Origin: a virus
Reading direction: 5' to 3' (one strand)
Length of the DNA stretch: 64,000 nt
IMG/VR virus record: IMGVR_UViG_3300036770_005504
Location: 1 to 64,000 of that record
In this document: in pieces, positions 1 to 64,000 of the stretch
How the letters are laid out: the number at the start of each line of letters is the position of its first letter
How positions within the stretch are numbered: the stretch's first letter is position 1
Made by a program: the position numbers and the translations under genes
The notes under the pieces: generated by a model
Databases searched by the model: none
What the model was told of the DNA's origin: nothing
What the model saw: the letters and a program-made list of their open reading frames with translations, nothing else

Positions 1-210
1 AATATAAACTTGAGCACCTGCTGATTGAAATGCAGCATAGTTGTCGGCAGCATCTTCGATTTCAGTAGGGCAGTTAAAGGTAAATGCTGCTGGCATGAAA
101 ATAAACACACTCCATTGGCCAAGAACTGATTTGCTAGTTACGGTTACAAATTCGCCATTGTGAAAAGCAGTGGTAGAGAATTCGGGGATAGGTTGATTGA
201 TGATTGTCAT
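1..210 (-). CDS. ahpC: Peroxiredoxin / alkyl hydroperoxide reductase C (runs off the window start; not in ORF track)
   Basis: Manual translation from ATG at 210: MTIINQPIPEFSTTAFHNGEFVTV...WSVFIFMPAAFTFNCPTEIEDAADNY, with the peroxidatic-Cys motif FTFxCPTE; AAGGA RBS upstream. Confidence 0.92.
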   Translation of the reverse strand, partial: MTIINQPIPEFSTTAFHNGEFVTVTSKSVLGQWSVFIFMPAAFTFNCPTEIEDAADNYAAFQSAGAQVYI

Positions 211-273
211 AATTATTCCTTTATATTGTTTGACATTGTTTATTGTATAACATACATCTTGATAGAACAAGAC

Positions 274-801
274 TTATTGAGTATTATCGTTGATTTGTTG
301 AACATCAATACCACACCGATGTAAAAAATCAATGCCATCATTGTTGCGATATTGATTGCGATAATAAACAGATTTAATACCAGCTTGAAAAATTCCCTTG
401 GCACATTCCAAACAAGGAGAATGGGTAATAAACATTGTGGCTGCTTCACCTGATTCGTTACTGCGAGCCAATTTCATTAAGGCATTCATTTCGGCATGCA
501 ATACTTCTGGACGAGTTTTTAGCCTATAGCGACCACGCTCATCCTCAAGTGGATATTCGTCTTCTGTGCCGGGAAAGTAATTACCGTTGAAATCTCTCTC
601 AATGCAATAATCTCGATATTCACAATTGTTGTCCCACCCGGTGGGTGTGCCATTAAACCCAATACTGATTATTCGATCTTGTTTAACTACAATAGCGCCA
701 ACTTTGAGTCGTTGTGCTGGACTTAATTGTGCAAATTGTTGAGCCACATTGAGATAAACTGTAATAAATTTATCTTTCACGAGTTGATCTCCAATCAACA
801 C
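274..801 (-). CDS. dCMP deaminase (start may be GTG at 780)
   Basis: VGAIVVK..IISIGFNGTP, HAEMNA and SPCLEC zinc-deaminase motifs. Confidence 0.92.
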   Translation of the reverse strand: MLIGDQLVKDKFITVYLNVAQQFAQLSPAQRLKVGAIVVKQDRIISIGFNGTPTGWDNNCEYRDYCIERDFNGNYFPGTEDEYPLEDERGRYRLKTRPEVLHAEMNALMKLARSNESGEAATMFITHSPCLECAKGIFQAGIKSVYYRNQYRNNDGIDFLHRCGIDVQQINDNTQ

Positions 802-958
802 GACCCAACTGATCGATTCGTGCTATACTTTCCAGTCGTTGGATTTCAATGTAGTCTTTACGTTCGAATATAATTTGACCACCTCGCTCCAACAGTAGAC
901 TTACTGTATTTTTTGTTTGATCAGTGAGAGGTTGAAATTTTTTAAAATTCATGATCAC
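770..958 (-). CDS. Hypothetical protein
   Basis: ORF tightly packed in the minus-strand run. Confidence 0.6.
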   Translation of the reverse strand: MIMNFKKFQPLTDQTKNTVSLLLERGGQIIFERKDYIEIQRLESIARIDQLGRVDWRSTRER

Positions 959-1235
959 TCCATCGTAATTTAAACCATTCTAATTGTTGGTCGGTTATCA
1001 ATATACGGAATTTCTCGATTGAGAAACACCAATTTGGATTTCGTTGTTCAGGAGGTAGTCTGGTCCAAACTACATAGTCGTTGCTTCCGCCCCATGTATC
1101 CCAACACCAATGTAAACAGCGATCAAAATTTGATTCTAGATTTGATTTCCATTTAAAAAATTCCACATGATATGTGAAATTGGGAAATCCTGTAAATCTC
1201 AAATCTAGTTTTTTAATTTTGTATGATTTTGTCAT
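942..1235 (-). CDS. Hypothetical protein (Trp-rich, ends WFKLRW)
   Basis: ORF, operon packing. Confidence 0.65.
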   Translation of the reverse strand: MTKSYKIKKLDLRFTGFPNFTYHVEFFKWKSNLESNFDRCLHWCWDTWGGSNDYVVWTRLPPEQRNPNWCFSIEKFRILITDQQLEWFKLRWSDHEF

Positions 1236-1249
1236 AGTATTGATAGAAA

Positions 1250-1325
1250 TGGCCCGCCCGCCAGGATTCGAACCTGGAATAGAGGTTTAGAAGACCTCTG
1301 TGATCATCCCTTTCACCACGGGCAG
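1250..1325 (-). tRNA. tRNA-Arg(UCU)
   Basis: Cloverleaf: CTGCCCG/CGGGCGG acceptor, GAGGT-CTTCTAA-ACCTC anticodon arm, GGTTCGAATCC T arm, encoded CCA. Confidence 0.93.
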
Positions 1326-1347
1326 TTTAATAAATTAATTATACAGG

Positions 1348-1653
1348 TTATCTGCAGACTTGTCTATAGTAGGCCAATCTGCCAAATTGATCGTAATAGG
1401 GAACATGACGGCAAACTGGTGGACGATAATAGACAGCAGGCGGTGGGTCTGGATAGACATAAACAGTTTGCGGAGGTTGAACTATTGCAGGTGGCTGTGC
1501 TGGTTGTGATTCGTTGTTTTGCATTATACGGCCCAGCAGCCAAGCACCGGCGAGTCCTTGTAATACACCTTGTTCGCGTTCGCCCCAGGCTTGCGCAGTG
1601 GTCATGACCAAAGAAATAGACAGACCGACGAGTGCTTTATAGAAACTTTTCAT
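1348..1653 (-). CDS. Secreted proline-rich hypothetical protein
   Basis: Signal-peptide-like N-terminus ending AQA, Pro-rich middle; TAAATA 5 nt before ATG. Confidence 0.7.
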   Translation of the reverse strand: MKSFYKALVGLSISLVMTTAQAWGEREQGVLQGLAGAWLLGRIMQNNESQPAQPPAIVQPPQTVYVYPDPPPAVYYRPPVCRHVPYYDQFGRLAYYRQVCR

Positions 1654-1703
1654 AATGATATTTATGTTGATTGGGTTTTTTATCTTGAATAGACAACAAT
1701 TTT

Positions 1704-1777
1704 TGGTAGGGGTACCAGGAATCGAACCTAGACAAGCGGAATCAAAATCCGATGTGCTGCCATTGCACCATACCCCA
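1704..1777 (-). tRNA. tRNA-Gln(UUG)
   Basis: TGGGGTA acceptor, anticodon loop TTTTGAT, GGTTCGATTCC, encoded CCA. Confidence 0.92.
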
Positions 1778-1786
1778 TCTAATCTT

Positions 1787-1871
1787 TGGTGCGGATAGTC
1801 GGACTCGAACCGACAAGGCTTATGCCGAGGGATTTTAAATCCCTTATGTTTACCAATTTCATCATATCCGC
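1787..1871 (-). tRNA. tRNA-Leu(UAA)
   Basis: AGGGA-TTTAAAA-TCCCT anticodon arm, long variable arm, A73, CCA. Confidence 0.93.
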
Positions 1872-1883
1872 ATTTAGAAATTT

Positions 1884-2168
1884 TGGTGGCCCCACCTGGA
1901 CTCGAACCAGGAACCTAACGATTCAGATTTGTGTGACTTTCGCCACTCTCTGGACTATGCCTTCTCCATGTCATTTCTGATTTAGGAGGGTGCCGTCTAG
2001 TCTCTACACGTTCCAAAGTGATTTCTCACTGAGGCTTCGCTCGGCATTGCCTTATCATTTCTGACTTAGGTTTCACCGAATTTGACACCATTCACACAGC
2101 GTATTTCTACATCTGGTGCACGAATATTTACATGAGTCGTTTGCACTGACCAATTGTGCTATAGGGCC
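1884..2168 (-). tRNA. tRNA-Ile2(CAU, lysidine type), intron-split (exons 2168-2132 and 1923-1884)
   Basis: Spliced sequence GGCCCTATAGCACAATTGGTCAGTGCAAACGACTCAT|AATCGTTAGGTTCCTGGTTCGAGTCCAGGTGGGGCCACCA is a 77-nt cloverleaf with an Ile2-type GGCCC acceptor; tilS is adjacent. Confidence 0.9.
1924..2131 (-). ncRNA. Group I self-splicing intron (Azoarcus-like, IC3), 208 nt, no ORF
   Basis: Inserted after the anticodon U and ends in G; core segments ATGGTGTCAAATTCGG-GAAACCTAAG, GTGTAGAGACTAGACGGCACCC and GAAGGCATAGTCC-GAGTGGCGAAAGTCACAC. Confidence 0.92.
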
Positions 2169-2266
2169 ATATTTTTAAAGAACTTTTTCAATACAGTGCT
2201 TTATGCACTATCGTTACAACCTTGTCAAGAATTTTCTTGATGAAGATTATTTACTACAGTTTCAAC

Positions 2267-2295
2267 ATTCTATACTTATTTGCAGTTTCTGTCAA
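2267..2295 (-). promoter_or_regulatory. Sigma70-type promoter for the tRNA cluster
   Basis: TTGACA-17 nt-TAGAAT on the minus strand. Confidence 0.6.
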
Positions 2296-2303
2296 CAACT
2301 TTT

Positions 2304-2948
2304 TTACCTTTTTGATGATTGATTTTTTACTCTGTCTGAATTGCTTAATTGTCGTTCTACCACACGACGCACCACACGATCAATTCCTGGATTGATATGC
2401 CTGATGTGTGGCATGACTTGATGTCGAATATAATTGCGTTGATATTGTAGATCACTGTTGCTTTGATCTTCACACCAAGGAACATCGTGATGCTGACACC
2501 AACTTTGTAATTGTTGCTTTTTGGTCAGCAAAAATGGTCGAATGACATGATTTCTTTGTAATGGTATGGTTTTACTCAATCCATGCATACTACTCCATAC
2601 ATATGTTTCTACACAATCATCGAGATGGTGAGCAGTTACAATGGGCATGTCCAGACTATCAAAAAAATTATAACGCTCAATTCTCCAGTGCTCTTCTGGA
2701 CTACGCGAACTATCACGCTGGTTGTGCATATATCCGATTATCAATGGTATTTGATGTTGATTACAATAATCGGCCACAAAATTTGATGCCCTTTCACTGT
2801 CATTGGTTCCATGGTGAAAAAATACTGCAGTGACATCATGGTTACGCTTGAGAAAATCCAGTGCTGCCATACTGTCTACCCCTCCACTGACACCAATACC
2901 TAACTGTCGGGGCAATCGTTGTGCTAGTTTGATCACGTTTTTATCCAA
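2304..2948 (-). CDS. tilS: tRNA(Ile)-lysidine synthetase (short, catalytic domain only)
   Basis: VSGGVDS PP-loop, R..RY, TAHHLDDCVET, IRPFL, EDQSN..YQRNYIRH. Confidence 0.92.
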   Translation of the reverse strand: MDKNVIKLAQRLPRQLGIGVSGGVDSMAALDFLKRNHDVTAVFFHHGTNDSERASNFVADYCNQHQIPLIIGYMHNQRDSSRSPEEHWRIERYNFFDSLDMPIVTAHHLDDCVETYVWSSMHGLSKTIPLQRNHVIRPFLLTKKQQLQSWCQHHDVPWCEDQSNSDLQYQRNYIRHQVMPHIRHINPGIDRVVRRVVERQLSNSDRVKNQSSKR

Positions 2949-2995
2949 TTTGTGCGGTGCAATATAAATACATATGAGACTTCAACAAATACAAT

Positions 2996-3172
2996 ATGTT
3001 ACAATTTTTCAAAAATCTAACAAATAGATTACAGCAAAAAAGATTTTTTGTCAATGATTATTTTGCCAATATTGAGCAATATATAAAATCTCATAGGCCC
3101 AGCAATCATGCCGAAGTTGAAATGTTGATACGCAAATATGAAAGGAACAACATCAAATCATGGAAATACTAA
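2996..3172 (+). CDS. Small hypothetical protein, 58 aa (below ORF-track cutoff)
   Basis: MLQFFKNLTNRLQQ...IEQYIKSHRPSNHAEVEMLIRKYE..., downstream of TATAAATA at 2963-2970. Confidence 0.55.
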   Translation: MLQFFKNLTNRLQQKRFFVNDYFANIEQYIKSHRPSNHAEVEMLIRKYERNNIKSWKY

Positions 3173-3313
3173 ACCGTATATATCAAAAAATTATAGTTTT
3201 TTTTGAGATAGTAGCAGAAGCAAGAATTCGACACATTCAAGCCAATAACAGATACCGCGGTTATTATTGAAATAAACTTCATGGTCGAGGGTATCAAATA
3301 AATATTCTCGACC

Positions 3314-4234
3314 ATGAACAATACAATTGTCTGGAATGATGGATTAAACAATTATCGACACCATCAAATTTCTTTCCAAAATACACAGATACTTTATCAC
3401 TGTCATCTCGACGATGACCCAACCTCAACAAACAACCTAGATACTGCAATATCTCAAATACTAGAAACTTTTTGTAGTCAACCGATTGAACTATTGTATA
3501 GTGGTGGGCTAGACAGTGAATTATTATTGGTAAAGTTAAAAAAACTAAATTATCCAGTTCAAGCAATTACAATGAAATTGTATTGTCGTGGCTATCCTGT
3601 CAATACACATGATTTGTATTATAGTGAAAAATTTTGTCGACAGCATGATATTACACAAAAATTCATCGAACTAGACATTGAACAATTTTTCGAAAGCGGT
3701 CGTTATCTTGACTATCTGACCAAGTATTATATACAAGAACCACATGTGGCCACTCATTTTTGGATGTTTGAACAATGTGACAAATTTCCTGTGTTGGCTG
3801 GTGAATACACATGGCCCTGGGTGTCTGTACCAATTTTAAGTCCACATAGATTAGAATACAGTTGTTATGACCGTTATCTAGCTGACCATGGTATAACAGG
3901 AATTGGTAATTTTCTAAACTACAGTTATGATATTAATACTGCAATGATTTCTACTCACTGTGCTGTTTTTAAACAACACAATTTTATGTTAGATAATCGC
4001 AATTTACCTGTATTCAAAAAAAAATTCTACGATCAAATAAGTGATCATGATTTTGAAATACGTATGCGTAATTCAGGGTGGGAAAACCTGCCTAGATCTG
4101 TATTCAATAAAAATCGATATCGATTAGAATTAATACAACAATATCGACAAGTTGTTAAATCATCAATATCATGGTCAAAAAATCTAGCTGACATGTTAGG
4201 CGGAGAAATTTACTGTAATGATCGATACAACTAA
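3314..4234 (+). CDS. PP-loop (asparagine synthetase-like) ATP pyrophosphatase
   Basis: LLYSGGLDSE motif. Confidence 0.7.
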   Translation: MNNTIVWNDGLNNYRHHQISFQNTQILYHCHLDDDPTSTNNLDTAISQILETFCSQPIELLYSGGLDSELLLVKLKKLNYPVQAITMKLYCRGYPVNTHDLYYSEKFCRQHDITQKFIELDIEQFFESGRYLDYLTKYYIQEPHVATHFWMFEQCDKFPVLAGEYTWPWVSVPILSPHRLEYSCYDRYLADHGITGIGNFLNYSYDINTAMISTHCAVFKQHNFMLDNRNLPVFKKKFYDQISDHDFEIRMRNSGWENLPRSVFNKNRYRLELIQQYRQVVKSSISWSKNLADMLGGEIYCNDRYN

Positions 4235-4775
4235 TTTTAACTTTGACAGTTTTAGTCATGGCCAAATACTGAGTAAATTATGGTTATGCCAACAGTTGGA
4301 ACCACATCTTTTGAGTCAACAAAGTATTGCTGTTTTGGGTTGTTGGTATAATACCTTGGCATTGATGTTGAAAATACGTGGCAACAATCAATATATTGTG
4401 GGCTATGACCATGACCCACATGCTATTGCAATGGCCAACAGAATTTGTGATAGTTGGTGTCTTGATGGAACTGTCCGACATCAACAAGTAGATGTCAATG
4501 GCATCGATTTTGAACAATTCGATGTGATAATCAATACCAGCAGTGAACATATGAACGGTCATTGGTTTGATCGTGTCAACAGTGGCACATTGATCTGTAT
4601 ACAAAGCAGTGATATCACGGACCGCTCTCCCCCTTGGCTTGTGACTAATCCTGTGGAAGATTTCAATGATTTTGTCAATAAATACAGGTTGTCACAGACT
4701 TTATACACAGGAAAGAAATTTTTTGACTACGGTAAATTGACTTATCATAGATTTATGATCATCGGAATTAAATGA
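4218..4775 (+). CDS. SAM-dependent methyltransferase
   Basis: AVLGCWY, GYDHD and VIINTSSEHM Rossmann-type MTase motifs. Confidence 0.7.
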   Translation: MIDTTNFNFDSFSHGQILSKLWLCQQLEPHLLSQQSIAVLGCWYNTLALMLKIRGNNQYIVGYDHDPHAIAMANRICDSWCLDGTVRHQQVDVNGIDFEQFDVIINTSSEHMNGHWFDRVNSGTLICIQSSDITDRSPPWLVTNPVEDFNDFVNKYRLSQTLYTGKKFFDYGKLTYHRFMIIGIK

Positions 4776-5338
4776 AACCACTGTGGGAAATCCGTTGGCC
4801 TCGTTTTGAAGAATTTTTCGACACCAATCAACTGAATTTTGATGACCTGGATTTAAAATTTAACTATTTGGTATTATCTAATTTAGATCAGTTGATTTTT
4901 AAAAAATACCACAGATATCAAGATATTGATTGGGATCATATAATTTATTTTAAAAAATCAAATATGGCCGGGTCTATACATACTGACAATACCAAATTGA
5001 CATCCGATCGAACCATCTGGGGTATAAATTGGGTAATTGATGGTGATGGGCGAATGGATTTCTGGGACCAATCACAAGTAACCCCAGTGGGATTGACCAA
5101 TGGCAGTTTGAATAGAGAAAACTTTGGCATCGTAACTAAATTCATAGCCAATGACAAACCATCATCCAGTTTTATATTAAAACGTGATCATGTTTATTTG
5201 ATCAATGCCAGTCAACCACATCGAGCCATTGGGTTTAATCAGCGAAAAATATTCAGTCTCAGAGTAGATCCAATGACTTCTCATTGGTCTTGGGAATCGT
5301 TATTGAAAAAATTTCAACATAGAATGATACCACCGTGA
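4772..5338 (+). CDS. Cupin/2OG-Fe(II)-like protein
   Basis: IHTD, WGINWV, LINASQPH, SLR: HxD...H...R layout. Confidence 0.55.
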   Translation: MKPLWEIRWPRFEEFFDTNQLNFDDLDLKFNYLVLSNLDQLIFKKYHRYQDIDWDHIIYFKKSNMAGSIHTDNTKLTSDRTIWGINWVIDGDGRMDFWDQSQVTPVGLTNGSLNRENFGIVTKFIANDKPSSSFILKRDHVYLINASQPHRAIGFNQRKIFSLRVDPMTSHWSWESLLKKFQHRMIPP

Positions 5339-6079
5339 TTTTTTCCAACTATAGCTACCGCCAAAATAATCTCCCACAAAGTGTGCTTGGCCCAGTGGAT
5401 TTACTTTGTTGAATCTATTTTTGATTTGATTTCGATGCACAAGTTTAGAACTACGAGGCTTACTATTCATGAAACGACTGATAATGTCAACCACATCGAG
5501 ATCAAGCCGCCAATAGATATCAGTCCATAATTGTGCACGTGATGACATCGAGTTTTGCACAGATTGCCAATATGTCTCAAATGGATAATGCCAACACCAA
5601 GACGCTCGACTTCTTATAAAATCGATATTCTTAGGCCAAGTATCATTGGGATGTAAAAATACAAAATCATCATGATTAAGACCATTGGCATCAATAATAT
5701 CTCGAACTACATGCCAAGAATTATAATACCCATTGGTGGCATCTTGGTTATAAAATGTAAAATCTTTGCCAAAGTTTATGCCATCATAGTCAACTAAAAA
5801 TACCTTTAAGCCCGGGATCATTTGTTTAATAGCGATGGCATACAAACCCAATCCGCTGCCTATGTCCAATATTGAGTTAAAATTGTAATCTATCATGTCG
5901 GATGTAAAGGTCAAAATATGATGTAATTTTCGTTTGACCCAATTATCGAATCCATTGGGTTGATTTATCCAATACCAGTTGTTGCCGTTTTGTAGCAAAA
6001 AGTATTTTTTAAAGTCTTGAAAATTATTAATCATTAGACTAATTTTTTGACCCTGATAATCAAATGATAAATCGGTCAT
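5300..6079 (-). CDS. SAM-dependent methyltransferase
   Basis: ILDIGSGLG motif I, LVD; start taken at MTDLSF. Confidence 0.72.
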   Translation of the reverse strand: MTDLSFDYQGQKISLMINNFQDFKKYFLLQNGNNWYWINQPNGFDNWVKRKLHHILTFTSDMIDYNFNSILDIGSGLGLYAIAIKQMIPGLKVFLVDYDGINFGKDFTFYNQDATNGYYNSWHVVRDIIDANGLNHDDFVFLHPNDTWPKNIDFIRSRASWCWHYPFETYWQSVQNSMSSRAQLWTDIYWRLDLDVVDIISRFMNSKPRSSKLVHRNQIKNRFNKVNPLGQAHFVGDYFGGSYSWKKSRWYHSMLKFFQ

Positions 6080-6600
6080 GGCAGAATCTCGTCGAATACA
6101 ACAAAAACCCAATCTTGATCACTGTGATTTTCATAGGCATGAGGTAAACATAATGCAAAGTCTACTAGACTATTCTGATAGTCATTGGGATTGGCCACAA
6201 TTTGATTGTCTAATATCAATGTCACGGGAGATGGAATCTCTAAATAAATCTGATATCGACGAACGATGTTCATCTTTTTGGCATGAATTAAGTCGTTGTG
6301 TAGTCTAATTTTGCATTTGGGCAAAATTTTATGTATATAAGCTCGACCCAACAAACCACCATTTAATACATTATCAATGATATTCATAGTATTGGGGAAC
6401 AATTCTGGTCTAGTTGGTATCAATGGATTGGACCAATTCAGATGTATAGTCAATCCTTCATAAAGAGCTGTTAAATTTTTTTGATATGGCAGAACATGTT
6501 TAATCCACACACTGGAATCTATTTGTGCTAATTCTGTGCAGATATTATGTTGTTCTTCCTGTGTCAATGATCTAATTATTTCAGTTTGATTAGCTGGCAT
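6076..6600 (-). CDS. Aspartyl/asparaginyl beta-hydroxylase-like oxygenase
   Basis: ILPKCKIRLHND...PHAYENHSDQDW. Confidence 0.6.
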   Translation of the reverse strand: MPANQTEIIRSLTQEEQHNICTELAQIDSSVWIKHVLPYQKNLTALYEGLTIHLNWSNPLIPTRPELFPNTMNIIDNVLNGGLLGRAYIHKILPKCKIRLHNDLIHAKKMNIVRRYQIYLEIPSPVTLILDNQIVANPNDYQNSLVDFALCLPHAYENHSDQDWVFVVFDEILP

Positions 6601-7198
6601 GATGTTGAATTTCTTTAACTATGTCTTGCCAGTATAAATCGTCGGGCTGGCTAAATCGAATAGTTAACACATGTCGATAGTTTGAACTTTGTGTATTATC
6701 GAAATCGTGGTAGATGTCTGTATTAAACAGTATACATTGATCTTGTTCAAACACAGTTGATGTGGCTGGTTGATGATGTTGTTTTTGAAAATTTTCCAAT
6801 TCTCTACTGACACCATTGAGATCATTGAGTTTATACGATTCTTCCACATTGTTGTCATACCAACTGGTAATACAAAATTGGTCACGACAATCAATTATGT
6901 AATTTAATGCAGCTCTGATAGTTTGTCCGTCTTTGTGTGCTCGATAGTAGTGCCCGGGTGCAGTAGAAAATATACTGGCATAGGCTTTTAGCCCCTGTGT
7001 GACATACCGAAATGGAGAAAGTTTTAATAACAGTTCGCAATCGTGTTTGTTTATGCGTTGATGACGAAAATGCTGTGTACCACGGACAAACTCAAATTTT
7101 TCCTCGATCAAAATTTGACGAGCATATTCCACAATTGTTTTTTGTTCACTGTGTTCGATTATACAATAATAGGGAAATTTTGTTGACACTATTTTCAT
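6590..7198 (-). CDS. 2OG-Fe(II)/cupin-like oxygenase
   Basis: YRAHKDG...LFNTDIYH...LTIR; start placed at MKIVST, 5 nt after TAAATA. Confidence 0.6.
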   Translation of the reverse strand: MKIVSTKFPYYCIIEHSEQKTIVEYARQILIEEKFEFVRGTQHFRHQRINKHDCELLLKLSPFRYVTQGLKAYASIFSTAPGHYYRAHKDGQTIRAALNYIIDCRDQFCITSWYDNNVEESYKLNDLNGVSRELENFQKQHHQPATSTVFEQDQCILFNTDIYHDFDNTQSSNYRHVLTIRFSQPDDLYWQDIVKEIQHHAS

Positions 7199-7258
7199 CT
7201 GAATATTTAGCTTAAAAAATACCCATAAGCTAAATAGAACTATACAAGGAAAATTGTC

Positions 7259-7678
7259 ATGATTGGACTGATACTCAGAATTTCTATTATAGATCAATCT
7301 TCGATCGCTTGGCCTGGCCAATCAAAATTTCTCAAGAATGAGGCATACTATCTTGATCTGTTTGGGCAACAATTATTTGACAACATGAAAAATTATATTC
7401 AATCATTCCGTCAATTTAGTGTAGGTCATTTAATCAGTGCCACTGATTTCAAATCCGACAGCCAAGGAAATATTATTAGATGGCGATTGTTTTCCAGTCA
7501 AGAAGATTATGATTTATTTAATACACTGTCCAATGTTGAATTTGACAATCATAGAATTGCACTTTGTGACACCATGAACTTGTCAATTACTATCAAAGAA
7601 ATCACAGACCCCACAGTAATTGATCAAATTTTAGCAATCCCAGATCCCACATACGAAGATTATAACAGTTTTATCTAA
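7259..7678 (+). CDS. Hypothetical protein
   Basis: ORF with TAAATA (7231) and AAGGA RBS upstream. Confidence 0.7.
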   Translation: MIGLILRISIIDQSSIAWPGQSKFLKNEAYYLDLFGQQLFDNMKNYIQSFRQFSVGHLISATDFKSDSQGNIIRWRLFSSQEDYDLFNTLSNVEFDNHRIALCDTMNLSITIKEITDPTVIDQILAIPDPTYEDYNSFI

Positions 7679-8598
7679 TTCATTGGCAGAGTTCGGGATT
7701 TTAAATATTGACTAAAGCAAAGACGATTTTCTTTACCACCTCTGTTGTATTCAGGGTATTTAACAGTTGATAAACCGAATACCACAGTGGGGCTAGGGTC
7801 AACCTCTAGCTGTCGACAAAATTCGATTTGAGTGGATCGATATTGATTATAATTATAATCTGGACTGTAACCATTGATATATTCTAATCCCACTGCAGCC
7901 GACAATCGATTAGTATAATTGTTGCCATTATAGACAGATATTGGGTCGGACATTTTTTCAGCAGTTAATCTCATACCAATTCTAAGATGCCCGGCACCCG
8001 GAAATGCTTTACTAAGACTAAATGCAATTACTTGAATACAGGGGTGACTGAAATCAAATACCAAACCGCCGGCTAAATGTAAATAACTACAATCAATCAA
8101 CACTGGAATTTTTAATCTATTGCATTTCTCCAATATTTCTGTCATGTCAGGATGTGCACCGCCATTATTGGCAAATGGTAAACTTATGGCCACAACATCT
8201 GTGGGCAACAATTCTTGATCTTCGAGATAGGCAAACTCTTTAAAATATTGTTGATTGACAATAGACCAATACATGTATTCGCCGCGGAATGTTCTGAGTC
8301 GACGGTCACAATGTGAAAGACAAAACACATTAAAAGTTTCTGTAGTACCTTGTGTAAAATCACGGAACTGAAATCTGTCAATACCAATGATATCATTGTT
8401 GATTGTTTGTTGATTCCAATGCCAATATCTATCTAGAAACTTTTGATTTATGTCAACATCATTGAGGCAACCTGAATAAATCTGTTTAGTGATCATGTCA
8501 ATGACACGAGTCTCTAACTGTCGATCTGCCACGGGATATATACTGCCAAATGGCAGAGATTTCATGCTCAACAATTGATTCCAGTTTTTCTGACTCAT
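7675..8598 (-). CDS. PLP-dependent (fold type I) aminotransferase-like protein
   Basis: VLIDCSY and FSLSKAF..LRIG (PLP Lys motif). Confidence 0.7.
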   Translation of the reverse strand: MSQKNWNQLLSMKSLPFGSIYPVADRQLETRVIDMITKQIYSGCLNDVDINQKFLDRYWHWNQQTINNDIIGIDRFQFRDFTQGTTETFNVFCLSHCDRRLRTFRGEYMYWSIVNQQYFKEFAYLEDQELLPTDVVAISLPFANNGGAHPDMTEILEKCNRLKIPVLIDCSYLHLAGGLVFDFSHPCIQVIAFSLSKAFPGAGHLRIGMRLTAEKMSDPISVYNGNNYTNRLSAAVGLEYINGYSPDYNYNQYRSTQIEFCRQLEVDPSPTVVFGLSTVKYPEYNRGGKENRLCFSQYLKSRTLPMN

Positions 8599-9359
8599 AA
8601 TGTATATCTTGAGTTGGGTTCAGCTGATGACAATTTTTGATCTGTGATACTGGTTCTTAGACCTGTAATGACCAAATTGGGCCTAGGATGAACACTGAGA
8701 TTCATGGTGCCATGCGGTACATTCAGTGTATCGAACATGTGAATATCTCCAGCGTGCCAACCTGTTAATACCGCATTGCCGTAACACATGACTTGTCCAG
8801 GCTCGTAATCGGCCAAGTTTACTACAATTCTTATGATTCGACTGGGGTCGCTGGGATTACGATGCCATAGCTTGTCGATATGCATACCAAATGCTTGCCC
8901 AGGCCATTGCACATGAATTCGATATGTGACTTTTTCTAAACTCCAAAAATCAACCATTTTTTCTATGATCGGATAATTTTTTAATGTGTTTTCTAATACT
9001 AAATTAGTTTGATCTACATCCTCAAGCCCGTGCTGCTGTCGATCGTATTTTTCCTGTTGCTGCATAGGACTGGCTCCATCTTTAAATCCTGGGCGTAAAT
9101 TTTGAGATGTGCTTTGATCCCAAGTCAGTTGTTGACTTTGCTCTAAGATATTTGGCAATATTTCTGACCAATCGCCAATAAATCTACCCAATCGATGAAA
9201 CCATTGTCCTTCGAGATCAGTCTGCCATTTATCAAAATGATAGTTACTGAATGTCTTGGCATACTCATAACTGCTGTGAAATTTATTGCCATCTTGATGA
9301 TTGAAATCATCGGGCAGTTTGGGATATTTAACTCGTTGGGTATATATGTCAATATTCAT
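8595..9359 (-). CDS. 2OG-Fe(II)/AspH-like oxygenase
   Basis: QWPGQAFGMHID...VPHGTMN...R. Confidence 0.65.
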   Translation of the reverse strand: MNIDIYTQRVKYPKLPDDFNHQDGNKFHSSYEYAKTFSNYHFDKWQTDLEGQWFHRLGRFIGDWSEILPNILEQSQQLTWDQSTSQNLRPGFKDGASPMQQQEKYDRQQHGLEDVDQTNLVLENTLKNYPIIEKMVDFWSLEKVTYRIHVQWPGQAFGMHIDKLWHRNPSDPSRIIRIVVNLADYEPGQVMCYGNAVLTGWHAGDIHMFDTLNVPHGTMNLSVHPRPNLVITGLRTSITDQKLSSAEPNSRYTL

Positions 9360-9409
9360 AATGATACTTATCTTGAATAATAAGTATCAATACATTAAAG
9401 GTTTTTACA

Positions 9410-10549
9410 ATGGATCTTGTCAAGAATTATCCTCAGGGATATTATCAAGTTGGTAATAAGTTATATATTAATAAACACACTGCCATGGTAGAAGCAGTGA
9501 ATAACCACAACAATGAAAAAATTTCTTATCATTTTTTCGATGAGTCATGGACAAATTTTGATAGAAACAAAATAGGTCAGTATTCTCTCAATGAGCTTTA
9601 TCGTCAACGAGCTCAACAATTAAGAAATCAATATGATTATCTTATTTTATATTTCAGTGGTGGTGCCGACAGCTATAATGTATTAAGGTCTTTTTGTGAT
9701 AATAATATACATCTCGACGAAATATGTGTCAAATGGTGCACCGATGTGTTTAACAGTAATCGACACATATATACACCCAACACCGTCGATTTGACATCCT
9801 ACAACTATCTCAGTGAATGGGACTACGCAATAAAACCAGTATTAGAATGGGTAGCTCAACATCATTCAGACATAAAAATCACAATATTAGATTGGTTTAA
9901 AGATCGAGACTCGACCACTATCGCTAATGCATTTGCCCTGGTCAATCATTTTCACGATTGTGAAATTAATAGTTTAGCAATCTGGAGTCCAAACGAAGCT
10001 CGACAATTAGAGTTAGGCAAAACTGTGGGCAGTATATACGGTATAGACAAACCCAATATGTTCATTGATACTAATAGTCAACAATGGAAATTATTTTTTT
10101 CTGACACCACCGTGGCAATGGGCACACCAAATCCGGACAATGTCTGGGGGACAGAATATTTCTATATCACACCCAATATGCCCGAGATTATATTTGAAAT
10201 GGCACATCAATTGATTATCGAATCTCGTAATAATAATTTGTTAGCTCAGGTATTAGATATAAAAACAGCCAACAATATGTCCGAGTTTCAGGTCAGACAA
10301 AAAATTGTCAGACACATACTATACAATAATTGGACAGATAGGTTTCAATGTTTTAAACCCACTATCAAAGAAAGAAGCGACAAGCATTTTTGGATCTATA
10401 GGTCCGACGAGTTAAGTGACTACAAAAATCTCTACGAAGAACTCAAAACATATTATGATCAACAACTTGAGCACAGTCGATATCGTGGACAACGAGCATT
10501 AATTTATCAACCATTGAATTCAGCAGGATTTCCAATTTGCCCAAAATAA
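9410..10549 (+). CDS. PP-loop ATP pyrophosphatase (paralog of 13134-14294)
   Basis: LYRQRAQQLR..YDYL.L.FSGGADS, SEWDY, IYGIDKP. Confidence 0.72.
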   Translation: MDLVKNYPQGYYQVGNKLYINKHTAMVEAVNNHNNEKISYHFFDESWTNFDRNKIGQYSLNELYRQRAQQLRNQYDYLILYFSGGADSYNVLRSFCDNNIHLDEICVKWCTDVFNSNRHIYTPNTVDLTSYNYLSEWDYAIKPVLEWVAQHHSDIKITILDWFKDRDSTTIANAFALVNHFHDCEINSLAIWSPNEARQLELGKTVGSIYGIDKPNMFIDTNSQQWKLFFSDTTVAMGTPNPDNVWGTEYFYITPNMPEIIFEMAHQLIIESRNNNLLAQVLDIKTANNMSEFQVRQKIVRHILYNNWTDRFQCFKPTIKERSDKHFWIYRSDELSDYKNLYEELKTYYDQQLEHSRYRGQRALIYQPLNSAGFPICPK

Positions 10550-11248
10550 TTTTTGCTGTTGATGAATTTCTACCCATCTCGACAAACCATAAGTCAAGAT
10601 ATCCTTGGAATCAATTGCCAGCTGCTGAAATTTTTGTCGGTCATATTGTCCTAATTCAAATACTTCAATCATTGATGACAAATAGTCTGGATAGATATCT
10701 CCTACATAGCAATAGTAGTAGTGGTCACTAACATTGTCTACCCAATGAGGTAAAAAACTGTTTAGAGTATATACAGTATGTTTGTTATAGGGTTCCAATA
10801 AATCATAGCTGTTTAAATTTTGATCTAAATTAGAAAAGTAAAGATTAATTAACTTGCTGTCAGACATGGGTATCATTATTCTGTGACAAAATTTATGAAG
10901 TTCATGTTCACCATCAATGTGACGATCAATCGATTGCCCCGGGCTAATTCTCAGTATACCACTTTTAATAATTCGCCCCGGTAACAATGTCAGTAGATCA
11001 CAAATTAATTGTTCATAATGATTTAATAATTGCTGATCGAGATGTTGATTACAGTCAAATGTATAAAATTTTTTATCATTTGACAATGGACTAGTTTTAA
11101 ACCATATCGTATTAGTATTTCGAAACTTAAAATTATTTTTGGGTCTAGTGTCTGCATTCCATGATTGCTCTGGGATGTCAACAACAAATTCTAATAATTT
11201 GTCTGTGTTTATTTGTCCCAAAACTTGCCGATGATCCGGTAACCACAT
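10520..11248 (-). CDS. AspH-like oxygenase
   Basis: ISPGQSIDRHID..HRIMIP..PHWVDN. Confidence 0.65.
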   Translation of the reverse strand: MWLPDHRQVLGQINTDKLLEFVVDIPEQSWNADTRPKNNFKFRNTNTIWFKTSPLSNDKKFYTFDCNQHLDQQLLNHYEQLICDLLTLLPGRIIKSGILRISPGQSIDRHIDGEHELHKFCHRIMIPMSDSKLINLYFSNLDQNLNSYDLLEPYNKHTVYTLNSFLPHWVDNVSDHYYYCYVGDIYPDYLSSMIEVFELGQYDRQKFQQLAIDSKDILTYGLSRWVEIHQQQKLFWANWKSC

Positions 11249-11258
11249 GATGCATTAT

Positions 11259-12173
11259 TTACCTGAGATTATCAACACTTTGTTTGACCAGCTGCTCGGC
11301 ATATTCCTGACCCATGGGCAAAGGTTCAAAAAATTGATCTTCGAAATTCTTTATGACCATGGGATCACTGACATATGACGATACTATGTTTCTCCAGGTA
11401 TCAACAATGGCAGTTGGTGTATTAGGTGGTAAAATTAAAACAAAACCATCAAAATCTTTCCAGTTGGGATATTTGTTTTGTATTAGATCTGCGTTGGGAT
11501 ATTGATATAATTTATTTTTAGCAGCTATACCCACTAATACCAGACGATTTGCTTGAATATGAGAATGAACCAAACTCAATGGTAGTGCTGCCAGATCTAT
11601 ATGACCTCCTAATAGATCATTGACAACCAGTGCTCCACCTCTGTAACTGATCAATGAATGTTGGTAATTTGGGTTTACTATATTGATCAGTTGTTGTAGA
11701 GACATTTTTTGCCCTGGCGCACCTTGCCCTATTTTTACGTGATTATTTTTTCTTATATCATAGTCAATATCTTGGAATGTGGTTAACCCGCTGGTTTTTG
11801 ATGTCACGAATGCAGTGACACTATTTCTAATAGCAGACACCACAATGAGATTGGAATTTGAATTCTTAATACGATGTATAGCCACTGTTCCTGCAGTCCC
11901 AACACTGACAGTGTAACCGTCGTTGGGGGACTTTTCAATTTCGTTCATTCCTATTAGGCCTTCGGCACCTGATTTATAAACTGCAGCAGTATTGATATTT
12001 TTATCCAAGAGATATTTTTTAAAATGTTGATATGTTTGATCAACTCCTCCACCAGGCGGAAAAGGGATCACAACTGTGACTGTTTTTTTATTAAAATCTA
12101 GTGCGTGAGCCCCTGGCCATTGCAGTAGCAACAGAATAGCAAAAACAACAAAAAATTTAATATTGTTTATCAT
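11259..12173 (-). CDS. Bug/TctC tripartite tricarboxylate transporter substrate-binding protein
   Basis: Signal peptide, VIPFPPGGGVD, GAEGLIG, DGYT, YRGG..LLGGHID. Confidence 0.85.
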   Translation of the reverse strand: MINNIKFFVVFAILLLLQWPGAHALDFNKKTVTVVIPFPPGGGVDQTYQHFKKYLLDKNINTAAVYKSGAEGLIGMNEIEKSPNDGYTVSVGTAGTVAIHRIKNSNSNLIVVSAIRNSVTAFVTSKTSGLTTFQDIDYDIRKNNHVKIGQGAPGQKMSLQQLINIVNPNYQHSLISYRGGALVVNDLLGGHIDLAALPLSLVHSHIQANRLVLVGIAAKNKLYQYPNADLIQNKYPNWKDFDGFVLILPPNTPTAIVDTWRNIVSSYVSDPMVIKNFEDQFFEPLPMGQEYAEQLVKQSVDNLR

Positions 12174-12174
12174 A

Positions 12175-13137
12175 TTATTCTACCTTGAGATTCTGAATAA
12201 TTGTTCTGTATTTTTTTATTTCATCATCGATGAAATTTGACAATTCTTGTGTGGTCATCAATGGTCCTACAGTGGCTCCACTTTTTTCCAATAATTGCCG
12301 CAATGGTAGACTGGCAACTATCAAATTGATTTGATTATTTAAAAATTGACGATGTGCGTCTGGTATTCCACCGGGTGCCAGTATAGCATACCAACTTGAA
12401 TAGAAATAATTTTCATAACCGGATTCTTTAACAGTGGGTAAATTTGGATATTGTGGCAATCGTGAACGAGTTGCCACCGCTATTGCCCGGACTCGTTGTG
12501 ATTCCAGCAAGTGTCGAACAGTTAATATATTGGCTATCCACAAGTGAGTTTCACCACTGCCAAGGCTTAAAACAGCAGGACTAGCACTTTTAAATGGAAT
12601 ATGTAAGATATCAGTCTGTGTAATTTGTTTCAAATGTTCAGCAGCCAATTTAGGCAAACTGCTAGGCCCAGCTGATGCATAATTATATTTCCCGGGATTA
12701 TCTCGAACAAGTTTAATAAAATCTCCGAGAGTGTCTGCTGGCACTTGGGAGTTGACAAAAATCACATAAGGCATTTCACCAACAAATGCCAGTGGAGTGA
12801 AATCTAATTTAGTGTCATACGGTAATTTTTTAAAAACCGAAGGATTAGTGGCAAATGTTTGAGTAGCAAACAACAAAACATGCCCATTGGATTTGGCACT
12901 GGCAACTTCGTTGGCTGCAATAGTTTGCCCACCACCGGGTTTATTTTCTACAATGACATTAATACGAAGACGTTCGCTGAGTTGTTGAGCAATGAATCTT
13001 GCCACAACATCGACTCCACTACCTGGCGATACTCCAGTGACAATTCTAATAGATTTTGTAGGGAAATCCAATGCATACGCTGGATTAAACAGATTGATTG
13101 ACAATAGTATTGATAATATTTTAAATAGTTTTTTCAT
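12175..13137 (-). CDS. Bug/TctC tripartite tricarboxylate transporter substrate-binding protein
   Basis: FPTKSIRIV..PGSGVDVVAR, VENKPGGG, NPGKYNYAS, HIPFK, PNLPTVKESG. Confidence 0.92.
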   Translation of the reverse strand: MKKLFKILSILLSINLFNPAYALDFPTKSIRIVTGVSPGSGVDVVARFIAQQLSERLRINVIVENKPGGGQTIAANEVASAKSNGHVLLFATQTFATNPSVFKKLPYDTKLDFTPLAFVGEMPYVIFVNSQVPADTLGDFIKLVRDNPGKYNYASAGPSSLPKLAAEHLKQITQTDILHIPFKSASPAVLSLGSGETHLWIANILTVRHLLESQRVRAIAVATRSRLPQYPNLPTVKESGYENYFYSSWYAILAPGGIPDAHRQFLNNQINLIVASLPLRQLLEKSGATVGPLMTTQELSNFIDDEIKKYRTIIQNLKVE

Positions 13138-14294
13138 GATAAAAATTTTCCAATGGTATAAAGACGGGTATTTAACGGAACCAGACTGCCACTTTCAGTG
13201 CGAAATCGATCGTCGATTTCGTCAAGGAATCCTTGAAATTGCCATCGCCATGATGAAATCAGTCTGTCAAAATTTGGACTTTGATAAAGCCAAAAATCTT
13301 TGTCTCGTATGACTGCACTGAATGATTTTTCAGTTTGGAAGGTATTTATGTTCCAGGTGTCTGGGTATAGCACTTTTCTGGCCACATAATTGTTAAATTC
13401 CACAACTTGATCAATAGGAGCTCTCAGTGGTCTTGATCTTAGATATTTTCTCAGATCAGGATTCTGTTCATAATACTTTAAAATCGAGTAAGCCATTTCA
13501 AAAATTAATTGGGGTAATTTAGGACTCCAATAAAACGCTTCAAACTCGCCCAAATAATTACTGGCAGTTTGCATAGATACGTCTGAAAAAAACATACTGA
13601 CAGTGGTTAGATCTCGGTTTAAAAACAGTCTGGGTTTGTCATATCCATAAATTGATGCAACTTTCTTGCCTTGGTCCAGATTTTTTTGGCTGTGTTTACT
13701 GAAATTCTGATTTCGAGGCAAACACCCTGCTCCATAATATGTTGAGGATTTCAAAAAAGATTCAGGTTGATACAGCCGGTCATTGAGATTCGCCGACCAA
13801 TCACCTACTTCGATATTGATCTCAGGTCGATAACGTGCAATCCATTGCAGAGTTGGTAATACACAATAATCCCACTCACTGAGTAGGTTAAATGATGATT
13901 TGTCAATGTCATTGGGTTTGTAAATTTTACTATCAATGGCAATTTTCGGCCAGTTGGTAAAAATATTATCCAAATGAATATTGTTTTGCACAAAGGTCAT
14001 TAAAATATTATGACTATCTGCACCACCAGAATAATGCAATGTTAGATAGTCATATTCGTCACGTAGTTGTTGAGCTCGTTGGCGGTATAGATGTTGCAAC
14101 GAACTACTGCCCAACTTTGATTTGTCAAACTCGGACCAAATATCATCATACCAGTGATATGTGACATTACTGTCTTTGTGTTTAGATGCTGCAATTAATG
14201 CTGATCTTTTATCAAAATATCGATTGGTAGCATCGAGTCTCGACACTTGCCAATGCCCCAATGGGCCTGTTATTTGCGATTCGACACCAATCAT
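13134..14294 (-). CDS. PP-loop ATP pyrophosphatase (paralog of 9410-10549)
   Basis: LYRQRAQQLRDEYDYLTLHYSGGADS, SEWDY, IYGYDKP. Confidence 0.72.
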   Translation of the reverse strand: MIGVESQITGPLGHWQVSRLDATNRYFDKRSALIAASKHKDSNVTYHWYDDIWSEFDKSKLGSSSLQHLYRQRAQQLRDEYDYLTLHYSGGADSHNILMTFVQNNIHLDNIFTNWPKIAIDSKIYKPNDIDKSSFNLLSEWDYCVLPTLQWIARYRPEINIEVGDWSANLNDRLYQPESFLKSSTYYGAGCLPRNQNFSKHSQKNLDQGKKVASIYGYDKPRLFLNRDLTTVSMFFSDVSMQTASNYLGEFEAFYWSPKLPQLIFEMAYSILKYYEQNPDLRKYLRSRPLRAPIDQVVEFNNYVARKVLYPDTWNINTFQTEKSFSAVIRDKDFWLYQSPNFDRLISSWRWQFQGFLDEIDDRFRTESGSLVPLNTRLYTIGKFLS

Positions 14295-14344
14295 TGAAAT
14301 ATTTATATTTGGATATATTGTCGGATAAATATTTCAATGATTGG
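14287..14344. repeat. Perfect 20-bp inverted repeat covering two divergent promoters and start codons
   Basis: ATAAATATTTCAATGATTGG at 14325-14344 (+) and 14306-14287 (-), with an 18-nt spacer. Confidence 0.9.
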
Positions 14345-15080
14345 ATTGGGATCAAATTCTGCAGCATTTAAGTATTTAGATGAGTTTGTTAGTTGTCCGG
14401 ATTGGAGTCAACTTCACACTGATGTTTGTTATGGAATAGCCCGAAGCCACTGGAATAAAAGATATGTCAGCAGTGGAATTCATGATGATTTTGCTGACAA
14501 AGAAATAACCCCTTATGTTCGAACACTAGAGCATCATCTAACAGATCATGCACTGGACAAATTTAATCTATTAGACAACACAGATCAACGGTTGAAATTT
14601 GTGTCCGCATGGGGACCAATCCCTCATCCCTTTTGGTTAATTTATATTAGAGATAATAAACGTATCGAACCCACTGGTATTTTTAATAAATCTCTGGCAC
14701 AAGATTGTGATTGGACAGACAATAAAAAGTATTTTGGCAGTTTAATTGATTTCATAGAGCAACTGCCTTTTCAACAGTTGGGAAGAATAATTTTGTTTAT
14801 GACTGAAGCCAATAATGCCACACTACCACATTATGATGGTGCTCATCGATTTGAGCGGCCATCTGATGATTTTGTTTGGTTTACCACAAAACCTTCCACT
14901 AAACAGATATTTGTATTTGATGAGTTAACCAAGAAAAAACACTATCCTGACCCTGGCAAAAAACTAATATGGTTCAATGAGATGGATTTTCACGGCACTG
15001 ATCCAGTGGACCATTTTTCTTTTAGTATACGCATAGACGGACAATTTAGGTCAGACATAAAACAAAGATTATTAAAATGA
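14337..15080 (+). CDS. Cupin/2OG-like oxygenase-fold protein
   Basis: PHYD...WFNEMDFHG...FSIRIDG. Confidence 0.55.
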   Translation: MIGLGSNSAAFKYLDEFVSCPDWSQLHTDVCYGIARSHWNKRYVSSGIHDDFADKEITPYVRTLEHHLTDHALDKFNLLDNTDQRLKFVSAWGPIPHPFWLIYIRDNKRIEPTGIFNKSLAQDCDWTDNKKYFGSLIDFIEQLPFQQLGRIILFMTEANNATLPHYDGAHRFERPSDDFVWFTTKPSTKQIFVFDELTKKKHYPDPGKKLIWFNEMDFHGTDPVDHFSFSIRIDGQFRSDIKQRLLK

Positions 15081-16537
15081 ATATTATATTTTGGACCGGG
15101 GTGTTTGAATTGTCCACTCATTACCGCGCGATTGGTGCTTATCAGTTGGCCAGCTGGATGAGAAAGCACGGTTATAGTTGTCAGGTCATTGATTTTGTTC
15201 ATCATATGTCTGTGGATGAATTAATAAAGTTTACTGAAAAATTCATTACGTCAGACACAATATGTATAGGGATAAGTTCGACGTTTTGGAGTCAATTAGT
15301 TCCTAGAAATAAAACCTGGTCTATGTCAAGATTTTCTCCAATCACTGTGCCGGACATCATAGAATCAGCATTGCTTGAACTTCGTAAAAAATATCCCACG
15401 GTGAAATGGGTATTGGGCGGAGTCAGTGCTGACTTCATCCCTCCGGAATCCTATCAACTATTTGATGTTTCTATAGTGGGCGATGCTGAAGATACTTTTC
15501 TTGATTTGGTAAATTCTTGGAAAAATCAAAAAAGAATTTTTCACAGTGTGACTCGTGGCGGTCGTCCTTTTATGAATGCACAGCCCAATCGGATTTTTGA
15601 TATTCAACATTCAACACATCGATTTCTGCAGCAAGATTGCATAGTGCCCGGGGAAACATTACCTATAGAAATCAGTCGTGGTTGTATATTTCGTTGTGCA
15701 TTTTGTCAATATCCTCATTTGGGCAAAACTAAATTTGATTATCTCAGACAGCCAGAATTGATCGGTGAAGAAATTGAATATAATTACCAACAATTTAAAA
15801 CTCAAAATTATTATATCTTAGATGACACATTCAATGACAGTGATTATAAAATGCAGGGATGGCAAACTTCATTGTCTAAACTGAATTTTACAATTAATTA
15901 TACTGCATATCTCAGAGCTGACTTGTTGAACAGAAATCCAGACCATATCCATCTATTGCAAAATACAGGATTGGTCAGTGGTTTTTTTGGTATAGAAAGT
16001 TTTAATCCCGAAGCCAGTCGAATTGTGGGCAAAGGATGGAGCGGAAAACAAGCACAAAAATTTTTACCAGAATTGAAATCATTATGGAAAGATAATACCA
16101 CTTTTCATTGTAGTTTCATTGTGGGTCTCCCACCGGAAACAGTCAACGAATATTTTGCCGCTCAACAATGGCTGATAGACAACAATATAGATTCTTGGGT
16201 GTTTAAACCTTTGTTGATCACGCCCGGCACACGAACAATGAGCAGTGATTTTGATCGTAATTACGAAAAATACGGTTTTGTCTATGATCCAGGCACACAG
16301 GGATGGTCTAGTCAATATTTAAACAGCAAAAAAGCAGTTACAATCGCAGCCACCCTTAATAAGATCAGCGAAAAATATATAAAAACCACATCCTGGAAGG
16401 CATTGAGTTTGATGGGGTTGGGTGTGGATAAATCACAACTATTGAACAAAAAAGCCAATGAATTGGATTGGAACGATATTCATAAAAAAAAGCAAGACTT
16501 TATCGCAACCTATAAAGAAAAATTAAATGCTTTATAG
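15077..16537 (+). CDS. B12-binding radical SAM protein
   Basis: N-terminal cobalamin-binding-like domain (GAYQLA..LGG..GDAE), SRGCIFRCAFC CxxxCxxC, DDTF, GIES, IVGLP. Confidence 0.88.
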   Translation: MNIIFWTGVFELSTHYRAIGAYQLASWMRKHGYSCQVIDFVHHMSVDELIKFTEKFITSDTICIGISSTFWSQLVPRNKTWSMSRFSPITVPDIIESALLELRKKYPTVKWVLGGVSADFIPPESYQLFDVSIVGDAEDTFLDLVNSWKNQKRIFHSVTRGGRPFMNAQPNRIFDIQHSTHRFLQQDCIVPGETLPIEISRGCIFRCAFCQYPHLGKTKFDYLRQPELIGEEIEYNYQQFKTQNYYILDDTFNDSDYKMQGWQTSLSKLNFTINYTAYLRADLLNRNPDHIHLLQNTGLVSGFFGIESFNPEASRIVGKGWSGKQAQKFLPELKSLWKDNTTFHCSFIVGLPPETVNEYFAAQQWLIDNNIDSWVFKPLLITPGTRTMSSDFDRNYEKYGFVYDPGTQGWSSQYLNSKKAVTIAATLNKISEKYIKTTSWKALSLMGLGVDKSQLLNKKANELDWNDIHKKKQDFIATYKEKLNAL

Positions 16538-16545
16538 AAAATGTT

Positions 16546-17079
16546 TCAATGTTCGAATAATTCCGTCTGTCGTATTGACTCAGGATACTTGTATCTCATG
16601 GTGATAAAATATCTGTGGTCGGGGCCTCCATTGGCCACACTGTGCATCACAATATTATTGATGACATAGACTCCTCCTTTGACAAAATGGCAGACATGAC
16701 TACGTGCATTGACTCGGTCATACCACATCATCAAGACTTGAGGATTGGTTATGATGGGAATTTGTAATTTAATTAGATTAGTGGGTCCGTAATGCTCGGG
16801 AATTCTGTTTTTTAAAATATCTGTGTGCTCGGGCATATAAGTGTAAGGGCTCATTCTTGCTATATTACTATTGAAATGACCATCGGATCGTAACCAATTA
16901 TTTAAAAACAACAACAATGATTCCAATAAATCCGACTTAATAGGTGCATACACTTGTATTATATCATCTGGAAAACTACTTGAAGCAAAATAGTCTAGAG
17001 TAGTAACATAATCGACAAATTTTTCAATGACATTGTCTGGCAGTGTGCAGATATGTCGGCAAAAAAAATTATGTTTCAT
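16546..17079 (-). CDS. AspH-like oxygenase
   Basis: MPEHTD..LQIPIITN..MHSVANGG..R. Confidence 0.68.
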   Translation of the reverse strand: MKHNFFCRHICTLPDNVIEKFVDYVTTLDYFASSSFPDDIIQVYAPIKSDLLESLLLFLNNWLRSDGHFNSNIARMSPYTYMPEHTDILKNRIPEHYGPTNLIKLQIPIITNPQVLMMWYDRVNARSHVCHFVKGGVYVINNIVMHSVANGGPDHRYFITMRYKYPESIRQTELFEH

Positions 17080-17654
17080 ATTATGGGATTCAACTCTGAA
17101 TTATATTTGGTGTTGATAATACAATTATTTTTGTCTGCATTTTGTTCTAAAAACTGTTGATAATATTTCAATGCCAACTGCTGTGATATTTGTCGGTAAG
17201 GCAGCAAATGTCTGACTTCAAAACCACTGTCATAAATGCCTTGCCCCAAAGAAATTTTTTCTTGTTCAGTCCATTGGTGTCCTGACTTCAGTGTCGGTGT
17301 TTGATCAAATATACTTTTGATTATGTCAACACTGCGCCAAATTTCAATGTAGTCGATACTGTGACTGATACTATTTAATACTTTGACTCTCCAAACTAGA
17401 TTACCATTGGCTCCACTGTCATCAAATACTTGATTGTGATTACGCCACACCTGACCTAGATGTTGAGTTTGTGTCCTGACATTGAGCCCTCGAGTATGCC
17501 CATTGGCAAAATAGTTTTTTATGAATTGCTCATTTTCAAAACGATGTTGAATCCATAGATATCTCACAGCCCAACCAGGCTGGTTGTCAGGATCTATTAG
17601 ACCGAACATTTCTTTGAGATTGTCATTGAAAAAGCATTCTGTCAAATAGTTCAT
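17076..17654 (-). CDS. Hypothetical protein
   Basis: ORF, operon packing. Confidence 0.65.
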   Translation of the reverse strand: MNYLTECFFNDNLKEMFGLIDPDNQPGWAVRYLWIQHRFENEQFIKNYFANGHTRGLNVRTQTQHLGQVWRNHNQVFDDSGANGNLVWRVKVLNSISHSIDYIEIWRSVDIIKSIFDQTPTLKSGHQWTEQEKISLGQGIYDSGFEVRHLLPYRQISQQLALKYYQQFLEQNADKNNCIINTKYNSELNPII

Positions 17655-17657
17655 ATG

Positions 17658-18470
17658 TTATTTCAATAGAGGTAACCAAATTCGACAAGGATCCCATTCC
17701 CACCAACGACCACTGACACTAGACCCAAAATCAAATGAACCGGGTGAATGGTGATGATTGTTATGCCACCCTTGACCCCAACCCAGATATCCCATTACAA
17801 CATTGTTATGAGAGTTATCATGTGTATCAAAGTTTCTATAACCAATGCCCAGTGGCAAATGTCCCACTATATTAATGGTGTTGTCCTGCAGAAGACTCAA
17901 TGCAGTGGGCAAACATAATAAACACAAACTCAATTTCCAATCAAATAAACTCACCACAATTGGTGCTAACCATAATATTTTAAAATGATTTTGATGAAAC
18001 CAAATATGGTTGGGTTTACGTAATAAGTCACTGGCATATTTTAAACTAATGCCAGGATTATTTTCTGTGATTTGATTTGCCCAGCCAAAAAATGCATGAT
18101 AAATTCCATGTTTTGGACTATGTATGTCTCGATCAGTGTCGGCAAATCTGTGGTGATATCCACGATGTATAGCAGTCCATGTAATACTAGATCCTTGACC
18201 GCCTAGGCTGCCCAAGAATAATATGAAATTTTCTTTCCACAGTGGTAGATTGGGATGTGTTTTATGACTGAAAATTCTATGATAACCCACTGCTATACCC
18301 AGGCCAGAGATCAACGTCCAGCCCAATAATGTAGCAAATAGATATTGAACTGGAATAATATTCATGATTATCAATGCAATTGTGATTGCACCCAAACACA
18401 TAAATGGAATGAAACTGAACCAAGTATACTTAGAAATATTTTTAAACATTGCAAAAACCCATTGGTTCAA
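17658..18470 (-). CDS. Membrane fatty-acid (delta-9-like) desaturase
   Basis: His boxes GYHRIFSH, HRGYHH and WHNNHH; transmembrane segments. Confidence 0.9.
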   Translation of the reverse strand: MNQWVFAMFKNISKYTWFSFIPFMCLGAITIALIIMNIIPVQYLFATLLGWTLISGLGIAVGYHRIFSHKTHPNLPLWKENFILFLGSLGGQGSSITWTAIHRGYHHRFADTDRDIHSPKHGIYHAFFGWANQITENNPGISLKYASDLLRKPNHIWFHQNHFKILWLAPIVVSLFDWKLSLCLLCLPTALSLLQDNTINIVGHLPLGIGYRNFDTHDNSHNNVVMGYLGWGQGWHNNHHHSPGSFDFGSSVSGRWWEWDPCRIWLPLLK

Positions 18471-18476
18471 TATTTA

Positions 18477-19082
18477 TTATAAACCAGCACCCAATATCAG
18501 TTTCGACCTATATTTTTGTCTAAGGAAGCTACACCTTACCACAGTGTCAACTGGTAATAAAACTCTGTTAAATAAAATTTGCCAATGGTGTGTATAGAGA
18601 CATCGATGTCTAGCTGGCACATAGTATTCATCAAAGTAATCATATCTTTGTTGACTGTGTGTCGACAACGCAAATCTTCTCATTGATCGCATATACCGTT
18701 GATGCCAAAGACTATAAAATTTTAGTCTGCCGGTTGATTCTTGAAATTCAATCATTCGATCAGTCATCTGATGAACATAGTGCAATTTACAATCTTTGTT
18801 GGATTTGATCTGTGTATAAAACCAGCTGGGTTCGTCGATACTTTGATATGATGAAATCAAAGCCACTAATTTATTGTCTACCCATGCACCCAATGCATGA
18901 TAGCCAGTCAAGTCACTGAGATAAGCATTAACAAAGTTGTGATAGTATTGTGTATTTTGGTCGTGTTGTTCGTAGGGTTTCAAATAGAATTCGTTGATAT
19001 TATTCTTGCCCATATAACGGTCATCTAAAAATAGTTCACGAACTGATGGACGATCGTCGGCAGTCAAAAACTTTATTTCCAT
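18477..19082 (-). CDS. Hypothetical protein, possible GNAT-like fold
   Basis: MEIKFLTADD..LGAWVDNKLVALIS pattern. Confidence 0.5.
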   Translation of the reverse strand: MEIKFLTADDRPSVRELFLDDRYMGKNNINEFYLKPYEQHDQNTQYYHNFVNAYLSDLTGYHALGAWVDNKLVALISSYQSIDEPSWFYTQIKSNKDCKLHYVHQMTDRMIEFQESTGRLKFYSLWHQRYMRSMRRFALSTHSQQRYDYFDEYYVPARHRCLYTHHWQILFNRVLLPVDTVVRCSFLRQKYRSKLILGAGL

Positions 19083-19996
19083 AATGGAGCACTCAACTGT
19101 TGAATAATTTGTGTATATGAGATACCATCAATATTGTGCACCAGACGTCGACATTGATTTCTACCAATTGTTTTTGTTGATAAAAAGTTAAAAGCCAATA
19201 ATTCTTCAAAGCCATGAGTCTTTTTTTTGGGTGTGACATAGGGGCACAATCGTTTTAGTATACGATTTTTACTACTGACCGAAGTCAATTTATAGTTATA
19301 TTTTTCACTGACTAGATTTTTTATATCTGTATCGGTTAGATAATACAACAATAATTCTGGAGTATAACTGAACCATTCGTTGACCAGTGGTAAATTATAC
19401 TTTAAACTAAAACGAATAGCACTGGCATCTTCATTTTCTCTAAATGTCCAATACCAGTAACTGGGATCAGCATTGACATGTCTAGACAGCAGTGCCTCGC
19501 CGCCCATTACTGCTGCAGTCTGTAATTGATGAATAATTTTGTAACAGATCAAGTAAGTGATTTGTGTGCATTGTATAGAATTGCCAAACTCCTCAGCCTC
19601 ACCACTGAATAAAAAATCTTTGACATCAAAATCAACGACCTTGAGTGGCAAGTTCAGTGATGTAGCGATACGTTGAGCTTCTTCCACATCAGTTATATTG
19701 TGATTGTTTTTAAAACGTATGGTCACACAAGTTGGGCGATGGCCAATTTGAACAAAATTATTAGCCACTATTTCGCTGTCTGTGCCTCCGCTCAACAGTA
19801 ATATAAAATCTCGACCATAGTCATTGGCAACCAAATGAGCAGTTCTTTGTAATTCAGACTCAAAATTACTTTTGTTAAATCTGTCGGGATCAACTGAACC
19901 CACCGAACACTGATAAGTTTCATATCCTTGTTGTCGATATCCATATAGTCTATCGTCGATATGATATTTCAAATGATTTTGATAAGTGAAATTCAT
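19073..19996 (-). CDS. PP-loop (asparagine synthetase-like) ATP pyrophosphatase
   Basis: LLLSGGTDSE, VMGGE, KKTHGFE. Confidence 0.7.
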   Translation of the reverse strand: MNFTYQNHLKYHIDDRLYGYRQQGYETYQCSVGSVDPDRFNKSNFESELQRTAHLVANDYGRDFILLLSGGTDSEIVANNFVQIGHRPTCVTIRFKNNHNITDVEEAQRIATSLNLPLKVVDFDVKDFLFSGEAEEFGNSIQCTQITYLICYKIIHQLQTAAVMGGEALLSRHVNADPSYWYWTFRENEDASAIRFSLKYNLPLVNEWFSYTPELLLYYLTDTDIKNLVSEKYNYKLTSVSSKNRILKRLCPYVTPKKKTHGFEELLAFNFLSTKTIGRNQCRRLVHNIDGISYTQIIQQLSAPLWK

Positions 19997-20520
19997 GCTC
20001 TATATTCTGCCACCCATTGAGGAGTAAAGTATATATTTTTTTCACCAATGGGATGGAATTTTTTGTAGATAGGTGGCCAATTGTCGAACAATGCAGTTCT
20101 ACGTCCTTGTTGTGACCTCACAAACCAATTGTATATAGCAGAATTATAATCGTTGACAGTTATCCACCGATTAATATAATTTTGTGTATCAGATATTTGG
20201 GATGGTAAAATATGTTGAGCTAATAGATATTGTGTTCTATATTGCTGGTTGACATAGGACCTTGACAACAATAATGCAGTATTGTTGTTGTATTCGTTCC
20301 AACCGGCACTGGCTATAAACTTTCCGTCTTCCTCTAATACTGTATAACAACCTTGTTTATATCTTCCGTTTTTTAACAGATAAAAAACATTACCAGTTTT
20401 GTCACTGTGATCCGGGTGGTAATTTTCTATAATGTCATTATTTGTAATAGTGGCAAATTCTGATTTTAGTATATTGATGATTTTGTTATTGGCAAGATCA
20501 TGAATATGATGTATAGTCAT
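19993..20520 (-). CDS. GNAT-like acyltransferase-fold protein
   Basis: VLEEDGKFIASAG..LLSRSYVNQQYR. Confidence 0.55.
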   Translation of the reverse strand: MTIHHIHDLANNKIINILKSEFATITNNDIIENYHPDHSDKTGNVFYLLKNGRYKQGCYTVLEEDGKFIASAGWNEYNNNTALLLSRSYVNQQYRTQYLLAQHILPSQISDTQNYINRWITVNDYNSAIYNWFVRSQQGRRTALFDNWPPIYKKFHPIGEKNIYFTPQWVAEYRA

Positions 20521-21239
20521 GAATTTAATACCGCCGATATTTGTGCAGCATTTAGTATATTATCCCAAGGATTTCCTTTGATAGTTTTGCCGTCGAGAAC
20601 ACCAAATGGATGATGATAAATTTTTTCCAGGTCTTGATAGATGTTTTCGTAAGTCACTGAATCGAATGTGATACCCGACAAACATTTATCAACATTGTGA
20701 TGAAAATTTTCAATACTGGGTTTTAGAATTTTCAGTGTATAGTCAATGATTTCTGGGCTGATATAAATTTTATCAGTCAAGGAGCTACCGATACCGAAAA
20801 TATTTCTTTTGTAGATTTTTTTAGAACTCAGTGCAATAGCATAGCTCAACAATTGTTCGTTGATGTTTGCTCTTGACAGTTTAACAAATTTAAATCCTAT
20901 TTTGTTCAATGACGAACATATTGACAATAATGTTTGTTGACTATAGTGATTCATTACAAAAAGTCGAATAGTCATGGGCTGGGTTTGGTCAGCAGCAGAT
21001 AAAAATTTAATTTTATTCTGGTAATCCGAATCAATTTCAAACAATGAATCTTGAGATTTTGTGTGAGACAACACAATATAATTTTTATCATCGCATTGAT
21101 ATTCGCTGCGATTCCAGTTTTCGAAGTATTCGCCTAGATCAGTGGCAGAATTTAGTTCGCTGATTATTTTTGCACATAGTTGACTACCGGACCGCGGAGT
21201 GCACAATATACAAACACGACCATTTAGATAGTCATTCAT
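20517..21239 (-). CDS. Sulfotransferase (Stf0-like)
   Basis: ILCTPRSGS PAPS-binding loop, GEYF, LSR..EQLLS, VTYE; start at MNDYLN. Confidence 0.7.
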   Translation of the reverse strand: MNDYLNGRVCILCTPRSGSQLCAKIISELNSATDLGEYFENWNRSEYQCDDKNYIVLSHTKSQDSLFEIDSDYQNKIKFLSAADQTQPMTIRLFVMNHYSQQTLLSICSSLNKIGFKFVKLSRANINEQLLSYAIALSSKKIYKRNIFGIGSSLTDKIYISPEIIDYTLKILKPSIENFHHNVDKCLSGITFDSVTYENIYQDLEKIYHHPFGVLDGKTIKGNPWDNILNAAQISAVLNS

Positions 21240-21246
21240 TGAACAA

Positions 21247-22104
21247 TTATTCAAGACCCATGCTTTGTCGTATCTTAGTAGCAGATATACTGTGGATCTC
21301 GTCAGACAGCATTTCTTGAGTAATACGATAGCCCACATCTCTACCGTAGACAATTTCTGTAATATTTGGAACAGTGATAACCTGATATTGTCCTTGATAG
21401 AATGGGTCAAGGTCTCTGCGAATCATCGATGATATCTGACTGAAATCAAATGGGTTACTATTGTTCCATCCTTGACAATCTCGAACTTGTATAACAACTT
21501 GTCCAGTTTTAGTCAGTGCACGTTCAAACAATGCACGATGTCCTGCATGCCAAGGTTGATATCGACCCAACATTAATGCAGTTTCTTTCTGCCAATTAAA
21601 AATTGGTCGTCGTTGGTTGTTCAATATATGGTGGCCCACAAACGGCACCCATTTTTCGGCATTTTTTTCTGTAATACGGAAATCGTAATCGTTGGGTGGC
21701 ACAAATATGCGATTAGTGTCTTCGTAACGACCCTCATCAATGGTGTCCATCCAAATAGTCCAATCGGCTTTAAAATTATAGCGCATTTCGGGCAATGGAG
21801 CCACAAAGTCGCAGATCACAAAATCGCTATTACATTCCAATGCAAATTGTGCCATACGTAGACTTTGGCGTATACGGCCATCATGACTAAAATCCCAATC
21901 GTTATATTTTTGTCGCACTTGGTCGGCGTTGAACCAATCAACTTGAGCATGCCAATTATGTGGAGGTTGATCAAATTGACACATACGTTCTGTTGAAATG
22001 TTAGAGATATTGCTGAAATCCTCGAGATATTTTTTTAATTTCTCAGCAAAATGTGTCTTGCCAGACCCAGGAAGGCCGCAGATTAATATTTTTTTTGGTT
22101 TCAT
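21247..22104 (-). CDS. Adenylylsulfate kinase-like domain fused to a cytidylyltransferase-like domain
   Basis: GLPGSGKT P-loop, NADQVR..DFS..GRIRQ; C-terminal GRYQPWHAGH...ISATKIR; start at MKPKK. Confidence 0.8.
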   Translation of the reverse strand: MKPKKILICGLPGSGKTHFAEKLKKYLEDFSNISNISTERMCQFDQPPHNWHAQVDWFNADQVRQKYNDWDFSHDGRIRQSLRMAQFALECNSDFVICDFVAPLPEMRYNFKADWTIWMDTIDEGRYEDTNRIFVPPNDYDFRITEKNAEKWVPFVGHHILNNQRRPIFNWQKETALMLGRYQPWHAGHRALFERALTKTGQVVIQVRDCQGWNNSNPFDFSQISSMIRRDLDPFYQGQYQVITVPNITEIVYGRDVGYRITQEMLSDEIHSISATKIRQSMGLE

Positions 22105-22121
22105 TATTACAATAACATTTA

Positions 22122-22198
22122 TGGTCTCCGAGGACGGATTCGAACCGCCGTCACATGGTCCCAAACCACGGATAATGACCTGGCTATACGACTCGGAG
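22122..22198 (-). tRNA. tRNA-Pro(UGG)
   Basis: CTCCGAG/CTCGGAG acceptor, CGTGG-TTTGGGA-CCATG, GGTTCGAATCC, ACCA. Confidence 0.92.
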
Positions 22199-22206
22199 TT
22201 TTTTAT

Positions 22207-22923
22207 TTATTGTTGTTCCCAATGCACCACATTAAATTCTTGATAAAAGTCCAATTTGCTTTGTCCATTGCCCAATTGAAATGTGTTGGGATCAAATTTA
22301 AAAACTATGGTATCATTGGGCAATGATTCCTTGTAAGTTTTAATAAAACTATGATATGACAATTGTTGTCTTATTTTTTCAAAAATCTCTGGACCCGGAT
22401 CAACATCTATCATGTAGCCCATTAATTCTTGTGTTATACCGTGCATATAAGTCTGTGAACCCAAATAATAGGTATGCGTTATGCCGCTATATCTTCTTTT
22501 TAAATTTAATTCAATGACCCGTTGATATATAGGATTTCCGGGTTCGCTACACATGATATCTTGACTGAAATCATAATCGCCGTCGGTGGGCAACAAACAT
22601 TTTATCCCGGGTTCAACAATCTGACTCATTGGGATATTATAGTATCGATCTAGATCCAGATACATACCACCTTCGTTATAGAGTTTTAGTAATCTCCAAA
22701 TATCGCTTCGTTCCACAAAAGGTCTTTGCTGTAACAATGCATAATCGCGAATGCCGATATGTTGACGGATATATTCATCAACTTCATGGTCGAGATATAT
22801 GTTGACTGTCCAGTCAGGATTGAGATCCCTGACATTACGTAATCCATTCATTATCATGGGATTCTGGTGATCGAAAATATCACGGTCAACCCAAGTCATA
22901 TGAATTTGTCGAGGAATACTCAT
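22207..22923 (-). CDS. Glycosyltransferase, GT32/Och1-like (DXD)
   Basis: IPRQIHMTW, NPDW, SDIWR..LYNEGGMYLDLD. Confidence 0.85.
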   Translation of the reverse strand: MSIPRQIHMTWVDRDIFDHQNPMIMNGLRNVRDLNPDWTVNIYLDHEVDEYIRQHIGIRDYALLQQRPFVERSDIWRLLKLYNEGGMYLDLDRYYNIPMSQIVEPGIKCLLPTDGDYDFSQDIMCSEPGNPIYQRVIELNLKRRYSGITHTYYLGSQTYMHGITQELMGYMIDVDPGPEIFEKIRQQLSYHSFIKTYKESLPNDTIVFKFDPNTFQLGNGQSKLDFYQEFNVVHWEQQ

Positions 22924-22924
22924 G

Positions 22925-23530
22925 TCACATTACCACACCGTGATTACCATTTTTGAATCCCACAATTCCGCCCTGGGCAACGATTCTTTTACAAACATCT
23001 TCGAACAAGATGGGAGTAAAATCAATTTGTTCTACACTTACATTAAAGTATCTAGTATCAATTTCATTACCGTATAATACTTCTCCGGTTTTTGTGTCGA
23101 CACCGCAGGCCTTCATAACCCGATTGGCATGAAGATGTCCGTGGATATTACAACCAAAACGGGCAAGACTATCGGGATGCACCGGAACATGACTAAGGAT
23201 CAAACCATTCATGACATGGTAACCACGAATGTCTCTAAAGTAGGGAGTATAGTCCTCAAGTTTGAAGATATCATGGTTTCCACGGATCAGAACTTTGTCG
23301 CCATTGAGTCTACCCACAGTATGAAGGAAGCGACGATTGATTACTACATCTCCAAGAAAATAGACCTTGTCCGAGGGTTTGACTCTTTCGTTGTGACGAC
23401 GGACTAATTCTTCATCCATTTCCTCAGCAGAGGCAAAGGGACGCAAAGGACTACCGTCATTCCGTTTGAATACTGTACAAGTCTTTTCATGACCAAAGTG
23501 ATGGTCAGAGCAGAGAAAAACAGAGGGCAT
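22925..23530 (-). CDS. Calcineurin-like metallophosphoesterase
   Basis: SDHHFGH, LGD, GNHD, HGHLH. Confidence 0.9.
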   Translation of the reverse strand: MPSVFLCSDHHFGHEKTCTVFKRNDGSPLRPFASAEEMDEELVRRHNERVKPSDKVYFLGDVVINRRFLHTVGRLNGDKVLIRGNHDIFKLEDYTPYFRDIRGYHVMNGLILSHVPVHPDSLARFGCNIHGHLHANRVMKACGVDTKTGEVLYGNEIDTRYFNVSVEQIDFTPILFEDVCKRIVAQGGIVGFKNGNHGVVM

Positions 23531-23551
23531 GATACGGTTCCTTAAAATTTT

Positions 23552-23643
23552 TGGCGGAGATGGTGAGATTCGAACTCACGGAGCCAATTACTTGACTCGA
23601 CGGGTTAGCAACCCGCTACCTTAAGCCACTCGGTCACATCTCC
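23552..23643 (-). tRNA. tRNA-Ser(GCU)
   Basis: GGAGATG acceptor, GCGGG-TTGCTAA-CCCGT, long variable arm, GCCA end. Confidence 0.93.
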
Positions 23644-23652
23644 ATGTGTCTA

Positions 23653-24126
23653 TTAGATATTCAACAACTTTCTTTTCAACTTGTCAGCAGCACCACTGGC
23701 TGCAATAGCATCGGGTTTGACTACTGGCATGACATTACATACCCCCTTGATATATCCAATTGCTTCGTTTAATACCACATTAGAATTATACATTTCATTG
23801 GGATTGATGTCAAGATGAACTTCGATGTCAATGTCTACTACTTCTACTAATTTTAGATACATATCAGCAGCACGATAAACTTCGTTCATCAACCGTAATC
23901 TTGGTCGATTGCGATTTTTTTCGTAATTGATTTCTCTTTCAACTTGTCCGAAAACACGGCAACCATAACGCCCGCCGATATGAATCACCACAGCAGTGGT
24001 ATAATCAACATATTCGATATTGTCTTTGTAAACAAGTTCTGAATCACACCCGAGATAAATTTTAGTGTCAGGGCCGCAGTTATCTACAAACTCTTTAATT
24101 TCTTTGAGATCGATTTGATTTTTCAT
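23653..24126 (-). CDS. RNase H-like YkuK (DUF458) family protein
   Basis: IYLGCDS, RLMNEV, EVHLDIN, AASGAAD. Confidence 0.8.
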   Translation of the reverse strand: MKNQIDLKEIKEFVDNCGPDTKIYLGCDSELVYKDNIEYVDYTTAVVIHIGGRYGCRVFGQVEREINYEKNRNRPRLRLMNEVYRAADMYLKLVEVVDIDIEVHLDINPNEMYNSNVVLNEAIGYIKGVCNVMPVVKPDAIAASGAADKLKRKLLNI

Positions 24127-24171
24127 TTACGGGAATCATTGTTATTATGAATAGATGTTGAATTAATAGTT

Positions 24172-24254
24172 TGGTGCTGGAGGTGAGACTCGAACTCACG
24201 GAGGTTCCCCGCCGGATTACAAATCCGGTGCAATTGCCACTATGCGACTCCAGC
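24172..24254 (-). tRNA. tRNA-Thr(UGU) with an atypical 12-nt variable arm
   Basis: GCTGGAG/CTCCAGC acceptor, CCGGA-TTTGTAA-TCCGG, variable region CGGGGAACCTCC, 83 nt, ACCA. Confidence 0.8.
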
Positions 24255-24318
24255 CATGATTAATAAAAATCAATCTATTATATATGACAACTTTTGTCCA
24301 TGGATATTAATTTGTCAA

Positions 24319-24777
24319 TTACCAACTAGATTGATATTCAAATCGCCACTCCTGAGGCAACGATAACACCTCTTGACAAATATCTATAGTATTTTCAATA
24401 TCCCAAAAATAGTCATCATCATATTGAATGTTACCAAAAAAGAAACCTGATTTTCTGGGCAACAATTCATTGGCTAGATGTCGAAATCCCAATACTCGTT
24501 CACAGATTTGTTGAAGTTCAACCAGTTGACCTCGTGACACTGGGTATGAATTGCAATCATCTTGATTGTTTTGAACATTACGCACAAACCAATCATGAAT
24601 ATGATTAGCTTTACGCCAATATCCAGCTTCAATTTCAACTTCTTTAATGACAGGGTCACCTCCGCGGAAATTCGCTAGTTCAGGAAAATTTTGTTGCACA
24701 GATTCCACTTGACTACGATTTTTTTCATCATATGTATTGAGATATTTACGTCCTTTGAGATACATATCTAGACCCAT
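24319..24777 (-). CDS. Conserved phage hypothetical protein
   Basis: MGLDMYL..YWRKANHIHDWF..GFFFG..YQSSW pattern. Confidence 0.8.
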   Translation of the reverse strand: MGLDMYLKGRKYLNTYDEKNRSQVESVQQNFPELANFRGGDPVIKEVEIEAGYWRKANHIHDWFVRNVQNNQDDCNSYPVSRGQLVELQQICERVLGFRHLANELLPRKSGFFFGNIQYDDDYFWDIENTIDICQEVLSLPQEWRFEYQSSW

Positions 24778-24807
24778 GATAGTTGCCTTTTTAATTGAAT
24801 TAACTCT

Positions 24808-24836
24808 ATTATAACAAATTCTTTTTTTGTAGTCAA
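24808..24836 (-). promoter_or_regulatory. Sigma70-type early promoter
   Basis: TTGACT-17 nt-TATAAT. Confidence 0.7.
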
Positions 24837-24857
24837 TGAGTTTGATTAAATAGTGTT

Positions 24858-25130
24858 GTGAAAAAACAACATATCCCTATTCATATAAGACGTCAAGTCA
24901 TAGAACGAGATGGGCTTTATTGTGTGTATTGTGATGATGATTTGTCCGACCAAGAAGTTCATCTTGACCATATTATCCCCGAAAGTCAAAGTGGTCCCAC
25001 TACAGTGGACAATCTACAAGTAACTTGTCGACGATGCAATACTGCCAAAGGTGTGTTGACTGAAGACGAGTTTGTTAATAGACTACGTATAAGAGCACAA
25101 AATATCTTATGGCGCCTGGGATCAAAATAA
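24858..25130 (+). CDS. HNH endonuclease
   Basis: RDG..CVYC, HLDHIIP..GP...NLQVTCRRCNTAKG. Confidence 0.9.
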   Translation: MKKQHIPIHIRRQVIERDGLYCVYCDDDLSDQEVHLDHIIPESQSGPTTVDNLQVTCRRCNTAKGVLTEDEFVNRLRIRAQNILWRLGSK

Positions 25131-25190
25131 TTGCTGTATCTCTCGAATCAATAATAAAAACATAAATATTGTTATATCGGGAGAATTAAA

Positions 25191-26900
25191 ATTTTACTAC
25201 GAGAATTTGATCAATTAGGAGAACGATCTCCACAACCTCGTGGATTTCGAAAATATCAAGATTCGAGCATTAGAGGGCCGCAGGGGCAGGATCTAGTGAT
25301 CAATAGTCGTGGTGAAGTTGGATATCTAAAAAGGTCAGGGCGTGCCACTAACTTTGTGCCCTTTGATCCAGTAGTGGCAAAACAACAACAAGATGACCGA
25401 TGGAAAATGGAACCCAGTCGGGCTCAACAGACTGCTGCTGAACCAGTGGCAGATCGGTCATCTACCACAGGTGGCGCGGCATTTTTACCTGGGCGAGCTG
25501 CAAAACAACGAGCACAAGGGCTTACTACACCGGATCCTAAATTGCAACAACAATTTGCACGTGGTGTAGCATCAGTTATACCGGGTGTAAGTTCGGCCGC
25601 AGATGTCTACGATGCATATCGAAGTGCCAAGGCCGGAGAATACGGAAAAGCTGCTTTACAAGCAGGTGCAGCAGGTTTGGGGGTAGTGCCTGGGGTAGCA
25701 GTCGGTCGAGCAATTGCAGCACCGTATCGATCGGCCCGAACTGCAACTGGCCCTTCACGGGCAGCATCTACTGCAACAAAACCAGCTGATCCCAGTGCTC
25801 GGGATATAGCAGCAGGTGAAGTAAGTGGACCACCGAGTATTGCTAGACCATCTGCTGTAACTCGTCAAGAACCCACATTAACCGATCCCAACATCAGCAG
25901 TGCTCAAGCAACCCGAGGACGCCAGGAACCCACCGGAGCAGGGCCTACCATATCCGATATTGGTGTATCAGGTCAGTATGATCCTATGCTGAACACTGTG
26001 GTCAAAACACCAAGAAAAGTTGAACCTTATCTTTCTTCTAGCCCAAATATCAAGACAGGAAGAAAGGAACCCGATCTACCAACTAAACCTAGAATTCAAA
26101 GAAAACCTGGTGAAACTCCAGCTGATGCAATAAAACGTGTACAAAGTCAATCAGCAGCCTCTGCAATAAGACCCACTTCTACTACAACACCTGGTGTATC
26201 TATTAATCCTGTAGACGATTTGTCACCAAGCACAGGAAGATCAACTTCGACAATTAAACCAACAATGTCTCAAGCAGCAGCATCGGCAATATCAACTGCA
26301 GCCGCACCGTCCCTTCCAACAACACGAGCAGCACCAACCACACCTGAATTACAACCAGCTAGATCAACTCGAGCAGCACCAACCACACCTGAATTACAAC
26401 CAGCTAGATCAACTCGAGCAGCACCAACCACACCTGAATTACAACCAGCTAGATCAACTCGAGCAGCACCAACCACACCTGAATTACAACCAGCTAGATC
26501 AGCCACAACAGCACCAACTACACCAAGAACAGAACCAACTACACCAAAACCAGAACCAGCTAGATCAGCCACAGCAGCACCAACTACACCAAGACCAGAA
26601 CCAACTACACCAAAATCAGAGCCAGCTAGATCAGCCACAGTGAGCCCTAAGACTTCAGATCAGTCTACAGAATTTAAACCACAAACTCCATCGGGCGGTG
26701 GCGTTGGCGACGATGTTAGATTAAGAGCAATGCAATATCTGTCTGGATTAAGACCAGATGCCAGCGGTAAAGTTAATCCTAACCCACCAGGCATTAATCC
26801 AGCAGCTTGGAGTCCAGAACAATTATCTCAATATAATACTGTCAAAGAACACACTGACGATCAAGAGTTAAACCGTATCATGGTTCTGTCAGGTAGATAA
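25191..26900 (+). CDS. Pro/Thr/Ala-rich low-complexity late protein, probably virion-internal; start probably ATT at 25191 (track start GTG 25296)
   Basis: Frame is open from 25158; TAAATA at 25163 and GGGAGA RBS precede ATT-TTA-CTA-CGA-GAA-TTT; internal repeats; C-terminal ELNRIMVLSG. Confidence 0.7.
   Translation: MLLREFDQLGERSPQPRGFRKYQDSSIRGPQGQDLVINSRGEVGYLKRSGRATNFVPFDPVVAKQQQDDRWKMEPSRAQQTAAEPVADRSSTTGGAAFLPGRAAKQRAQGLTTPDPKLQQQFARGVASVIPGVSSAADVYDAYRSAKAGEYGKAALQAGAAGLGVVPGVAVGRAIAAPYRSARTATGPSRAASTATKPADPSARDIAAGEVSGPPSIARPSAVTRQEPTLTDPNISSAQATRGRQEPTGAGPTISDIGVSGQYDPMLNTVVKTPRKVEPYLSSSPNIKTGRKEPDLPTKPRIQRKPGETPADAIKRVQSQSAASAIRPTSTTTPGVSINPVDDLSPSTGRSTSTIKPTMSQAAASAISTAAAPSLPTTRAAPTTPELQPARSTRAAPTTPELQPARSTRAAPTTPELQPARSTRAAPTTPELQPARSATTAPTTPRTEPTTPKPEPARSATAAPTTPRPEPTTPKSEPARSATVSPKTSDQSTEFKPQTPSGGGVGDDVRLRAMQYLSGLRPDASGKVNPNPPGINPAAWSPEQLSQYNTVKEHTDDQELNRIMVLSGR
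26325..26501 (+). repeat. Coding tandem repeat, 45 bp x ~3.9 (RAAPTTPELQPARST), followed by two ~66-bp degenerate units to ~26639
   Basis: Identical units start at 26325, 26370, 26415 and 26460. Confidence 0.95.
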
Positions 26901-27491
26901 AACAATTTGACAAATATGTTCGAGGCGTTCTAAATGTTCAAATGCACGCCATGGACTAGTGTCTACAGCAATCGCACCATGACGATCCATACCAATGATA
27001 TTGTATTTTAGACTTCCATCTTCCTGCACCCCGATATTTTCAATACAGGCATCTGCTAATTCTTGAGTAATAGGCGGAATCATGGGCACTGTGGGTCCTA
27101 CACTGGTATACCTGCTGAGTTCCGGAAACTCATCTACTAATTTTTGTAGATCGATACCTCGATACATGGCAGCATTGATATAAGTGGGGTGCATATGTAA
27201 AACCACACGCACGTCGGTATTGATTTTTCTTTGCAGTCCCCAGTGCATAGGGATTTCGCCGCTGGGTTCTAATTGTGAGCTGATATCGGTGTATTTCATT
27301 TCATACCAATTGTGTTCACCAATTCCGATTTTTTTAAACATATCGGGTTGTAGTGTTTGTTTTCTAACACCCTTGGGAGTGATGTGAAAATGATCTACAG
27401 TGTTATATCGTAGACTGGCATTACCATCTCGGGTGGTAATCCAGCCACGACGATAACCTTCTCGAAAAATTTCTCCAATTGTTTCTAACAT
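26889..27491 (-). CDS. Class II aldolase/adducin family protein
   Basis: DGNASLR, ITP.GV.K, PSGEIPMH, VLHMHP, DRHG. Confidence 0.88.
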   Translation of the reverse strand: MLETIGEIFREGYRRGWITTRDGNASLRYNTVDHFHITPKGVRKQTLQPDMFKKIGIGEHNWYEMKYTDISSQLEPSGEIPMHWGLQRKINTDVRVVLHMHPTYINAAMYRGIDLQKLVDEFPELSRYTSVGPTVPMIPPITQELADACIENIGVQEDGSLKYNIIGMDRHGAIAVDTSPWRAFEHLERLEHICQIVLST

Positions 27492-27494
27492 AAT

Positions 27495-27650
27495 TTAGCC
27501 CTTGGGTTTGGCGTCAAACGCATCAAAGCATTCTTTGATAAATTTTACCACACGACGATGCGTGTCAAAAATATATTCTCGACTTTCATCTTCGTCATTG
27601 ACTACTACAATATATCCATTTGCTACCTTGCGGATTTCGATTGATTCCAT
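27495..27650 (-). CDS. Small hypothetical protein, 51 aa (not in ORF track)
   Basis: MESIEIRKVANGYIVVVNDEDESREYIFD...; fills the gap in the operon. Confidence 0.65.
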   Translation of the reverse strand: MESIEIRKVANGYIVVVNDEDESREYIFDTHRRVVKFIKECFDAFDAKPKG

Positions 27651-27667
27651 GATTGTTCTTTCGATGA

Positions 27668-27904
27668 TTAATATTTAAGAGACAACATAATAGCATGTGT
27701 TTGATCTTGTAATTCAACCTGTATCGTTTGGTCTATAGGTTGAGTAGTTATACGCCAATCTTTACCGCCATACCATAAATGTAAATAATAAGTTTGTTGA
27801 CTGATCTGAGTCTGACAATATTTTGAAATTTCTGATCGATGCTGACTATTAAATTTTAAAATATATTGAAACTTAGACATATAACAAATATAGCATAAAA
27901 TCAA
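27668..27904 (-). CDS. Hypothetical protein
   Basis: ORF; likely start at MSKFQY. Confidence 0.55.
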   Translation of the reverse strand: MILCYICYMSKFQYILKFNSQHRSEISKYCQTQISQQTYYLHLWYGGKDWRITTQPIDQTIQVELQDQTHAIMLSLKY

Positions 27905-27935
27905 TCATTGAATCAATTTTTTTGGCAAAATCGTT

Positions 27936-27967
27936 AAAAAAAAGAAAGGTTCCATTATGGAACCTTT
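27936..27967 (-). terminator. Rho-independent terminator after the outer-membrane protein gene
   Basis: AAAGGTTCCA-TTA-TGGAACCTTT hairpin followed by a T run on the minus strand. Confidence 0.75.
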
Positions 27968-27987
27968 GTTATCAATGGAAATAAGAT

Positions 27988-28434
27988 TTAAAAGTTATAC
28001 TTTAGTCCTACGCCCACACTAGTTCCGTTGTGCACTTTCATACTACCACCTCCTACATTTCGTCGCAGATCAGCGGCAACAGAAATGTTTTTGTATAGTG
28101 GCATCGATGCGCCCAAACCGACCACACTGGTTAGACCATCTTTGGCAGTATCACTGGTAATATAACTAGCACCGAATTGTCCTTCTACAGTTAGCCCGGC
28201 CACCTGAAGTAGTTGATAGCCTGCAACCAAAGACAGTTGGTTTTGTTCACCCACTGCCACATCATATCGTTCTGCTGATGCAGAGAGGCTAAATTTTTGC
28301 CAAGAATCGGTGACAGACACAGATACACCATTGAGGTCATTGGTGACATCTCGACTATAGCCCACACCAAAATCCACAGCAGAAGCAGTGTTCAATGCTG
28401 ACAACAAAGCAAGAGTAATAAGTGGTTTTTTCAT
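27988..28434 (-). CDS. Outer-membrane beta-barrel protein (OmpA/Ail-like, 8-strand size)
   Basis: Signal peptide ending ASA, alternating amphipathic strands, C-terminal GVGLKYNF. Confidence 0.8.
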   Translation of the reverse strand: MKKPLITLALLSALNTASAVDFGVGYSRDVTNDLNGVSVSVTDSWQKFSLSASAERYDVAVGEQNQLSLVAGYQLLQVAGLTVEGQFGASYITSDTAKDGLTSVVGLGASMPLYKNISVAADLRRNVGGGSMKVHNGTSVGVGLKYNF

Positions 28435-28484
28435 ATAGTTTCCTTTTTGTTTAGTATATACCTATATAATTTCGCATGAGTTTT

Positions 28485-28805
28485 TTATTGAGCAACACGG
28501 ACATCAGTGTTCAGTGAAGGGCAATACTCTCGAATCAGTTCGCGTTCGCGTTGATGAGCTTGAGTTTTGCCACGAACAGTATCAATGATACTGACAACAA
28601 ATGATTCAACACCGTGTTCGCGGATAGCTTGATATAGCTTCCATCCGTGGCTTTCGCTACGAGCACGATAAACATGTTTGTTCCAACGAACCATAACACT
28701 GCGATTGACTGTGGATTGAGTTTTGGCTGTGACACCGATATAAAACTCTTGCCCACATTCCAACATGTAGATGATATGGGTCCGGTCGCTGCGTTTTTTT
28801 CTCAT
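28485..28805 (-). CDS. GIY-YIG endonuclease
   Basis: HIIYML..FYIGVT, RWNKH, ERELI, LN. Confidence 0.8.
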
Positions 28806-28811
28806 GTTGTA

Positions 28812-28840
28812 ATTATACGATCAAGTGTGATTTTTGTCAA
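28812..28840 (-). promoter_or_regulatory. Consensus sigma70 promoter immediately before the GIY-YIG ATG
   Basis: TTGACA-17 nt-TATAAT, then 6 nt to ATG. Confidence 0.8.
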
Positions 28841-28896
28841 GTCAATTTTTACAAATTCTGTAAAAATTTTGTTACAAAACTACAACTTCAACTACT

Positions 28897-28925
28897 ATTA
28901 TACAGGAATAGTCTTTTTTGGTCAA
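28897..28925 (-). promoter_or_regulatory. Second tandem sigma70 promoter
   Basis: TTGACC-17 nt-TATAAT. Confidence 0.7.
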
Positions 28926-29296
28926 GTGTTTTTTCGATAATTTTTTAAAAAACATTCAAGATCGTTGTATAGCGACATCCAGAAAATTTCTTGACTGTCA
29001 CCAAACATACAAATATCTAGACATGAAATTTTTGGTTCAACATGATAGAAAAATGGGGTGCTAAATGCTCTATCTAATGCCAATACATTAGATAAAGTCA
29101 TATTTTTATAGAGTTTTAGTTTCAGATGATGTTGTGGTAGTTCACTAAATGTGTTGAAAAGATAGTGTCCTGTATTGGTCAATCTAAAACTATTGACATT
29201 GGGATTCAACCAGATTTGCAATTTTTCTGTATCAAACAGTTGGTCTTGTTTGGCCAGTTGGTTTAAAATATACTGATGATAATCATCTTTAGTCAT
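28922..29296 (-). CDS. Hypothetical protein
   Basis: ORF, operon packing. Confidence 0.7.
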   Translation of the reverse strand: MTKDDYHQYILNQLAKQDQLFDTEKLQIWLNPNVNSFRLTNTGHYLFNTFSELPQHHLKLKLYKNMTLSNVLALDRAFSTPFFYHVEPKISCLDICMFGDSQEIFWMSLYNDLECFLKNYRKNT

Positions 29297-29582
29297 CTGG
29301 ATAAATTTTTTGTCCAGCTCGTAACAGCACCACTGAAAATTTATCAGTTTTAAATTGTGTATTTAATTTTTTTGCCAGATTAATTGCATGACCTTTGTTG
29401 CTGAAACTGACTTTGCGATATTTAGGACCGGGCACACTGGTCAACAAGTAGCAGGTTTTTAAATTTATAGGTTGTTCATTATAAAAAACAGCCCAAATTC
29501 CCTCACTGGCTAATACTTGTTCACTGCGATAGTTGTTACGATTTGTGATCTCTGCGATGATTTTGGGCTTGGGTCTACTCAC
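29289..29582 (-). CDS. Conserved phage hypothetical protein
   Basis: MSRPKP..GPKYRKVSFSNKGHAINLAKKLN; start is GTG with AAGGA RBS. Confidence 0.75.
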   Translation of the reverse strand: MSRPKPKIIAEITNRNNYRSEQVLASEGIWAVFYNEQPINLKTCYLLTSVPGPKYRKVSFSNKGHAINLAKKLNTQFKTDKFSVVLLRAGQKIYPDD

Positions 29583-29614
29583 TGATATTTCCTTGAATTA
29601 TATCTACAGTTTAT

Positions 29615-29818
29615 TTATCGAAAATTTCCGCCGGACAGATCAACATTAATTTTTTCCTGTGTAGATGATTTGGATGACAGTTCCTCGACTCGATTCAATA
29701 AACGAGTTATATCCAATAAAAGATTTTTAGCGTCCTTCATAGACATAGAAAAGTCGTGTCGGCCACGTAATTCCTGTGAAGACACTTGGTCGATAAATTT
29801 ATTGATATACAAACTCAT
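29615..29818 (-). CDS. Hypothetical protein
   Basis: ORF overlapping the upstream stop. Confidence 0.65.
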   Translation of the reverse strand: MSLYINKFIDQVSSQELRGRHDFSMSMKDAKNLLLDITRLLNRVEELSSKSSTQEKINVDLSGGNFR

Positions 29819-30189
29819 AGTGGTTTAGTCAAATATTTTTTCAGTTCAGGAGGTTGCCAGCCCACGGGCTTAAGGATTTTTCCATCTTCTCTTTTTCTCA
29901 CCAGACCGGTGCTACGGTCGATTTTGGCAAAATTAGTTGACATAACTTCTTTCCACGCTCCTTCGCCGTCGGATCCCATACTATGGATAGCACCAATGGT
30001 CACTACCAAAATATCGATCAGTGCATCCAACATTTCCTCGTGATCGTTGTCTTTGTTGGCTGCGAATAATTCGTTGTATTCTTCTTTGATCAAATTTAGA
30101 TATAGATCAAATTGTTTATGATTAAATTCGTTGACTGTTTGACCGCAAGCTCGCATAAATTTTTCTTGGTCACGAAACACGTTTGACAT
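29815..30189 (-). CDS. MazG-like nucleotide pyrophosphohydrolase
   Basis: LIKEEYNEL..EMLDALID..EVMSTNFAK..REDGKILKP. Confidence 0.85.
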   Translation of the reverse strand: MSNVFRDQEKFMRACGQTVNEFNHKQFDLYLNLIKEEYNELFAANKDNDHEEMLDALIDILVVTIGAIHSMGSDGEGAWKEVMSTNFAKIDRSTGLVRKREDGKILKPVGWQPPELKKYLTKPL

Positions 30190-30197
30190 GATTTTCC

Positions 30198-30644
30198 TTA
30201 TTTAATTTCAGTATTTTGTGCAGATTGACAAGTATAAAAGGGTCCTTGATATGGATATCGATTAATAGATATCAACTTGGGATTTTGTATCACAGACCAA
30301 TCATCTCGAAATTTGATTCGATACCAACCGGCAGCGAACCAACATCGACTTTTTCTTTGTTTAGTAAACAATGGCAATTTCCTTTTCAAGTCCCATACAG
30401 CATTATATGCTGGACATCCGGTATCAAATCCATAGACTTGATTTGAGTTTTGTGGTTTTTTAAAATTAATTTTTTCAAAAACTACATCATTTTTCTGTAT
30501 AGACTGAATGTTCTTTGCTGTAAATTTTTGGTTACCGATTGTGATCGAATAGCCTTGCCCCAAAGATTTAATGTTTCCTATTTTTTCTTGATCTTTTTGT
30601 AATATCCAAAATTCATTTTTTAATACTGGTTTCGCTACTATCAT
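30198..30644 (-). CDS. Hypothetical protein
   Basis: ORF, operon packing. Confidence 0.7.
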   Translation of the reverse strand: MIVAKPVLKNEFWILQKDQEKIGNIKSLGQGYSITIGNQKFTAKNIQSIQKNDVVFEKINFKKPQNSNQVYGFDTGCPAYNAVWDLKRKLPLFTKQRKSRCWFAAGWYRIKFRDDWSVIQNPKLISINRYPYQGPFYTCQSAQNTEIK

Positions 30645-31638
30645 CTAGTATCCCTTGATATTTTTGATTTAACCATCGACCATATTGTTCAGATGATTCA
30701 CTGAGTTTTATCAGTTCAAATTTTCCACAAAACTTAATAAATTTCGTGCCCACTTGTCCAACATCTTGTGTGCGAATTTGTGTTTGTATTGCTTGATCCA
30801 CTGCTTGTTTGACCCAGTCTGGTTGAGCACGAAGATCAATCAATACTCGATTGCGTTGATAGTCATCAATTACTCGATGCTCAATGCCCAAATGATCTAC
30901 CCATCTTTGTAGCATGAGATTGTTCCATGCAAAACCTCGATGATTTCGATCTTGGAATGCTTCAAGCAACCCAATTTTATTTTTACTACTTTTCAGTCTT
31001 ACATTGGGATAAGCTGAAAAAATATTGTCGGTGGGATCACCTCGCATACATTTCTCAAATAATAACCATTCGGGGTCGGGCACGGGGCGTGGTTGTCGAG
31101 TCCGTCGGTCGCGACATAATTGTCCTTTGGAATCAAATATTCCTTCCACGGTGATTAATTCGTCAGTGATACCGTTATATTGTCGAACAGTGGGCGTCAA
31201 CAATTGCACAAAATCAGTGTCACTGCTGATAATTACATGTTCATCATTGGGATGCAATGCAATCCACCTAGCAATGATATCATCGGCTTCGGCATTGGGG
31301 TGTTGAATCACTGAGCAATTGGTTTGATTTTTAAGGTATTCAACAAAACGATCATAAGTTTCCCAAAACAATTGATCTTCTTTTTGTTGAGATGCGGTTT
31401 GTGCTGCTCTAGCAACTGCACGATTTTTTTTGTAAGGCTCATAATGATCTTTTCGCCAACTACGTCCTTCTAGTGCAAACATGATATGATCTGCAGGAAA
31501 CTGTCGACAAATTCGATTGATAGAGCTCATTGTGATATGTAGTGCATATCCGATTTTTTCATTGTCATCTGATGCTCGACTGGCAGTATGTCTTGCCCGA
31601 AAAAATGTATTGGCTGTGTCTATAAGAAGATATCGCAT
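30613..31638 (-). CDS. rnh: T4-type RNase H / 5'-3' flap exonuclease
   Basis: YLLID, YKKNR, AEADDII, ISSDTDFVQL, GDPTDNI. Confidence 0.88.
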   Translation of the reverse strand: MRYLLIDTANTFFRARHTASRASDDNEKIGYALHITMSSINRICRQFPADHIMFALEGRSWRKDHYEPYKKNRAVARAAQTASQQKEDQLFWETYDRFVEYLKNQTNCSVIQHPNAEADDIIARWIALHPNDEHVIISSDTDFVQLLTPTVRQYNGITDELITVEGIFDSKGQLCRDRRTRQPRPVPDPEWLLFEKCMRGDPTDNIFSAYPNVRLKSSKNKIGLLEAFQDRNHRGFAWNNLMLQRWVDHLGIEHRVIDDYQRNRVLIDLRAQPDWVKQAVDQAIQTQIRTQDVGQVGTKFIKFCGKFELIKLSESSEQYGRWLNQKYQGILDDSSETSIKK

Positions 31639-31671
31639 GATTTAGGATGGTTTCTCTAATTTGAGAAAAAT

Positions 31672-31700
31672 ATTATAATATAATATTTCTAATGCGTCAA
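31672..31700 (-). promoter_or_regulatory. Sigma70-type promoter for rnh
   Basis: TTGACG-17 nt-TATAAT. Confidence 0.65.
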
Positions 31701-31891
31701 CTAATTTTGTGGACCTTGTTGGTCAATGTTAACCAAACCACCATGGGTTGGTGATTTGTGGTAATTGTTATTTGTCGATAGTTACCAACAAAACTCCATT
31801 CATTGCCAGGTGCGCCCCAATTTTCTCGACATGATCTCAATGTTTCGACTATATGGGATTGTGTTCCTTTGATAGTGATATTTGACATCAA
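31697..31891 (-). CDS. Hypothetical protein
   Basis: Short ORF in operon. Confidence 0.55.
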   Translation of the reverse strand: MMSNITIKGTQSHIVETLRSCRENWGAPGNEWSFVGNYRQITITTNHQPMVVWLTLTNKVHKIS

Positions 31892-32271
31892 CTGATCTCT
31901 GATCGATTATTACCGATTTTTTTATCTTTGATAAAATTGGGCGAGTTATTAAAATTAATAGCTTGTTCTTGTTCCCATGTTTCCATGACCACATGTCGAC
32001 AAATATTTTGAAACCAACGATCTACAATTTCGTTGTCGCGGTCCTCCTTTTTAAGTTGATACCCAGCACGAATCAAGTCAGCTACAAATTTATCGTTCCA
32101 GTCCAATTCAAAACTGCCTTGGTGAGGATTATCTATATCAAGTTCGAAACTGACAATTTTGATATAGGGTTCACCTCGTTCCGTGGCCAATTGTTTGGCT
32201 GATTTTTCATCAGTGGTTGTGTTTGACGATTTCTTACTAAATTTTTTAAACCAATTCCACATGGTTACCAA
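31888..32271 (-). CDS. Conserved phage hypothetical protein
   Basis: ATERGEPY..GSFELDWND..VDRWF. Confidence 0.75.
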   Translation of the reverse strand: MVTMWNWFKKFSKKSSNTTTDEKSAKQLATERGEPYIKIVSFELDIDNPHQGSFELDWNDKFVADLIRAGYQLKKEDRDNEIVDRWFQNICRHVVMETWEQEQAINFNNSPNFIKDKKIGNNRSEIS

Positions 32272-32459
32272 CTTTCGATATCAGTGATATCAATTTTAAT
32301 TTTTGATTTAGATTCAAACTCAGCAGTGACTACAGATCCAATTCCACTGGAATTATCGAATATCAAATCTACATGATCAGGGTCATATTTTTCGAAAATT
32401 TCTAGTAATTTTTTAAATTCACCACGAGTCATTCGAAAAGATTTCATTACGTTCCCCAT
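32265..32459 (-). CDS. Hypothetical protein
   Basis: SSGIGS..DITDIESW small phage-protein pattern. Confidence 0.65.
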   Translation of the reverse strand: MGNVMKSFRMTRGEFKKLLEIFEKYDPDHVDLIFDNSSGIGSVVTAEFESKSKIKIDITDIESW

Positions 32460-33316
32460 TGATTTTTGAATAGTGGTACTTGAAGTCGATCGCTATATCT
32501 AAGACCGTTCTTCATTGCAAAGTCGGCAACACGTCGATTGTTTAAAGTATAGACACTTTCAACGCCTCCTACCGGCATGAGATAGCAAGGGCCTTGGAAA
32601 CCTTCTGCACGATATATGTCTAAAGTTTCTATAGCTTCTTCAGCATCATCTTCAGAGGCAACAACAAATTTAAGATATGTATAACCAACTTCCTCATATT
32701 CGCAGACAACGTCTGGGCGGATAGCTTCGTGTCGTTCCTCACCAGAGCAGCTAAGTTTAGCACTAACTGAAAATGTTACATCATCTCTGGATCTATCACT
32801 GCCCGACCAATTGACAAGATAGTTTTTAAATTCTGGTGTGAGTTTTTGAGTACCGTTGGTCTCGAAAGTGATTTCTTTAAGACCTGCCATCTTAGGATGA
32901 TTCAGTAGATCGGAATAAGCACGTTGCCAACCCAGCAATGGTTCACCGCCGGTGATTACTAAGTGTTCGTTTTGCCATTCTTTGTGTGGAAGGAGATCAA
33001 CAATATTTTGAGCTAGGCCATCAATCTCAACCAGTGGACTCAAATGTTTGAATTCTGGATAGACCGCAGCATAACTATCGCATCCTGTTTCGACTAATGG
33101 TAAACTTTTATAATCTTGATACCTATTAATATTATCAATAATAGAGACTACTTCAGGATTATGTGTTTCTTGATCTGGGATGGAGTTTTTGTCCCTGCCA
33201 AAGCCTTGACAACGAAAATTACAACCAAAAGTTCTTAGAAAGACACTGGGCACTCCCATATATCGGCCTTCGCCCTGAATAGAGTAAAATAGTTCCGATA
33301 TTTTAATTTTAGACAT
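32447..33316 (-). CDS. queE: 7-carboxy-7-deazaguanine synthase (radical SAM)
   Basis: ISELFYSIQGEG..VFLRTFGCNFRC, VITGGEP, ETNGT, LKFVV, RLQV. Confidence 0.88.
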   Translation of the reverse strand: MSKIKISELFYSIQGEGRYMGVPSVFLRTFGCNFRCQGFGRDKNSIPDQETHNPEVVSIIDNINRYQDYKSLPLVETGCDSYAAVYPEFKHLSPLVEIDGLAQNIVDLLPHKEWQNEHLVITGGEPLLGWQRAYSDLLNHPKMAGLKEITFETNGTQKLTPEFKNYLVNWSGSDRSRDDVTFSVSAKLSCSGEERHEAIRPDVVCEYEEVGYTYLKFVVASEDDAEEAIETLDIYRAEGFQGPCYLMPVGGVESVYTLNNRRVADFAMKNGLRYSDRLQVPLFKNQWGT

Positions 33317-33620
33317 GTTGATCCTTATTGATTGCCTGCCCATTGTCGCCTATGAAAATAGTTGACCATTTACGCAGTTTTGTTCTTTTGTTTACAGCAG
33401 CAGAATCTATGTTTGCTTGATTTATGAGATTATTTTCTACCAGCAGTTCTATCATACAGATTAAATCACCAATTTCTTCTTCAAGATGTTGACGATTATT
33501 TCTGTGATCTTTTGGGTTCATTCCTAAAAACCCAAATCTATTTACTTTACTAACTGCTTGGATTACCTCAGCACATTCTTCTTGCAATATAGCAAGTATT
33601 TCATCGGTATTGTCTATCAT
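33309..33620 (-). CDS. MazG-like pyrophosphohydrolase
   Basis: LQEECAEVIQAVSK..LEEEIGDL. Confidence 0.8.
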   Translation of the reverse strand: MIDNTDEILAILQEECAEVIQAVSKVNRFGFLGMNPKDHRNNRQHLEEEIGDLICMIELLVENNLINQANIDSAAVNKRTKLRKWSTIFIGDNGQAINKDQHV

Positions 33621-34393
33621 TTTTTAATTGCCTTCACACATAGATGCCATCCTAAATATTGTTTTATCGCCAATCTCATGGCCTCGGGCATGGCAGAAAA
33701 CCAAGGTTCTAAGACATAGTTACCACGACGATATTCTTCTACATTATACATGAAACAATGATTTTGTCTAATATCATTTATATCAAACAGCCCGGTAATT
33801 AACCAATGTATTTTGTCTACATCATATGTTTCTGCGTAGGGGCAACCGGCTTGAGCCTCATATTGATCAAGACCGGCTTGAATCATGGCAGATTTCCAAC
33901 TATGTTCAGCATAAACTAAAAATCTAAATTCTCCTTGGTCCTTGAGTAAGTTGTGGGCATTTTGAACTATCTGTCGTGGTTGTGGACTATGATGTATCAC
34001 TCCCATACTATAAACCAAATCAAATTGACCCAAATGTTTCAATTGTGACCAATCGGTGGAATCTAGACAAAAAAATTGTGCTTCTAATTGCTGAATTGAA
34101 AACCGTTTTCGACAAAGATCTACACTGTTTTGACTGATGTCTATGCCCACATATTCAGCGCCGTGGCGAACGAATTGCTCGGCATCAGTGCCAATACCGC
34201 ATCCAATTTCCAAAACTCTGCGCCCTTGCCAAAGATGAAAATTTGCCAATTCATGGATATGTGGTTCTACAAAATATCTACGATGAGTTATTTCGTTCCA
34301 ATATTGTGCAGTGTCAGGATCGGCCCGACTATGCAATACATTACAAGGTTGATTATCCCAGTATTCGACGATTTTTTGTTCTAAATTTTTCAT
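33617..34393 (-). CDS. Class I SAM-dependent methyltransferase
   Basis: VLEIGCGIG, GIDIS, FDLVYSMGVIHH. Confidence 0.88.
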   Translation of the reverse strand: MKNLEQKIVEYWDNQPCNVLHSRADPDTAQYWNEITHRRYFVEPHIHELANFHLWQGRRVLEIGCGIGTDAEQFVRHGAEYVGIDISQNSVDLCRKRFSIQQLEAQFFCLDSTDWSQLKHLGQFDLVYSMGVIHHSPQPRQIVQNAHNLLKDQGEFRFLVYAEHSWKSAMIQAGLDQYEAQAGCPYAETYDVDKIHWLITGLFDINDIRQNHCFMYNVEEYRRGNYVLEPWFSAMPEAMRLAIKQYLGWHLCVKAIKK

Positions 34394-35217
34394 TGATTAA
34401 CATCGATCCTAGTCAGTCGATTTTTAGTATCTGCAGCATACATTTTTGCCCAAATATCAATCTTGCCAGCACAACCATCTCGGAACCAATCACAAATTCG
34501 ATTTTCGGTTTTTTCGATATAATTGCAAATTTTGTTGGCATCGCGTAAACGAATCTCTCTCCAATTACTGTGATTAAAGTCACGGGGGTCGTTGTGATTA
34601 CCTTCTAACATGGGACGATTTTTGTATGTTTCGTCGTTGTTGAGACCAGTTAGATCAAATCTTTCATGATGAACAAATACTGGTATATCGACCATGATGT
34701 CTAGTAGATATGCAATATGACTGACCCATGCATCATTGATCTGATGTGGGCTGATATACCCAGTGACCTGTGTCCACTCACGGGGAATAATAGGAAAGAT
34801 AGCATAGGGATGTTGATTAGTAGTTTCGGCTCTTAAAACTCGAAACTGCCCTGTATATTTTTTAATTTCTAAATCCCAATCCTGTGTGTCCATCACTGCA
34901 TCGTCATTGTAAAAAAACAACCAATCACCTTGACTGATCCGGGCCAATGCATTGAGATATTCATTGAGTCGAATATAACCAATGGGATTAAATGCCATTG
35001 CAGTATACCCACATCGATATTGCGTCTCTAACAATTTTTTAAGATCGGTGGTGGCAAAATTAATTACTTCTTTGTCATCTCGATCTAATGCCAATAGTAT
35101 TTCGATTTGTGTGGGATCATGTGCTCGTGACAACAAAGAAACCAAAGATTTTTCCAAAGATTGTATTCGTCCACGAGTGGGTAACAGTATACTGATTTTG
35201 TATTTTTGTTGATTCAT
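34390..35217 (-). CDS. GT2-like (GT-A) glycosyltransferase
   Basis: ISILLPTRGR, LDRDD, FFYNDD. Confidence 0.8.
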   Translation of the reverse strand: MNQQKYKISILLPTRGRIQSLEKSLVSLLSRAHDPTQIEILLALDRDDKEVINFATTDLKKLLETQYRCGYTAMAFNPIGYIRLNEYLNALARISQGDWLFFYNDDAVMDTQDWDLEIKKYTGQFRVLRAETTNQHPYAIFPIIPREWTQVTGYISPHQINDAWVSHIAYLLDIMVDIPVFVHHERFDLTGLNNDETYKNRPMLEGNHNDPRDFNHSNWREIRLRDANKICNYIEKTENRICDWFRDGCAGKIDIWAKMYAADTKNRLTRIDVNQ

Positions 35218-35453
35218 AAAAAAGACTTTATCAAAGGTGGCAAATATATTATTGTAATTACTGTTTGAACAGTCAACAAACTATATTTTTTCCACATTAT
35301 AGCTTGTATTGCCCAACCTAAATTACTTAAAAAAAGAAACCAAATGTTTAATGGATATATGTTGAGTGAGGTCAATACAGCACCAATAATCAGTAATGCA
35401 GTAATACCCCACTCAAACCAAAATGTCCAGGGTTGCCTGAACAATTTTATCAT
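35214..35453 (-). CDS. Small membrane protein
   Basis: Three hydrophobic segments. Confidence 0.7.
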   Translation of the reverse strand: MIKLFRQPWTFWFEWGITALLIIGAVLTSLNIYPLNIWFLFLSNLGWAIQAIMWKKYSLLTVQTVITIIYLPPLIKSFL

Positions 35454-36145
35454 TTCATGTCTCTAGCTTCTTCGCGTGTGGGTGCTAGACTTACCAATGG
35501 AGTCAGCAGTAAAATAATAACCAATTTAAACAATGTTGACCCGGACACGATTCTTGCAATTGCAGTGTCAAATGCCATGACCGAACCACCGAGAATCATC
35601 GGGAAAACAATAAATGCCAAAATTGTAAAAAATACAGCATCAACTGGCAAGCTCAGTAAGTTACTAAAGAATGTTCTAGCCCAACTGCTGTAGTCACGAT
35701 CCCATAACCATTGATAGATATAAGTATTAACCCATTGACTAATAATAGTTGCTATCTCTGAACCTAATACGATTCCCAGACTCATTCGAAAAACTGCATC
35801 AAAATTCACACTGGGTCGAAAACTCGGGGCAGGCAAAAAAGTCATTGCATACATAAATGCTGCAATAGCTAAATTCAATACTACACCAATCAGGATTGTT
35901 TGTCGAACAATCTCAGCACCGGCCAGTTTGTGCAACATATCGCGAACCACAAATACCACAGCAAATAATAGTGCCCCGGCTGGTGTTACTACCCAACCAA
36001 AATCTAAAAACTTCGCCGCAGCAAAATCTGCCACTGTCATGGTCATGATCAGGGTAGCAGCTAATCCCAAAATCCAATAGAACGTTTTGTGATCTAATGT
36101 CATTGATGGATGATTTAAAAATTTATCATGTAATGAAGTTGTCAT
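35450..36145 (-). CDS. yhhQ: Queuosine-precursor (preQ0/preQ1) transporter, YhhQ/VUT family
   Basis: Multi-TM protein; AAKF..PAG...FVVRD, LGS...SQWVN, R...SN..S...DAVFF pattern; located among que genes. Confidence 0.75.
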   Translation of the reverse strand: MTTSLHDKFLNHPSMTLDHKTFYWILGLAATLIMTMTVADFAAAKFLDFGWVVTPAGALLFAVVFVVRDMLHKLAGAEIVRQTILIGVVLNLAIAAFMYAMTFLPAPSFRPSVNFDAVFRMSLGIVLGSEIATIISQWVNTYIYQWLWDRDYSSWARTFFSNLLSLPVDAVFFTILAFIVFPMILGGSVMAFDTAIARIVSGSTLFKLVIILLLTPLVSLAPTREEARDMK

Positions 36146-36179
36146 TTTTTTCCTTTTCTAGAATGTGTATTTAAAATTA

Positions 36180-36710
36180 TTACAAAGATGACTCGTATAT
36201 AGCACTATTGCCTGTGTGCTCAAAAACTTCTACCGAACGCAAACGAACATTAGCGCCCACAGGATAACGTGCTTCGAATAATCGACCATCTGGATGTGTC
36301 CACCCTCGCCCTTCTTGATATGCTTGGAGTATTTCGTTCATTGTTCGATATGCCAACTCAGCAAATTTTTCACAGCCCACAGCTTCTACAATCCGTAGAT
36401 CGCATACCCCACCTTGATCCTGTAGACCCAATTGAGCCATTTGCTTGAACATTTTGAGATGTGGATCATCCTGTGCAATGATCAGGGTATGATCAAATTG
36501 CCATTCGCTCCATTCCTTAAAGGCCTTAAGCCCGCCGAAATCCATGACCCAATTACGATCATCTAATGTTGAGCTTTCGAATACCAATCTGATTCCTATG
36601 CTATAGCCATGTAGAAGCGAACAATGGCTATGAGTCGATCGCCACTGTCTAAAACAGCAACTCAGTCCTCGATCATTGCCATAGGTTTTTGTTGATAGGT
36701 AAGTTGCCAT
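36180..36710 (-). CDS. queD: 6-carboxytetrahydropterin synthase
   Basis: CSLLHGY, WVMDFG.LK, FDHT, CEKFA, VEVFE. Confidence 0.88.
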   Translation of the reverse strand: MATYLSTKTYGNDRGLSCCFRQWRSTHSHCSLLHGYSIGIRLVFESSTLDDRNWVMDFGGLKAFKEWSEWQFDHTLIIAQDDPHLKMFKQMAQLGLQDQGGVCDLRIVEAVGCEKFAELAYRTMNEILQAYQEGRGWTHPDGRLFEARYPVGANVRLRSVEVFEHTGNSAIYESSL

Positions 36711-36717
36711 AACTTAG

Positions 36718-37410
36718 TTATTCCTCACGATTACCAAATAAGTTTAGTAGTGATAAGAATATATTAATGAAATTAAGATACAATGTCAATGCTCCTATAA
36801 TCTCAACATTGCCATTTCCTGCTAGACTAACCGATTCTCGAATACGTTGTGTATCCCAAGCAGTTAGTCCCAAAAAGACTACCACAGCAATGGCCGAGAT
36901 CACCATAGACATAACACTACTACCGATGAAAACATTGATGATACTGGCAATGACAACTGCAATCAAGCCCACAAACATAAACTGGCCCATACTTTCGAGA
37001 CTTTTTTTGGTAAAATATCCATAAAAGCTCATTGTGCCAAATAAAATAGCAGCCGCCATAAAGGCACTGATAATACTACCTGTGGTATAGACCATAAAAA
37101 TAGTAGCAGTGCTAATACCCATCAATGCAGCAAATCCATGCAGCATCAATAGTGCAATTTCACGAGGCGGGTTGGCATTTAATGCCATAGTGATGCCAAA
37201 AATTGCTGCCAATGGGGCAAAAATCACAATCCATTTGACCCATCCAGTAAACAAAAAGCTCATCAACGCTGGACTGGTGCTGATCAATAATCCCACAATC
37301 ATACTGGTCAAAACTGCCAACATCATGTGATTGTATACACGTAACATGGCAGAATTGATTTCACTAGCACTGCGATAAATTGATGCAGTTTCGATCGAGT
37401 TCATTAGCAT
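36718..37410 (-). CDS. Bax inhibitor-1/YccA family membrane protein
   Basis: 7 TM; LTAWDTQRI, GALTLYLNFINIFL.LL. Confidence 0.9.
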   Translation of the reverse strand: MLMNSIETASIYRSASEINSAMLRVYNHMMLAVLTSMIVGLLISTSPALMSFLFTGWVKWIVIFAPLAAIFGITMALNANPPREIALLMLHGFAALMGISTATIFMVYTTGSIISAFMAAAILFGTMSFYGYFTKKSLESMGQFMFVGLIAVVIASIINVFIGSSVMSMVISAIAVVVFLGLTAWDTQRIRESVSLAGNGNVEIIGALTLYLNFINIFLSLLNLFGNREE

Positions 37411-37424
37411 ATAATTATTCTCCT

Positions 37425-38111
37425 TTATCGATGACAGTTATTGACAATGTTCATAAATTCCAATCTGACAGAATTGTCAGTTTTGAACACCCCTCCAAGT
37501 TTACTGGTCACTGTGGAACTACCAGTATCTTGAATGCCTCTACTTTTTACACAATAATGTTGTGCATCAATTACCACTGCAATATTATCTGTTTCTAGAA
37601 TGTATTGTAGTGCGTGATAGATCTGTTCAGTCAACCGTTCTTGAATTTGAGGACGTTTGCTGAAATATTCAACCACTCGATTAATTTTACTCAACCCTAA
37701 CACTTTGCCATTGGGAATATAGGCCACGGTGGCTAGCCCATCAATGACAACTCCGTGATGTTCACAGTTACTTTGCACATTGACATTACGTTCTACTACC
37801 ATTTCGTCGTAGCGCATTTTATTATCCACTGTGGTGCACTTGGGGAAATTTTCTTCTTTGAGTCCAAAATAAATTTCATTGATATACATTTTGGCCATGC
37901 GGTTTGGTGTTTCTGCCAAACTGTCATCATTGAGATCCATGCCCACAGTTTTCCAGATTGTAGTAAATGCTTGCTCTAAGATATCAATTTTCTTTTTATT
38001 CTCCACAGATAGAGCTGTGTCGATAATGGGTGTTTCTACTCCCATTTTAATTAGATGTTGACGGATTTTGTGACCCAGGACGGGATCACATTTGGTTTTA
38101 TCGAAACTCAT
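37425..38111 (-). CDS. folE: GTP cyclohydrolase I
   Basis: ETPNRMAKM, SNCEHH, GLSKINR, RPQIQERLT, HYCVKSRG. Confidence 0.95.
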   Translation of the reverse strand: MSFDKTKCDPVLGHKIRQHLIKMGVETPIIDTALSVENKKKIDILEQAFTTIWKTVGMDLNDDSLAETPNRMAKMYINEIYFGLKEENFPKCTTVDNKMRYDEMVVERNVNVQSNCEHHGVVIDGLATVAYIPNGKVLGLSKINRVVEYFSKRPQIQERLTEQIYHALQYILETDNIAVVIDAQHYCVKSRGIQDTGSSTVTSKLGGVFKTDNSVRLEFMNIVNNCHR

Positions 38112-38191
38112 ATTTGTTCTCCTTACTCAAATTCTGAGATTGCTTGATAACGAAAATGTTGAGATCTATCATACCTCAACAATGATATTTA

Positions 38192-39370
38192 TTAATATTT
38201 TTCTTGACTAGTATATTTGCGATAATCGACACTATCACGACGCCAATGATCTGCCTGACCTTGCATAATATCAACAATTCTGTCAATGGTTTTATCAGTC
38301 CAGTCGCTGATCTTACCTTGATTTGCATGTGGTGATTCTAGTAATTTTTCCAGTTTGTTTAAGGCATCTGTCAATGACCAAGGAATATACATTCTTTCAT
38401 GGTCGTTAGCAAATGTTTCCGGAAAACTTCGATATGCAGGATATAAGACATTGCAGCCTAGTGCATCAGCTTCACTGACTGTATTGGAAACCCAATCTTG
38501 CAGAGCGCAATTAAAGAGGACTCGTGTATTGTTTAATAAGGCATAGTAGTCATTTTTCGTGAGATTGGTATAGATCTTAAGTAGACCTTGTTGTTCTAAC
38601 TCACGAGCTTGTGTGACATGATCGAGATTGTTACTACGCAGTTCAGAGGCACCAGACAGCACACAGAATTCCACAGGCATATTGGGATAACGTCGGTGCC
38701 ATTCTTTAATCAAGTCCATATAAAAGTCGGGTTGTTTTTCCTGATCCCATCGTGCTGCAAATCCCACACGCATAGCACGCTGCTCAAATGGTCTAATGTC
38801 TTTTACTCGTTCTTTTACTTCTTCTTTGCCAAATGCAAGACCGCTGACATTATAGATAGGAGCAGACCATCCGGCAATGCGCATATGCGCTACCATTTCT
38901 TCATTGGTGGCCAATACTCCATCTACGAATTCGTTGACCATTTTTTCATAAAGGCCCATCCATTTCGACATACCCCACACATGAACGAAATCGTCCGGAT
39001 CAATGGATTGAGCAAGACAGCGGACAAAAATGCGAGGACGCTGATCAGCATTAATTTGATTGAGAATATAAGGTAAGCTCTCGATACCGGGTTGAAACAT
39101 GTCTTCAAAAAATATGACATCATTGCAGTCGATCTCTCCGTTACGCATCATTTGAACAAGATTCATCATTTGGCTCATGCTAAAATAACTGCGACCATGA
39201 GCATCTAACACTTGTCCTACAGAAATAGCTCGAGTGTTATCTAAAGTGGACCCAGGCACATATACTACGTTTAATCCTCTACGGTCAAACACACGACGAT
39301 TCCATTCTGTCAGCTGTAGAGTGTATCTTTCTTGGTATGGTTCGAGTCCCATATAGATCAATTTTCTCAT
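38192..39370 (-). CDS. GT-B (GT4-like) glycosyltransferase
   Basis: VGFAARWDQEKQP, ALQDWVSNTVSEA..LGC..LYP; start at MRKLIY. Confidence 0.78.
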   Translation of the reverse strand: MRKLIYMGLEPYQERYTLQLTEWNRRVFDRRGLNVVYVPGSTLDNTRAISVGQVLDAHGRSYFSMSQMMNLVQMMRNGEIDCNDVIFFEDMFQPGIESLPYILNQINADQRPRIFVRCLAQSIDPDDFVHVWGMSKWMGLYEKMVNEFVDGVLATNEEMVAHMRIAGWSAPIYNVSGLAFGKEEVKERVKDIRPFEQRAMRVGFAARWDQEKQPDFYMDLIKEWHRRYPNMPVEFCVLSGASELRSNNLDHVTQARELEQQGLLKIYTNLTKNDYYALLNNTRVLFNCALQDWVSNTVSEADALGCNVLYPAYRSFPETFANDHERMYIPWSLTDALNKLEKLLESPHANQGKISDWTDKTIDRIVDIMQGQADHWRRDSVDYRKYTSQEKY

Positions 39371-39588
39371 GCCAGTCCTTCGAGTTTTTTTAGATCTTCG
39401 GCCCATTGATTTTTAAAATTTTTGCCGGCTGCATATTTACTATATTGTTGCCAGGCATAGCTGCGAAAGTTATTGATATCATTTTCACTATAACGATATC
39501 CATACTCACGACAGAAATTGAGATATTTTTCTAGCAGATCAAACACTTCAGATACTTGTGGGTTATGTTGAATTTTAATTTTTGACAT
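39367..39588 (-). CDS. Hypothetical protein
   Basis: ORF in operon. Confidence 0.7.
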   Translation of the reverse strand: MSKIKIQHNPQVSEVFDLLEKYLNFCREYGYRYSENDINNFRSYAWQQYSKYAAGKNFKNQWAEDLKKLEGLA

Positions 39589-39594
39589 AATATA

Positions 39595-40026
39595 TTACCT
39601 TGATTGTGGATATTGAATAAAACAACCGTTCTCGCCGTCCTCGGACACTTCGATCCAGACATCTCGTTGAGGATATCGAGCCGAAATTTGTAAATAAAGA
39701 TCGTCGGCTATCATTTCGCAACTTTTGTAATCTAGTTGCAAAACACCTTGTGGGCCAGAATACAACCCTTCAAGCCATCTTTTAAATTGTATGAATTCAA
39801 TGTCTCGGTCGTCTGTAAAGACATCAATCCAAACACGAAAGTGAAAAATATGCCTATGAGGGCTCGCCAAAAAACTGACGTCATACTGGTCTCCTGTGGC
39901 TAGTAATGGATCTGTGGCAGCAGCCGGGTAACAATGAATACCTTCTTTTTGAAAGGTCACCCAGATTTTTCGTTGTGCAACAGCAATGGTATGATCGATT
40001 TTGATTCGTTCAGAATGTGTGATCAT
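39595..40026 (-). CDS. QueD-paralog T-fold protein (DpdL-like candidate)
   Basis: EGIH.YP, FLASPHRHIFHF (LxxxHRHxF), RDIEFI, SCEMIA, VSEDGENG. Confidence 0.65.
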   Translation of the reverse strand: MITHSERIKIDHTIAVAQRKIWVTFQKEGIHCYPAAATDPLLATGDQYDVSFLASPHRHIFHFRVWIDVFTDDRDIEFIQFKRWLEGLYSGPQGVLQLDYKSCEMIADDLYLQISARYPQRDVWIEVSEDGENGCFIQYPQSR

Positions 40027-40295
40027 GATTTTAATGACTCCAAAGTGATAATTTTTGTAATAGTATCAGAAATATCATCGCTGTTGGCAATGACATACAA
40101 ATTATAATTATGTCGATCTATTTTATTGACTTGTTCGGGAGCAATAACTTGAATTACTGTGCCACCATTGGCACGGTATACATTAAATCGAATAGGTCGA
40201 TCGGTCAATGATATATAATCATTGTCCACCGGGGTTGTCAAATTGCCGAGCAATTCTTGCTTTTTTGGAAATATTTTACGCCATAACTTTTTCAT
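40023..40295 (-). CDS. Hypothetical protein
   Basis: ORF in operon. Confidence 0.7.
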   Translation of the reverse strand: MKKLWRKIFPKKQELLGNLTTPVDNDYISLTDRPIRFNVYRANGGTVIQVIAPEQVNKIDRHNYNLYVIANSDDISDTITKIITLESLKS

Positions 40296-40831
40296 AATGG
40301 TTGATCTTGGTTGTATTTAGACCAATCAGTAAATACTGATCGATCCGTAAGTTGATTGACATAATGACACCATACTCCGGGGTTACTGCAATTAAAATCT
40401 CGATCGTCGATTTTTAATACTGCATTATACCCCAGTTGACTTAGATACGGTATTGGTGCACTGATCATGGGAATAAATTGATTGTTTTCACACAAACCAC
40501 TTTCAAGTAGCCCTTCGACTTGGCTGATATTGATATCTAAACTACACCAAAATCCATGTGCTAAACAAATTTCGATCATATTTTCCCATTGACTCCAATT
40601 TTTGTAGTCGTTGGTAGTTATTGTAATCGGGAAACTGCGATCAGCACCGAAGTAAATATGTGTGATATGTTTTTGACAATCACTGTCCTGTTTTGACTGT
40701 TGAACAATTTCAAGAATTTTTTCAACTGGTTGAACCCCGATTACGAACAATGTAGTTCTACCGTAAGCAGGAGTGTGTTCGACCTCTTGACCAATAAAAA
40801 AGTCTCTGTCTTGGTGATTGGGTCTATTCAT
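40292..40831 (-). CDS. Hypothetical protein coupled to the DpdA-like gene
   Basis: ATGA overlap with the upstream gene. Confidence 0.75.
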   Translation of the reverse strand: MNRPNHQDRDFFIGQEVEHTPAYGRTTLFVIGVQPVEKILEIVQQSKQDSDCQKHITHIYFGADRSFPITITTNDYKNWSQWENMIEICLAHGFWCSLDINISQVEGLLESGLCENNQFIPMISAPIPYLSQLGYNAVLKIDDRDFNCSNPGVWCHYVNQLTDRSVFTDWSKYNQDQPL

Positions 40832-42507
40832 TGATTTTCTAATACCTCTAATAAAGTTTCATCAAATTGTGTTTGTTCTTGCTCTGGTGATTCCAGCTCA
40901 TCAGGATTTTCTGCTTCAAACAATGAATTAAACACAGATTGATTCGGTCTCATCAGTCGTTTGCCAGTAAATCCTCTTGTGCCGATAATTAGATCAAAAC
41001 AAGATTCATAGTATGATATACGTTCGAGACTTTTTTGTCTAGTTTTTTGGCTAAACACATCATCCACAATAGATCGAAAATCAAACTGCTCGTCAGTTTT
41101 ACCAGACAACATCAGTGGCATTAGTCCATTTTCATACTGTTGATTGGCAGTTTGAACTGCATTGATATGATGCCAAACATTATGAGACATCAATAATGCA
41201 TAGCTAAAACTATCCCAACTGGTGTTACCAATGTTGCCTAATTTATTTTTATCTGTGGGCCCATACACACAGATGTCAGAAATTTTCAATAATTTCGAAA
41301 CTGGGCTGTCATCAAATGTATCATGTATACCATCTTGTAACACCACATCACGAAATGCTCTTTGGTCGGTTTTATACTTTTTATCATCGGCAGTGGGTTC
41401 CATACGATAAACCCACTTGGATCTATGTTGACATTTGTTGTGAGTATATAACTGTCCATTTGCTGTGGCCAAAAATGGGCTGGCGCAATCAAAACTGATA
41501 GAGAATCGAGGATTGTGATATTTTCTTACTGAATTTTGTATATCAGTTAATAGACAAGCCCATTCCAGTTTACTGGTTCCTAAAAAGTGCATCCAGTCAT
41601 GAACTCCGGGTACCAATAAGCCATCATAGATGATATTCACAAGTCTTTTCAATACCAAATGAACATCACACATGTTTTGGCCACCCATGGCCCAACCATC
41701 AAAATGTCGTCCTGGATATTGTTGAGGATCACAATAACCTTTCATAGTTTGATACCAATCCTCGGCACTATCGTGATTATCTCCCTGTAATACATTTAGA
41801 ATTCGTGTGCCACCGTTTTCGATACCACGACGATTGTTGATAAAATATTCATTGTTATATCGTGTGGCATCAATGGCTTCTTTGAGTGTGGTGATACCAC
41901 AGGCTTGACCTGCTGCTTTGTCATGTATTACCCAGGTAGGAATATCTAATGTCATACTATAATCAGCAATGGTATCAAGCCATGTCAGCACCGATCGACG
42001 ACGTTGTTCTGTGTCTTTGAGAGACTTTTGATATTCTGCCACTGGATCTATTGTTTTGGTACGACCTTTTTTGTTGATCTGTGTTTGAGTTCCTAGTGCT
42101 GCAAGATTGGCAATATGTGCTGCAACTTCGTTACTATTAGGTGCACGCCATTCACCTGGCCATCGTCCTTTGGCTATTTGAAAGCCACCACTATCACCTA
42201 ACATAAAAGACCCGGATTCTCTATTGCGGACCATATCCTCGCTGGGGTCGGATTTGGTCAAGTCCAAATTAGCATGCCCAGCACTATACAAACTCCATTT
42301 GTAGGGGAACATAGATTTTTGATTATTAAGCCAATTTAGTTGTTCCATATCATGAAGTCCCGCGGGCATACGAGCAGGATCTACATAGTTTTCTACTCGC
42401 TGCCGACCAATGAAAGTTGCATAAAATCCGCTAATAGCGGGCAAGAAAATAGCCCATTTGCTGAGACCATTTTGATTCAATTGTCTTTGTGTAAAGTTAT
42501 GTTGCAT
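40828..42507 (-). CDS. dpdA: TGT-fold guanine transglycosylase (DpdA-like DNA 7-deazaguanine insertase)
   Basis: LGDSGGFQ, MTLDIP, NVLQG, GWAMGG, HFLG and SFD TGT motifs; clustered with folE, queD and queE. Confidence 0.75.
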   Translation of the reverse strand: MQHNFTQRQLNQNGLSKWAIFLPAISGFYATFIGRQRVENYVDPARMPAGLHDMEQLNWLNNQKSMFPYKWSLYSAGHANLDLTKSDPSEDMVRNRESGSFMLGDSGGFQIAKGRWPGEWRAPNSNEVAAHIANLAALGTQTQINKKGRTKTIDPVAEYQKSLKDTEQRRRSVLTWLDTIADYSMTLDIPTWVIHDKAAGQACGITTLKEAIDATRYNNEYFINNRRGIENGGTRILNVLQGDNHDSAEDWYQTMKGYCDPQQYPGRHFDGWAMGGQNMCDVHLVLKRLVNIIYDGLLVPGVHDWMHFLGTSKLEWACLLTDIQNSVRKYHNPRFSISFDCASPFLATANGQLYTHNKCQHRSKWVYRMEPTADDKKYKTDQRAFRDVVLQDGIHDTFDDSPVSKLLKISDICVYGPTDKNKLGNIGNTSWDSFSYALLMSHNVWHHINAVQTANQQYENGLMPLMLSGKTDEQFDFRSIVDDVFSQKTRQKSLERISYYESCFDLIIGTRGFTGKRLMRPNQSVFNSLFEAENPDELESPEQEQTQFDETLLEVLENQ

Positions 42508-42510
42508 TAA

Positions 42511-43983
42511 TTATTTCCGTGAATAAATCAAGTTACCACAATCCCATATTCTATAATATCTATTCAATGACATGTTTTGATATTCGCTGAGATCTGGGTC
42601 AAAAATTGACAATTTTTCAGCCAGTAAATGTTTTTGAAATTGATTTCTCGACAATAACAGACCAGGATTATTAAGGTGAAAATATTTATAATTGGGATCA
42701 GACTGTCCTATTAATTCAAATCCTGAATTTTGATATAAATTGCCGTTAATACTGTTGGTCCATCTACGGTCGGCATAGGATATCACACCGACGTTACCCA
42801 CCAATCGATCAAAGTAAGCCAGTATTTTGGATAAGCCACCGACCACAGTGTGATATTTTTCTGAGCAATATCTCAATAGTTCAAATTGAAATTGTTTGTT
42901 AAATCTAGACTTGCCAAAACCAGCAGCTGAAACCAACTGATCTTGATAAAACAACCCGATTTTTATACCACTGGCAATGAAACCTTGCAAATGGTTTCTT
43001 TCTACAAAACTTTGATACAATTTATTATCTATTTCTTTGACTTGACATTTTCTTGCCGGTATCTTGATACTGCGCCCTAACAAATGATTTAGTTTGCTTT
43101 TTACTATATCATGTTTTACTGGATCAAGCCATTCTGAATCGTAGATTTGTATCAAATGTATATGTGATTTTTCGCATTCAATTGTTTTGTCTAGATGATA
43201 TTTTTTTGATTTTCCCTTTTCCTCACAGTGCCAATATATGCCATTGATTTCAATGGCAAGATTTTTGTCTGGGACAAAAATGTCAATCTCTTTGTTGTTG
43301 AGAATTGTTCTATTGCTTTGTTCAATTGATGCATCAGTGATAGATTGTAAGTATTCTATGACTTCTTGTTCTATTGATGATGTTGAGTGTCTAATTGCTG
43401 ATATATCGTTTTCTGCAAAAAAGTTTAAAATAGGTGTGGCAGATATTCCTAATTCTTTGGCAATTTGTCCACAAGATTTTTTAAGTTCAAAATGTTGATA
43501 CCTCAGCCACTCAAGGTCTTTCATTAGATGTAAAGATTCTTGAGATATATGTATTTGCTTGTTGGTTGCGCGACCATATTTTTCTAAATTAGTCTTTCTA
43601 CGTTTCTCAAGTATAGAATCTTTTTTTACTTCAAATCTCTCGATTGCACTTTTTTGAATCTTCTCAACAACAGCAGGATCTTTACTGGGATTGTCTACAC
43701 CATAACGAGACATGAAAGTTGATTTCATTTTTGCTTTGACCAACGGACTTTTTGAAGGGTTGTCAACACCATATTTGGTTTGAAAAGTATCAACTAGCTG
43801 TTGCCTTATGGCATCATTGTGCATGGGATGACCACCGAACTTGTCAATATTGGTTTTTTGTTTTTTCTCTAATATGGCAGGATCACGTCCCATACACTTA
43901 TTGCTACACCAATCCCAATATTCATTCCGACTTTTGATAAATTTAGTTACCGGATTATTACAGATTTTACATCGCTTTTCCAT
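42511..43983 (-). mobile_element. Free-standing homing endonuclease (Hef-like, PD-(D/E)xK domain with KYG repeats)
   Basis: N-terminal CxxC..CS..C; repeated T...KYG/RYG-VDNPSK; EIDIF..LAIEINGIYWH; SYADRRW, RIWDCG. Confidence 0.8.
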
Positions 43984-44030
43984 ATTGAATACCCCTGTTG
44001 TTTATTTATGACTCAGGCGGGTATTCAATA
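43983..44030 (-). promoter_or_regulatory. RBS-sequestering hairpin enclosing a late promoter
   Basis: Minus strand TATTGAATACC-CG-CCTG [AGTCATAAATAAACAA] CAGG-GGTATTCAATA-TG. Confidence 0.8.
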
Positions 44031-44042
44031 GGATATTTCGAT

Positions 44043-44768
44043 TTATTTAGTAAATGCCGAAATTGCATAGTTATAAGTGGCCAAACCAGAGTTGACAGTA
44101 ATTTGCATAGCACCAACATCACTGATGCGAATAAACTTGTCGCCGGCAAGACCCAAGATACCGATAATTTGATTAACAGGCCAAGACCAAGGATTTTTAA
44201 GTGTCCCTGCTACGTCTGGTTGAAAAACAAAATTACCAGCATGGCTACTATGATTACCAAAGTGGAATTTGAGATCATTATTTTTGACTTCAGTTCGAAA
44301 CACAGTTTCTTCAGCATTGGCCTGTGCTTGCATTTTCAATCTCATAATAGAATTAACACTGGGTTCAAATTCAATACACCATGGTGGTTGTTTAAAGTTA
44401 TAGGTTTTAAGTTGTTCATCTACAATTTTCGATGACATGAATCTATAACTATTATGAAAATCTCCCAAACTATTTTCAAAATTAATACCATCTAGTTGTT
44501 GGTCAGTGGATCGTTGTGACACACTGAGTTTGGCATTTTCTCGATATTCTGGCAGATTCAACAAAATCTTCAGTTTATTAAGATTTGGCATGCCAAATGT
44601 TCCGATGAATTCAGAAATTGGTCCAGCAAATTCGCCATGCAGCACCACCGATTTGTCCTCGGCCATGGAATAGATTCGTGTTTGCTCTTGTGTGCCTGTG
44701 ATTTTCAATAGATTAATAAATCCTAGATCGTATGTATGTTGAACAAGATCTAAAAGTTGGTCTCTCAT
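44043..44768 (-). CDS. Probable DNA polymerase sliding clamp (gp45-like)
   Basis: About 240 aa beta-rich protein near polB; start at MRDQLL with AGGAG RBS. Confidence 0.6.
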   Translation of the reverse strand: MRDQLLDLVQHTYDLGFINLLKITGTQEQTRIYSMAEDKSVVLHGEFAGPISEFIGTFGMPNLNKLKILLNLPEYRENAKLSVSQRSTDQQLDGINFENSLGDFHNSYRFMSSKIVDEQLKTYNFKQPPWCIEFEPSVNSIMRLKMQAQANAEETVFRTEVKNNDLKFHFGNHSSHAGNFVFQPDVAGTLKNPWSWPVNQIIGILGLAGDKFIRISDVGAMQITVNSGLATYNYAISAFTK

Positions 44769-44799
44769 TACATTCTCCTTGAGTAGTATATTATATGAT

Positions 44800-45714
44800 T
44801 TATTTAGATTTAGCAATGACTTTTGCCAAAGTTTGTCCACCTCTGATAGTGGAAATTTCTCCAGGTTTTTGTATCTCCCACCATGAAGTTCCCGAAAGAT
44901 CTCGACTGTGATAAATTAAATTGTAGCCCAAATTGACAATTTCCGGTCTTAACATAGAACCAGGTATATAAGAATATACATGTTGTTCAGTCATTCGAGT
45001 TTCGTAACTATGGTCACAATCATTGAAACTAAACGAACAGATACCCCCAGGCCGCAGTAACAAAAAAATTTCTTTGAGATATTTTTTCATAGTAGCAAAA
45101 TCTTTATAATTGAAAAAATCTAAAGCAACTACTAGTCCAAAATTTCCTTGTGGTAATGGATGTAGAAAATTTTTAGCACTAGAATCAACTACATAGGGCC
45201 TGAGACGTCGTTGGTATTCCGGTGGAAATTGTTTTAAAGAATAATCGATCAACTCTCGATCGCTGTCGACTAGATACAAAGGGTCACACGCAACCAATGG
45301 TCTAAGATCACTAAATGCCATTGGTCTGAAAACTAGACCTGGAAAAATCCAACTGCTACGAAGTTGAATTTTATGATTAATACGTTGTTGAGTATGATTT
45401 TGGATTTTACGTCGAGTATTCAAAATGTAATCAAAACTTTCTATCAATACTTTTCCGAAAAAATTTTCACTGTCAACAAGATACTGTTGATGTAAATGAT
45501 AGTGTTGTTGATTTAGTAACTCCAGTTGGTGGTCAATTTCACATAAAAAAGTTTCATCGAGTTGGCAGTATTGTTGATGAATATGGCTAAAACTCTGTGA
45601 TATTGTGGTTAATTTTTGAAACTGATCAGCACTGACTGGTGATCTGTTGTAAAAATTGTTCTTTAAACTCGACAGATATTGTCTGTCAGCTATGATATCA
45701 CTGAGCAATGCCAC
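44800..45714 (-). CDS. Methyltransferase-like protein
   Basis: C-terminal LPQGNFGLV..FFNY..LLRPGG. Confidence 0.6.
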   Translation of the reverse strand: MALLSDIIADRQYLSSLKNNFYNRSPVSADQFQKLTTISQSFSHIHQQYCQLDETFLCEIDHQLELLNQQHYHLHQQYLVDSENFFGKVLIESFDYILNTRRKIQNHTQQRINHKIQLRSSWIFPGLVFRPMAFSDLRPLVACDPLYLVDSDRELIDYSLKQFPPEYQRRLRPYVVDSSAKNFLHPLPQGNFGLVVALDFFNYKDFATMKKYLKEIFLLLRPGGICSFSFNDCDHSYETRMTEQHVYSYIPGSMLRPEIVNLGYNLIYHSRDLSGTSWWEIQKPGEISTIRGGQTLAKVIAKSK

Positions 45715-45716
45715 AA

Positions 45717-48389
45717 TTATTCTTCAAGTTCAAAAAACATATTAAACGTGTTGGTAGTATTGGTACTATCTTTTAAATTCCAATTCAGCACACCTAACAG
45801 ATTTTCGATCTTTTGATCCACAATGGTAGTTTCCATTTCCGAATCATCAAATGGTAGTTCTTTGAACCATTCGGGCAATCGAGTTTCGTCGGTGGGATAA
45901 CCAACACTGGTCAATCCCAATGGATTGGGTCGCAATTTACAGACGATGGTCTTCATACCATCGACAATTTGCATACTATAATTATCGCTATGCATACGTC
46001 TTAGATTATTCCAATTCATAGCAGCACGAACATGTCCGGGCATATTGGCTCTACCCAGTTGTTGTTCCTTTTGCGCATAGTTAGTAAGATTGTTGACTCG
46101 TTTGGGTGTGCCTTTTTCCCATGATGGCCTTTGAGCAAATTTTGTTTTGAAATTTTTAATTTCATCAACAATAACAGAACGATCAATACCAGTCAACACA
46201 GCTTTTAAAATTTCATTGAGAAATTCCTGAACCACCTTGGGTGTGTCAGATCGTTTAAGATCAAGACCCATGGCTTTGATTTTTCCTGGTTGCTGATCTT
46301 GATCGTAACGACGGCCTTCTTTGTCATAGTATAACAATGCATACCGTTTTTTAGTAATAAACAATCCTCGTTCGGCCACAATCTCTCGACCGCATTTAAT
46401 AACTGAGCCTCGGTCTGTAGAGCAATTAAATGCTTGACTCATAAAGCCTGAGAAACTGTCGTTGACAAGGTCAGCAATATTGTCATAGACATCGACTGCA
46501 ATATCTTTGTTCCATGCCATCTTACCAGATTCGATATCAGCTTGTAAGACCGGCCATGCAGAAAAATAACAAGAATCTGTGTCATTGTATATAATGCTAC
46601 GCCCGAGGTGATTTCGATCGTTGTCGATGATATAGTTTATCTCTTGAGTCATATGTTGTGTGATTGCCCTGCCGCATAAAGTAGTGCTTTGCCCAATTCG
46701 TTTGTCAAAGAATCTACAGCCAGGATTCAAAATTGCACCGTACAGGCTGTTAAGATTAATTTTTTTAACCAACTGCCTTTTATCCCAGTATTCTTCGTCG
46801 GTTTTGTTTTCTTCTTTGATCGATTCTTTGAGTTTGGCCTGCAAATCTTTTCTTTCAGAATACCATCTTTTCAGTAGTCCAGGAATAATACCTTCTCGTT
46901 GACTGGTAAAGATTGTACCATTGGCACTCAACATCCAGGGATTATTTCCCTGAAAAATTATGTTGTAAATTTCAGCGGCTGAATGCTGTGTTTGTTCTCC
47001 GTTCTCCCAGTCTATGGTTATAATTTGATCAACACGTCTTTCCAATACTGCTGAGTATTCCAAACAGGCGAATAATCCTTCCCAAGCTTCAGCAAAACTA
47101 CGTCCTCGATCGATTCGTTCTTTGATATATGATTGGGTCATATCTTGTCTTAACTGACCCACAATCGTTTCCGGGCCCATATTTAATGCTCTAATAGTGG
47201 ACGGGTATAGACTATTAATATCAACACTGCCGACGTATTCGTGTATACCTTTTTTTGGATAGGCAACATAAGCACCAGCAGCTTGTAGATCTTCGTTGTC
47301 TCGGTTGTCTTTCCTATTAGGAACTACCATTCCTCGATCGTGTGCTTCATTGATAATAGCTTGCTCAGTGACTGCTACTGCGCCCATTGTAGTGGGCAAT
47401 AGCACAGTATTTTCATGTGCCAGTGTATTGGCTAGATCTAGGAATTTTAGTTTTTTATCAAGTCGAGCAATCAATGCCACATCTTCTCTATTGTATTGGA
47501 TGAATTTGCTGAATTCTCTATTATAGAGTTGATCTAGTGTGCCCTCATAGGCCACTTTACTGCCTACATTTTCGTATTCCCCAATGGCATCAAGACTATA
47601 GCTATGTCGTTCTTCGTAGGTATATTTTCTGTATAGTTGCATATAGTCCATATGCACACGACCTATTAGATCAAATGTAATATTCTCGGCACCGAATCTT
47701 TCAAAGGTTCTCTGTTTGGGCAGTTGATTCCAAAGACAATATCTACGTGTATCGTCACGACTGAGAACACGAGTAGTTCTCATCACCATATAGGGGATAT
47801 CAAAGCCTTCGCTGTTCCAGCCACTCAACACATCAGCATCATCGATCAGTTGCAAAAAAGTATTAAGCAATTCTTTTTCGTTTTCGCACACAAAGCAATT
47901 TTCGTATTCCTGTGCTATTGTCTGTGCCTGTTCATAATCAAGTGTGCGTGGTGGAATCACCAGTGTAATCAGTTGGTCTAACCAATCAAGATAAAGACTG
48001 ACTGCAGTGATAGGGTTAAAGGGATCTTCGGGCCGGCTATATCCTTTCAAAGGATCAAAATCTACCTCGATGTCAAAAAACACAGTATGTAGTTTGGGTG
48101 GGTCTTGATTTTTAAAATTTTCTTCGAGACACCTCAATACTGGATTGATATCAGATTCGTAGATTTTTTTGCCAGAGTGGACACGTAATTCTCGACGAAA
48201 CTCTTTGGAATTTTTTGTTTGAAATCGACTGACTGGTGTATCAAAAATTGATCGATATTTGCCTCGAGGATCGTCATAATAGAATCGATACTCAGCTGGA
48301 TATTCCTGATAATAACGTTCACCTTCACGTCGACCCACAATGTGGATTCGGTCTTTGGTTCGATCATGTAATGCATCGATATATGACAC
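45717..48389 (-). CDS. Family B DNA polymerase
   Basis: Exonuclease motifs FDIEV, GWNSEGFD, YNREDV; polymerase motifs DINSLYP, KINLNSLYG, YNDTDS, KKRY. Confidence 0.96.
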   Translation of the reverse strand: MSYIDALHDRTKDRIHIVGRREGERYYQEYPAEYRFYYDDPRGKYRSIFDTPVSRFQTKNSKEFRRELRVHSGKKIYESDINPVLRCLEENFKNQDPPKLHTVFFDIEVDFDPLKGYSRPEDPFNPITAVSLYLDWLDQLITLVIPPRTLDYEQAQTIAQEYENCFVCENEKELLNTFLQLIDDADVLSGWNSEGFDIPYMVMRTTRVLSRDDTRRYCLWNQLPKQRTFERFGAENITFDLIGRVHMDYMQLYRKYTYEERHSYSLDAIGEYENVGSKVAYEGTLDQLYNREFSKFIQYNREDVALIARLDKKLKFLDLANTLAHENTVLLPTTMGAVAVTEQAIINEAHDRGMVVPNRKDNRDNEDLQAAGAYVAYPKKGIHEYVGSVDINSLYPSTIRALNMGPETIVGQLRQDMTQSYIKERIDRGRSFAEAWEGLFACLEYSAVLERRVDQIITIDWENGEQTQHSAAEIYNIIFQGNNPWMLSANGTIFTSQREGIIPGLLKRWYSERKDLQAKLKESIKEENKTDEEYWDKRQLVKKINLNSLYGAILNPGCRFFDKRIGQSTTLCGRAITQHMTQEINYIIDNDRNHLGRSIIYNDTDSCYFSAWPVLQADIESGKMAWNKDIAVDVYDNIADLVNDSFSGFMSQAFNCSTDRGSVIKCGREIVAERGLFITKKRYALLYYDKEGRRYDQDQQPGKIKAMGLDLKRSDTPKVVQEFLNEILKAVLTGIDRSVIVDEIKNFKTKFAQRPSWEKGTPKRVNNLTNYAQKEQQLGRANMPGHVRAAMNWNNLRRMHSDNYSMQIVDGMKTIVCKLRPNPLGLTSVGYPTDETRLPEWFKELPFDDSEMETTIVDQKIENLLGVLNWNLKDSTNTTNTFNMFFELEE

Positions 48390-48403
48390 TGATTATAACC
48401 TTT

Positions 48404-48664
48404 TTAAAGTGTTCGTCCTACAGTTTCAAGAATAGTTTCCAATACTTCGTGATCGTGTTTCTCTCGTCCAAATTCTGCTTTGTGTGCTAGTCTAATAGCT
48501 TTTTTCAAAATATTAGGTTTAATTTCCAATTCTTCCGCAATAGCTTTAATTGTATCACTGAGTCCGGCATTCAGTGTTTCAACTTCTTGCATGACCTGCA
48601 TACCTTCATTGATCAACCGTTGAAGTTTGGCTTTTTGTTCAGCAGAAAACATTTTGTCTGACAT
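48404..48664 (-). CDS. Small dsDNA-binding protein (T4 DsbA/GapR-like)
   Basis: Helical; IKAIAEELEIKPNILKKAIRLAHK; next to polB. Confidence 0.6.
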   Translation of the reverse strand: MSDKMFSAEQKAKLQRLINEGMQVMQEVETLNAGLSDTIKAIAEELEIKPNILKKAIRLAHKAEFGREKHDHEVLETILETVGRTL

Positions 48665-48733
48665 ATATTTGTCCTTGTAAAAGTTATATTATAGTGTAGT
48701 TATCTAGAGAAAACAACCAGGCAATTTATCAGT

Positions 48734-49042
48734 TTATTGCCAAATTTGTTCCATGACAGACATCACATTATCTGTCCCTACAGTGTTTTCTAATCGAGAT
48801 ACCTTTTTTTGAAGACGTTGAATAGTTTTTTCAAGATTGCGTATTTTTGATTCGTGATCCTGGTCGTTGGTTTCGCTATGTTCAATACCACGCATCAGCC
48901 ATTTTAAAAATGCCTCCGACCGTGATTGATAACCTGGATAGTGCCCAAAAGCATAATCCATTTTTCTTTGCAACAAAGGATCATTGAATTTAGATTCATT
49001 ATCGGTTTGTTGTCGTTCATGGATCAAATCTTGGATAATCAT
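48734..49042 (-). CDS. Hypothetical late protein
   Basis: MIIQDLIHE N-terminus, coiled coil. Confidence 0.65.
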   Translation of the reverse strand: MIIQDLIHERQQTDNESKFNDPLLQRKMDYAFGHYPGYQSRSEAFLKWLMRGIEHSETNDQDHESKIRNLEKTIQRLQKKVSRLENTVGTDNVMSVMEQIWQ

Positions 49043-49048
49043 AATAAG

Positions 49049-49717
49049 TTATCTTTCTTCAATGTAATCGCCGGATTGCTGTGATTTATTTTTTCTAGAT
49101 CGGTATATATCAACTGCCATTACTGCATCATCAATGTTTTTGAATTGTCGATCAATAAAACGATCTCCCAAGCCCAATCGAAACCCTTGATTCTCATCTC
49201 CGTGTATTTCTAAAATTTTGCCATTTTCCAGTGTAATAGTTTTGATTGGTATACTGCCCGAATCGGACTGCATAGAAGATGATGATTCTGGTGGATCAGG
49301 ATTAGGTTCGGTTTCGGTAGGATCTTCTTCTACAGGAACCGAATCTGAATCGAGATTTTTTTCTATCACTGCTTGAGCTTTTTTCAATAGTTCATTATTT
49401 TCTTGAGTTTTGTTGGCCAACATATCTAGATATTGACGAAGATCATTGCGAGTTTTACTGATCATATCTTCTTCGACACTACGCATTGCTTCTTCCAATG
49501 GAGTTTGTGCTACATCAATGTCATCGCCAACAAAATGTCCAGCTGTGGGATGTTGTGGATCTGTTTTATTGGTCAGCACTGCAATCTTTTTTGGACGAAA
49601 TAATGCTGGTAGTTGATCAACACTTTTTTGTTGGGAAGTTAATCCAGACTTGGTACTAACTGGACTGGTGCGTCCTTCGATCATGTTAAAACTTTGTAAT
49701 ATTCTAGATATATCCAT
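49049..49717 (-). CDS. Hypothetical protein
   Basis: ORF in operon. Confidence 0.7.
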   Translation of the reverse strand: MDISRILQSFNMIEGRTSPVSTKSGLTSQQKSVDQLPALFRPKKIAVLTNKTDPQHPTAGHFVGDDIDVAQTPLEEAMRSVEEDMISKTRNDLRQYLDMLANKTQENNELLKKAQAVIEKNLDSDSVPVEEDPTETEPNPDPPESSSSMQSDSGSIPIKTITLENGKILEIHGDENQGFRLGLGDRFIDRQFKNIDDAVMAVDIYRSRKNKSQQSGDYIEER

Positions 49718-49721
49718 GATG

Positions 49722-50162
49722 TTATGCTCTTTCTACTTTGAGGAAACTCTGTAACATCCATCGATGTTTGCCCATGGCATCAATTCTTCCGGCCACAAAA
49801 TCAGCAACACCTTGTTGGTTTTCACTTTCGGCCGATGAAAAACATCGATTTAGTAGATCTATTAAAGTTTGGCAGTCATTTAATAATTCTTCTAACATTA
49901 ATCTAGCTCGAGGAATTTTAGTTTGTCCAGAAATTAAACTTAATTCACTGAATCTTTCAAAACTACCCGGAGTATATTCTCCCAAAATTCTGATATATTC
50001 AGCAGTGGGATCTATTGCATCATAGACTTCTTCATAAATTTTACCAAAAAATTTATGTAATTGACTGAAGTCTGGACCTTCTACATTCCAATGAAATAAT
50101 TGTGCCTTTATAACAAACGCATATTCAGTGGCTAATAAAACTTTGAGATCATCTGTTAACAC
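49722..50162 (-). CDS. dps: Dps/ferritin-like DNA protection protein
   Basis: FHWNVEGPDF.QLH.FF..IYEE, D..AE.IR.LG, KHRWML. Confidence 0.9.
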   Translation of the reverse strand: MLTDDLKVLLATEYAFVIKAQLFHWNVEGPDFSQLHKFFGKIYEEVYDAIDPTAEYIRILGEYTPGSFERFSELSLISGQTKIPRARLMLEELLNDCQTLIDLLNRCFSSAESENQQGVADFVAGRIDAMGKHRWMLQSFLKVERA

Positions 50163-50337
50163 TTTTATCTCCTTGGCCGAACACAGTTAAATTCGGTGTA
50201 TTAGAATATTTAGCTGATTTAACAGATTCACCGGTTCTTGTGATGGGTTTATGATAATTCAATGGACCAGAAATCACTGCAATATTACCAGCACTAGTTG
50301 TTGCTGCTGAAGAATTTTCTTGTATATTTTTATTCAT
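50149..50337 (-). CDS. Hypothetical protein
   Basis: IQENSSAATTSAGNIA; ORF in operon. Confidence 0.6.
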   Translation of the reverse strand: MNKNIQENSSAATTSAGNIAVISGPLNYHKPITRTGESVKSAKYSNTPNLTVFGQGDKSVNR

Positions 50338-50642
50338 GCACGTATCCTTAATGTATTTTTTATCAATTGAGTCGACCCAGTTGTTTCTAAAATTTCAATG
50401 TTTTTTAATTTTATCACTGCTGAAGTTGCCGGTATGACTTGATATTTAATCAAATAATCCCCCGGTGGTGCTGAGATTGGTATAATCTCTTTGAGATATG
50501 CATCATGCCATAACCATGTTCTTTCTGTAAACAATTCTTCATTGACATAAAGTCGATAGATAGGGTTTTGCTCGAGAATTTTACAATGAACATCGATGGC
50601 AACAACAACATTGACAATTTTTGATTTGTTTTTCTCGACCAT
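50334..50642 (-). CDS. Hypothetical protein
   Basis: YRLYVNEELFTERTW. Confidence 0.7.
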   Translation of the reverse strand: MVEKNKSKIVNVVVAIDVHCKILEQNPIYRLYVNEELFTERTWLWHDAYLKEIIPISAPPGDYLIKYQVIPATSAVIKLKNIEILETTGSTQLIKNTLRIRA

Positions 50643-51506
50643 TTATTTTATGGATTTCCATTTTTCAGCTAAACTATCAACAAACTCCGATACTTTGGTA
50701 AATCCACGCTCTCGCATATATTGAATAATTGTAGTAGCGTGTCGACGATCTGGCCCACTGTCGGGTTTACGAGCGTTGGACAAATCATTGGCCAACCCCT
50801 GTGCGGAATTCGATCTATCGTAAGTATACATCAAATTGTATCTTATACGATCAGCATCTTTGCTTAATTGTGTTTTGTCTTTGGCTTTTATTAGTTCGAT
50901 CCATGGTGTCATGTATCCACGGCGGCGACTGGGAACATACCCCCGAGCAGTGTCCTGACCGGGCAATGCACCACTGGTAGTTTTTCTAGTATCTAACATT
51001 CTCCAACTGTTTTTATCACGATAGAAATATGTGTCAATTCCCCTACGTTTAGCAGCAATTAGACACTGTCGAGCCCATGCTTTGATTTGATCGTCTGCAT
51101 CAGGGCTTACATAAATGTGTACCGCAGTTACTCCATCAATGGATATAGTAGGCTCGGCACTGAATACACGATCTTCAGCTTCATGAGCACGATGATGCTG
51201 TTGATGAGGAGACCTATTAAGCCAATAATCAACCGGTTGAGATTTATAGTGTCTGTTAAACCAATTTCCATCTAACACAAACATCACCGCAGAACTACCG
51301 ATAATGTCATGATATCCACCAGTGCGTGTGCGTGTGGTACTAAGAAAGTAATATTGGCCGCGCGGCATATACTGTTGTTCCACGCTGCCCATGCCACTGC
51401 TGAGTTCAAATTGCCCCGATATTAAAATTTTTCGAGCCGCAGAGATATTGGTATAATGATAAGCTACTCTGCTGAGACTTTCTGCAATAAATTCTACAGC
51501 TTTCAT
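50643..51506 (-). CDS. Putative internal virion protein, possible ADP-ribosyltransferase-like fold
   Basis: MKAVEFIAE tag; YHYT...FLSTTR...EAEDR. Confidence 0.55.
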   Translation of the reverse strand: MKAVEFIAESLSRVAYHYTNISAARKILISGQFELSSGMGSVEQQYMPRGQYYFLSTTRTRTGGYHDIIGSSAVMFVLDGNWFNRHYKSQPVDYWLNRSPHQQHHRAHEAEDRVFSAEPTISIDGVTAVHIYVSPDADDQIKAWARQCLIAAKRRGIDTYFYRDKNSWRMLDTRKTTSGALPGQDTARGYVPSRRRGYMTPWIELIKAKDKTQLSKDADRIRYNLMYTYDRSNSAQGLANDLSNARKPDSGPDRRHATTIIQYMRERGFTKVSEFVDSLAEKWKSIK

Positions 51507-51979
51507 AGTAGTCCTATTTTGCCTGGATACAGTGGTCCACGTTCTATTCGTTCACCACCATCATAGTATTTAAGCTCAATGGGCAAACTGTTCCAACCCA
51601 AGCGAGCAGCAGCCATTATGCGATGATTGCCTTCGTTGACCCAAGCTTCTCCATTATGGGCCACCATTATGAATGGCACATACTCCTCACCGGATTTGGT
51701 TAAAGGTAAACGACCTGTGTCCTTCATTATCTGCATAATAGCAATCAAATCGTCCTGTCGAACATTTCGTTGTTCATTACGCATACCAGGCAAACTTTTC
51801 AGTATATCAACCGGTACACGAACATCGCCACGAACCGAGGCTGTGGTAGCACCAAAGTAAGGTGCTCCCCACCGATCGCGACCTTTTTCTTTAGCATAAG
51901 CAATTTTGCTGTTTAACCAATCTTCGTTGGGAACATCAATATTGAGTTGTGCTTCAATGATGAATTCTCTGGCTTTCAT
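51503..51979 (-). CDS. ParB/Srx-like domain protein with N-terminal tag
   Basis: MKAREFIIE tag; PFIMV..WVNEGNHRIMAA. Confidence 0.7.
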   Translation of the reverse strand: MKAREFIIEAQLNIDVPNEDWLNSKIAYAKEKGRDRWGAPYFGATTASVRGDVRVPVDILKSLPGMRNEQRNVRQDDLIAIMQIMKDTGRLPLTKSGEEYVPFIMVAHNGEAWVNEGNHRIMAAARLGWNSLPIELKYYDGGERIERGPLYPGKIGLL

Positions 51980-52567
51980 TTAAGACCCCTGAGTTCTGAT
52001 GTTGACTTCGCTTATGAGTTGGAGACGATCTCGATTAAACCAAGCAGTGGATTCTACGTCCCACATGCTCATAAGTATGTTATTCAAACTACTGCCCCAA
52101 GTGCCGCTCAATCTAGCAGGGTATCTTATACCATCTACCAACTGACCTAATTTCGCCCAGGGATAATCATCTATAATACTATCTCCCTGTAACTTGTGCC
52201 CAAGAATCTGAGCTATTTTTCTTGCTGCTTGGTCACTACCGATATTTAATACTCGTGCTCCGGGTTTAACCTGATATAACTGTCCTTTGGGTGCCAACCA
52301 TTGAGCCATATTTTCTCGGCACCATTCAGCCCATTGACTGGTATACGAATCTTTGCCGGTGGGTATGGCTGTACTGGTCCATATACTTGCTCGTGGTTTG
52401 ACACTTTCCTTGACATATTGTGAATTACGAGGAATGTAGAGTTGATATTTCAAACTTCGACTGGCGGCCATCTTGTTGCCATTGTCTTGTGCTTGAGCTA
52501 TTAGAGCTTCAATGGCAGGAGTAATTTCCATATTGCTGTTTTCGAATGTGAATTCACTGGATCTCAT
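51980..52567 (-). CDS. Hypothetical protein with N-terminal tag
   Basis: Start MRSSEFTFE overlaps the upstream stop. Confidence 0.65.
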   Translation of the reverse strand: MRSSEFTFENSNMEITPAIEALIAQAQDNGNKMAASRSLKYQLYIPRNSQYVKESVKPRASIWTSTAIPTGKDSYTSQWAEWCRENMAQWLAPKGQLYQVKPGARVLNIGSDQAARKIAQILGHKLQGDSIIDDYPWAKLGQLVDGIRYPARLSGTWGSSLNNILMSMWDVESTAWFNRDRLQLISEVNIRTQGS

Positions 52568-54909
52568 TTTTTCTTGTTCCTTCCTCGACGCATATTTAGT
52601 TGCCACTGAGCCATTCGTCGTCGTTCTCCATTACTGGATTTAGCTATTTTTTCTAATTGTCCCAATGTGGCTTTTTTTGGTATACCTACTCTACGACTCA
52701 GTCCTTTGCGGCCTGGGTTTCGACCGTCAGCAAAGTTTTCCTCCACATCTTGCTTTCCGGATATTTTTTTAAGAGTTTGGTGTGCTCGATCAGCTACAAA
52801 AGTTCCTTTTTCTTCATCATTGCCGCGATAAAGATACTTGGCAGTGCCACGATTATCAAGCCAAGGTCCAACTATTTCATATGTTCTTCCAGTTTTAGCA
52901 CTGTACACTATATCTCCAGGTTCCCACAGCCATGTATCTGGATGTTGAGCCTTTAGTATAGCCATATTGGCTTGCATCTGTGATACATGGCCACGAACAG
53001 CATTACCTAAACTTTGATGAAACCCTTTAAGTTTTTTGCTGTCATCGTCGCCCATGCTTTCTGTCACATTTTCATTGAAGGAGGCATTAAGCCATGGATC
53101 TGTTATTACCAATGTTTTACCGCGTAGCATGATATTAAAATCATCGTCGGACTTTATAAAGTCATTTTCAAAACCCAGTGCTCGGCCACGTTGGGCTACC
53201 GACTTTAGTGTTTTATAAAATAGTTCATAGCCCGGATATCGTTGTTCCAATGGTGTATTATTTTCTACGGAATTGATCATGTCAAATAGCATATCATCAT
53301 ATTCGCTGGGTGCTGGAATATCTAACAATCGTTCTTGGGCAATCTGAACGAATCTTTCGCCGTCAATATAGAAATCAGCGTAATCCTGTCCTTGTATTTC
53401 ACCAAATTTTGGAAGATGTGGGTTTTTCTGATTGGCCTGACAGTATTTGTAAAATTCTAAGAAAGGGATTTCTGCAGAACGCACAGTTTTTTCATCTTGG
53501 GGGATTAATATTTTTATAATATTGCCTTGTTGTTTTGCGTAAACTTGAGCGTCTCTACCACCCCCCAGCCGTTGGTAACCCATTTTTTTCATATGGGCAT
53601 TTATAAGTTTTAAATGGCGTTGATAGTCGATGTCTTCCACCACACCTTGTTTGCCAATTTCTTCTATATCTCTGTCGGGCACAATTCGTGATGGAATAGA
53701 TTTTAGGTCTAATAATTTGTAAGCCCAAAATCTGTGATGCCCATCTAATACTTGATAACCATCTTTGTATTTACGAACTAATATAGGAGGAAGTCGATCG
53801 CCTTTTTTCAAACCTGCAACAATTTTTTTAACATTAGCTCGGCTTTTAGGTTGACTCATTTTACTGTCTGGTTCAAACCCCACAAGTTTATTGACCGGAA
53901 TGTTGATAACTGGTAATCTATCAAACCCGGTGTCATCTACCTCAGCACCAAAATAGTCAGGTTCTGTATAGAGTTTTATCTTGCCTTCCGCCACATTTTG
54001 CCGAGCATTTTCTTCTATTTCTATGTTCGGTAAATGAGTATCAAATTTCAATGACAGTGCAGTTCGAAATTTATCGTATTCACCGATTGATAAAAATGTA
54101 AACGTATTGAAAATTGATAAATCTCTCATGGTCTTAGATGGATAAGTTCGTTTGCCCAATTTGGTTTTAAATGTCAATCCATCATTGCTTTTTGCTACAA
54201 ATACTGCAATTGATGGTGCATCAAGCGGCATTATTTTGTTACCTACTAGAGATAATGGAACTACAATATATTTTTTACCTTTGGTCAATTGCGACGACAT
54301 GTTAAATAGAGATACAAAATACTCTTTCTTGTCAATGTCAACTGATTCAGTTAAACTACCTTTTGTATAAAATTCCTCAAAAATGGACATCTTATCTTCC
54401 ATGCTCAGGCCTTCGTCTAACTCTGACCAGACGATGCCTTCCGCTACATCCTTTTTTATTTTTTTGAAAATGTAGTGTTGATGATAAGCATCATCTTTTG
54501 TGCTAAGTGCATACCCCAAGCCAGCAGCATATTTTTTTGCTAGAGCTGTATATAACTTTTGACGGCTACCTGTTTCGTCCTCATGCTTAATTGCGGAAAA
54601 TCTAATTTCATTAGGCTGTTGATTGTTGATAAATTGCTGTATGGCCGATAAAACGGTTGCAAAGATTCGTTGTTGATCCCCTTGTCCGGTTTTTTTAATA
54701 GTGCCGCCACGATAAAAATCCACATCCCAATCATTATAAAGCGGACTTTCCTTATTAAAATTAATTTCTAGATTTGTGCCATCTGGCAGAGCAGCCCAGG
54801 TCTTAAGTGGTTCACCAAAGTCTTCTTGATACCAGTCTATTAGGTTATAGGGTTGGTTGAGACTTTCATTAAGTTTACTTAAATCGATAATAAATTCTTT
54901 TGCTCTCAT
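52564..54909 (-). CDS. Modular polyprotein (6 modules, including ParB-like and kinase-like domains)
   Basis: MRAKEFII tag; PPILV..VLDGHHRFWA (ParB-like); LGGGRDAQVY..IIKI..NIML..VITDP (kinase-like); xVxE linkers. Confidence 0.75.
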   Translation of the reverse strand: MRAKEFIIDLSKLNESLNQPYNLIDWYQEDFGEPLKTWAALPDGTNLEINFNKESPLYNDWDVDFYRGGTIKKTGQGDQQRIFATVLSAIQQFINNQQPNEIRFSAIKHEDETGSRQKLYTALAKKYAAGLGYALSTKDDAYHQHYIFKKIKKDVAEGIVWSELDEGLSMEDKMSIFEEFYTKGSLTESVDIDKKEYFVSLFNMSSQLTKGKKYIVVPLSLVGNKIMPLDAPSIAVFVAKSNDGLTFKTKLGKRTYPSKTMRDLSIFNTFTFLSIGEYDKFRTALSLKFDTHLPNIEIEENARQNVAEGKIKLYTEPDYFGAEVDDTGFDRLPVINIPVNKLVGFEPDSKMSQPKSRANVKKIVAGLKKGDRLPPILVRKYKDGYQVLDGHHRFWAYKLLDLKSIPSRIVPDRDIEEIGKQGVVEDIDYQRHLKLINAHMKKMGYQRLGGGRDAQVYAKQQGNIIKILIPQDEKTVRSAEIPFLEFYKYCQANQKNPHLPKFGEIQGQDYADFYIDGERFVQIAQERLLDIPAPSEYDDMLFDMINSVENNTPLEQRYPGYELFYKTLKSVAQRGRALGFENDFIKSDDDFNIMLRGKTLVITDPWLNASFNENVTESMGDDDSKKLKGFHQSLGNAVRGHVSQMQANMAILKAQHPDTWLWEPGDIVYSAKTGRTYEIVGPWLDNRGTAKYLYRGNDEEKGTFVADRAHQTLKKISGKQDVEENFADGRNPGRKGLSRRVGIPKKATLGQLEKIAKSSNGERRRMAQWQLNMRRGRNKKK

Positions 54910-54912
54910 TTT

Positions 54913-57900
54913 TTATCCTATGATCGGTAATACATCAATTTCTGACGAGTTACCAATGGTTAAGTTGCCCAGTCTTTGTTGATCCAATAGCCAACGTGTG
55001 GCGAATCTCACTGCATCTGCTTGAACATTGCCCACACCGCCGAATCTATGTACTTCTTCACCATCAATGGTAATTCGCCAGGATCCAGTAAATCCGCCCT
55101 GAGATCGTTGCTGTTGGAGATCCCGAGTGCTACCTGGAATAGGCTGGGACTGAGTAGTTGGCTCTGCTGGAATTTCACGTACTTCTGCATCTATTTCCAC
55201 GTCAGGATGTCGTTCGCGTCTCTGTGCTAAGAACTGTTCGGCGGCCTGTTGCGTAGGAAATCTACGCAACGGTATCTCTTGCCCTATTGGATATTCACCA
55301 GGCTGACGAGCAAAGCGTTGACTTGCCCTGACCCAAATACCCCAATTACCAGTGCTACCACTCTGTAGTATATCCAAAGATCTTGGAGGTATGAAACTGC
55401 TTCTGGGCTGTACAGGTACGAGTTCGTAAGTCCACGCATCTCCCATAGTTAAGCGGTCAAATTCAGTTTCAGCTTCGGCTGGGGTATTTCTGGTAAAGTA
55501 ATTTACAGGTCTGCCATCATGTTGGCGAACCACAGCCCAATTGGCATCGGGTTGAGTTTCAGGAGCAGTCAACTGTGGTCGTTGAGGTGTTTGGGTGGTC
55601 TGTGGTTGTGCTCTGCGTACATCATACAGGTTTCTATTAGGGCCCGAAAATATACTGTCAAAATACTGTAGTGCCTCTTCATCACTATTGGCATTGAAAG
55701 TGTCAATTACTTGATTTCTTTGAAGGTTAATGATTTCGTAAGTATTTCCAGTAGTCGAGCCAGGTAAAGGTTTTTTAGCAGTGCTGCGTTTCAACTGTGC
55801 TTGACGCAAGAAACTCTTTAGTGCCTGTTTGGGTAATTCACCTGAACTGTATTTAACAAAATAGTCAATGGGGTCATCCTCAGACTTTGGAGCCAAAAGT
55901 TTACGAAGTTTGCTGAGGTATTCTTTACGGTACTTATCGGGATCCATGGCAGCATCTAAGGCCACAATGAATCTCATCAAAGTAGATACTAATTTTTTGG
56001 GATCTTCATCTAACCAGTCCCCTCCAGGGCTACGAAATTCTATATATTTTCCCTGAGGATGAATGCTGGTATATTTGCCTACATCACTGCCCTGTATACT
56101 TCTGCTGGCGAATTTGTTCAATCCTGAACGCATTTGATCAAATAAACCTTGGACTTGATCCGGAGATAAATTTTTTGCTCTTGCTTGAATTTTACTTAGT
56201 GCGCTGGTTGCATATGTATTAGCACTGCGACCAAACTGATCTAGCACATATTGGTCTCCGACTAACAATGCTAGTTTTACGAAATCTAAATTTTTATCGT
56301 CATACCCGGGAATACTGACATTCATATGTAGACCCGTGCTGTTATTAGTGTAGGCACCGATTCGGTTAGCCCACTGACGAACTTTTTCTAAATCATCCAG
56401 CATTTCAGGAAAGGTCAGCGGTGGACTGACAAACTCCAGTCCCATGTCGTCGCTGTCATGAGGTCTTAAACTGCCATCGGGTTCTACCACATATTTGCCT
56501 GGCTCACGCCGAGCACTATGATAAGATGAACTGGCATTAATTGGTCGGCCAATGGCTTCACTGAAGTCATTTGCAATGGCATCAATGCTGGTACTAGATT
56601 CCGATTCTTCCGTGGTCCAGTAAGGCCAATGGATAGTATCGGAATATTCATCGTGCACATCACTCATATTTACTAGACCAGCTTCGCCCAACCATTCCTC
56701 TTCTAAATCTGGGTCTTCCAGAAAATCTTCTAGAGCCTGCTCTCGAATATTGTCTAATCTATCACCACCCTCTCTGATAATTAGATCGGCGGCTTCTTCG
56801 GCTTGTGTTCGTGTTAACCCGTCGAGCCTGTCGGGATCTAACCCCAATAACTCAGCAATATCCTCTACATCCATGTGATCTGTTACATAGTCATAGACAA
56901 AAGTTTCTTTGTTCGATTCCCACCGTGCGTCAAATGCTTCCGAGGTCCAATCACTGAAATCGCTTCTTAGCTGTATCTCCAAACTTCTGACAGCATTACG
57001 ACTATTATAGTCACGGTCATCGAAAAAATTCACAATGTCGGTGATGCTGCGAGTGCCCTCATTATAGTCCATGTCCATGACCATTTCGGGATAATCGACG
57101 CCGCCTGCAACATTGGGCACAATCATTTCAAATTCTATGCCCACACGAGCATCGATATCCTTGACTGCAGCAGCCAGACTGGTTGGATCCATACGGATTT
57201 CTAATAGGTCATCCTCGTTGATCAGAGTTGAATTACTAGAGAATTTATTTGAAATTTGTTTTAACTTATTTTCTAAATGGTCAATTGTGTCATACTCGGC
57301 ATTATAAAGAATTCCATAACCGCCGGCCTTGTTCCATTTTTCGATATTTGATGGTTTGTCATCTATTAAAACATTGGGTATTCCGTCACTGGTTGCATAT
57401 TTTTCTTTGTTACGAGTAAAAACTATATCGCTAGGCAAGGGAGATAAATTTGATAATAGCCACTGTTTTTTATTGTTGCTGCTGTTTTGTATATCGCCTC
57501 GCAACGGGCTGGAGCAAATCCCATAATGATTTCCACCATACTTTAATGCCAGATTGACCACTTGGTCACTGGTAGAAAATTTGTTTAATTTTCTAAAAAA
57601 GTCAGTACCTAAAATTTTGGGTATATTGGGATCGTTACGACTACTGATGTCTGGATCGACTCCAAATAAAGTTCGATATCGACCGGCAAAATCAGCCAAC
57701 ACACCATCCATATCTAGATAAATTTTAAGATTGGGTTTCTTTTGTTGACTTTCGTTGTGTTTTTTCTTTTTGCCTTGACAATGTGCTCGTTGGCTAAATC
57801 CTTTGGGGCGGTCACAATCGATAGATTTTTTATATTTGGTTGACCACTCTTCTTGCAGTTTTTTTGCCAACAATAGTGCAGGTCTACCTTGTGTATCAGT

Positions 57901-59223
57901 TTTTAGATGTAATTTATTGGCTTGACGTCCGGTTTCTCCTGGGCGAATATCTTTGGTCAATGCTGTGGAAAATCTAGGATCATTTTTTTGTTTTTCTGTG
58001 GGGATATATCCAGATGCTTCTGACAATTTGATATCTGTAAATAATTCTGGTCTACGCTCGGCAAATCCTCGCATGATTTGTCCAGCCAATGCATTGGCTT
58101 CGTTTTCGTAGGGACTACCAGTCTGTCCAGCATCGTCGGGAAATTTTCCTCGATGACGTTGTGCACAGTGCACTAACTCGTGAGCCAATGTTCTAATTAT
58201 ATCTAATATATGTCTATTAGAAATACTTAATTGTAAATGATTGTTGTCCGGACTATATTGTCCAAAGCTACCGGTCTTGGCAGTCCATCGGGGATCACTA
58301 TGTAAAATTATCTTTGGACGATTGACAATTTTTAACTCGTCCATGATCTCATTGGCAAACAATTTTATTTGAGATTCAATATTTTCGTTGATACTTTCAC
58401 CACCACCATCACCACCACCACCTTCTCCGCTGTCAGCCCAACTAAATCCCGGATACCAATACCCACTGAAACCATACTTGACTCGAGATTTTTTACGACG
58501 TTTTTTTCGTTCTGTCAGACTGAGTTCTTGATCATGTAACTGATTTCTACGATCATAGAGTTTTTTAATAAGACCATGATGTCTTAATAGTTTAAAAGTT
58601 AAATTTTCTACACTGAATTCGCCTCGATCTGCCAACCCCGAAACCCGCATATTTTTAATTTTATCAATCAATGATTGAAGTCTTTCAAGACTGTTGTCAT
58701 TGACAGCTGAATTAATTCTGTTTTCAAGATCTTGATATTTACTGATCACACTGTCATCATTGATGTCGGTTTTGATTTTTTTTGGAACTATTAACCATTG
58801 ATTATTGAGTAGACTATAGATTCCTTGACTGTAATGAGGTTGATTGGCATTTTGCACATATAATTCAACATCATATCCACCTATAGTGATATTGTGCTGG
58901 TCATTGTATTGGTATTTTTTTGCATCAAATAATTCTCTATAGACTTGACTACGATCTGCCTCAGGAAGATCCACTACTAGATGTAGATCTATATCACTGT
59001 GATCGTTGTAATTATAACCGGCATTACTACCACTGACGGTGATATCTTTGAGCCCAATGTCACTGACCCCTAGAAATTCACGAAAATCGTTGGCTATATC
59101 CAATAATATATTTCGAACTTTGGGATTCAAATTTTGATTTTCATCCCATAATACAGGATTCAGACGATCGTGAAATTTAACATAGTCTGACAGTTGTAGA
59201 GAATTAAGTTCTTTGAGGTTCAT
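54913..59223 (-). CDS. 1436-aa polyvalent protein (nucleotidyltransferase, zincin, HAD 5'-nucleotidase and amidoligase-like domains)
   Basis: SGSNA..SDIDLH; AHELVH; YLDMDGVLADF..LIDD; GIEFE..EPDGSL..GLEFVSP..TGLHMNV..IEFRSPG. Confidence 0.78.
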   Translation of the reverse strand: MNLKELNSLQLSDYVKFHDRLNPVLWDENQNLNPKVRNILLDIANDFREFLGVSDIGLKDITVSGSNAGYNYNDHSDIDLHLVVDLPEADRSQVYRELFDAKKYQYNDQHNITIGGYDVELYVQNANQPHYSQGIYSLLNNQWLIVPKKIKTDINDDSVISKYQDLENRINSAVNDNSLERLQSLIDKIKNMRVSGLADRGEFSVENLTFKLLRHHGLIKKLYDRRNQLHDQELSLTERKKRRKKSRVKYGFSGYWYPGFSWADSGEGGGGDGGGESINENIESQIKLFANEIMDELKIVNRPKIILHSDPRWTAKTGSFGQYSPDNNHLQLSISNRHILDIIRTLAHELVHCAQRHRGKFPDDAGQTGSPYENEANALAGQIMRGFAERRPELFTDIKLSEASGYIPTEKQKNDPRFSTALTKDIRPGETGRQANKLHLKTDTQGRPALLLAKKLQEEWSTKYKKSIDCDRPKGFSQRAHCQGKKKKHNESQQKKPNLKIYLDMDGVLADFAGRYRTLFGVDPDISSRNDPNIPKILGTDFFRKLNKFSTSDQVVNLALKYGGNHYGICSSPLRGDIQNSSNNKKQWLLSNLSPLPSDIVFTRNKEKYATSDGIPNVLIDDKPSNIEKWNKAGGYGILYNAEYDTIDHLENKLKQISNKFSSNSTLINEDDLLEIRMDPTSLAAAVKDIDARVGIEFEMIVPNVAGGVDYPEMVMDMDYNEGTRSITDIVNFFDDRDYNSRNAVRSLEIQLRSDFSDWTSEAFDARWESNKETFVYDYVTDHMDVEDIAELLGLDPDRLDGLTRTQAEEAADLIIREGGDRLDNIREQALEDFLEDPDLEEEWLGEAGLVNMSDVHDEYSDTIHWPYWTTEESESSTSIDAIANDFSEAIGRPINASSSYHSARREPGKYVVEPDGSLRPHDSDDMGLEFVSPPLTFPEMLDDLEKVRQWANRIGAYTNNSTGLHMNVSIPGYDDKNLDFVKLALLVGDQYVLDQFGRSANTYATSALSKIQARAKNLSPDQVQGLFDQMRSGLNKFASRSIQGSDVGKYTSIHPQGKYIEFRSPGGDWLDEDPKKLVSTLMRFIVALDAAMDPDKYRKEYLSKLRKLLAPKSEDDPIDYFVKYSSGELPKQALKSFLRQAQLKRSTAKKPLPGSTTGNTYEIINLQRNQVIDTFNANSDEEALQYFDSIFSGPNRNLYDVRRAQPQTTQTPQRPQLTAPETQPDANWAVVRQHDGRPVNYFTRNTPAEAETEFDRLTMGDAWTYELVPVQPRSSFIPPRSLDILQSGSTGNWGIWVRASQRFARQPGEYPIGQEIPLRRFPTQQAAEQFLAQRRERHPDVEIDAEVREIPAEPTTQSQPIPGSTRDLQQQRSQGGFTGSWRITIDGEEVHRFGGVGNVQADAVRFATRWLLDQQRLGNLTIGNSSEIDVLPIIG

Positions 59224-59261
59224 AGTGTATTTATTGATTTAGTAAAATCCATAGTATTCAG

Positions 59262-59289
59262 AATAATCCCGCATTGATGCGGGATTATT
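59262..59289. terminator. Intrinsic terminator-like hairpin
   Basis: AATAATCCCGCA-TTGA-TGCGGGATTATT, perfect 12-bp stem in an intergenic region. Confidence 0.7.
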
Positions 59290-59314
59290 TGATATATCAA
59301 TAAACAACAATAAT

Positions 59315-60130
59315 TTATGAGCTGACCAATACTTCTGGATCGGGCGACAGTGTCGCTGATTGTTGTTCTTGTTCGGATATAGTAGCAGTATTATTATCGT
59401 ATACCAGTTTTAAATCTTTGTAGAGTTTTTCTTGATTCATATAGTCAAATGTATAACTGCCTGTATGTTTCAGCAATACTCGGCGATCAATGAATACTTG
59501 TCCGCCAAGGTCTCTCCAGTTTTCACAAAAGGTCCAGTCCTCACTATAATAGCGATTGTCTCTGACCACTGTGGTAAAATACGTTCTCAGGTGTTGATTT
59601 ATATCGGCATCTAAACCCACATCATTGTTAAACTGCACCACCTCGGAGTGTTCGTTGAGTTTTTCAAACACTGATCGTTTTATCAACATAAATCCAGTGC
59701 CGGTTTTGCTGACTTCAACTAGACCCGATTGAGATTGCATATCACTATTGGCCAAGCCGTTGACACACCATTTGACCGGCAATGTTTTCATAGGATATAA
59801 TCCACCGACTACATCAACATCATGATTTAACAAGGCCAATAAGTGCCATGGTTCCCACCCGATGTCAGCATCGATGAACATGAGATGTGTGCTGGCCTCG
59901 GTCATTAAAAATTTTGCAGTCAATGTATTTCTGGCTCGACAAATTAAACTTTCATTGGTCATGGTTTCCAATGTCCAATCTATTTGTAGTTGTCTAGCTG
60001 TATTAGCCCATTTAATGTAGCTCATGAAAGTGCTTTCTGTCAATTGGCCACCATAACATGGCATACAGATATGCACACGAGTTTTACGAATTTTTTCAAG
60101 ATCAAGCTGAATTTGAATTTTGTCTGACAT
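59315..60130 (-). CDS. GT-A glycosyltransferase-like protein
   Basis: ICMPCYGG, ESLICRARN, THLMFIDADI, GTGFMLIKR, SEDWTFC. Confidence 0.75.
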   Translation of the reverse strand: MSDKIQIQLDLEKIRKTRVHICMPCYGGQLTESTFMSYIKWANTARQLQIDWTLETMTNESLICRARNTLTAKFLMTEASTHLMFIDADIGWEPWHLLALLNHDVDVVGGLYPMKTLPVKWCVNGLANSDMQSQSGLVEVSKTGTGFMLIKRSVFEKLNEHSEVVQFNNDVGLDADINQHLRTYFTTVVRDNRYYSEDWTFCENWRDLGGQVFIDRRVLLKHTGSYTFDYMNQEKLYKDLKLVYDNNTATISEQEQQSATLSPDPEVLVSS

Positions 60131-60180
60131 TGTGTCCTCTAAGATATTTCTATATTTAAATAATTACAGTCGGCGGGGTA

Positions 60181-61017
60181 TTATTTTTCGTTGATGTAGT
60201 CGAGTCGACTATGTGTGTGTAAAAGTTTTTCTATATTGGAAACTTTGGTGTTTAACAATTTCCATTCATTGAGTAGTTTTTGTAGTTTAACATGATCGCC
60301 TGCACGAAATTCTGTCAATGCAGACTTTAAGTAAGGTAATACATTCGAAACCAAACTTTCAGTCAATGTATTCACACCTAGGCCCATGTCAATCAATTGT
60401 ATAGCTTGTTGTGTTAGTTTATCATTGTTGGCGGTCAGTGGATACATCTCTTTGACTAATTTTTGTTTTGCTGTTTGATCAAGTGTAGGCCAAAGATTTC
60501 TAATCTCTGTGGCCGATGTCATACCTGATCCAAATGTTTTGACAGGCAAATAGGCCATATAGGCGTGTCGAGTCATGGGATCAAGATGATTGCTATTGCT
60601 GTCATAATATGCCAAATAGTCACTGACAGGCTGTCCTTTACGTGGACCACGAGTTACCAATGGTAATCGCCCTTCTGCATCGCGTTCCGGTGGTAAAGGT
60701 GGTTTTCCTTGATCTTTCTCACTGCGAACAAATATTAAAGCAGTATTATCTTCTTGACCGTTGACAATTTGTGCAATTGCTGGATCCGCTGCGGAGAATT
60801 GTCTTTGCACTTGAATAAAATTTTTCTTAGGGACACCGGCTATTTGAGCCAAAGCCTGTTTGATTGCAAAAGGAAAAGGTCTTTTTTCTTGAACATCAGT
60901 GGCACCCACAATGACTTCAGCATCTGGAAATGCTGATTTTGCTGCTTGATATAATGCAGCATGTCCTGCATGAAATGGGTGAAATCCTCCGGAAATTAAA
61001 ACTATCTTGCGCATCAA
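60181..61017 (-). CDS. Cytidylyltransferase-like (HxGH) protein
   Basis: GGFHPFHAGH, TSATEIR. Confidence 0.78.
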   Translation of the reverse strand: MMRKIVLISGGFHPFHAGHAALYQAAKSAFPDAEVIVGATDVQEKRPFPFAIKQALAQIAGVPKKNFIQVQRQFSAADPAIAQIVNGQEDNTALIFVRSEKDQGKPPLPPERDAEGRLPLVTRGPRKGQPVSDYLAYYDSNSNHLDPMTRHAYMAYLPVKTFGSGMTSATEIRNLWPTLDQTAKQKLVKEMYPLTANNDKLTQQAIQLIDMGLGVNTLTESLVSNVLPYLKSALTEFRAGDHVKLQKLLNEWKLLNTKVSNIEKLLHTHSRLDYINEK

Positions 61018-61040
61018 TTATTTATCTATCATGAAAAATT

Positions 61041-61403
61041 TCAATATACCGCAGTGATAGAATCTATGTCGCCATCGGAAAAGTCTTGAATTCGAGCTCT
61101 TAGCCAGGTAAAATTTCCTGTCACATTAGATGAATATACACCTGACCATTGAGTGCTGAAATCAGCACCAAAACTGTCAACTTCGATCCAAGTGGCAGAG
61201 TTGGGGTCTTGATCCACAGTTGCTTCTATACTGATTCCACCAGTGAATCCATCGAATCTATAAAATATTGTCTGTAGACTGCCTCGACCTTGATAGTAAT
61301 TTGCTGCAGGCTGTGCATCTCCATAGAAATCCATACTGCTGCCATCATAATTACCTGATGGCACCCCGTATACTGTGAGAGGTAACAGCACCACTGTGGT
61401 CAT
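61041..61403 (-). CDS. Hypothetical beta-rich (probably structural) protein
   Basis: GNFTWLRA; late-gene context. Confidence 0.65.
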   Translation of the reverse strand: MTTVVLLPLTVYGVPSGNYDGSSMDFYGDAQPAANYYQGRGSLQTIFYRFDGFTGGISIEATVDQDPNSATWIEVDSFGADFSTQWSGVYSSNVTGNFTWLRARIQDFSDGDIDSITAVY

Positions 61404-61573
61404 GATTGATCTAAAATCTCAACTTCGACTACACACCCAATTCCAACTAATTGCTCAGTCAACTCCTGAATGGCGTCCACTAGCTCTGAACTAACTAGTT
61501 CCACTGGCTCACTGTTTGATTTAACCAGTTTACTGATTTTTACTGTGATAATTTGTTCGTGTATTTTGGCCAT
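61400..61573 (-). CDS. Small hypothetical protein, 57 aa (not in ORF track)
   Basis: MAKIHEQIITVKISKLVK...VVEVEILDQS; TAAATA 5 nt before ATG; ATGA overlap with the next gene. Confidence 0.7.
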   Translation of the reverse strand: MAKIHEQIITVKISKLVKSNSEPVELVSSELVDAIQELTEQLVGIGCVVEVEILDQS

Positions 61574-61577
61574 AATA

Positions 61578-62240
61578 TTATTTAGCTTTGATTTTGAATG
61601 TCTTTCTGACCAAATTTGGTATAATTAGATTTATCATCAAAATCTCCGAATCGGTGGTATGGTCAATAAAGTCACTTGAATGTATATATTTATGTTGTGT
61701 AACATCAGTTTCGTAGTTTAGTAACCAGTCTAATCTGGCATTGACTTTGATGTAATCTTTATTTTCTTGAATAAAATTTGTCAAAGTTTGATAGCCATTA
61801 TAGTTAATACGTTGGTTAGACAAATAAGATCTATATAAAAATTTGGGATTTTTTAAATAAACAAAATTTTTATCATAGACAACCATTGATTGTCTCACAA
61901 TGTGATATTGATTAGAGAAAAAATCAAGAGTCAACAGTTGATCAATATCGGACAAATTTGATGTATAAAAATATATTCCGTCATAATGAGTTGTAATCTT
62001 GAAATCTGTTTTGATATCAGTCAAATGACCACAACAGTGATGTAGATTATCGATTTGAATTTGATGTAACTTTCCGATCGCCCAATGATGATTGTTGCGG
62101 AATTCAATTAATTTGTTTATTTGTTCATGATTCAACGATTTTAAATAGATTGCACCTGGTAAAAACAACCAAATCGAGTAAAGATATTTTCCATAGAAAT
62201 ATGAATTTCTATTCTGTTGAATAATTTTGTAAGTGGTCAT
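61578..62240 (-). CDS. Hypothetical protein
   Basis: ORF in operon. Confidence 0.7.
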   Translation of the reverse strand: MTTYKIIQQNRNSYFYGKYLYSIWLFLPGAIYLKSLNHEQINKLIEFRNNHHWAIGKLHQIQIDNLHHCCGHLTDIKTDFKITTHYDGIYFYTSNLSDIDQLLTLDFFSNQYHIVRQSMVVYDKNFVYLKNPKFLYRSYLSNQRINYNGYQTLTNFIQENKDYIKVNARLDWLLNYETDVTQHKYIHSSDFIDHTTDSEILMINLIIPNLVRKTFKIKAK

Positions 62241-62242
62241 TG

Positions 62243-64000
62243 TTAACTTTTTTTCTTGATTCGAATGGGTTTAGCAGAGATCACAGTTTGTTGATTTTTG
62301 ATATCAATGTTACATTGAGTATTCTCGAGATTTTCAAACAAAATTTTCCTTGCCAGTGGAATCTTGATCATTTCGTCGATTTTTCTCGACAGCTGACGAG
62401 CACCCATTCGATTGTCATAGCCATTTACTGCCAAATAGTTTAATGCAGATTCTGTGACATTGATTCGAATATTTTTGGACAAGAGACTTGTTTGCAGTTC
62501 GTTGATAAATTTTTCTACAATCTTTCTCACAGCCGACTGATCCAGCTTGTTGAATTTACAAATAACATCAATTCTGTTTCTTAGCTCAGGACGAAAAAAG
62601 TCTCGAACTGCTCGATCTTCACTACCGGTCTTTTCTAGATCAACAGAAAATCCAATATTGTTTTGCTCGTTGTCTTGACTGCCTAAATTACTGGTCATGA
62701 TGACAATACAATTTTTTAAATTGACTTTTTTGCCATTGTTGCCAGTCACAGTGCCTTCGTCTAAGATTTGCAATAAAATGTTACTGACATCCGGATGTGC
62801 CTTTTCAATTTCATCAAACAACAATACAGCATGAGGATGTCGATTAATATCACTGATTAATTTGCCACCGCCTACATTACCATCTTCAAAACCTACATAA
62901 CCCGGTGGTGCACCAATCAGTGAACTGACAGTGTGTTTTTCTTGAAATTCACTCATATCATATTTCAATAGTGTCATATCGAGATTATGTGCCAACAATT
63001 TGGCCAGTTCGGTTTTACCTGTGCCAGTGGGTCCTAAAAATAGATAACTAGCAATGGGTTTGTTGGTATTACTCAATCCCGAGAAACTGATATAAATTCT
63101 TTCCAAAACTTGATTGACAATAGAATCTTGACCATATAGTGACTGTCTAATGGAATTTTCTAAATTAGAAATTTTTTGACTGCTGGTATTTTGCAAATTC
63201 TCTAAGCCAATACCTGTGATTTTACTGATCTGTTGTTGAATCAGTGTTCGATCGATCCGGGCCGGGTTGGGTAAAATTCGTTGTCGAGCACAAGCCGAAT
63301 CTAATAGATCAATGCTTTTGTCAGGATTTTTCTTGTCTGTGATGTATCTATTTCCTAACTCCAGTGCTGCCGAAATCGCACTATTGTCAATGACAACATT
63401 ATGAAACTGTTCAAGACGAACACTGACTCCAATTAAAATTTGTTCGGTGGTAGTGAGATCAGGCTCGTCAATGGCTAACTTATGAAATCTACGCATCAAT
63501 GCACGATCTTTTTCAAAACTTTCGTAGAATTCCTCCCATGTGGTACTGGCAATTACTTTGAAATGACCTTTGGTGATTGCTGGTTTGATCATATTGGCAA
63601 AATCTAAACTACTACCACTGCCGGACCCAGCACCTTTCATGGTATGAGCTTCATCAATGAACAAGATACAATTTTTTTTGATTTCCAATGCCGAGATAAT
63701 CAATTTCAATTTTTCTTCAAAATCTCCCCTATATTTACTACCGGCCAAAATGTTACCAATTTCCAAACTCCAAACTTCATAACCTTTGAGAAATTCAGGA
63801 ACTTGTTGATCAATGATATCTTGTGCTAACCCTTCGATGATACTGGTTTTTCCTACACCTGGATCACCAACTAACAGAATATTGGATTTAAATTTTCTAG
63901 CCAATACTGTGATCATTTCGTCTAATTCATCTCGACGACCAATCATGGGTTCAAGTTTCTTTTCTTCTGCCAGTCGACTGAGATTAATACAGTATTCTTC
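62243..64000 (-). CDS. clpA: ClpA/ClpB-family AAA+ ATPase (starts beyond the window end)
   Basis: Two NBDs: GDPGVGKT/FIDEAH and GPTGTGKT/DMSEF..LIGAPPGYVG/LFDEIEKAH; frame is open to 64000. Confidence 0.9.
   Translation of the reverse strand, partial: EEYCINLSRLAEEKKLEPMIGRRDELDEMITVLARKFKSNILLVGDPGVGKTSIIEGLAQDIIDQQVPEFLKGYEVWSLEIGNILAGSKYRGDFEEKLKLIISALEIKKNCILFIDEAHTMKGAGSGSGSSLDFANMIKPAITKGHFKVIASTTWEEFYESFEKDRALMRRFHKLAIDEPDLTTTEQILIGVSVRLEQFHNVVIDNSAISAALELGNRYITDKKNPDKSIDLLDSACARQRILPNPARIDRTLIQQQISKITGIGLENLQNTSSQKISNLENSIRQSLYGQDSIVNQVLERIYISFSGLSNTNKPIASYLFLGPTGTGKTELAKLLAHNLDMTLLKYDMSEFQEKHTVSSLIGAPPGYVGFEDGNVGGGKLISDINRHPHAVLLFDEIEKAHPDVSNILLQILDEGTVTGNNGKKVNLKNCIVIMTSNLGSQDNEQNNIGFSVDLEKTGSEDRAVRDFFRPELRNRIDVICKFNKLDQSAVRKIVEKFINELQTSLLSKNIRINVTESALNYLAVNGYDNRMGARQLSRKIDEMIKIPLARKILFENLENTQCNIDIKNQQTVISAKPIRIKKKS

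Follow-up and report, generated by a model that had tools for sequence, protein, structure and literature searches.

A candidate phage translation module: a tRNA(CAU) gene split by an apparently Azoarcus-class group I intron beside a short tilS-like gene

In 64,000 nucleotides of viral DNA (IMG/VR record IMGVR_UViG_3300036770_005504, positions 1 to 64,000; hereafter the window), a tRNA gene with a CAU anticodon is interrupted by a 208-nt group I intron and preceded on the same strand by a short gene resembling tilS. We consider it very probable that these elements form a phage translation module, in which a TilS made up of the N-terminal domain and a tRNA-Ile2(CAU) split by a self-splicing IC3 intron would serve AUA decoding, with the intron as a tolerated passenger. 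Introns of this type are ordinary, but there is very little documentation of them in the tRNA genes of phages. The tilS-like neighbour adds to the original prediction.

Results

Anatomy of the split tRNA gene

The tRNA(CAU) gene runs from 2168 to 1884 on the minus strand and comprises three parts:

2132..2168, minus strand: 5' exon, 37 nt, covering the acceptor arm, the D arm, the 5' side of the anticodon stem, loop bases CU and anticodon CAU (ARAGORN -i)
1924..2131, minus strand: group I intron, 208 nt, first base G 2131 and terminal (omega) G 1924 (RF00028)
1884..1923, minus strand: 3' exon, 40 nt, from AA of the anticodon loop through the 3' side of the anticodon stem, the variable loop and the T arm into the acceptor 3' strand

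The default ARAGORN run reported six tRNAs and did not call this gene. With introns allowed (-i), the program returned tRNA(cat) c[1884,2168] and put an intron of 208 nt at gene position 38, right after the anticodon. This call and the sequence itself bear out the original prediction of two tRNA halves 208 nt apart, separated by an insert that directly follows CAT and ends in G. Because standard tRNA finders skip this gene, phage tRNA repertoires and the codon-usage arguments built on them are incomplete. The original prediction gave sense-strand letters without naming a strand; all features described here are on the minus strand.

The 5' exon ends in CTCAT (last base 2132), and the 3' exon opens with AATC and closes with CCA, A73 and an encoded CCA both being present. 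The junction cannot slide, because the end letters of exon and intron differ at both sides. The insertion point separates nt 36 from nt 37, U being the -1 base and G the omega base, and the same site is occupied in all 53 cellular and all 8 other viral tRNA(CAU) genes examined. Folding of the joined exons (2168..2132 plus 1923..1884) gave a clean 77-nt cloverleaf. Contigs in two DNA runs join 1923 to 2132 exactly and skip the 208 bases; they represent tRNA genes of other organisms that lack the intron and have the same junction as the window.

Structure and conservation of the ribozyme

Rfam model RF00028 was matched in full (model positions 1-253, window span 1931-2139) with a score of 54.0 bits, 4 bits above the gathering score of 50, and with E-values of 6.2e-11 over the 64-kb window and 3.6e-13 in a local search. 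In a hand-drawn P1-P10 model, 65 of 65 pairs are canonical in the window. Its elements are as follows:

2119..2134, minus strand: P1, exon CAU (2134-2132) and intron G1 against the internal guide CGUG (2122-2119)
2093..2118, minus strand: P2 hairpin with a GAAA loop and two single-base bulges (model and folding)
2084..2089, minus strand: P3 5' strand GGUGUC, pairing with 1989-1994
2040..2080, minus strand: P4-P5 domain, with P4 UUCGGUG/UGCCGAG, J4/5 AAA, receptor-like CCUAAG..UAAGG in P5 and a GAAA loop
2009..2039, minus strand: P6/P6a with a GAAA loop (model)
1998..2002, minus strand: P7 5' strand GACUA, pairing with 1953-1957 and crossing P3 to give the core pseudoknot
1989..1994, minus strand: P3 3' strand GGCACC (model and covariation)
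1964..1988, minus strand: P8, capped by GAAA and containing the receptor-like CCUAAA..CAUGG (model)
1953..1957, minus strand: P7 3' strand UAGUC (model and covariation)
1925..1951, minus strand: P9.0 (AGA/UCU) around P9 (GUGGC-GAAA-GUCAC), just 5' of the terminal G

Ordinary folding recovered P2, P4, P5, P6a, P8, P9.0 and P9 unaided (MFE -54.2 kcal/mol, z -2.17). We assessed covariation in a MAFFT alignment of 59 distinct relatives using the structure drawn from the window sequence, a procedure that favours the unslid register: 89.9% of cells were paired, against 28-37% when the partner was slid by 1-3 columns. Changes on both sides were seen in 33 of the 65 pairs, and none of 500 shuffles reached any of five covariation measures. 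Two helices cross in the core, P3 (6 of 6 pairs, with compensatory changes in three) and P7 (5 of 5 pairs, the last of which is A-U in 49 of the rows and U-A in 10). Both are canonical in the window and 100% paired across the 59 rows.

The remaining helices varied in how evenly they were kept. Paired fractions were 97.5-97.9% in the three helices of the P4-P5 domain and 100% in P9 and in the outer four pairs of P8, whose second pair is U-A in the window and usually A-U elsewhere. The second pair of P6 is G-C in the window and in 16 of the 58 rows with letters there, and C-G in 42 of the 58. The inner two P9.0 pairs covary; the outer one is found in just 2 of 59 rows. Seven of the 10 P2 pairs changed on both sides, and the low paired fraction of this helix (75.3% of cells in the 59 rows) is due to the mixing of two length types of P2 in the MAFFT alignment. 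At the level of single columns, the window departs from the consensus at 7 of 132 (those with at least 90% consensus in the other 58 rows); four of these departures are inside the intron, each in a helix with a compensating partner. All 89 columns that are invariant in the 58 relatives are also kept in the window, and the omega G (1924; alignment column G216) is invariant in 59 of 59 rows.

The guide GTG (intron positions 11-13) pairs with exon CAT, and a second pairing is possible between ATT (positions 7-9) and AAT of the 3' exon. The first of these pairings, P1 with its G-U wobble, stands as originally described: U.G is present at the 5' splice site in all 59 relatives and the helix is 99.1% paired. 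The second, P10, is possible in the window but weak across relatives, with 59.9% of cells paired. GAAA loops in P2 and P9 had likewise been noted together with the receptor-like motifs CCTAAG..TAAGG and CCTAAA..CATGG; all are present, but GAAA caps five helices (P2, P5, P6a, P8 and P9), and the helices that hold the motifs are P5 and P8. Among relatives, CCTAAG in P5 is invariant and the GAAA of L9 nearly so, and the P8 motif of the window is off consensus. In this class, GNRA loops on P2 and P9 are the putative docking partners of 11-nt-type receptors in P8 and P5, respectively. We rejected the five GAAA loops as a special feature; relatives likewise cap these helices with GNRA loops. Overall, the insertion site after CAU, the U.G pair, the terminal G and the P3/P7 core confirm a group I intron, which looks intact and for which self-splicing is predicted.

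Proposed splicing pathway and RNA evidence

By analogy with the Azoarcus pre-tRNA, folding of the precursor would pair exon CAU with the GUG guide of the intron, placing the U.G wobble of P1 at the splice site. Free guanosine held in the P7 pocket would attack after U36, and the terminal G 1924 would then occupy the same pocket, aided by P9.0 and a weak P10. Exon ligation would give the 77-nt tRNA with the anticodon loop CUCAUAA. C34 would be converted to lysidine, probably by the phage TilS, after which the tRNA would be charged with Ile and read AUA. Splicing, lysidine formation and a benefit for AUA decoding are inferred; the gene anatomy, the family membership, the conservation and covariation of the ribozyme, the tilS neighbour and the existence of alleles lacking the intron are observed.

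Run search and read mapping did not detect spliced RNA. The one RNA run that shared sequence, X10, contained just two contigs, of a relative's intron, covering positions 1949-2122. Because the loose end at 2122 reads exon-CTCAT and then intron, these represent unspliced RNA or DNA carry-over, and they are evidence neither for nor against splicing of the window gene. Runs from freshwater, lake, marine and lagoon samples shared only small fractions, and we draw no conclusion on habitat from them.

A decaying intron that splices poorly, in a tRNA copy that is a pseudogene or barely expressed while the phage uses the host tRNA-Ile2, would fit the lack of spliced RNA in the RNA data examined, an RF00028 score near threshold and a P10 that is weak in the family. 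Decay is harder to reconcile with the intactness of all 65 modelled pairs, with retention of the U.G, the terminal G and all 89 invariant columns, with the compensation of the four intron deviations, and with exons that form a perfect cloverleaf with encoded CCA. We regard it as improbable and favour an intron that still splices.

Relatives of the intron in bacteria and phages

We compared 92 genome loci, a set from which Azoarcus is absent. Seven ARAGORN calls among the relatives had wrong boundaries or a wrong anticodon; boundaries were moved by 2-3 bases by eye in L002, L006, L008, L070 and L072, and L020 and L047 were removed ahead of tree building, alignment and the identity tables. Intron length among the relatives is 188-239 nt with one exception of 427 nt (L066), which was excluded from the tree and from alignment A1. 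Two of the 11 matches of a first viral pattern scan (L004 and L011) lie in other, coding-like DNA, where neither Rfam nor the tRNA search made a call; we discarded them. Among the matches listed in the pattern scan, tRNA introns are frequent in IMG/VR contigs.

In an IQ-TREE phylogeny of 79 introns, the window intron falls inside a clade, supported at 96/95, of 62 tRNA(CAU) introns, 47 of them from Betaproteobacteria (including Rhodocyclaceae and Zoogloeaceae) and 10 viral. Phage introns are intermixed with bacterial ones in this tree, and well-supported branches force at least two viral origins. The closest cellular relatives are 83% identical in the intron and 86% in the exons. A sister intron lies in a viral tRNA-Asn(GUU) and has a guide that matches that tRNA.

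In the part of Williams 2020 that we draw on, this clade is classed as Ile2.5Ug with isotype models, within a scheme of 21 classes in all. The layout of 37 + 208 + 40 nt compares with 39 + 205 + 40 nt reported for Azoarcus in the portion of PMC13168695 used here. Tree and layout together indirectly support assignment to the compact IC3 'Ile2.5Ug' (Azoarcus) class, in line with the original prediction, the comparison being with relatives other than the BH72 sequence itself. The description of the intron as AT-richer holds in a mild form, its G+C being 45% against 45-59% in the listed cellular tRNA(CAU) introns. Most likely, the intron arrived with, or moved among, tRNA-Ile2 genes common to Betaproteobacteria and their phages, and would persist in the phage tRNA-Ile2 gene as a tolerated passenger.

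Phage nature of the record

The IMG/VR record is a linear fragment of 73 kb that CheckV rates 21% complete. In a PHROGs scan of 54 large ORFs of the window, most had no match and the matches were to replication and nucleotide genes of phage type, PolB (phrog_262) among them; a dCMP deaminase is also encoded by the record. Its last 9 kb carry an endolysin, two Rz-like spanins, virion structural proteins and a head morphogenesis protein. G+C is 35-41%, about 37% overall, and a megablast search of GenBank phages with the first 20 kb as query returned no match. The IMG/VR assignment, PolB, endolysin, spanins and virion proteins support the viral context claimed originally and point to a large AT-rich uncultured phage as the source.

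A contig of cellular DNA from Betaproteobacteria, or a genomic island wrongly filed under viruses, with an ordinary bacterial Ile2.5Ug intron, would explain why tilS and tRNA-Ile2, both core bacterial genes, occur together with an intron and exons 83-86% identical to betaproteobacterial ones on an incomplete linear fragment. We consider this origin extremely improbable given the exclusively phage-type PHROGs matches among mostly unmatched ORFs, the endolysin, spanin, virion and head morphogenesis genes, a G+C lower than the 45-59% that the cellular tRNA(CAU) introns themselves have, and a TilS of 214 aa, truncated relative to the 317-464 aa of solved bacterial enzymes. A phage source is retained in what follows.

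The tilS-like neighbour and the identity of the tRNA

Around the split gene, the minus strand carries in order a short TilS, tRNA-Ile2(CAU), tRNA-Leu(UAA), tRNA-Gln(UUG) and tRNA-Arg(UCU):

2304..2948, minus strand: tilS-like gene, its 214-aa protein limited to the N-terminal PP-loop catalytic domain, with an SGGVDS motif
2267..2295, minus strand: TTGACA-17-TAGAAT in the gap from tilS to the tRNA, agreeing with a sigma-70-like promoter at 11 of 12 consensus positions
1787..1871, minus strand: tRNA-Leu(UAA), next in the cluster (ARAGORN and Rfam)
1704..1777, minus strand: tRNA-Gln(UUG) (ARAGORN and Rfam)
1250..1325, minus strand: tRNA-Arg(UCU) (ARAGORN and Rfam)

The tilS-like gene ends 135 nt upstream of tRNA(CAU) on the shared strand. 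Its protein scores 130.4 bits with TIGR02432 (lysidine_TilS_N; cut-off 93.6) and 126 bits with PF01171, and it covers only residues of about 13-228 of solved TilS chains (317-464 aa). The gene probably encodes the candidate lysidine synthetase for tRNA-Ile2(CAU); because the C-terminal domains of solved TilS proteins are absent, activity of the 214-aa protein on tRNA(CAU) is only putative. The promoter-like site is a consensus match only, in a region with 12 such sites against 9.7 expected. No homing nuclease can be named, because the intron (1924..2131) contains no ORF and neither of the small neighbouring ORFs (942-1235 and 1348-1653) matched anything in Pfam or PHROGs.

Once spliced, the tRNA agrees with E. 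coli ileX at 61 of 77 positions and with metT and metU at 55 of 77, a small margin. It has an elongator cloverleaf, with C4-G69 and C5-G68 in the acceptor stem and AACGA/UCGUU as anticodon stem. Initiator tRNAs lack a G1-C72-type pair and have three consecutive G-C pairs in the anticodon stem; here G1-C72 is paired and no such run is present, which argues against an initiator.

The similarity to ileX and the TilS gene directly upstream favour tRNA-Ile over tRNA-Met, in agreement with the original prediction. If the gene instead encoded an elongator tRNA-Met(CAU), the PP-loop enzyme would have another substrate. ARAGORN labels every CAU tRNA as Met, the identity to ileX exceeds that to metT by just six positions, and the PP-loop family includes other tRNA-modifying enzymes, with a weak TtcA match (E 3e-4) for this protein. 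Yet the enzyme lies above a TilS-specific equivalog-domain cut-off, tilS is directly upstream of tRNA(CAU) in four viral contigs including the window, and the intron belongs to the clade that the isotype models in the consulted part of Williams 2020 place in Ile2.5Ug. Moreover, ATA is frequent in the phage, at 27% of Ile codons (19.1 per 1000). A tRNA-Met is in our judgement quite improbable, and we retain tRNA-Ile2. Codons TTA, CAA and AGA of the three neighbouring tRNAs are likewise frequent.

Recurrence of the tilS-tRNA pair and intron-free alleles

A tilS gene followed by an intron-bearing tRNA(CAU) is also found in viral contigs G003/L006 and L116, and in viral contig L139 the tRNA(CAU) that follows tilS is uninterrupted. 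The L139 tRNA is identical to the spliced exons of L006 at 76 of 77 bases, and intron-free alleles exist beside intron-bearing ones in related phages. The TilS proteins of phages that share the arrangement are only 54-56% identical to that of the window, and retention of the arrangement over this distance is a further point against a decaying intron. Elsewhere, TilS was present in 1 of 10 other records checked (nine IMG/VR contigs, all fragments, and GenBank LR756501); absence from the other nine says little, because IMG/VR records are fragments. No tRNA lies within 2.5 kb of tilS at 22 of 25 phage TilS loci, which weighs against the proposed module.

The original prediction had raised a possible route for the spread of tRNA introns, and as a possibility this would fit the mixed phage and bacterial tree. 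In an extended form, large freshwater and subsurface phages of Betaproteobacteria would shuttle the intron among host and phage tRNAs, reaching new ones by a change of guide, and tilS with a split tRNA-Ile2 would be selected as a unit whose anticodon loop is hidden until splicing. The interleaved tree, the 76/77 exon match with and without intron, and the sister intron in tRNA-Asn(GUU) fit such a scenario, which we hold to be unlikely. Were it true, a CAU loop that is unformed before splicing might limit mischarging with Met ahead of lysidine formation, or escape the anticodon nucleases of the host.

Discussion

The Azoarcus tRNA-Ile(CAU) intron shares with the window intron the type of host gene, the site directly after CAU, U at -1 and the omega G. 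Both introns are compact and ORF-less (205 and 208 nt, with exons of 39 + 40 and 37 + 40 nt). The helix set P1-P9, with GNRA loops and receptor motifs of the CCUAAG type in P5 and P8, appears to be common to the two. Unlike that of Azoarcus, the window intron is phage-borne and tilS-linked and has a lower G+C (45%). It also differs in a P2 of the form 'GUGCACC...GUGUGAAUGG', common to only some relatives, in having GAAA in all five capped loops, and in slightly varied receptor motifs (UAAGG; CCUAAA..CAUGG). With it, the best-studied small group I ribozyme gains a natural variant that is AT-richer and apparently intact and for which dozens of relatives show covariation.

In the sections of a 2014 review drawn on here (PMC3984707), all phage introns then known are in protein-coding genes and none in a tRNA gene, which agrees with the original statement that known phage introns are mostly in protein genes. 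The td, nrdB and sunY introns of T4 and those of Twort and SPO1, as treated in those sections, resemble the window intron in being self-splicing group I ribozymes of large virulent phages; they interrupt protein genes and often carry a homing endonuclease ORF, whereas the window intron is ORF-less and interrupts a tRNA. A literature search for the period after that review found no report of an intron in a phage tRNA gene. Two cyanophage papers considered as such reports (PMC7431792 and PMC8557907) were set aside, as they contain ordinary tRNAs and a psbA intron. The present case indicates that a phage tRNA gene can carry an intron of what appears to be the Azoarcus class.

The Pseudomonas jumbo phages MIJ3 and PA5oct encode TilS, according to the consulted part of PMC6892783. 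Like the source of the window, they are large phages with a G+C far from that of the host, a lysidine synthetase homologue of their own and several tRNAs. The window differs from MIJ3 in that its 214-aa, N-domain-only protein is encoded immediately upstream of the gene for its presumed substrate, which has an intron; the same part of the MIJ3 paper reports neither tilS-tRNA linkage nor a tRNA intron. A minimal phage TilS with its tRNA-Ile2 would offer a testable module for AUA decoding by an AT-rich phage whose host has different codon habits, and the 214-aa enzyme may be useful for finding the enzyme parts needed in tRNA recognition. Related phages with and without the intron could serve as a natural system for intron gain and loss.

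IC3 introns also occur in the anticodon loop of another tRNA, with viral examples that include one beside the tRNA-Ile2 of L116. These are like the window intron in class, but they lie after U34, inside the anticodon, and differ from it in tRNA, insertion point and clade. Relatives with the same core are found in phage protein genes as well, among them the ribonucleotide reductase gene of Enterococcus phage EF1, a capsid gene in KT997847 and Alteromonas phage AD45-P1.

A group I intron interrupts a phage tRNA(CAU) gene

Default ARAGORN found six tRNAs in the window and overlooked the split tRNA(CAU) gene; when introns were permitted, it called tRNA(cat) at c[1884,2168], on the minus strand, with a 208-nt intron from gene position 38, immediately 3' of the anticodon. 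The original prediction of two tRNA halves around a 208-nt insert placed right after CAT and ending in G was borne out by this call and by the sequence itself, from which the parts were read as follows.

Parts of the split gene and its neighbor (all minus strand)
2948..2304, -, TilS homologue, 214 aa, 135 nt upstream of the split tRNA on the same strand
2168..2132, -, 5' exon, 37 nt, 3' end CTCAT
2131..1924, -, group I intron, 208 nt, G at both ends
1923..1884, -, 3' exon, 40 nt, AATC...CCA

Because the flanking letters differ at each side, the intron boundary cannot slide. The spliced exons form a 77-nt cloverleaf with all stems intact, A73 and an encoded CCA. A covariance-model search, proposed with the prediction, matched Rfam Intron_gpI at 1931-2139 (-) over the full model length with 54.0 bits, above the gathering score of 50 bits (E-value 6.2e-11 for the whole window, 3.6e-13 in a local search). 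By lengths, the 37+208+40 nt layout matches the 39+205+40 nt given for Azoarcus in PMC13168695. The feature is genuine: a group I intron of the Azoarcus class, to all appearances functional, splits what is probably the phage's tRNA-Ile2 gene. It is of interest for its phage setting and for the minimal tilS that adjoins it.

Gene content marks the source DNA as a piece of a large phage. The IMG/VR record, of which the window is the initial 64 kb, is linear, with 73,044 bases and 21% completeness by CheckV, and G+C in the window is 35-41%. When 54 large ORFs were scanned against PHROGs, the majority had no match and those that matched were phage-type, among them PolB, dCMP deaminase, exonuclease, a Lon-like protease, a QueE-like protein and GTP cyclohydrolase. 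The last 9 kb of the record add an endolysin, two Rz-like spanins, virion structural proteins and a head morphogenesis protein, along with PhoH and a clamp loader. It is these phage-type matches, lysis and virion genes included, that identify the record as a large-phage fragment.

The predicted ribozyme fold is conserved among relatives

We drew a P1-P10 model by hand on the window sequence, in which all 65 pairs are canonical and P3 and P7 cross in the usual pseudoknot.

Helices of the hand-drawn model (minus strand)
P1, exon CAU plus intron G1 with CGUG (intron 10-13), U.G at the splice site
P2, bulged hairpin with GAAA loop
P3, GGUGUC/GGCACC
P4-P5, contains CCUAAG..UAAGG
P7, GACUA/UAGUC
P8, contains CCUAAA..CAUGG
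P9.0 (AGA/UCU) and P9, 5' of the terminal G

Ordinary folding by itself gives P2, P4, P5, P6a, P8, P9.0 and P9, with a minimum free energy of -54.2 kcal/mol (z = -2.17 against shuffles). We then examined the model across 59 distinct introns aligned with MAFFT, each with 8 exon bases per side. Standard pairs occupied 89.9% of 3708 cells, compared with 28-37% when the 3' partners were slid by 1-3 columns, a comparison that favors the unslid register since the model was derived from the window's own sequence. Both sides had changed at 33 of the 65 pairs, and none of 500 shuffles matched any of five measures. P3, P7, outer P8, P9 and P6 were 100% paired, so that the P3/P7 pairing on which the original prediction depended is present in the window and throughout its relatives. 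The predicted pairing of the guide GTG with exon CAU through a G-U wobble likewise held as P1, which was 99.1% paired with U.G in 59 of 59 rows.

Pairing was weaker at P10 (59.9%), at the outer P9.0 pair (2 of 59), at a single P6a pair and in inner P2, where the alignment mixes two P2 length types. The proposed P10 was therefore upheld in part: three base pairs of AUU with exon AAU are possible in the window, but the helix is weak among relatives. Similarly, the GAAA loops and receptor-like motifs that had been claimed are all present, but GAAA occurs on five helices rather than two, and the receptor-like motifs lie in P5 and P8. At 7 of 132 columns, three in exons and four in the intron, the window differs from the consensus shared by at least 90% of the remaining 58 rows, and all four intron positions have a compensating partner (G9-C18, A32-U37, C77-G84 and U153-A175). 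Such conservation is the pattern expected when purifying selection maintains a functional fold.

An adjoining minimal TilS supports tRNA-Ile2 identity

The 214-aa ORF upstream scores 130.4 bits against TIGR02432 (lysidine_TilS_N; cut-off 93.6) and 126 bits against PF01171, and carries the PP-loop motif SGGVDS. It aligns solely with the first 200-odd residues of solved TilS proteins (317-464 aa), and so comprises the N-terminal catalytic domain without the C-terminal domains. TilS converts C34 of tRNA-Ile2 to lysidine, upon which CAU reads AUA; PMC6892783 cites Suzuki and Miyauchi 2010 for this, and itself describes a phage TilS in jumbo phage MIJ3.

The spliced tRNA is identical to E. coli ileX at 61 of 77 positions and to metT at 55 of 77, and has the C4-G69 and C5-G68 pairs, which matter to TilS. 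The upstream TilS, the greater identity to ileX and these two pairs support a probable assignment to tRNA-Ile2 rather than tRNA-Met. ATA makes up 27% of Ile codons in the 54 ORFs (19.1 per 1000), and the next three tRNAs decode TTA, CAA and AGA, which account for 29% of Leu, 80% of Gln and 30% of Arg codons, respectively; this codon use fits a role in tRNA supply. A promoter-like TTGACA-17-TAGAAT (11/12 consensus, purely a pattern match) lies between tilS and the tRNA. For the window's gene, we infer splicing, lysidine formation and expression. The sole RNA run sharing words with it yielded two contigs bearing a relative's intron, one of which reads into an apparently unspliced 5' junction.

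The tilS-tRNA(CAU) pair recurs with and without the intron

Among ten other records checked, one encodes TilS (54% identity to the window's), and there tilS ends 20 nt upstream of an intron-bearing tRNA(CAU), locus L006. With the window's TilS as query, IMG/VR yielded 25 loci at 51-62% identity. On L116, a 94.5-kb viral contig, tilS is followed by two adjacent split genes, tRNA(CAU) (3168-3445; intron of 201 nt) and tRNA-Leu(UAA) (3744-4035; intron of 204 nt); at 51.6 and 62.1 bits, respectively, both introns exceed the Rfam threshold. On L139, a 201.7-kb viral contig, tilS precedes an uninterrupted tRNA(CAU) at 3147-3223, identical to the window's spliced exons at 66 of 77 positions and to those of L006 at 76 of 77. 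L139 and L006 therefore form an intron absence/presence pair: in related phages, one tRNA gene occurs both uninterrupted and split, and the junction falls exactly at the predicted site. The locus with the closest TilS (L115, 62%) shares the window's tRNA order, Leu-UAA, Gln-UUG, Arg-UCU, and has in the Ile2 slot an odd 88-nt tRNA(CAU) of unrelated sequence with a long variable arm (L115:4018-4105). At the other 22 of the 25 loci there was no tRNA within 2.5 kb of tilS. In contigs from two DNA sequencing runs (X1 and X3), 1923 directly abuts 2132 and the 208 bases are absent; these contigs carry tRNA genes from other organisms that lack the intron, with likeness of at least 85%.

Viral introns and cellular tRNA(CAU) introns form one clade

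Scanning IMG/VR with a 22-letter core motif gave 11 loci, nine with introns within tRNA genes (eight tRNA(CAU), three of them with identical introns, and one tRNA-Asn(GUU)), all exceeding the Rfam threshold; the other two were chance matches and were excluded. In species-representative genomes the motif occurred at 92 loci. After five ARAGORN boundaries had been fixed by eye and two calls removed, this cellular set comprised same-site introns in 53 tRNA(CAU) genes, nearly all labeled Betaproteobacteria, as well as a related intron in cyanobacterial tRNA-Arg(CCU). An IQ-TREE tree of 79 introns united all tRNA(CAU) introns and the viral ones in a single 62-row clade (support 96/95). In the tree alignment, the window's closest row (80% identity over 200 columns) is viral, as is its weakly supported sister in the tree (84/74); in pairwise comparison with cellular genes, the intron reached at most 83% identity and the exons 86%. 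Well-supported branches give the ten viral rows at least two origins, and the best tree gives six.

The tRNA-Asn(GUU) intron, at L002:230-499 (-) on a viral contig, belongs to the same clade and lies 3' of the anticodon. ARAGORN's label for this gene, Pro(cgg), was a miscall. The intron's guide GAC, displaced by one base relative to the MAFFT alignment, matches GUU, an apparent case of retargeting to another tRNA.

Phage tRNA introns are widespread in sequence data

The 2014 review 'Bacterial group I introns' (PMC3984707) places all phage introns then observed in protein-coding genes, despite the many phage tRNA genes. Williams 2020 mapped 5292 tRNA introns in bacterial genomes, assigned the four classical classes to IC3 and named the Ile2.5Ug class, with phages outside its treatment. 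Our literature search turned up no published case of a phage tRNA gene split by a group I intron, and two cyanophage papers matching the subject described none.

A second IMG/VR scan, with a P7-region motif, gave at least 121 loci on contigs of which some may be cellular; at least 82 of these had the motif inside an intron-containing tRNA call by ARAGORN. By ARAGORN's labels, the majority of the matches listed were tRNA-Leu(UAA), with CAU, Lys, Thr, Ser and Pro also present. In GenBank LR756501, a published, unannotated 735-kb uncultured phage, ARAGORN with introns permitted likewise calls a tRNA-Leu(UAA) split by a 205-nt intron (L014:1427-1717); the core of this intron is 73.8% identical to the window's over 145 query bases, and the intron falls below the Rfam gathering score. 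Given these motif-bearing split tRNA calls and LR756501, phage tRNA group I introns are widespread in sequence data, yet, as far as we found, undescribed in print.

Other observations

In T4, a homing endonuclease gene lies at a comparable place between tRNA genes. The small minus-strand ORFs between the window's tRNA genes, 942-1235 (97 aa) and 1348-1653 (101 aa), had no Pfam or PHROG match, and these searches gave no support for a homing endonuclease.

At 32447-43980 (-), the window has a cluster encoding a QueE-like radical SAM protein, a methyltransferase, a glycosyltransferase, GTP cyclohydrolase and a 489-aa protein that matches PHROGs labeled homing/HNH endonuclease, with a weaker match to Mom-like DNA modification. 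The cluster resembles a module for DNA modification of the 7-deazaguanine type.

Group I introns that lack annotation at the matched site were also seen outside tRNA genes, in records of cultured or named phages. Alteromonas phage vB_AmaP_AD45-P1 (KF005317) has one between two 'hypothetical protein' CDS (L013:1450-1704, 55.7 bits). Deep-sea phage KT997847 has two (L016:1448-1628 and 2157-2337; 78 and 76.9 bits) at a split 'capsid protein' CDS: one separates the pieces, the other lies where the second piece ends.

Follow-up and report, generated by a model that had tools for sequence, protein, structure and literature searches.

Two groups of phage proteins are among the closest known counterparts of the locus described here. 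In phage T4, the first 10 residues of a protein are enough for packaging, and cleavage by the prohead protease gp21 has been described at ITE-6, LTE-619 and LIE-9 (PMC9026906, PMC5694885). Asp at the cleavage position of T4 IPIII stops processing while leaving targeting intact (PMC9026906). Polyvalent proteins combine 2–15 unrelated effector domains in a single phage polypeptide (Iyer et al. 2017, PMC5512222).

We analysed a window of 64,000 nucleotides (positions 1 to 64,000 of IMG/VR virus record IMGVR_UViG_3300036770_005504) from a large uncultivated T4-like phage. One gene in this window encodes a 781-aa protein that AlphaFold2 predicts to consist of five folded domains and a tail in one polypeptide, a number within the range given for polyvalent proteins. 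The domains are separated by five related six-residue linkers. We consider it probable that this protein is a packaged, protease-processed effector polyprotein whose linker also serves as an in-frame recombination joint.

The polyprotein gene and its neighborhood

The gene lies on a 73-kb contig, a fragment estimated as 21% complete, that also contains replication genes (Table 1). A Logan contig from run X1 covers positions 52300–54830 with zero differences from the window, but this match is not independent because X1 is the probable source sample. Neither head genes nor a Peptidase_S77 protease were found in the phage's own 73-kb, 21%-complete contig, no T4 late promoter (TATAAATA) was found near the gene cluster, and the phage collection yielded no cultured relative. 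The upstream 1436-aa protein shares the frame of the polyprotein and contains no V-x-E linkers; its metalloprotease match is weak (phrog_87, E 5.7e-5). In one related locus (L007), a 1851-aa protein is headed by the N-terminal domain type of the 1436-aa protein and terminates in the tail of the polyprotein family.

Table 1. Positions of the polyprotein gene, its predicted parts and the adjacent genes within the window
Feature	Position	Strand	Remarks
781-aa modular polyprotein gene	52564..54909	(-)	Open frame, ATG start; stop codon 52564-52566
N-terminal signal MRAKEFIID	54883..54909	(-)	Resembles T4 capsid targeting sequence
Module 1, residues 10-152, alpha/beta domain	54454..54882	(-)	Predicted GNAT-like or RNase E DNase-I-like fold
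Linker 1, KDVAEG, AAGGATGTAGCGGAAGGC	54436..54453	(-)	pLDDT <50 at 154-159
Module 2, residues 159-303, helices then beta-sheet domain	54001..54435	(-)	No known family; fold searches barely covered
Linker 2, QNVAEG, CAAAATGTGGCGGAAGGC	53983..54000	(-)	pLDDT <50 at 303-305
Module 3, residues 310-420, ParB/sulfiredoxin-fold domain	53650..53982	(-)	
Linker 3, QGVVED, CAAGGTGTGGTGGAAGAC	53632..53649	(-)	pLDDT <50 at 421-425
Module 4, residues 427-612, protein-kinase-like domain	53074..53631	(-)	T7 gp0.7-type or Kinase-PolyVal-like
Linker 4, ENVTES, GAAAATGTGACAGAAAGC	53056..53073	(-)	Within low-pLDDT stretch 598-624
Module 5, residues 619-719, long helix and small beta domain	52753..53055	(-)	No known family; fold searches barely covered
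Linker 5, QDVEEN, CAAGATGTGGAGGAAAAC	52735..52752	(-)	pLDDT <50 at 719-731
Basic C-terminal tail, predicted helical hairpin	52567..52734	(-)	FADGRNPGRKGLSRRVGIPKK...AQWQLNMRRGRNKKK
Upstream 1436-aa multidomain protein	54913..59223	(-)	NT5C-like, amidoligase, metalloprotease-like
Downstream gene, 195 aa from ATG at 52567	51980..52567	(-)	N-terminus MRSSEFTFE; phrog_8582, function unknown
Downstream gene, 158 aa, weak ParB-like	51503..51979	(-)	N-terminus MKAREFIIE
Downstream gene, 287 aa	50643..51506	(-)	N-terminus MKAVEFIAE

The N-termini of the polyprotein and of all three downstream genes resemble the T4 signal. T4 IPII and IPIII begin with MKTYQEFIAE (AF158101), a likeness that is short-peptide similarity, not statistical homology, and the 287-aa neighbor has a core, EFIAE, identical to theirs. 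Across related loci, M[RK]AxEF[IVL]xE starts 66 distinct ORFs, and position 9 is Glu in 47 of these ORFs; in the polyprotein it is Asp.

Predicted domains and the linkers between them

The model of module 1 (pLDDT mostly 71–94; range compared, residues 21–153) gave a VIA Z of 10.0 with the RNase E DNase-I-like domain and 8.1–8.7 with GNATs, and its Pfam match to DUF6934 is weak and under the cut-off (E 5e-4). Homologues of module 1 aligned over 4–148 of 148 residues and occupy N-terminal or internal positions in other proteins, and homologues of module 2 span 152–310 in many representatives. The label "ParB-like" given to module 3 in the initial annotation agrees with a Pfam ParB_N match just under the curated cut-off (E 2.9e-5), with matches to PHROG ParB-like families, and with the predicted fold of residues 333–418 (VIA Z 11.4, rmsd 2.5, 80 residues). 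This is the most widespread module, with ParB_N present in 61 of the 91 family members scanned. The "kinase-like" label for residues 426–617 also fits: the ESM Atlas structure has a TM of 0.74 to the Phage_T7_kinase cluster and ~0.6 to APH/Pkinase, and module 4 resembles Kinase-PolyVal by features (0.93), with no Pfam match. No peptidase family was matched by Pfam or PHROG in the 781-aa protein, of which modules 2 and 5 are barely covered by fold searches.

The five in-frame linkers had been proposed from the window alone, and their exact coordinates, frame and peptides were all reproduced; the arrangement holds family-wide. They had also been taken as module borders, and all five lie in low-confidence coil separating confident AlphaFold2 domains. 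Comparison with 150 representative homologues places borders at the same sites, with 225 of 370 internal BLASTP alignment ends falling at most 8 aa from a linker Glu (41 expected under uniform placement). V-x-E tripeptides occur five times in the 781-aa protein, always in linkers, against a shuffle mean of 2.3. The longer motif [QKE][DNG]V.E[GDSN] was defined post hoc, with chance estimated from 20,000 protein shuffles: 19,494 contained none, 504 one and 2 two (mean 0.025). A broadened motif matched seven times in the long open frames of the 73-kb contig, five of these within the polyprotein ORF.

The linker consensus of the family is QGVAEG, encoded by CAAGGTGTGGCGGAAGGC. By hand count, the window's five linkers carry 2 to 6 mismatches from this consensus, with 2 each in linkers 2 and 3, which suggests that the recombination joint has partly decayed in this phage. 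The real consensus and the size of the family are visible only through related sequences; the window alone shows five diverged copies.

Modules are shuffled at linkers across the family

The family comprises 2,901 matching representative proteins (E ≤1e-3; representatives of 50% identity clusters). At least one linker was present in 107 of 150 representatives, with a maximum of 10, and homology blocks in the family begin and end at linkers. Relatives gain, lose and reorder modules exactly there. At the DNA level, we took the ends of blocks of at least 200 bp as breakpoints and counted those within 12 nt of a linker centre. Linkers held 15 of 27 ends for blocks at least 95% identical (1.1 expected), 53 of 94 at 90% or more (4.1 expected) and 153 of 369 at 80% or more (14.0 expected). 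This roughly tenfold enrichment supports the earlier proposal that the linker is a recombination joint.

Individual relatives illustrate the pattern. The closest one (L001) shares a block of 92.2% DNA identity at 53058–53648, exactly from linker 3 to linker 4, and is without module 5; its junction is a single hybrid linker whose left flank matches linker 4 and whose right flank matches linker 5. Module 5 is also absent from a contig of run X3, in which 53089 is joined directly to 52741. Elsewhere (L106), module 5 occurs at 83% DNA identity within a 1570-codon ORF with different neighbors. Contigs from three other studies end or switch partner at linkers.

Alignment ends will also fall at linkers if exchange takes place anywhere between domains and all other exchanges are purged by selection, and 18 bp is short for homologous recombination. 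The term "integron-like", used in the initial annotation, is only an analogy because no integrase was found: Phage_integrase and Resolvase had no match in the 73-kb, 21%-complete fragment. The 18-mer is also not an attC-like inverted repeat.

Linkers resemble prohead protease sites

It is plausible, judging from the residues kept at junctions, that the linkers are cleavage sites of a T4-type prohead protease. All 44 tails compared follow a Glu, and in 38 of them the residue two positions before this Glu is hydrophobic. Even junctions that no longer match the DNA consensus retain [VIL]-x-E, as in one relative (L002) with IQE-A, LTE-N and LEE-N. The tail itself (pLDDT 73–96; helices at 749–758 and 761–780) is a nearly invariant peptide across 40 distinct DNAs, and its matches in 57 loci start at residues 719–724 in most. 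It closes many unrelated viral enzymes and also forms free-standing proteins of 58–68 aa. One locus (L045) consists of signal and tail alone (MRAEEFISE-NFADG), without a linker between them, so the signal's own x-E takes over the position of the linker.

A candidate enzyme is encoded in related records. Peptidase_S77 was found in six of ten related large records (four of the five at least 90% complete), where it sits in T4 head-gene order. In the Gp23-type capsid protein of these records, YLRE-N aligns to FLTE(65)-A of T4 gp23, and LLEG, LLEG and ILEN lie upstream of YLRE-N. The association has exceptions, as one record (G007, 99% complete, linker present) gave no S77 match, and another (G001) encodes the protease together with a tail-bearing protein but contains no consensus linker. 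At P3, the linkers have V in place of the classical L or I of T4. Eight [IL]-x-E tripeptides occur inside modules, so specificity must depend on accessibility or on a recognition site longer than three residues.

Alternatively, the protein could be an uncleaved polyvalent protein in which the linkers are spacers and recombination joints, with h-x-E a by-product of the conserved DNA. Some multidomain phage polyvalent proteins, such as the N4 virion RNA polymerase, are packaged unprocessed (PMC5512222), the module families overlap that class (Kinase-PolyVal, ART-PolyVal, ParB), and Asp at signal position 9 points the same way. Against this, [VIL]-x-E persists at junctions that have lost the DNA consensus, and the Glu before the tail is invariant where codons and neighboring residues vary. 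The substitution of the signal x-E for a linker, and the resemblance of the linker to the predicted maturation site of the related phages' capsid protein, also weigh against it. We regard this uncleaved reading as unlikely.

Synonymous conservation is confined to the linker

The initial annotation noted that wobble positions of the five linkers seemed conserved. Within the window, this stood for some positions: the final codon ends in C in all five linkers (p ~9e-4), Val is GTG in four of five (p ~0.017), and both linker Ala codons are GCG, which makes up 4% of the contig's Ala codons. It did not stand for the second-codon T and the fifth-codon GAA, which match codon-usage prediction. Family-wide, linker synonymous sites are conserved well above expectation. 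In a set of 41 linkers that each have a unique context, taken from 20 loci identified through protein similarity, Ala was GCG in 22 of 24 (8% background), position 2 Gly was GGT in 23 of 25 (41%), Val was GTG in 27 of 41 (25%) and position 6 Gly was GGC in 15 of 19 (30%).

Two other conserved peptides of these proteins serve as internal controls for selection at synonymous sites. Invariant residues of the tail use three to six codons each (Ala: GCT 13, GCA 10, GCG 10, GCC 6), and signal Ala codons are close to background (GCA 28, GCT 18, GCC 16, GCG 4). Synonymous constraint is thus specific to the linker and is relaxed in the equally conserved tail and signal of the same proteins. The exact 18-mer CAAGGTGTGGCGGAAGGC occurs in at least 120 viral stretches. 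In the loci examined, 171 of its 172 copies are in frame within open frames of at least 100 codons, and the copies have 155 different peptide contexts. Two synonymous 18-mers built from commoner codons occur in 20 and 18 stretches, most of which lie in unrelated proteins. The linker DNA is conserved nearly base for base, apparently as a result of module exchange between phages at precisely these sites.

This conservation could instead act on RNA, with the linkers being protease sites only and shuffling seen there since only inter-domain breaks survive. Candidate RNA roles are inter-domain pausing of ribosomes, formation of a weak two-tetrad G-quadruplex (GG-TGT-GG-C-GG-AA-GG) and a Shine-Dalgarno-like stretch. 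The shortness of 18 bp for homologous exchange favors such a role, and, reading the sequence, it is the wobble Gs kept in GTG and GCG that create the four GG runs of the consensus; some gene calls also start at the linker (MQGVAEA, MAEGKITL, VAEGKITL). Yet conservation extends to wobble bases that GG runs do not require, namely T in GGT, A in CAA and C in GGC. None of the window linkers has more than three GG runs, and one lacks them entirely, but they are still found at module borders. AAGG and GTG are 1 nt apart, too near for a ribosome-binding site. The hybrid linker of L001 and the tenfold pile-up of high-identity block ends show exchange ending at linkers, and we judge an RNA-level explanation improbable.

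A cytoplasmic, unpackaged polyprotein cut by a host protease or another enzyme, such as the metalloprotease-like domain carried by the 1436-aa protein upstream, with the N-terminal motif having some other role, is highly unlikely: the cluster does sit among replication genes, the neighbor has its weak PHROG match (phrog_87), and a metallopeptidase domain has been proposed to process polyvalent proteins (Iyer et al., PMC5512222), but T4 ip genes too sit outside the head-gene block, the N-terminal motif and the T4 targeting sequence have the core EFIAE in common, gp21-type proteases cut after Glu in h-x-E (PMC9026906, PMC5694885), and the 781-aa protein itself is without a peptidase match in Pfam or PHROGs.

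A proposed model for packaging, release and exchange

For the packaged and processed polyprotein that we favor, we infer packaging, cleavage, the identity of the acting protease, and recombination as the cause of DNA conservation. The signal, akin to that of T4 internal proteins, would bring the chain into the prohead core, where a T4-type prohead protease (Peptidase_S77) would cleave after the Glu of every hydrophobic-x-Glu linker. The predicted products are the GNAT-like module 1, the ParB/Srx-fold module 3, the T7-type kinase-like module 4, two domains of no known family (modules 2 and 5) and the tail as a small, basic, helical peptide, and the released modules would exit the capsid together with the DNA. 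Independently of cleavage, the 18 bp of the linker would be a joint for in-frame recombination. Crossing over within such short stretches of identity could delete, insert and exchange modules among genes and phages, preserving the reading frame and restoring the putative cleavage site, and repeated exchange with preferential survival of consensus copies may keep the linker DNA uniform.

A more ambitious possibility, which we advance tentatively, is that QGVAEG/CAAGGTGTGGCGGAAGGC is dual-coded, as both a prohead-protease release site and a dedicated in-frame crossover site, for a phage-wide "plug-and-play" exchange of effectors. Linker-flanked enzyme modules could then move between polyproteins and phages and arrive packaged and releasable, possibly assisted by an enzyme or DNA structure targeting the 18-mer. 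The site would be shared by a broad set of uncultivated large T4-like phages, with GC contents of 35–54%.

If the favored reading is true, the family of 2,901 clusters would be a very large, unannotated library of packaged, injected host-takeover and anti-defence enzymes, and its simple grammar (signal, module, linker, module ... tail) would make injected effectors recognisable by sequence in uncultivated phages. A short sequence that recombines in frame and is cleaved in the capsid could also be engineered so that T4-type heads take up several cargo proteins. As a natural example of selection or homogenisation at synonymous sites of a coding motif, the linker is clear, and it makes testable the old question of in-frame domain shuffling by phages.

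Comparison with known systems

We found no published description of a linker-joined, shuffled phage polyprotein, and several described systems share parts of its organization. Head and ejection proteins of phiKZ, 201phi2-1 and SPN3US undergo many post-Glu cuts in a short motif, sometimes several per protein, by a gp21-related protease that removes propeptides from single proteins (PMC9026906, PMC5694885); the sites are not described there as a repeated, DNA-conserved separator of shuffled enzyme modules. The glycine-rich motifs of gp38 adhesins and T-even tail-fibre motifs belong to a single-domain structural core of fixed order (Trojet et al. 2011, PMC3157838), whereas the linker is an unstructured, protease-site-like separator of independent domains in free order.

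The PeSL cassettes found in T4-type phages (Arbiol et al. 2010, PMC2839356) are likewise short conserved repeats across plastic genome regions, and recombination between copies inserts, deletes and replaces the intervening units. A PeSL lies between genes, combines a sigma-70-like promoter with a stem-loop terminator and mobilises whole genes (PMC2839356), whereas the linker consists of 18 bp of coding sequence, in frame within an ORF, and moves protein domains in frame. PeSL-like recombination, seen in the module 5 indel and breakpoint enrichment, is a likeness of function by analogy, not membership.

Polyvalent proteins resemble the linker family in carrying many unrelated conflict-type domains presumed to enter the host with DNA (Iyer et al. 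2017, PMC5512222), and the two have ParB-like, Kinase-PolyVal, ART-PolyVal, NTase, NUDIX, GNAT and SLT domains in common. Their processing is ascribed to an embedded metallopeptidase (MPTase) domain (PMC5512222), whereas the separator here is a fixed six-residue site of the prohead-protease type, conserved as DNA. The word "linker" is absent from the main text of that article, and "prohead protease" appears only in its reference list.

T4 IPI, IPII, IPIII and Alt share with the linker family a short N-terminal signal whose core is EF[IT]xE, very diverse cargo behind a conserved signal (PMC3012670, PMC9026906), hydrophobic-x-Glu sites (putative in the linker family) and a T4-like background, with the S77 protease in relatives. 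The linker-family signal (M-K/R-A-x-E-F...) is one residue shorter than that of T4. T4 internal proteins are single small proteins with one site, whereas the linker family has up to 10 cargo modules, repeated internal putative sites and, in addition, a conserved basic C-terminal tail.

Linkers and modules of the polyprotein

The five in-frame 18-mers reported in the initial annotation lie exactly at the coordinates claimed for them and encode the peptides listed in the table. They hold the only five V-x-E tripeptides of the 781-aa protein. A six-residue linker motif, defined post hoc, would be expected 0.025 times per shuffled protein, and of the seven matches to a broader motif in long open frames across the contig, five were in the polyprotein ORF. 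The linker observation is real and highly non-random. By hand count, the window linkers differ from the family consensus by 2, 2, 4, 4 and 6 mismatches, and the unusual codons are still present. Four of the five have Asp or Asn at the second codon where the family has Gly, which could reflect AT pressure, the genome being 38% GC, or homogenisation of the linkers of one gene. Two other ideas were dropped: a 2A-like "stop-go" peptide (DVEEN...NPG), because it is not kept in the family consensus GVAENFADG, and avoidance of V-x-E within modules, where 0 seen against about 2.3 expected is too few to tell.

An AlphaFold2 model of the polyprotein, built from an alignment of 91 family members, had a mean pLDDT of 74 and a pTM of 0.35, which is expected of a beads-on-a-string arrangement. 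Five domains were confident, the C-terminus formed a helical hairpin, and the stretches with pLDDT below 50 (including residues 154-159, 303-305, 421-425, 598-624 and 719-731) covered all five linkers. Modules 1 and 3 filled the match lists of whole-model Foldseek and VIA searches.

Coordinates of the polyprotein, its linkers and modules, and other genes of the contig
Feature	Position	Strand	Peptide, match or remark
Polyprotein ORF	52564-54909	minus	781 aa
Linker 1	54453-54436	minus	KDVAEG; second codon 54448-54450
Linker 2	54000-53983	minus	QNVAEG; second codon 53995-53997
Linker 3	53649-53632	minus	QGVVED; second codon 53644-53646
Linker 4	53073-53056	minus	ENVTES; second codon 53068-53070
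Linker 5	52752-52735	minus	QDVEEN; second codon 52747-52749
Module 1	residues 21-153 (model range)		RNase E DNase-I-like domain, Z 10.0; GNAT acetyltransferases, Z 8.1-8.7; weak DUF6934 match
Module 2	residues 159-303		no family found (single-module Pfam, E ≤ 5)
Module 3	residues 325-420 (model range)		ParB/sulfiredoxin fold, Z 11.4; Pfam ParB_N, E 2.9e-5
Module 4	residues 426-617		ESM Atlas TM 0.74 to Phage_T7_kinase cluster; other protein kinases; Kinase-PolyVal by features; no single-module Pfam match, E ≤ 5
Module 5	residues 619-719		no family found (single-module Pfam, E ≤ 5)
Basic tail	52567-52734	minus	57 aa; Pfam PF0610-like_N only, weak (E 0.0043, below cut-off)
Upstream multidomain protein	54913-59223	minus	1436 aa; phrog_36119 N-terminal domain, NT5C-like nucleotidase, Amidoligase_2, weak metalloprotease-like match
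Ferritin/Dps-like gene	49722-50162	minus	Pfam Ferritin, E 1.9e-21; just downstream of the signal-bearing gene array
Family-B DNA polymerase	45717-48389		phrog_262, E 2e-193
490-aa ORF	42511-43983	minus	PHROG homing/HNH endonuclease families (phrog_3339, E 4e-124), Mom-like segment; close to DNA polymerase gene
AAA+ "ATP-dependent protease" family protein	62243-64000, to 64477 in contig	minus	744 aa; phrog_4871, E 2.7e-213

Module exchange at the linkers

The gain, loss and reordering of modules at linkers, which had been proposed for this gene, was borne out by the module content of viral loci with relatives (L001, L002, L009, L010), by protein alignment ends and by DNA breakpoints. L001 matches residues 1-157 and 420-646 of the polyprotein, and in L002 module 1 is internal (362-500), with modules 4-6 right after it. 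L009 consists of module 1 and the tail, and L010 has module 1 at 143-293. Across 150 representatives, 225 of 370 internal alignment ends lay within 8 aa of a linker Glu, compared with 41 expected if ends were uniform.

Breakpoints in DNA followed the same pattern when the window's contig and 180 loci were compared all-against-all. In a first pass, on blocks of at least 120 bp and at least 80% identity, a linker centre was no more than 9 nt away from 195 of 680 block ends (19 expected). A second pass, with blocks of at least 200 bp and a limit of 12 nt on the distance to a linker centre, placed 153 of 369 ends at a linker at 80% identity or more (14.0 expected), 53 of 94 at 90% or more (4.1 expected) and 15 of 27 at 95% or more (1.1 expected). 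A 591-bp block running from linker 3 to linker 4 (53648-53058) is 92.2% identical to L001, which lacks module 5 and has there a single linker, GAAAGTGTGGCGGAAAAC, flanked by the window sequence found to the left of linker 4 on one side and to the right of linker 5 on the other. Module 5 also occurs in another locus (L106) at 83% DNA identity, within a 1570-codon frame and among different neighbours.

We also compared Logan contigs from three other studies, labelled as freshwater and lake metagenomes. Pieces of these contigs end or change partner at 52741-52755, 53049-53089, 53649, 54001 and 54458, each within a few bases of a linker. A contig from one sequencing run (X3) joins 53089 to 52741 across module 5, with EGVTEN as replacement linker, and another run (X8) has PGVAES beside module 5, with dissimilar sequence before it (both hand translations). 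Assembly graphs are prone to fragment at repeats, so a contig end by itself is weak evidence; a joint or a change of partner counts for more. Stretches that lack coverage in runs X2, X3 and X8 are uninformative.

Conservation of the linker DNA

The claim that wobble positions are conserved beyond codon usage was upheld with 41 linkers of unique context, taken from 20 loci that were found by protein patterns excluding the linker, with the same genes as background. Gln was CAA in 26 of 27 linkers (70% in background), Gly at position 2 was GGT in 23 of 25 (41%), Val was GTG in 27 of 41 (25%), Ala was GCG in 22 of 24 (8%), Glu was GAA in 39 of 41 (81%) and Gly at position 6 was GGC in 15 of 19 (30%). 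As a control, invariant residues of the tail used three to six codons each, with top-codon shares mostly of 0.3-0.55; its only fixed codons were the first three, beside the linker (GAA AAC TTT). Ala codons of the N-terminal signal were at background usage. Compared with tail and signal, only the linker has DNA conserved beyond the peptide.

The exact 18-mer CAAGGTGTGGCGGAAGGC was present in at least 120 viral stretches. Of 172 copies in the loci examined, 171 encode QGVAEG in frame, within open frames that are 100 codons or longer, and the in-frame copies had 155 different peptide contexts. Two synonymous 18-mers of commoner codons occurred in 20 and 18 stretches, of which 5 and 0, respectively, were in frames with another linker.

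A possible two-tetrad G-quadruplex in the linker is kept as part of a rival, RNA-level explanation. The 18-mer is not a bacterial repeat: across 596 billion bases of prokaryote genomes it occurred in 56 stretches, which were nearly all single matches in high-GC genomes, with a few on small MAG contigs. An internal translation start at the linker GTG was dropped because AAGG lies 1 nt upstream, and a Chi-like hotspot because the linker shows no apparent match to Chi. One locus (L268), an 8,950-bp contig of a MAG labelled uncultured Bacteroidetes, carries three exact 18-mers within about 850 bp; it is probably a phage contig, and as a host lead it is faint at most and no basis for naming a host.

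Family size and the basic tail

A search of 1.84 billion representatives returned 2,901 proteins at E ≤ 1e-3 and 1,423 at E ≤ 1e-10, and the best-matching stretches corresponded to the modules (302-425, 12-158, 152-310, 420-618, 612-724 and 722-781). Among the best 150 representatives, 107 had at least one linker of the form [QKE][GDNPS]V.E[GNDSA], one carried ten, and 62 began with M[KR]xx[ED][FIL]; QGVAEG was the commonest linker form in this set, with 73 copies. A Pfam census of 91 members gave ParB_N in 61, a count inflated by the ranking of members by likeness to the query, followed by DUF6934 (12), DUF6321 (4), nucleotidyltransferases (3), GNAT (3) and NUDIX (2). SLT, sigma-70 region 4, deaminase, GGACT and ASCH occurred once each.

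Relatives were encoded on 57 viral contigs, most sharing only the last 60 residues (78-91% identity), and in most the match to the tail began at residues 719-724, at linker 5. No other element is as strongly conserved as the tail. Its sequence, NFADG...AQWQLNMRRGK, hardly varies among 40 distinct DNAs, which come from contigs of 35-54% GC, and by structure it forms the C-terminus of viral proteins with NT5C, deaminase, NUDIX, DUF6321, Pterin_4a or ART-PolyVal domains. The clusters nearest to it by features consist of 58-68-aa proteins, and one 65-aa viral protein (L045) has the signal fused straight to the tail. The tail may serve as an internal peptide that binds DNA or as a second tag for loading into the capsid.

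Genomic context and N-terminal signal

The source is a viral contig of 73,044 bp and 37.8% GC, 21% complete by CheckV, and the window covers its first 64 kb. Replication genes of T4 type are present on the contig, a family-B DNA polymerase among them. No cultured relative was matched in the phages collection by tblastn with the whole protein (E ≤ 1e-5) or by megablast with 20 kb. The T4 late promoter TATAAATA had three matches in the window, compared with 6.1 expected, and none between 50 and 60 kb, a result that is uninformative for distant T4-like phages.

The polyprotein begins MRAKEFIID, and the three genes next downstream begin MRSSEFTFE, MKAREFIIE and MKAVEFIAE. In the T4 record, the internal proteins IPII and IPIII begin MKTYQEFIAE, and by this likeness the window holds a four-gene array with a T4-like targeting signal. 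According to passages of two papers (PMC9026906, PMC5694885), residues 1-10 of IPIII are the capsid targeting sequence (CTS), residues 8 and 10 govern its processing, and Asp at position 10 blocks processing and leaves targeting unaffected; the protease gp21 cuts after Glu, at ITE-6 and LTE-619 in Alt and at LIE-9 in gp21 itself.

The 1436-aa protein upstream has no linkers of the polyprotein type by motif scan of the contig. An N-terminal domain of its phrog_36119 type also heads an 1851-aa protein that ends in the tail, in a 337-kb record (L007). The 1436-aa and 781-aa ORFs share a reading frame, with nothing but TAA and one AAA codon between them (54907-54915, minus), and a 195-aa and a 158-aa gene are in frame across a single TAA (51977-51982, minus), so that signal-bearing gene starts stand where linkers stand within the polyprotein. 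Gene calls of some family members begin at a linker (MQGVAEA, MAEGKITL). The in-frame neighbours and these gene calls are hints that split and fused forms may interconvert.

The linker as a candidate protease site

Several features suggest that the linker is likely a protease site. In all 44 cases the residue directly before the tail is Glu, and in 38 of them the residue two positions ahead of that Glu is V, M, I, L or F. In L002 the linker DNA consensus is gone, yet IQE-A, LTE-N and LEE-N are found at the homologous junctions. Peptidase_S77, the T4 gp21 family, was found in six of ten large related phage records and in four of the five that are at least 90% complete, G007 being the exception. 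Three of these records (G001, G002 and G004) have the T4 gene order of acidic core protein, protease, scaffold and Gp23-type capsid protein. Linker and protease occur together in five of the related records (G002, G004, G006, G008 and G009). The YLRE-N of the relatives' capsid protein aligns on FLTE(65)-A of T4 gp23, whose Glu65 we take to be the maturation site; the T4 record states that gp23 is cleaved by gp21 and nothing more.

However, eight [IL]-x-E tripeptides inside the modules and Asp at position 9 of the polyprotein's signal count against a protease site. G007 (locus L094; 343 kb, 99% complete) contains the exact 18-mer and had no Peptidase_S77 match, and the complete G001 (locus L007) encodes the protease and a tail-bearing protein and has no 18-mer within two mismatches. 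Linker, tail and protease are thus not strictly coupled, or the protease is there too diverged to detect. For the protease-site reading as a whole, cleavage and packaging of the polyprotein are plausible from sequence.

Comparison with known systems

We are highly confident in a modular family joined and shuffled at linkers, and consider the mechanism that combines this exchange with cleavage and packaging somewhat probable. The description of the array as integron-like was overstated and serves as analogy only: searches of the contig fragment (21% complete) detected neither an integrase nor a resolvase and, unlike integron attC, the 18-mer is no inverted repeat. A full-text search that covered main texts and few subscription journals found no paper mentioning the linker or tail peptides in phages, and with the same coverage no such linkers were described in the jumbo-phage, CTS, prohead protease or polyprotein literature found.

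T4 internal proteins are alike in targeting signal, diverse cargo and cutting after Glu, which for the polyprotein is predicted from sequence, whereas the polyprotein family has many cargos per chain. Polyvalent proteins overlap with it in domain content, and their processing is attributed to a metallopeptidase domain, with no mention of linkers in the main text (Iyer et al., PMC5512222). As described in two reports on T4-type phages, modular shuffling is driven by the conserved repeats of intergenic PeSL cassettes (PMC2839356) and likewise by conserved motifs of tail-fibre adhesins (PMC3157838); in contrast to both, the linker is unstructured and separates independent domains in frame. Known kinds are involved, namely CTS-targeted internal proteins, polyvalent proteins and motif-mediated shuffling, and what is new is the putative dual-coded linker and a very large, undescribed family.
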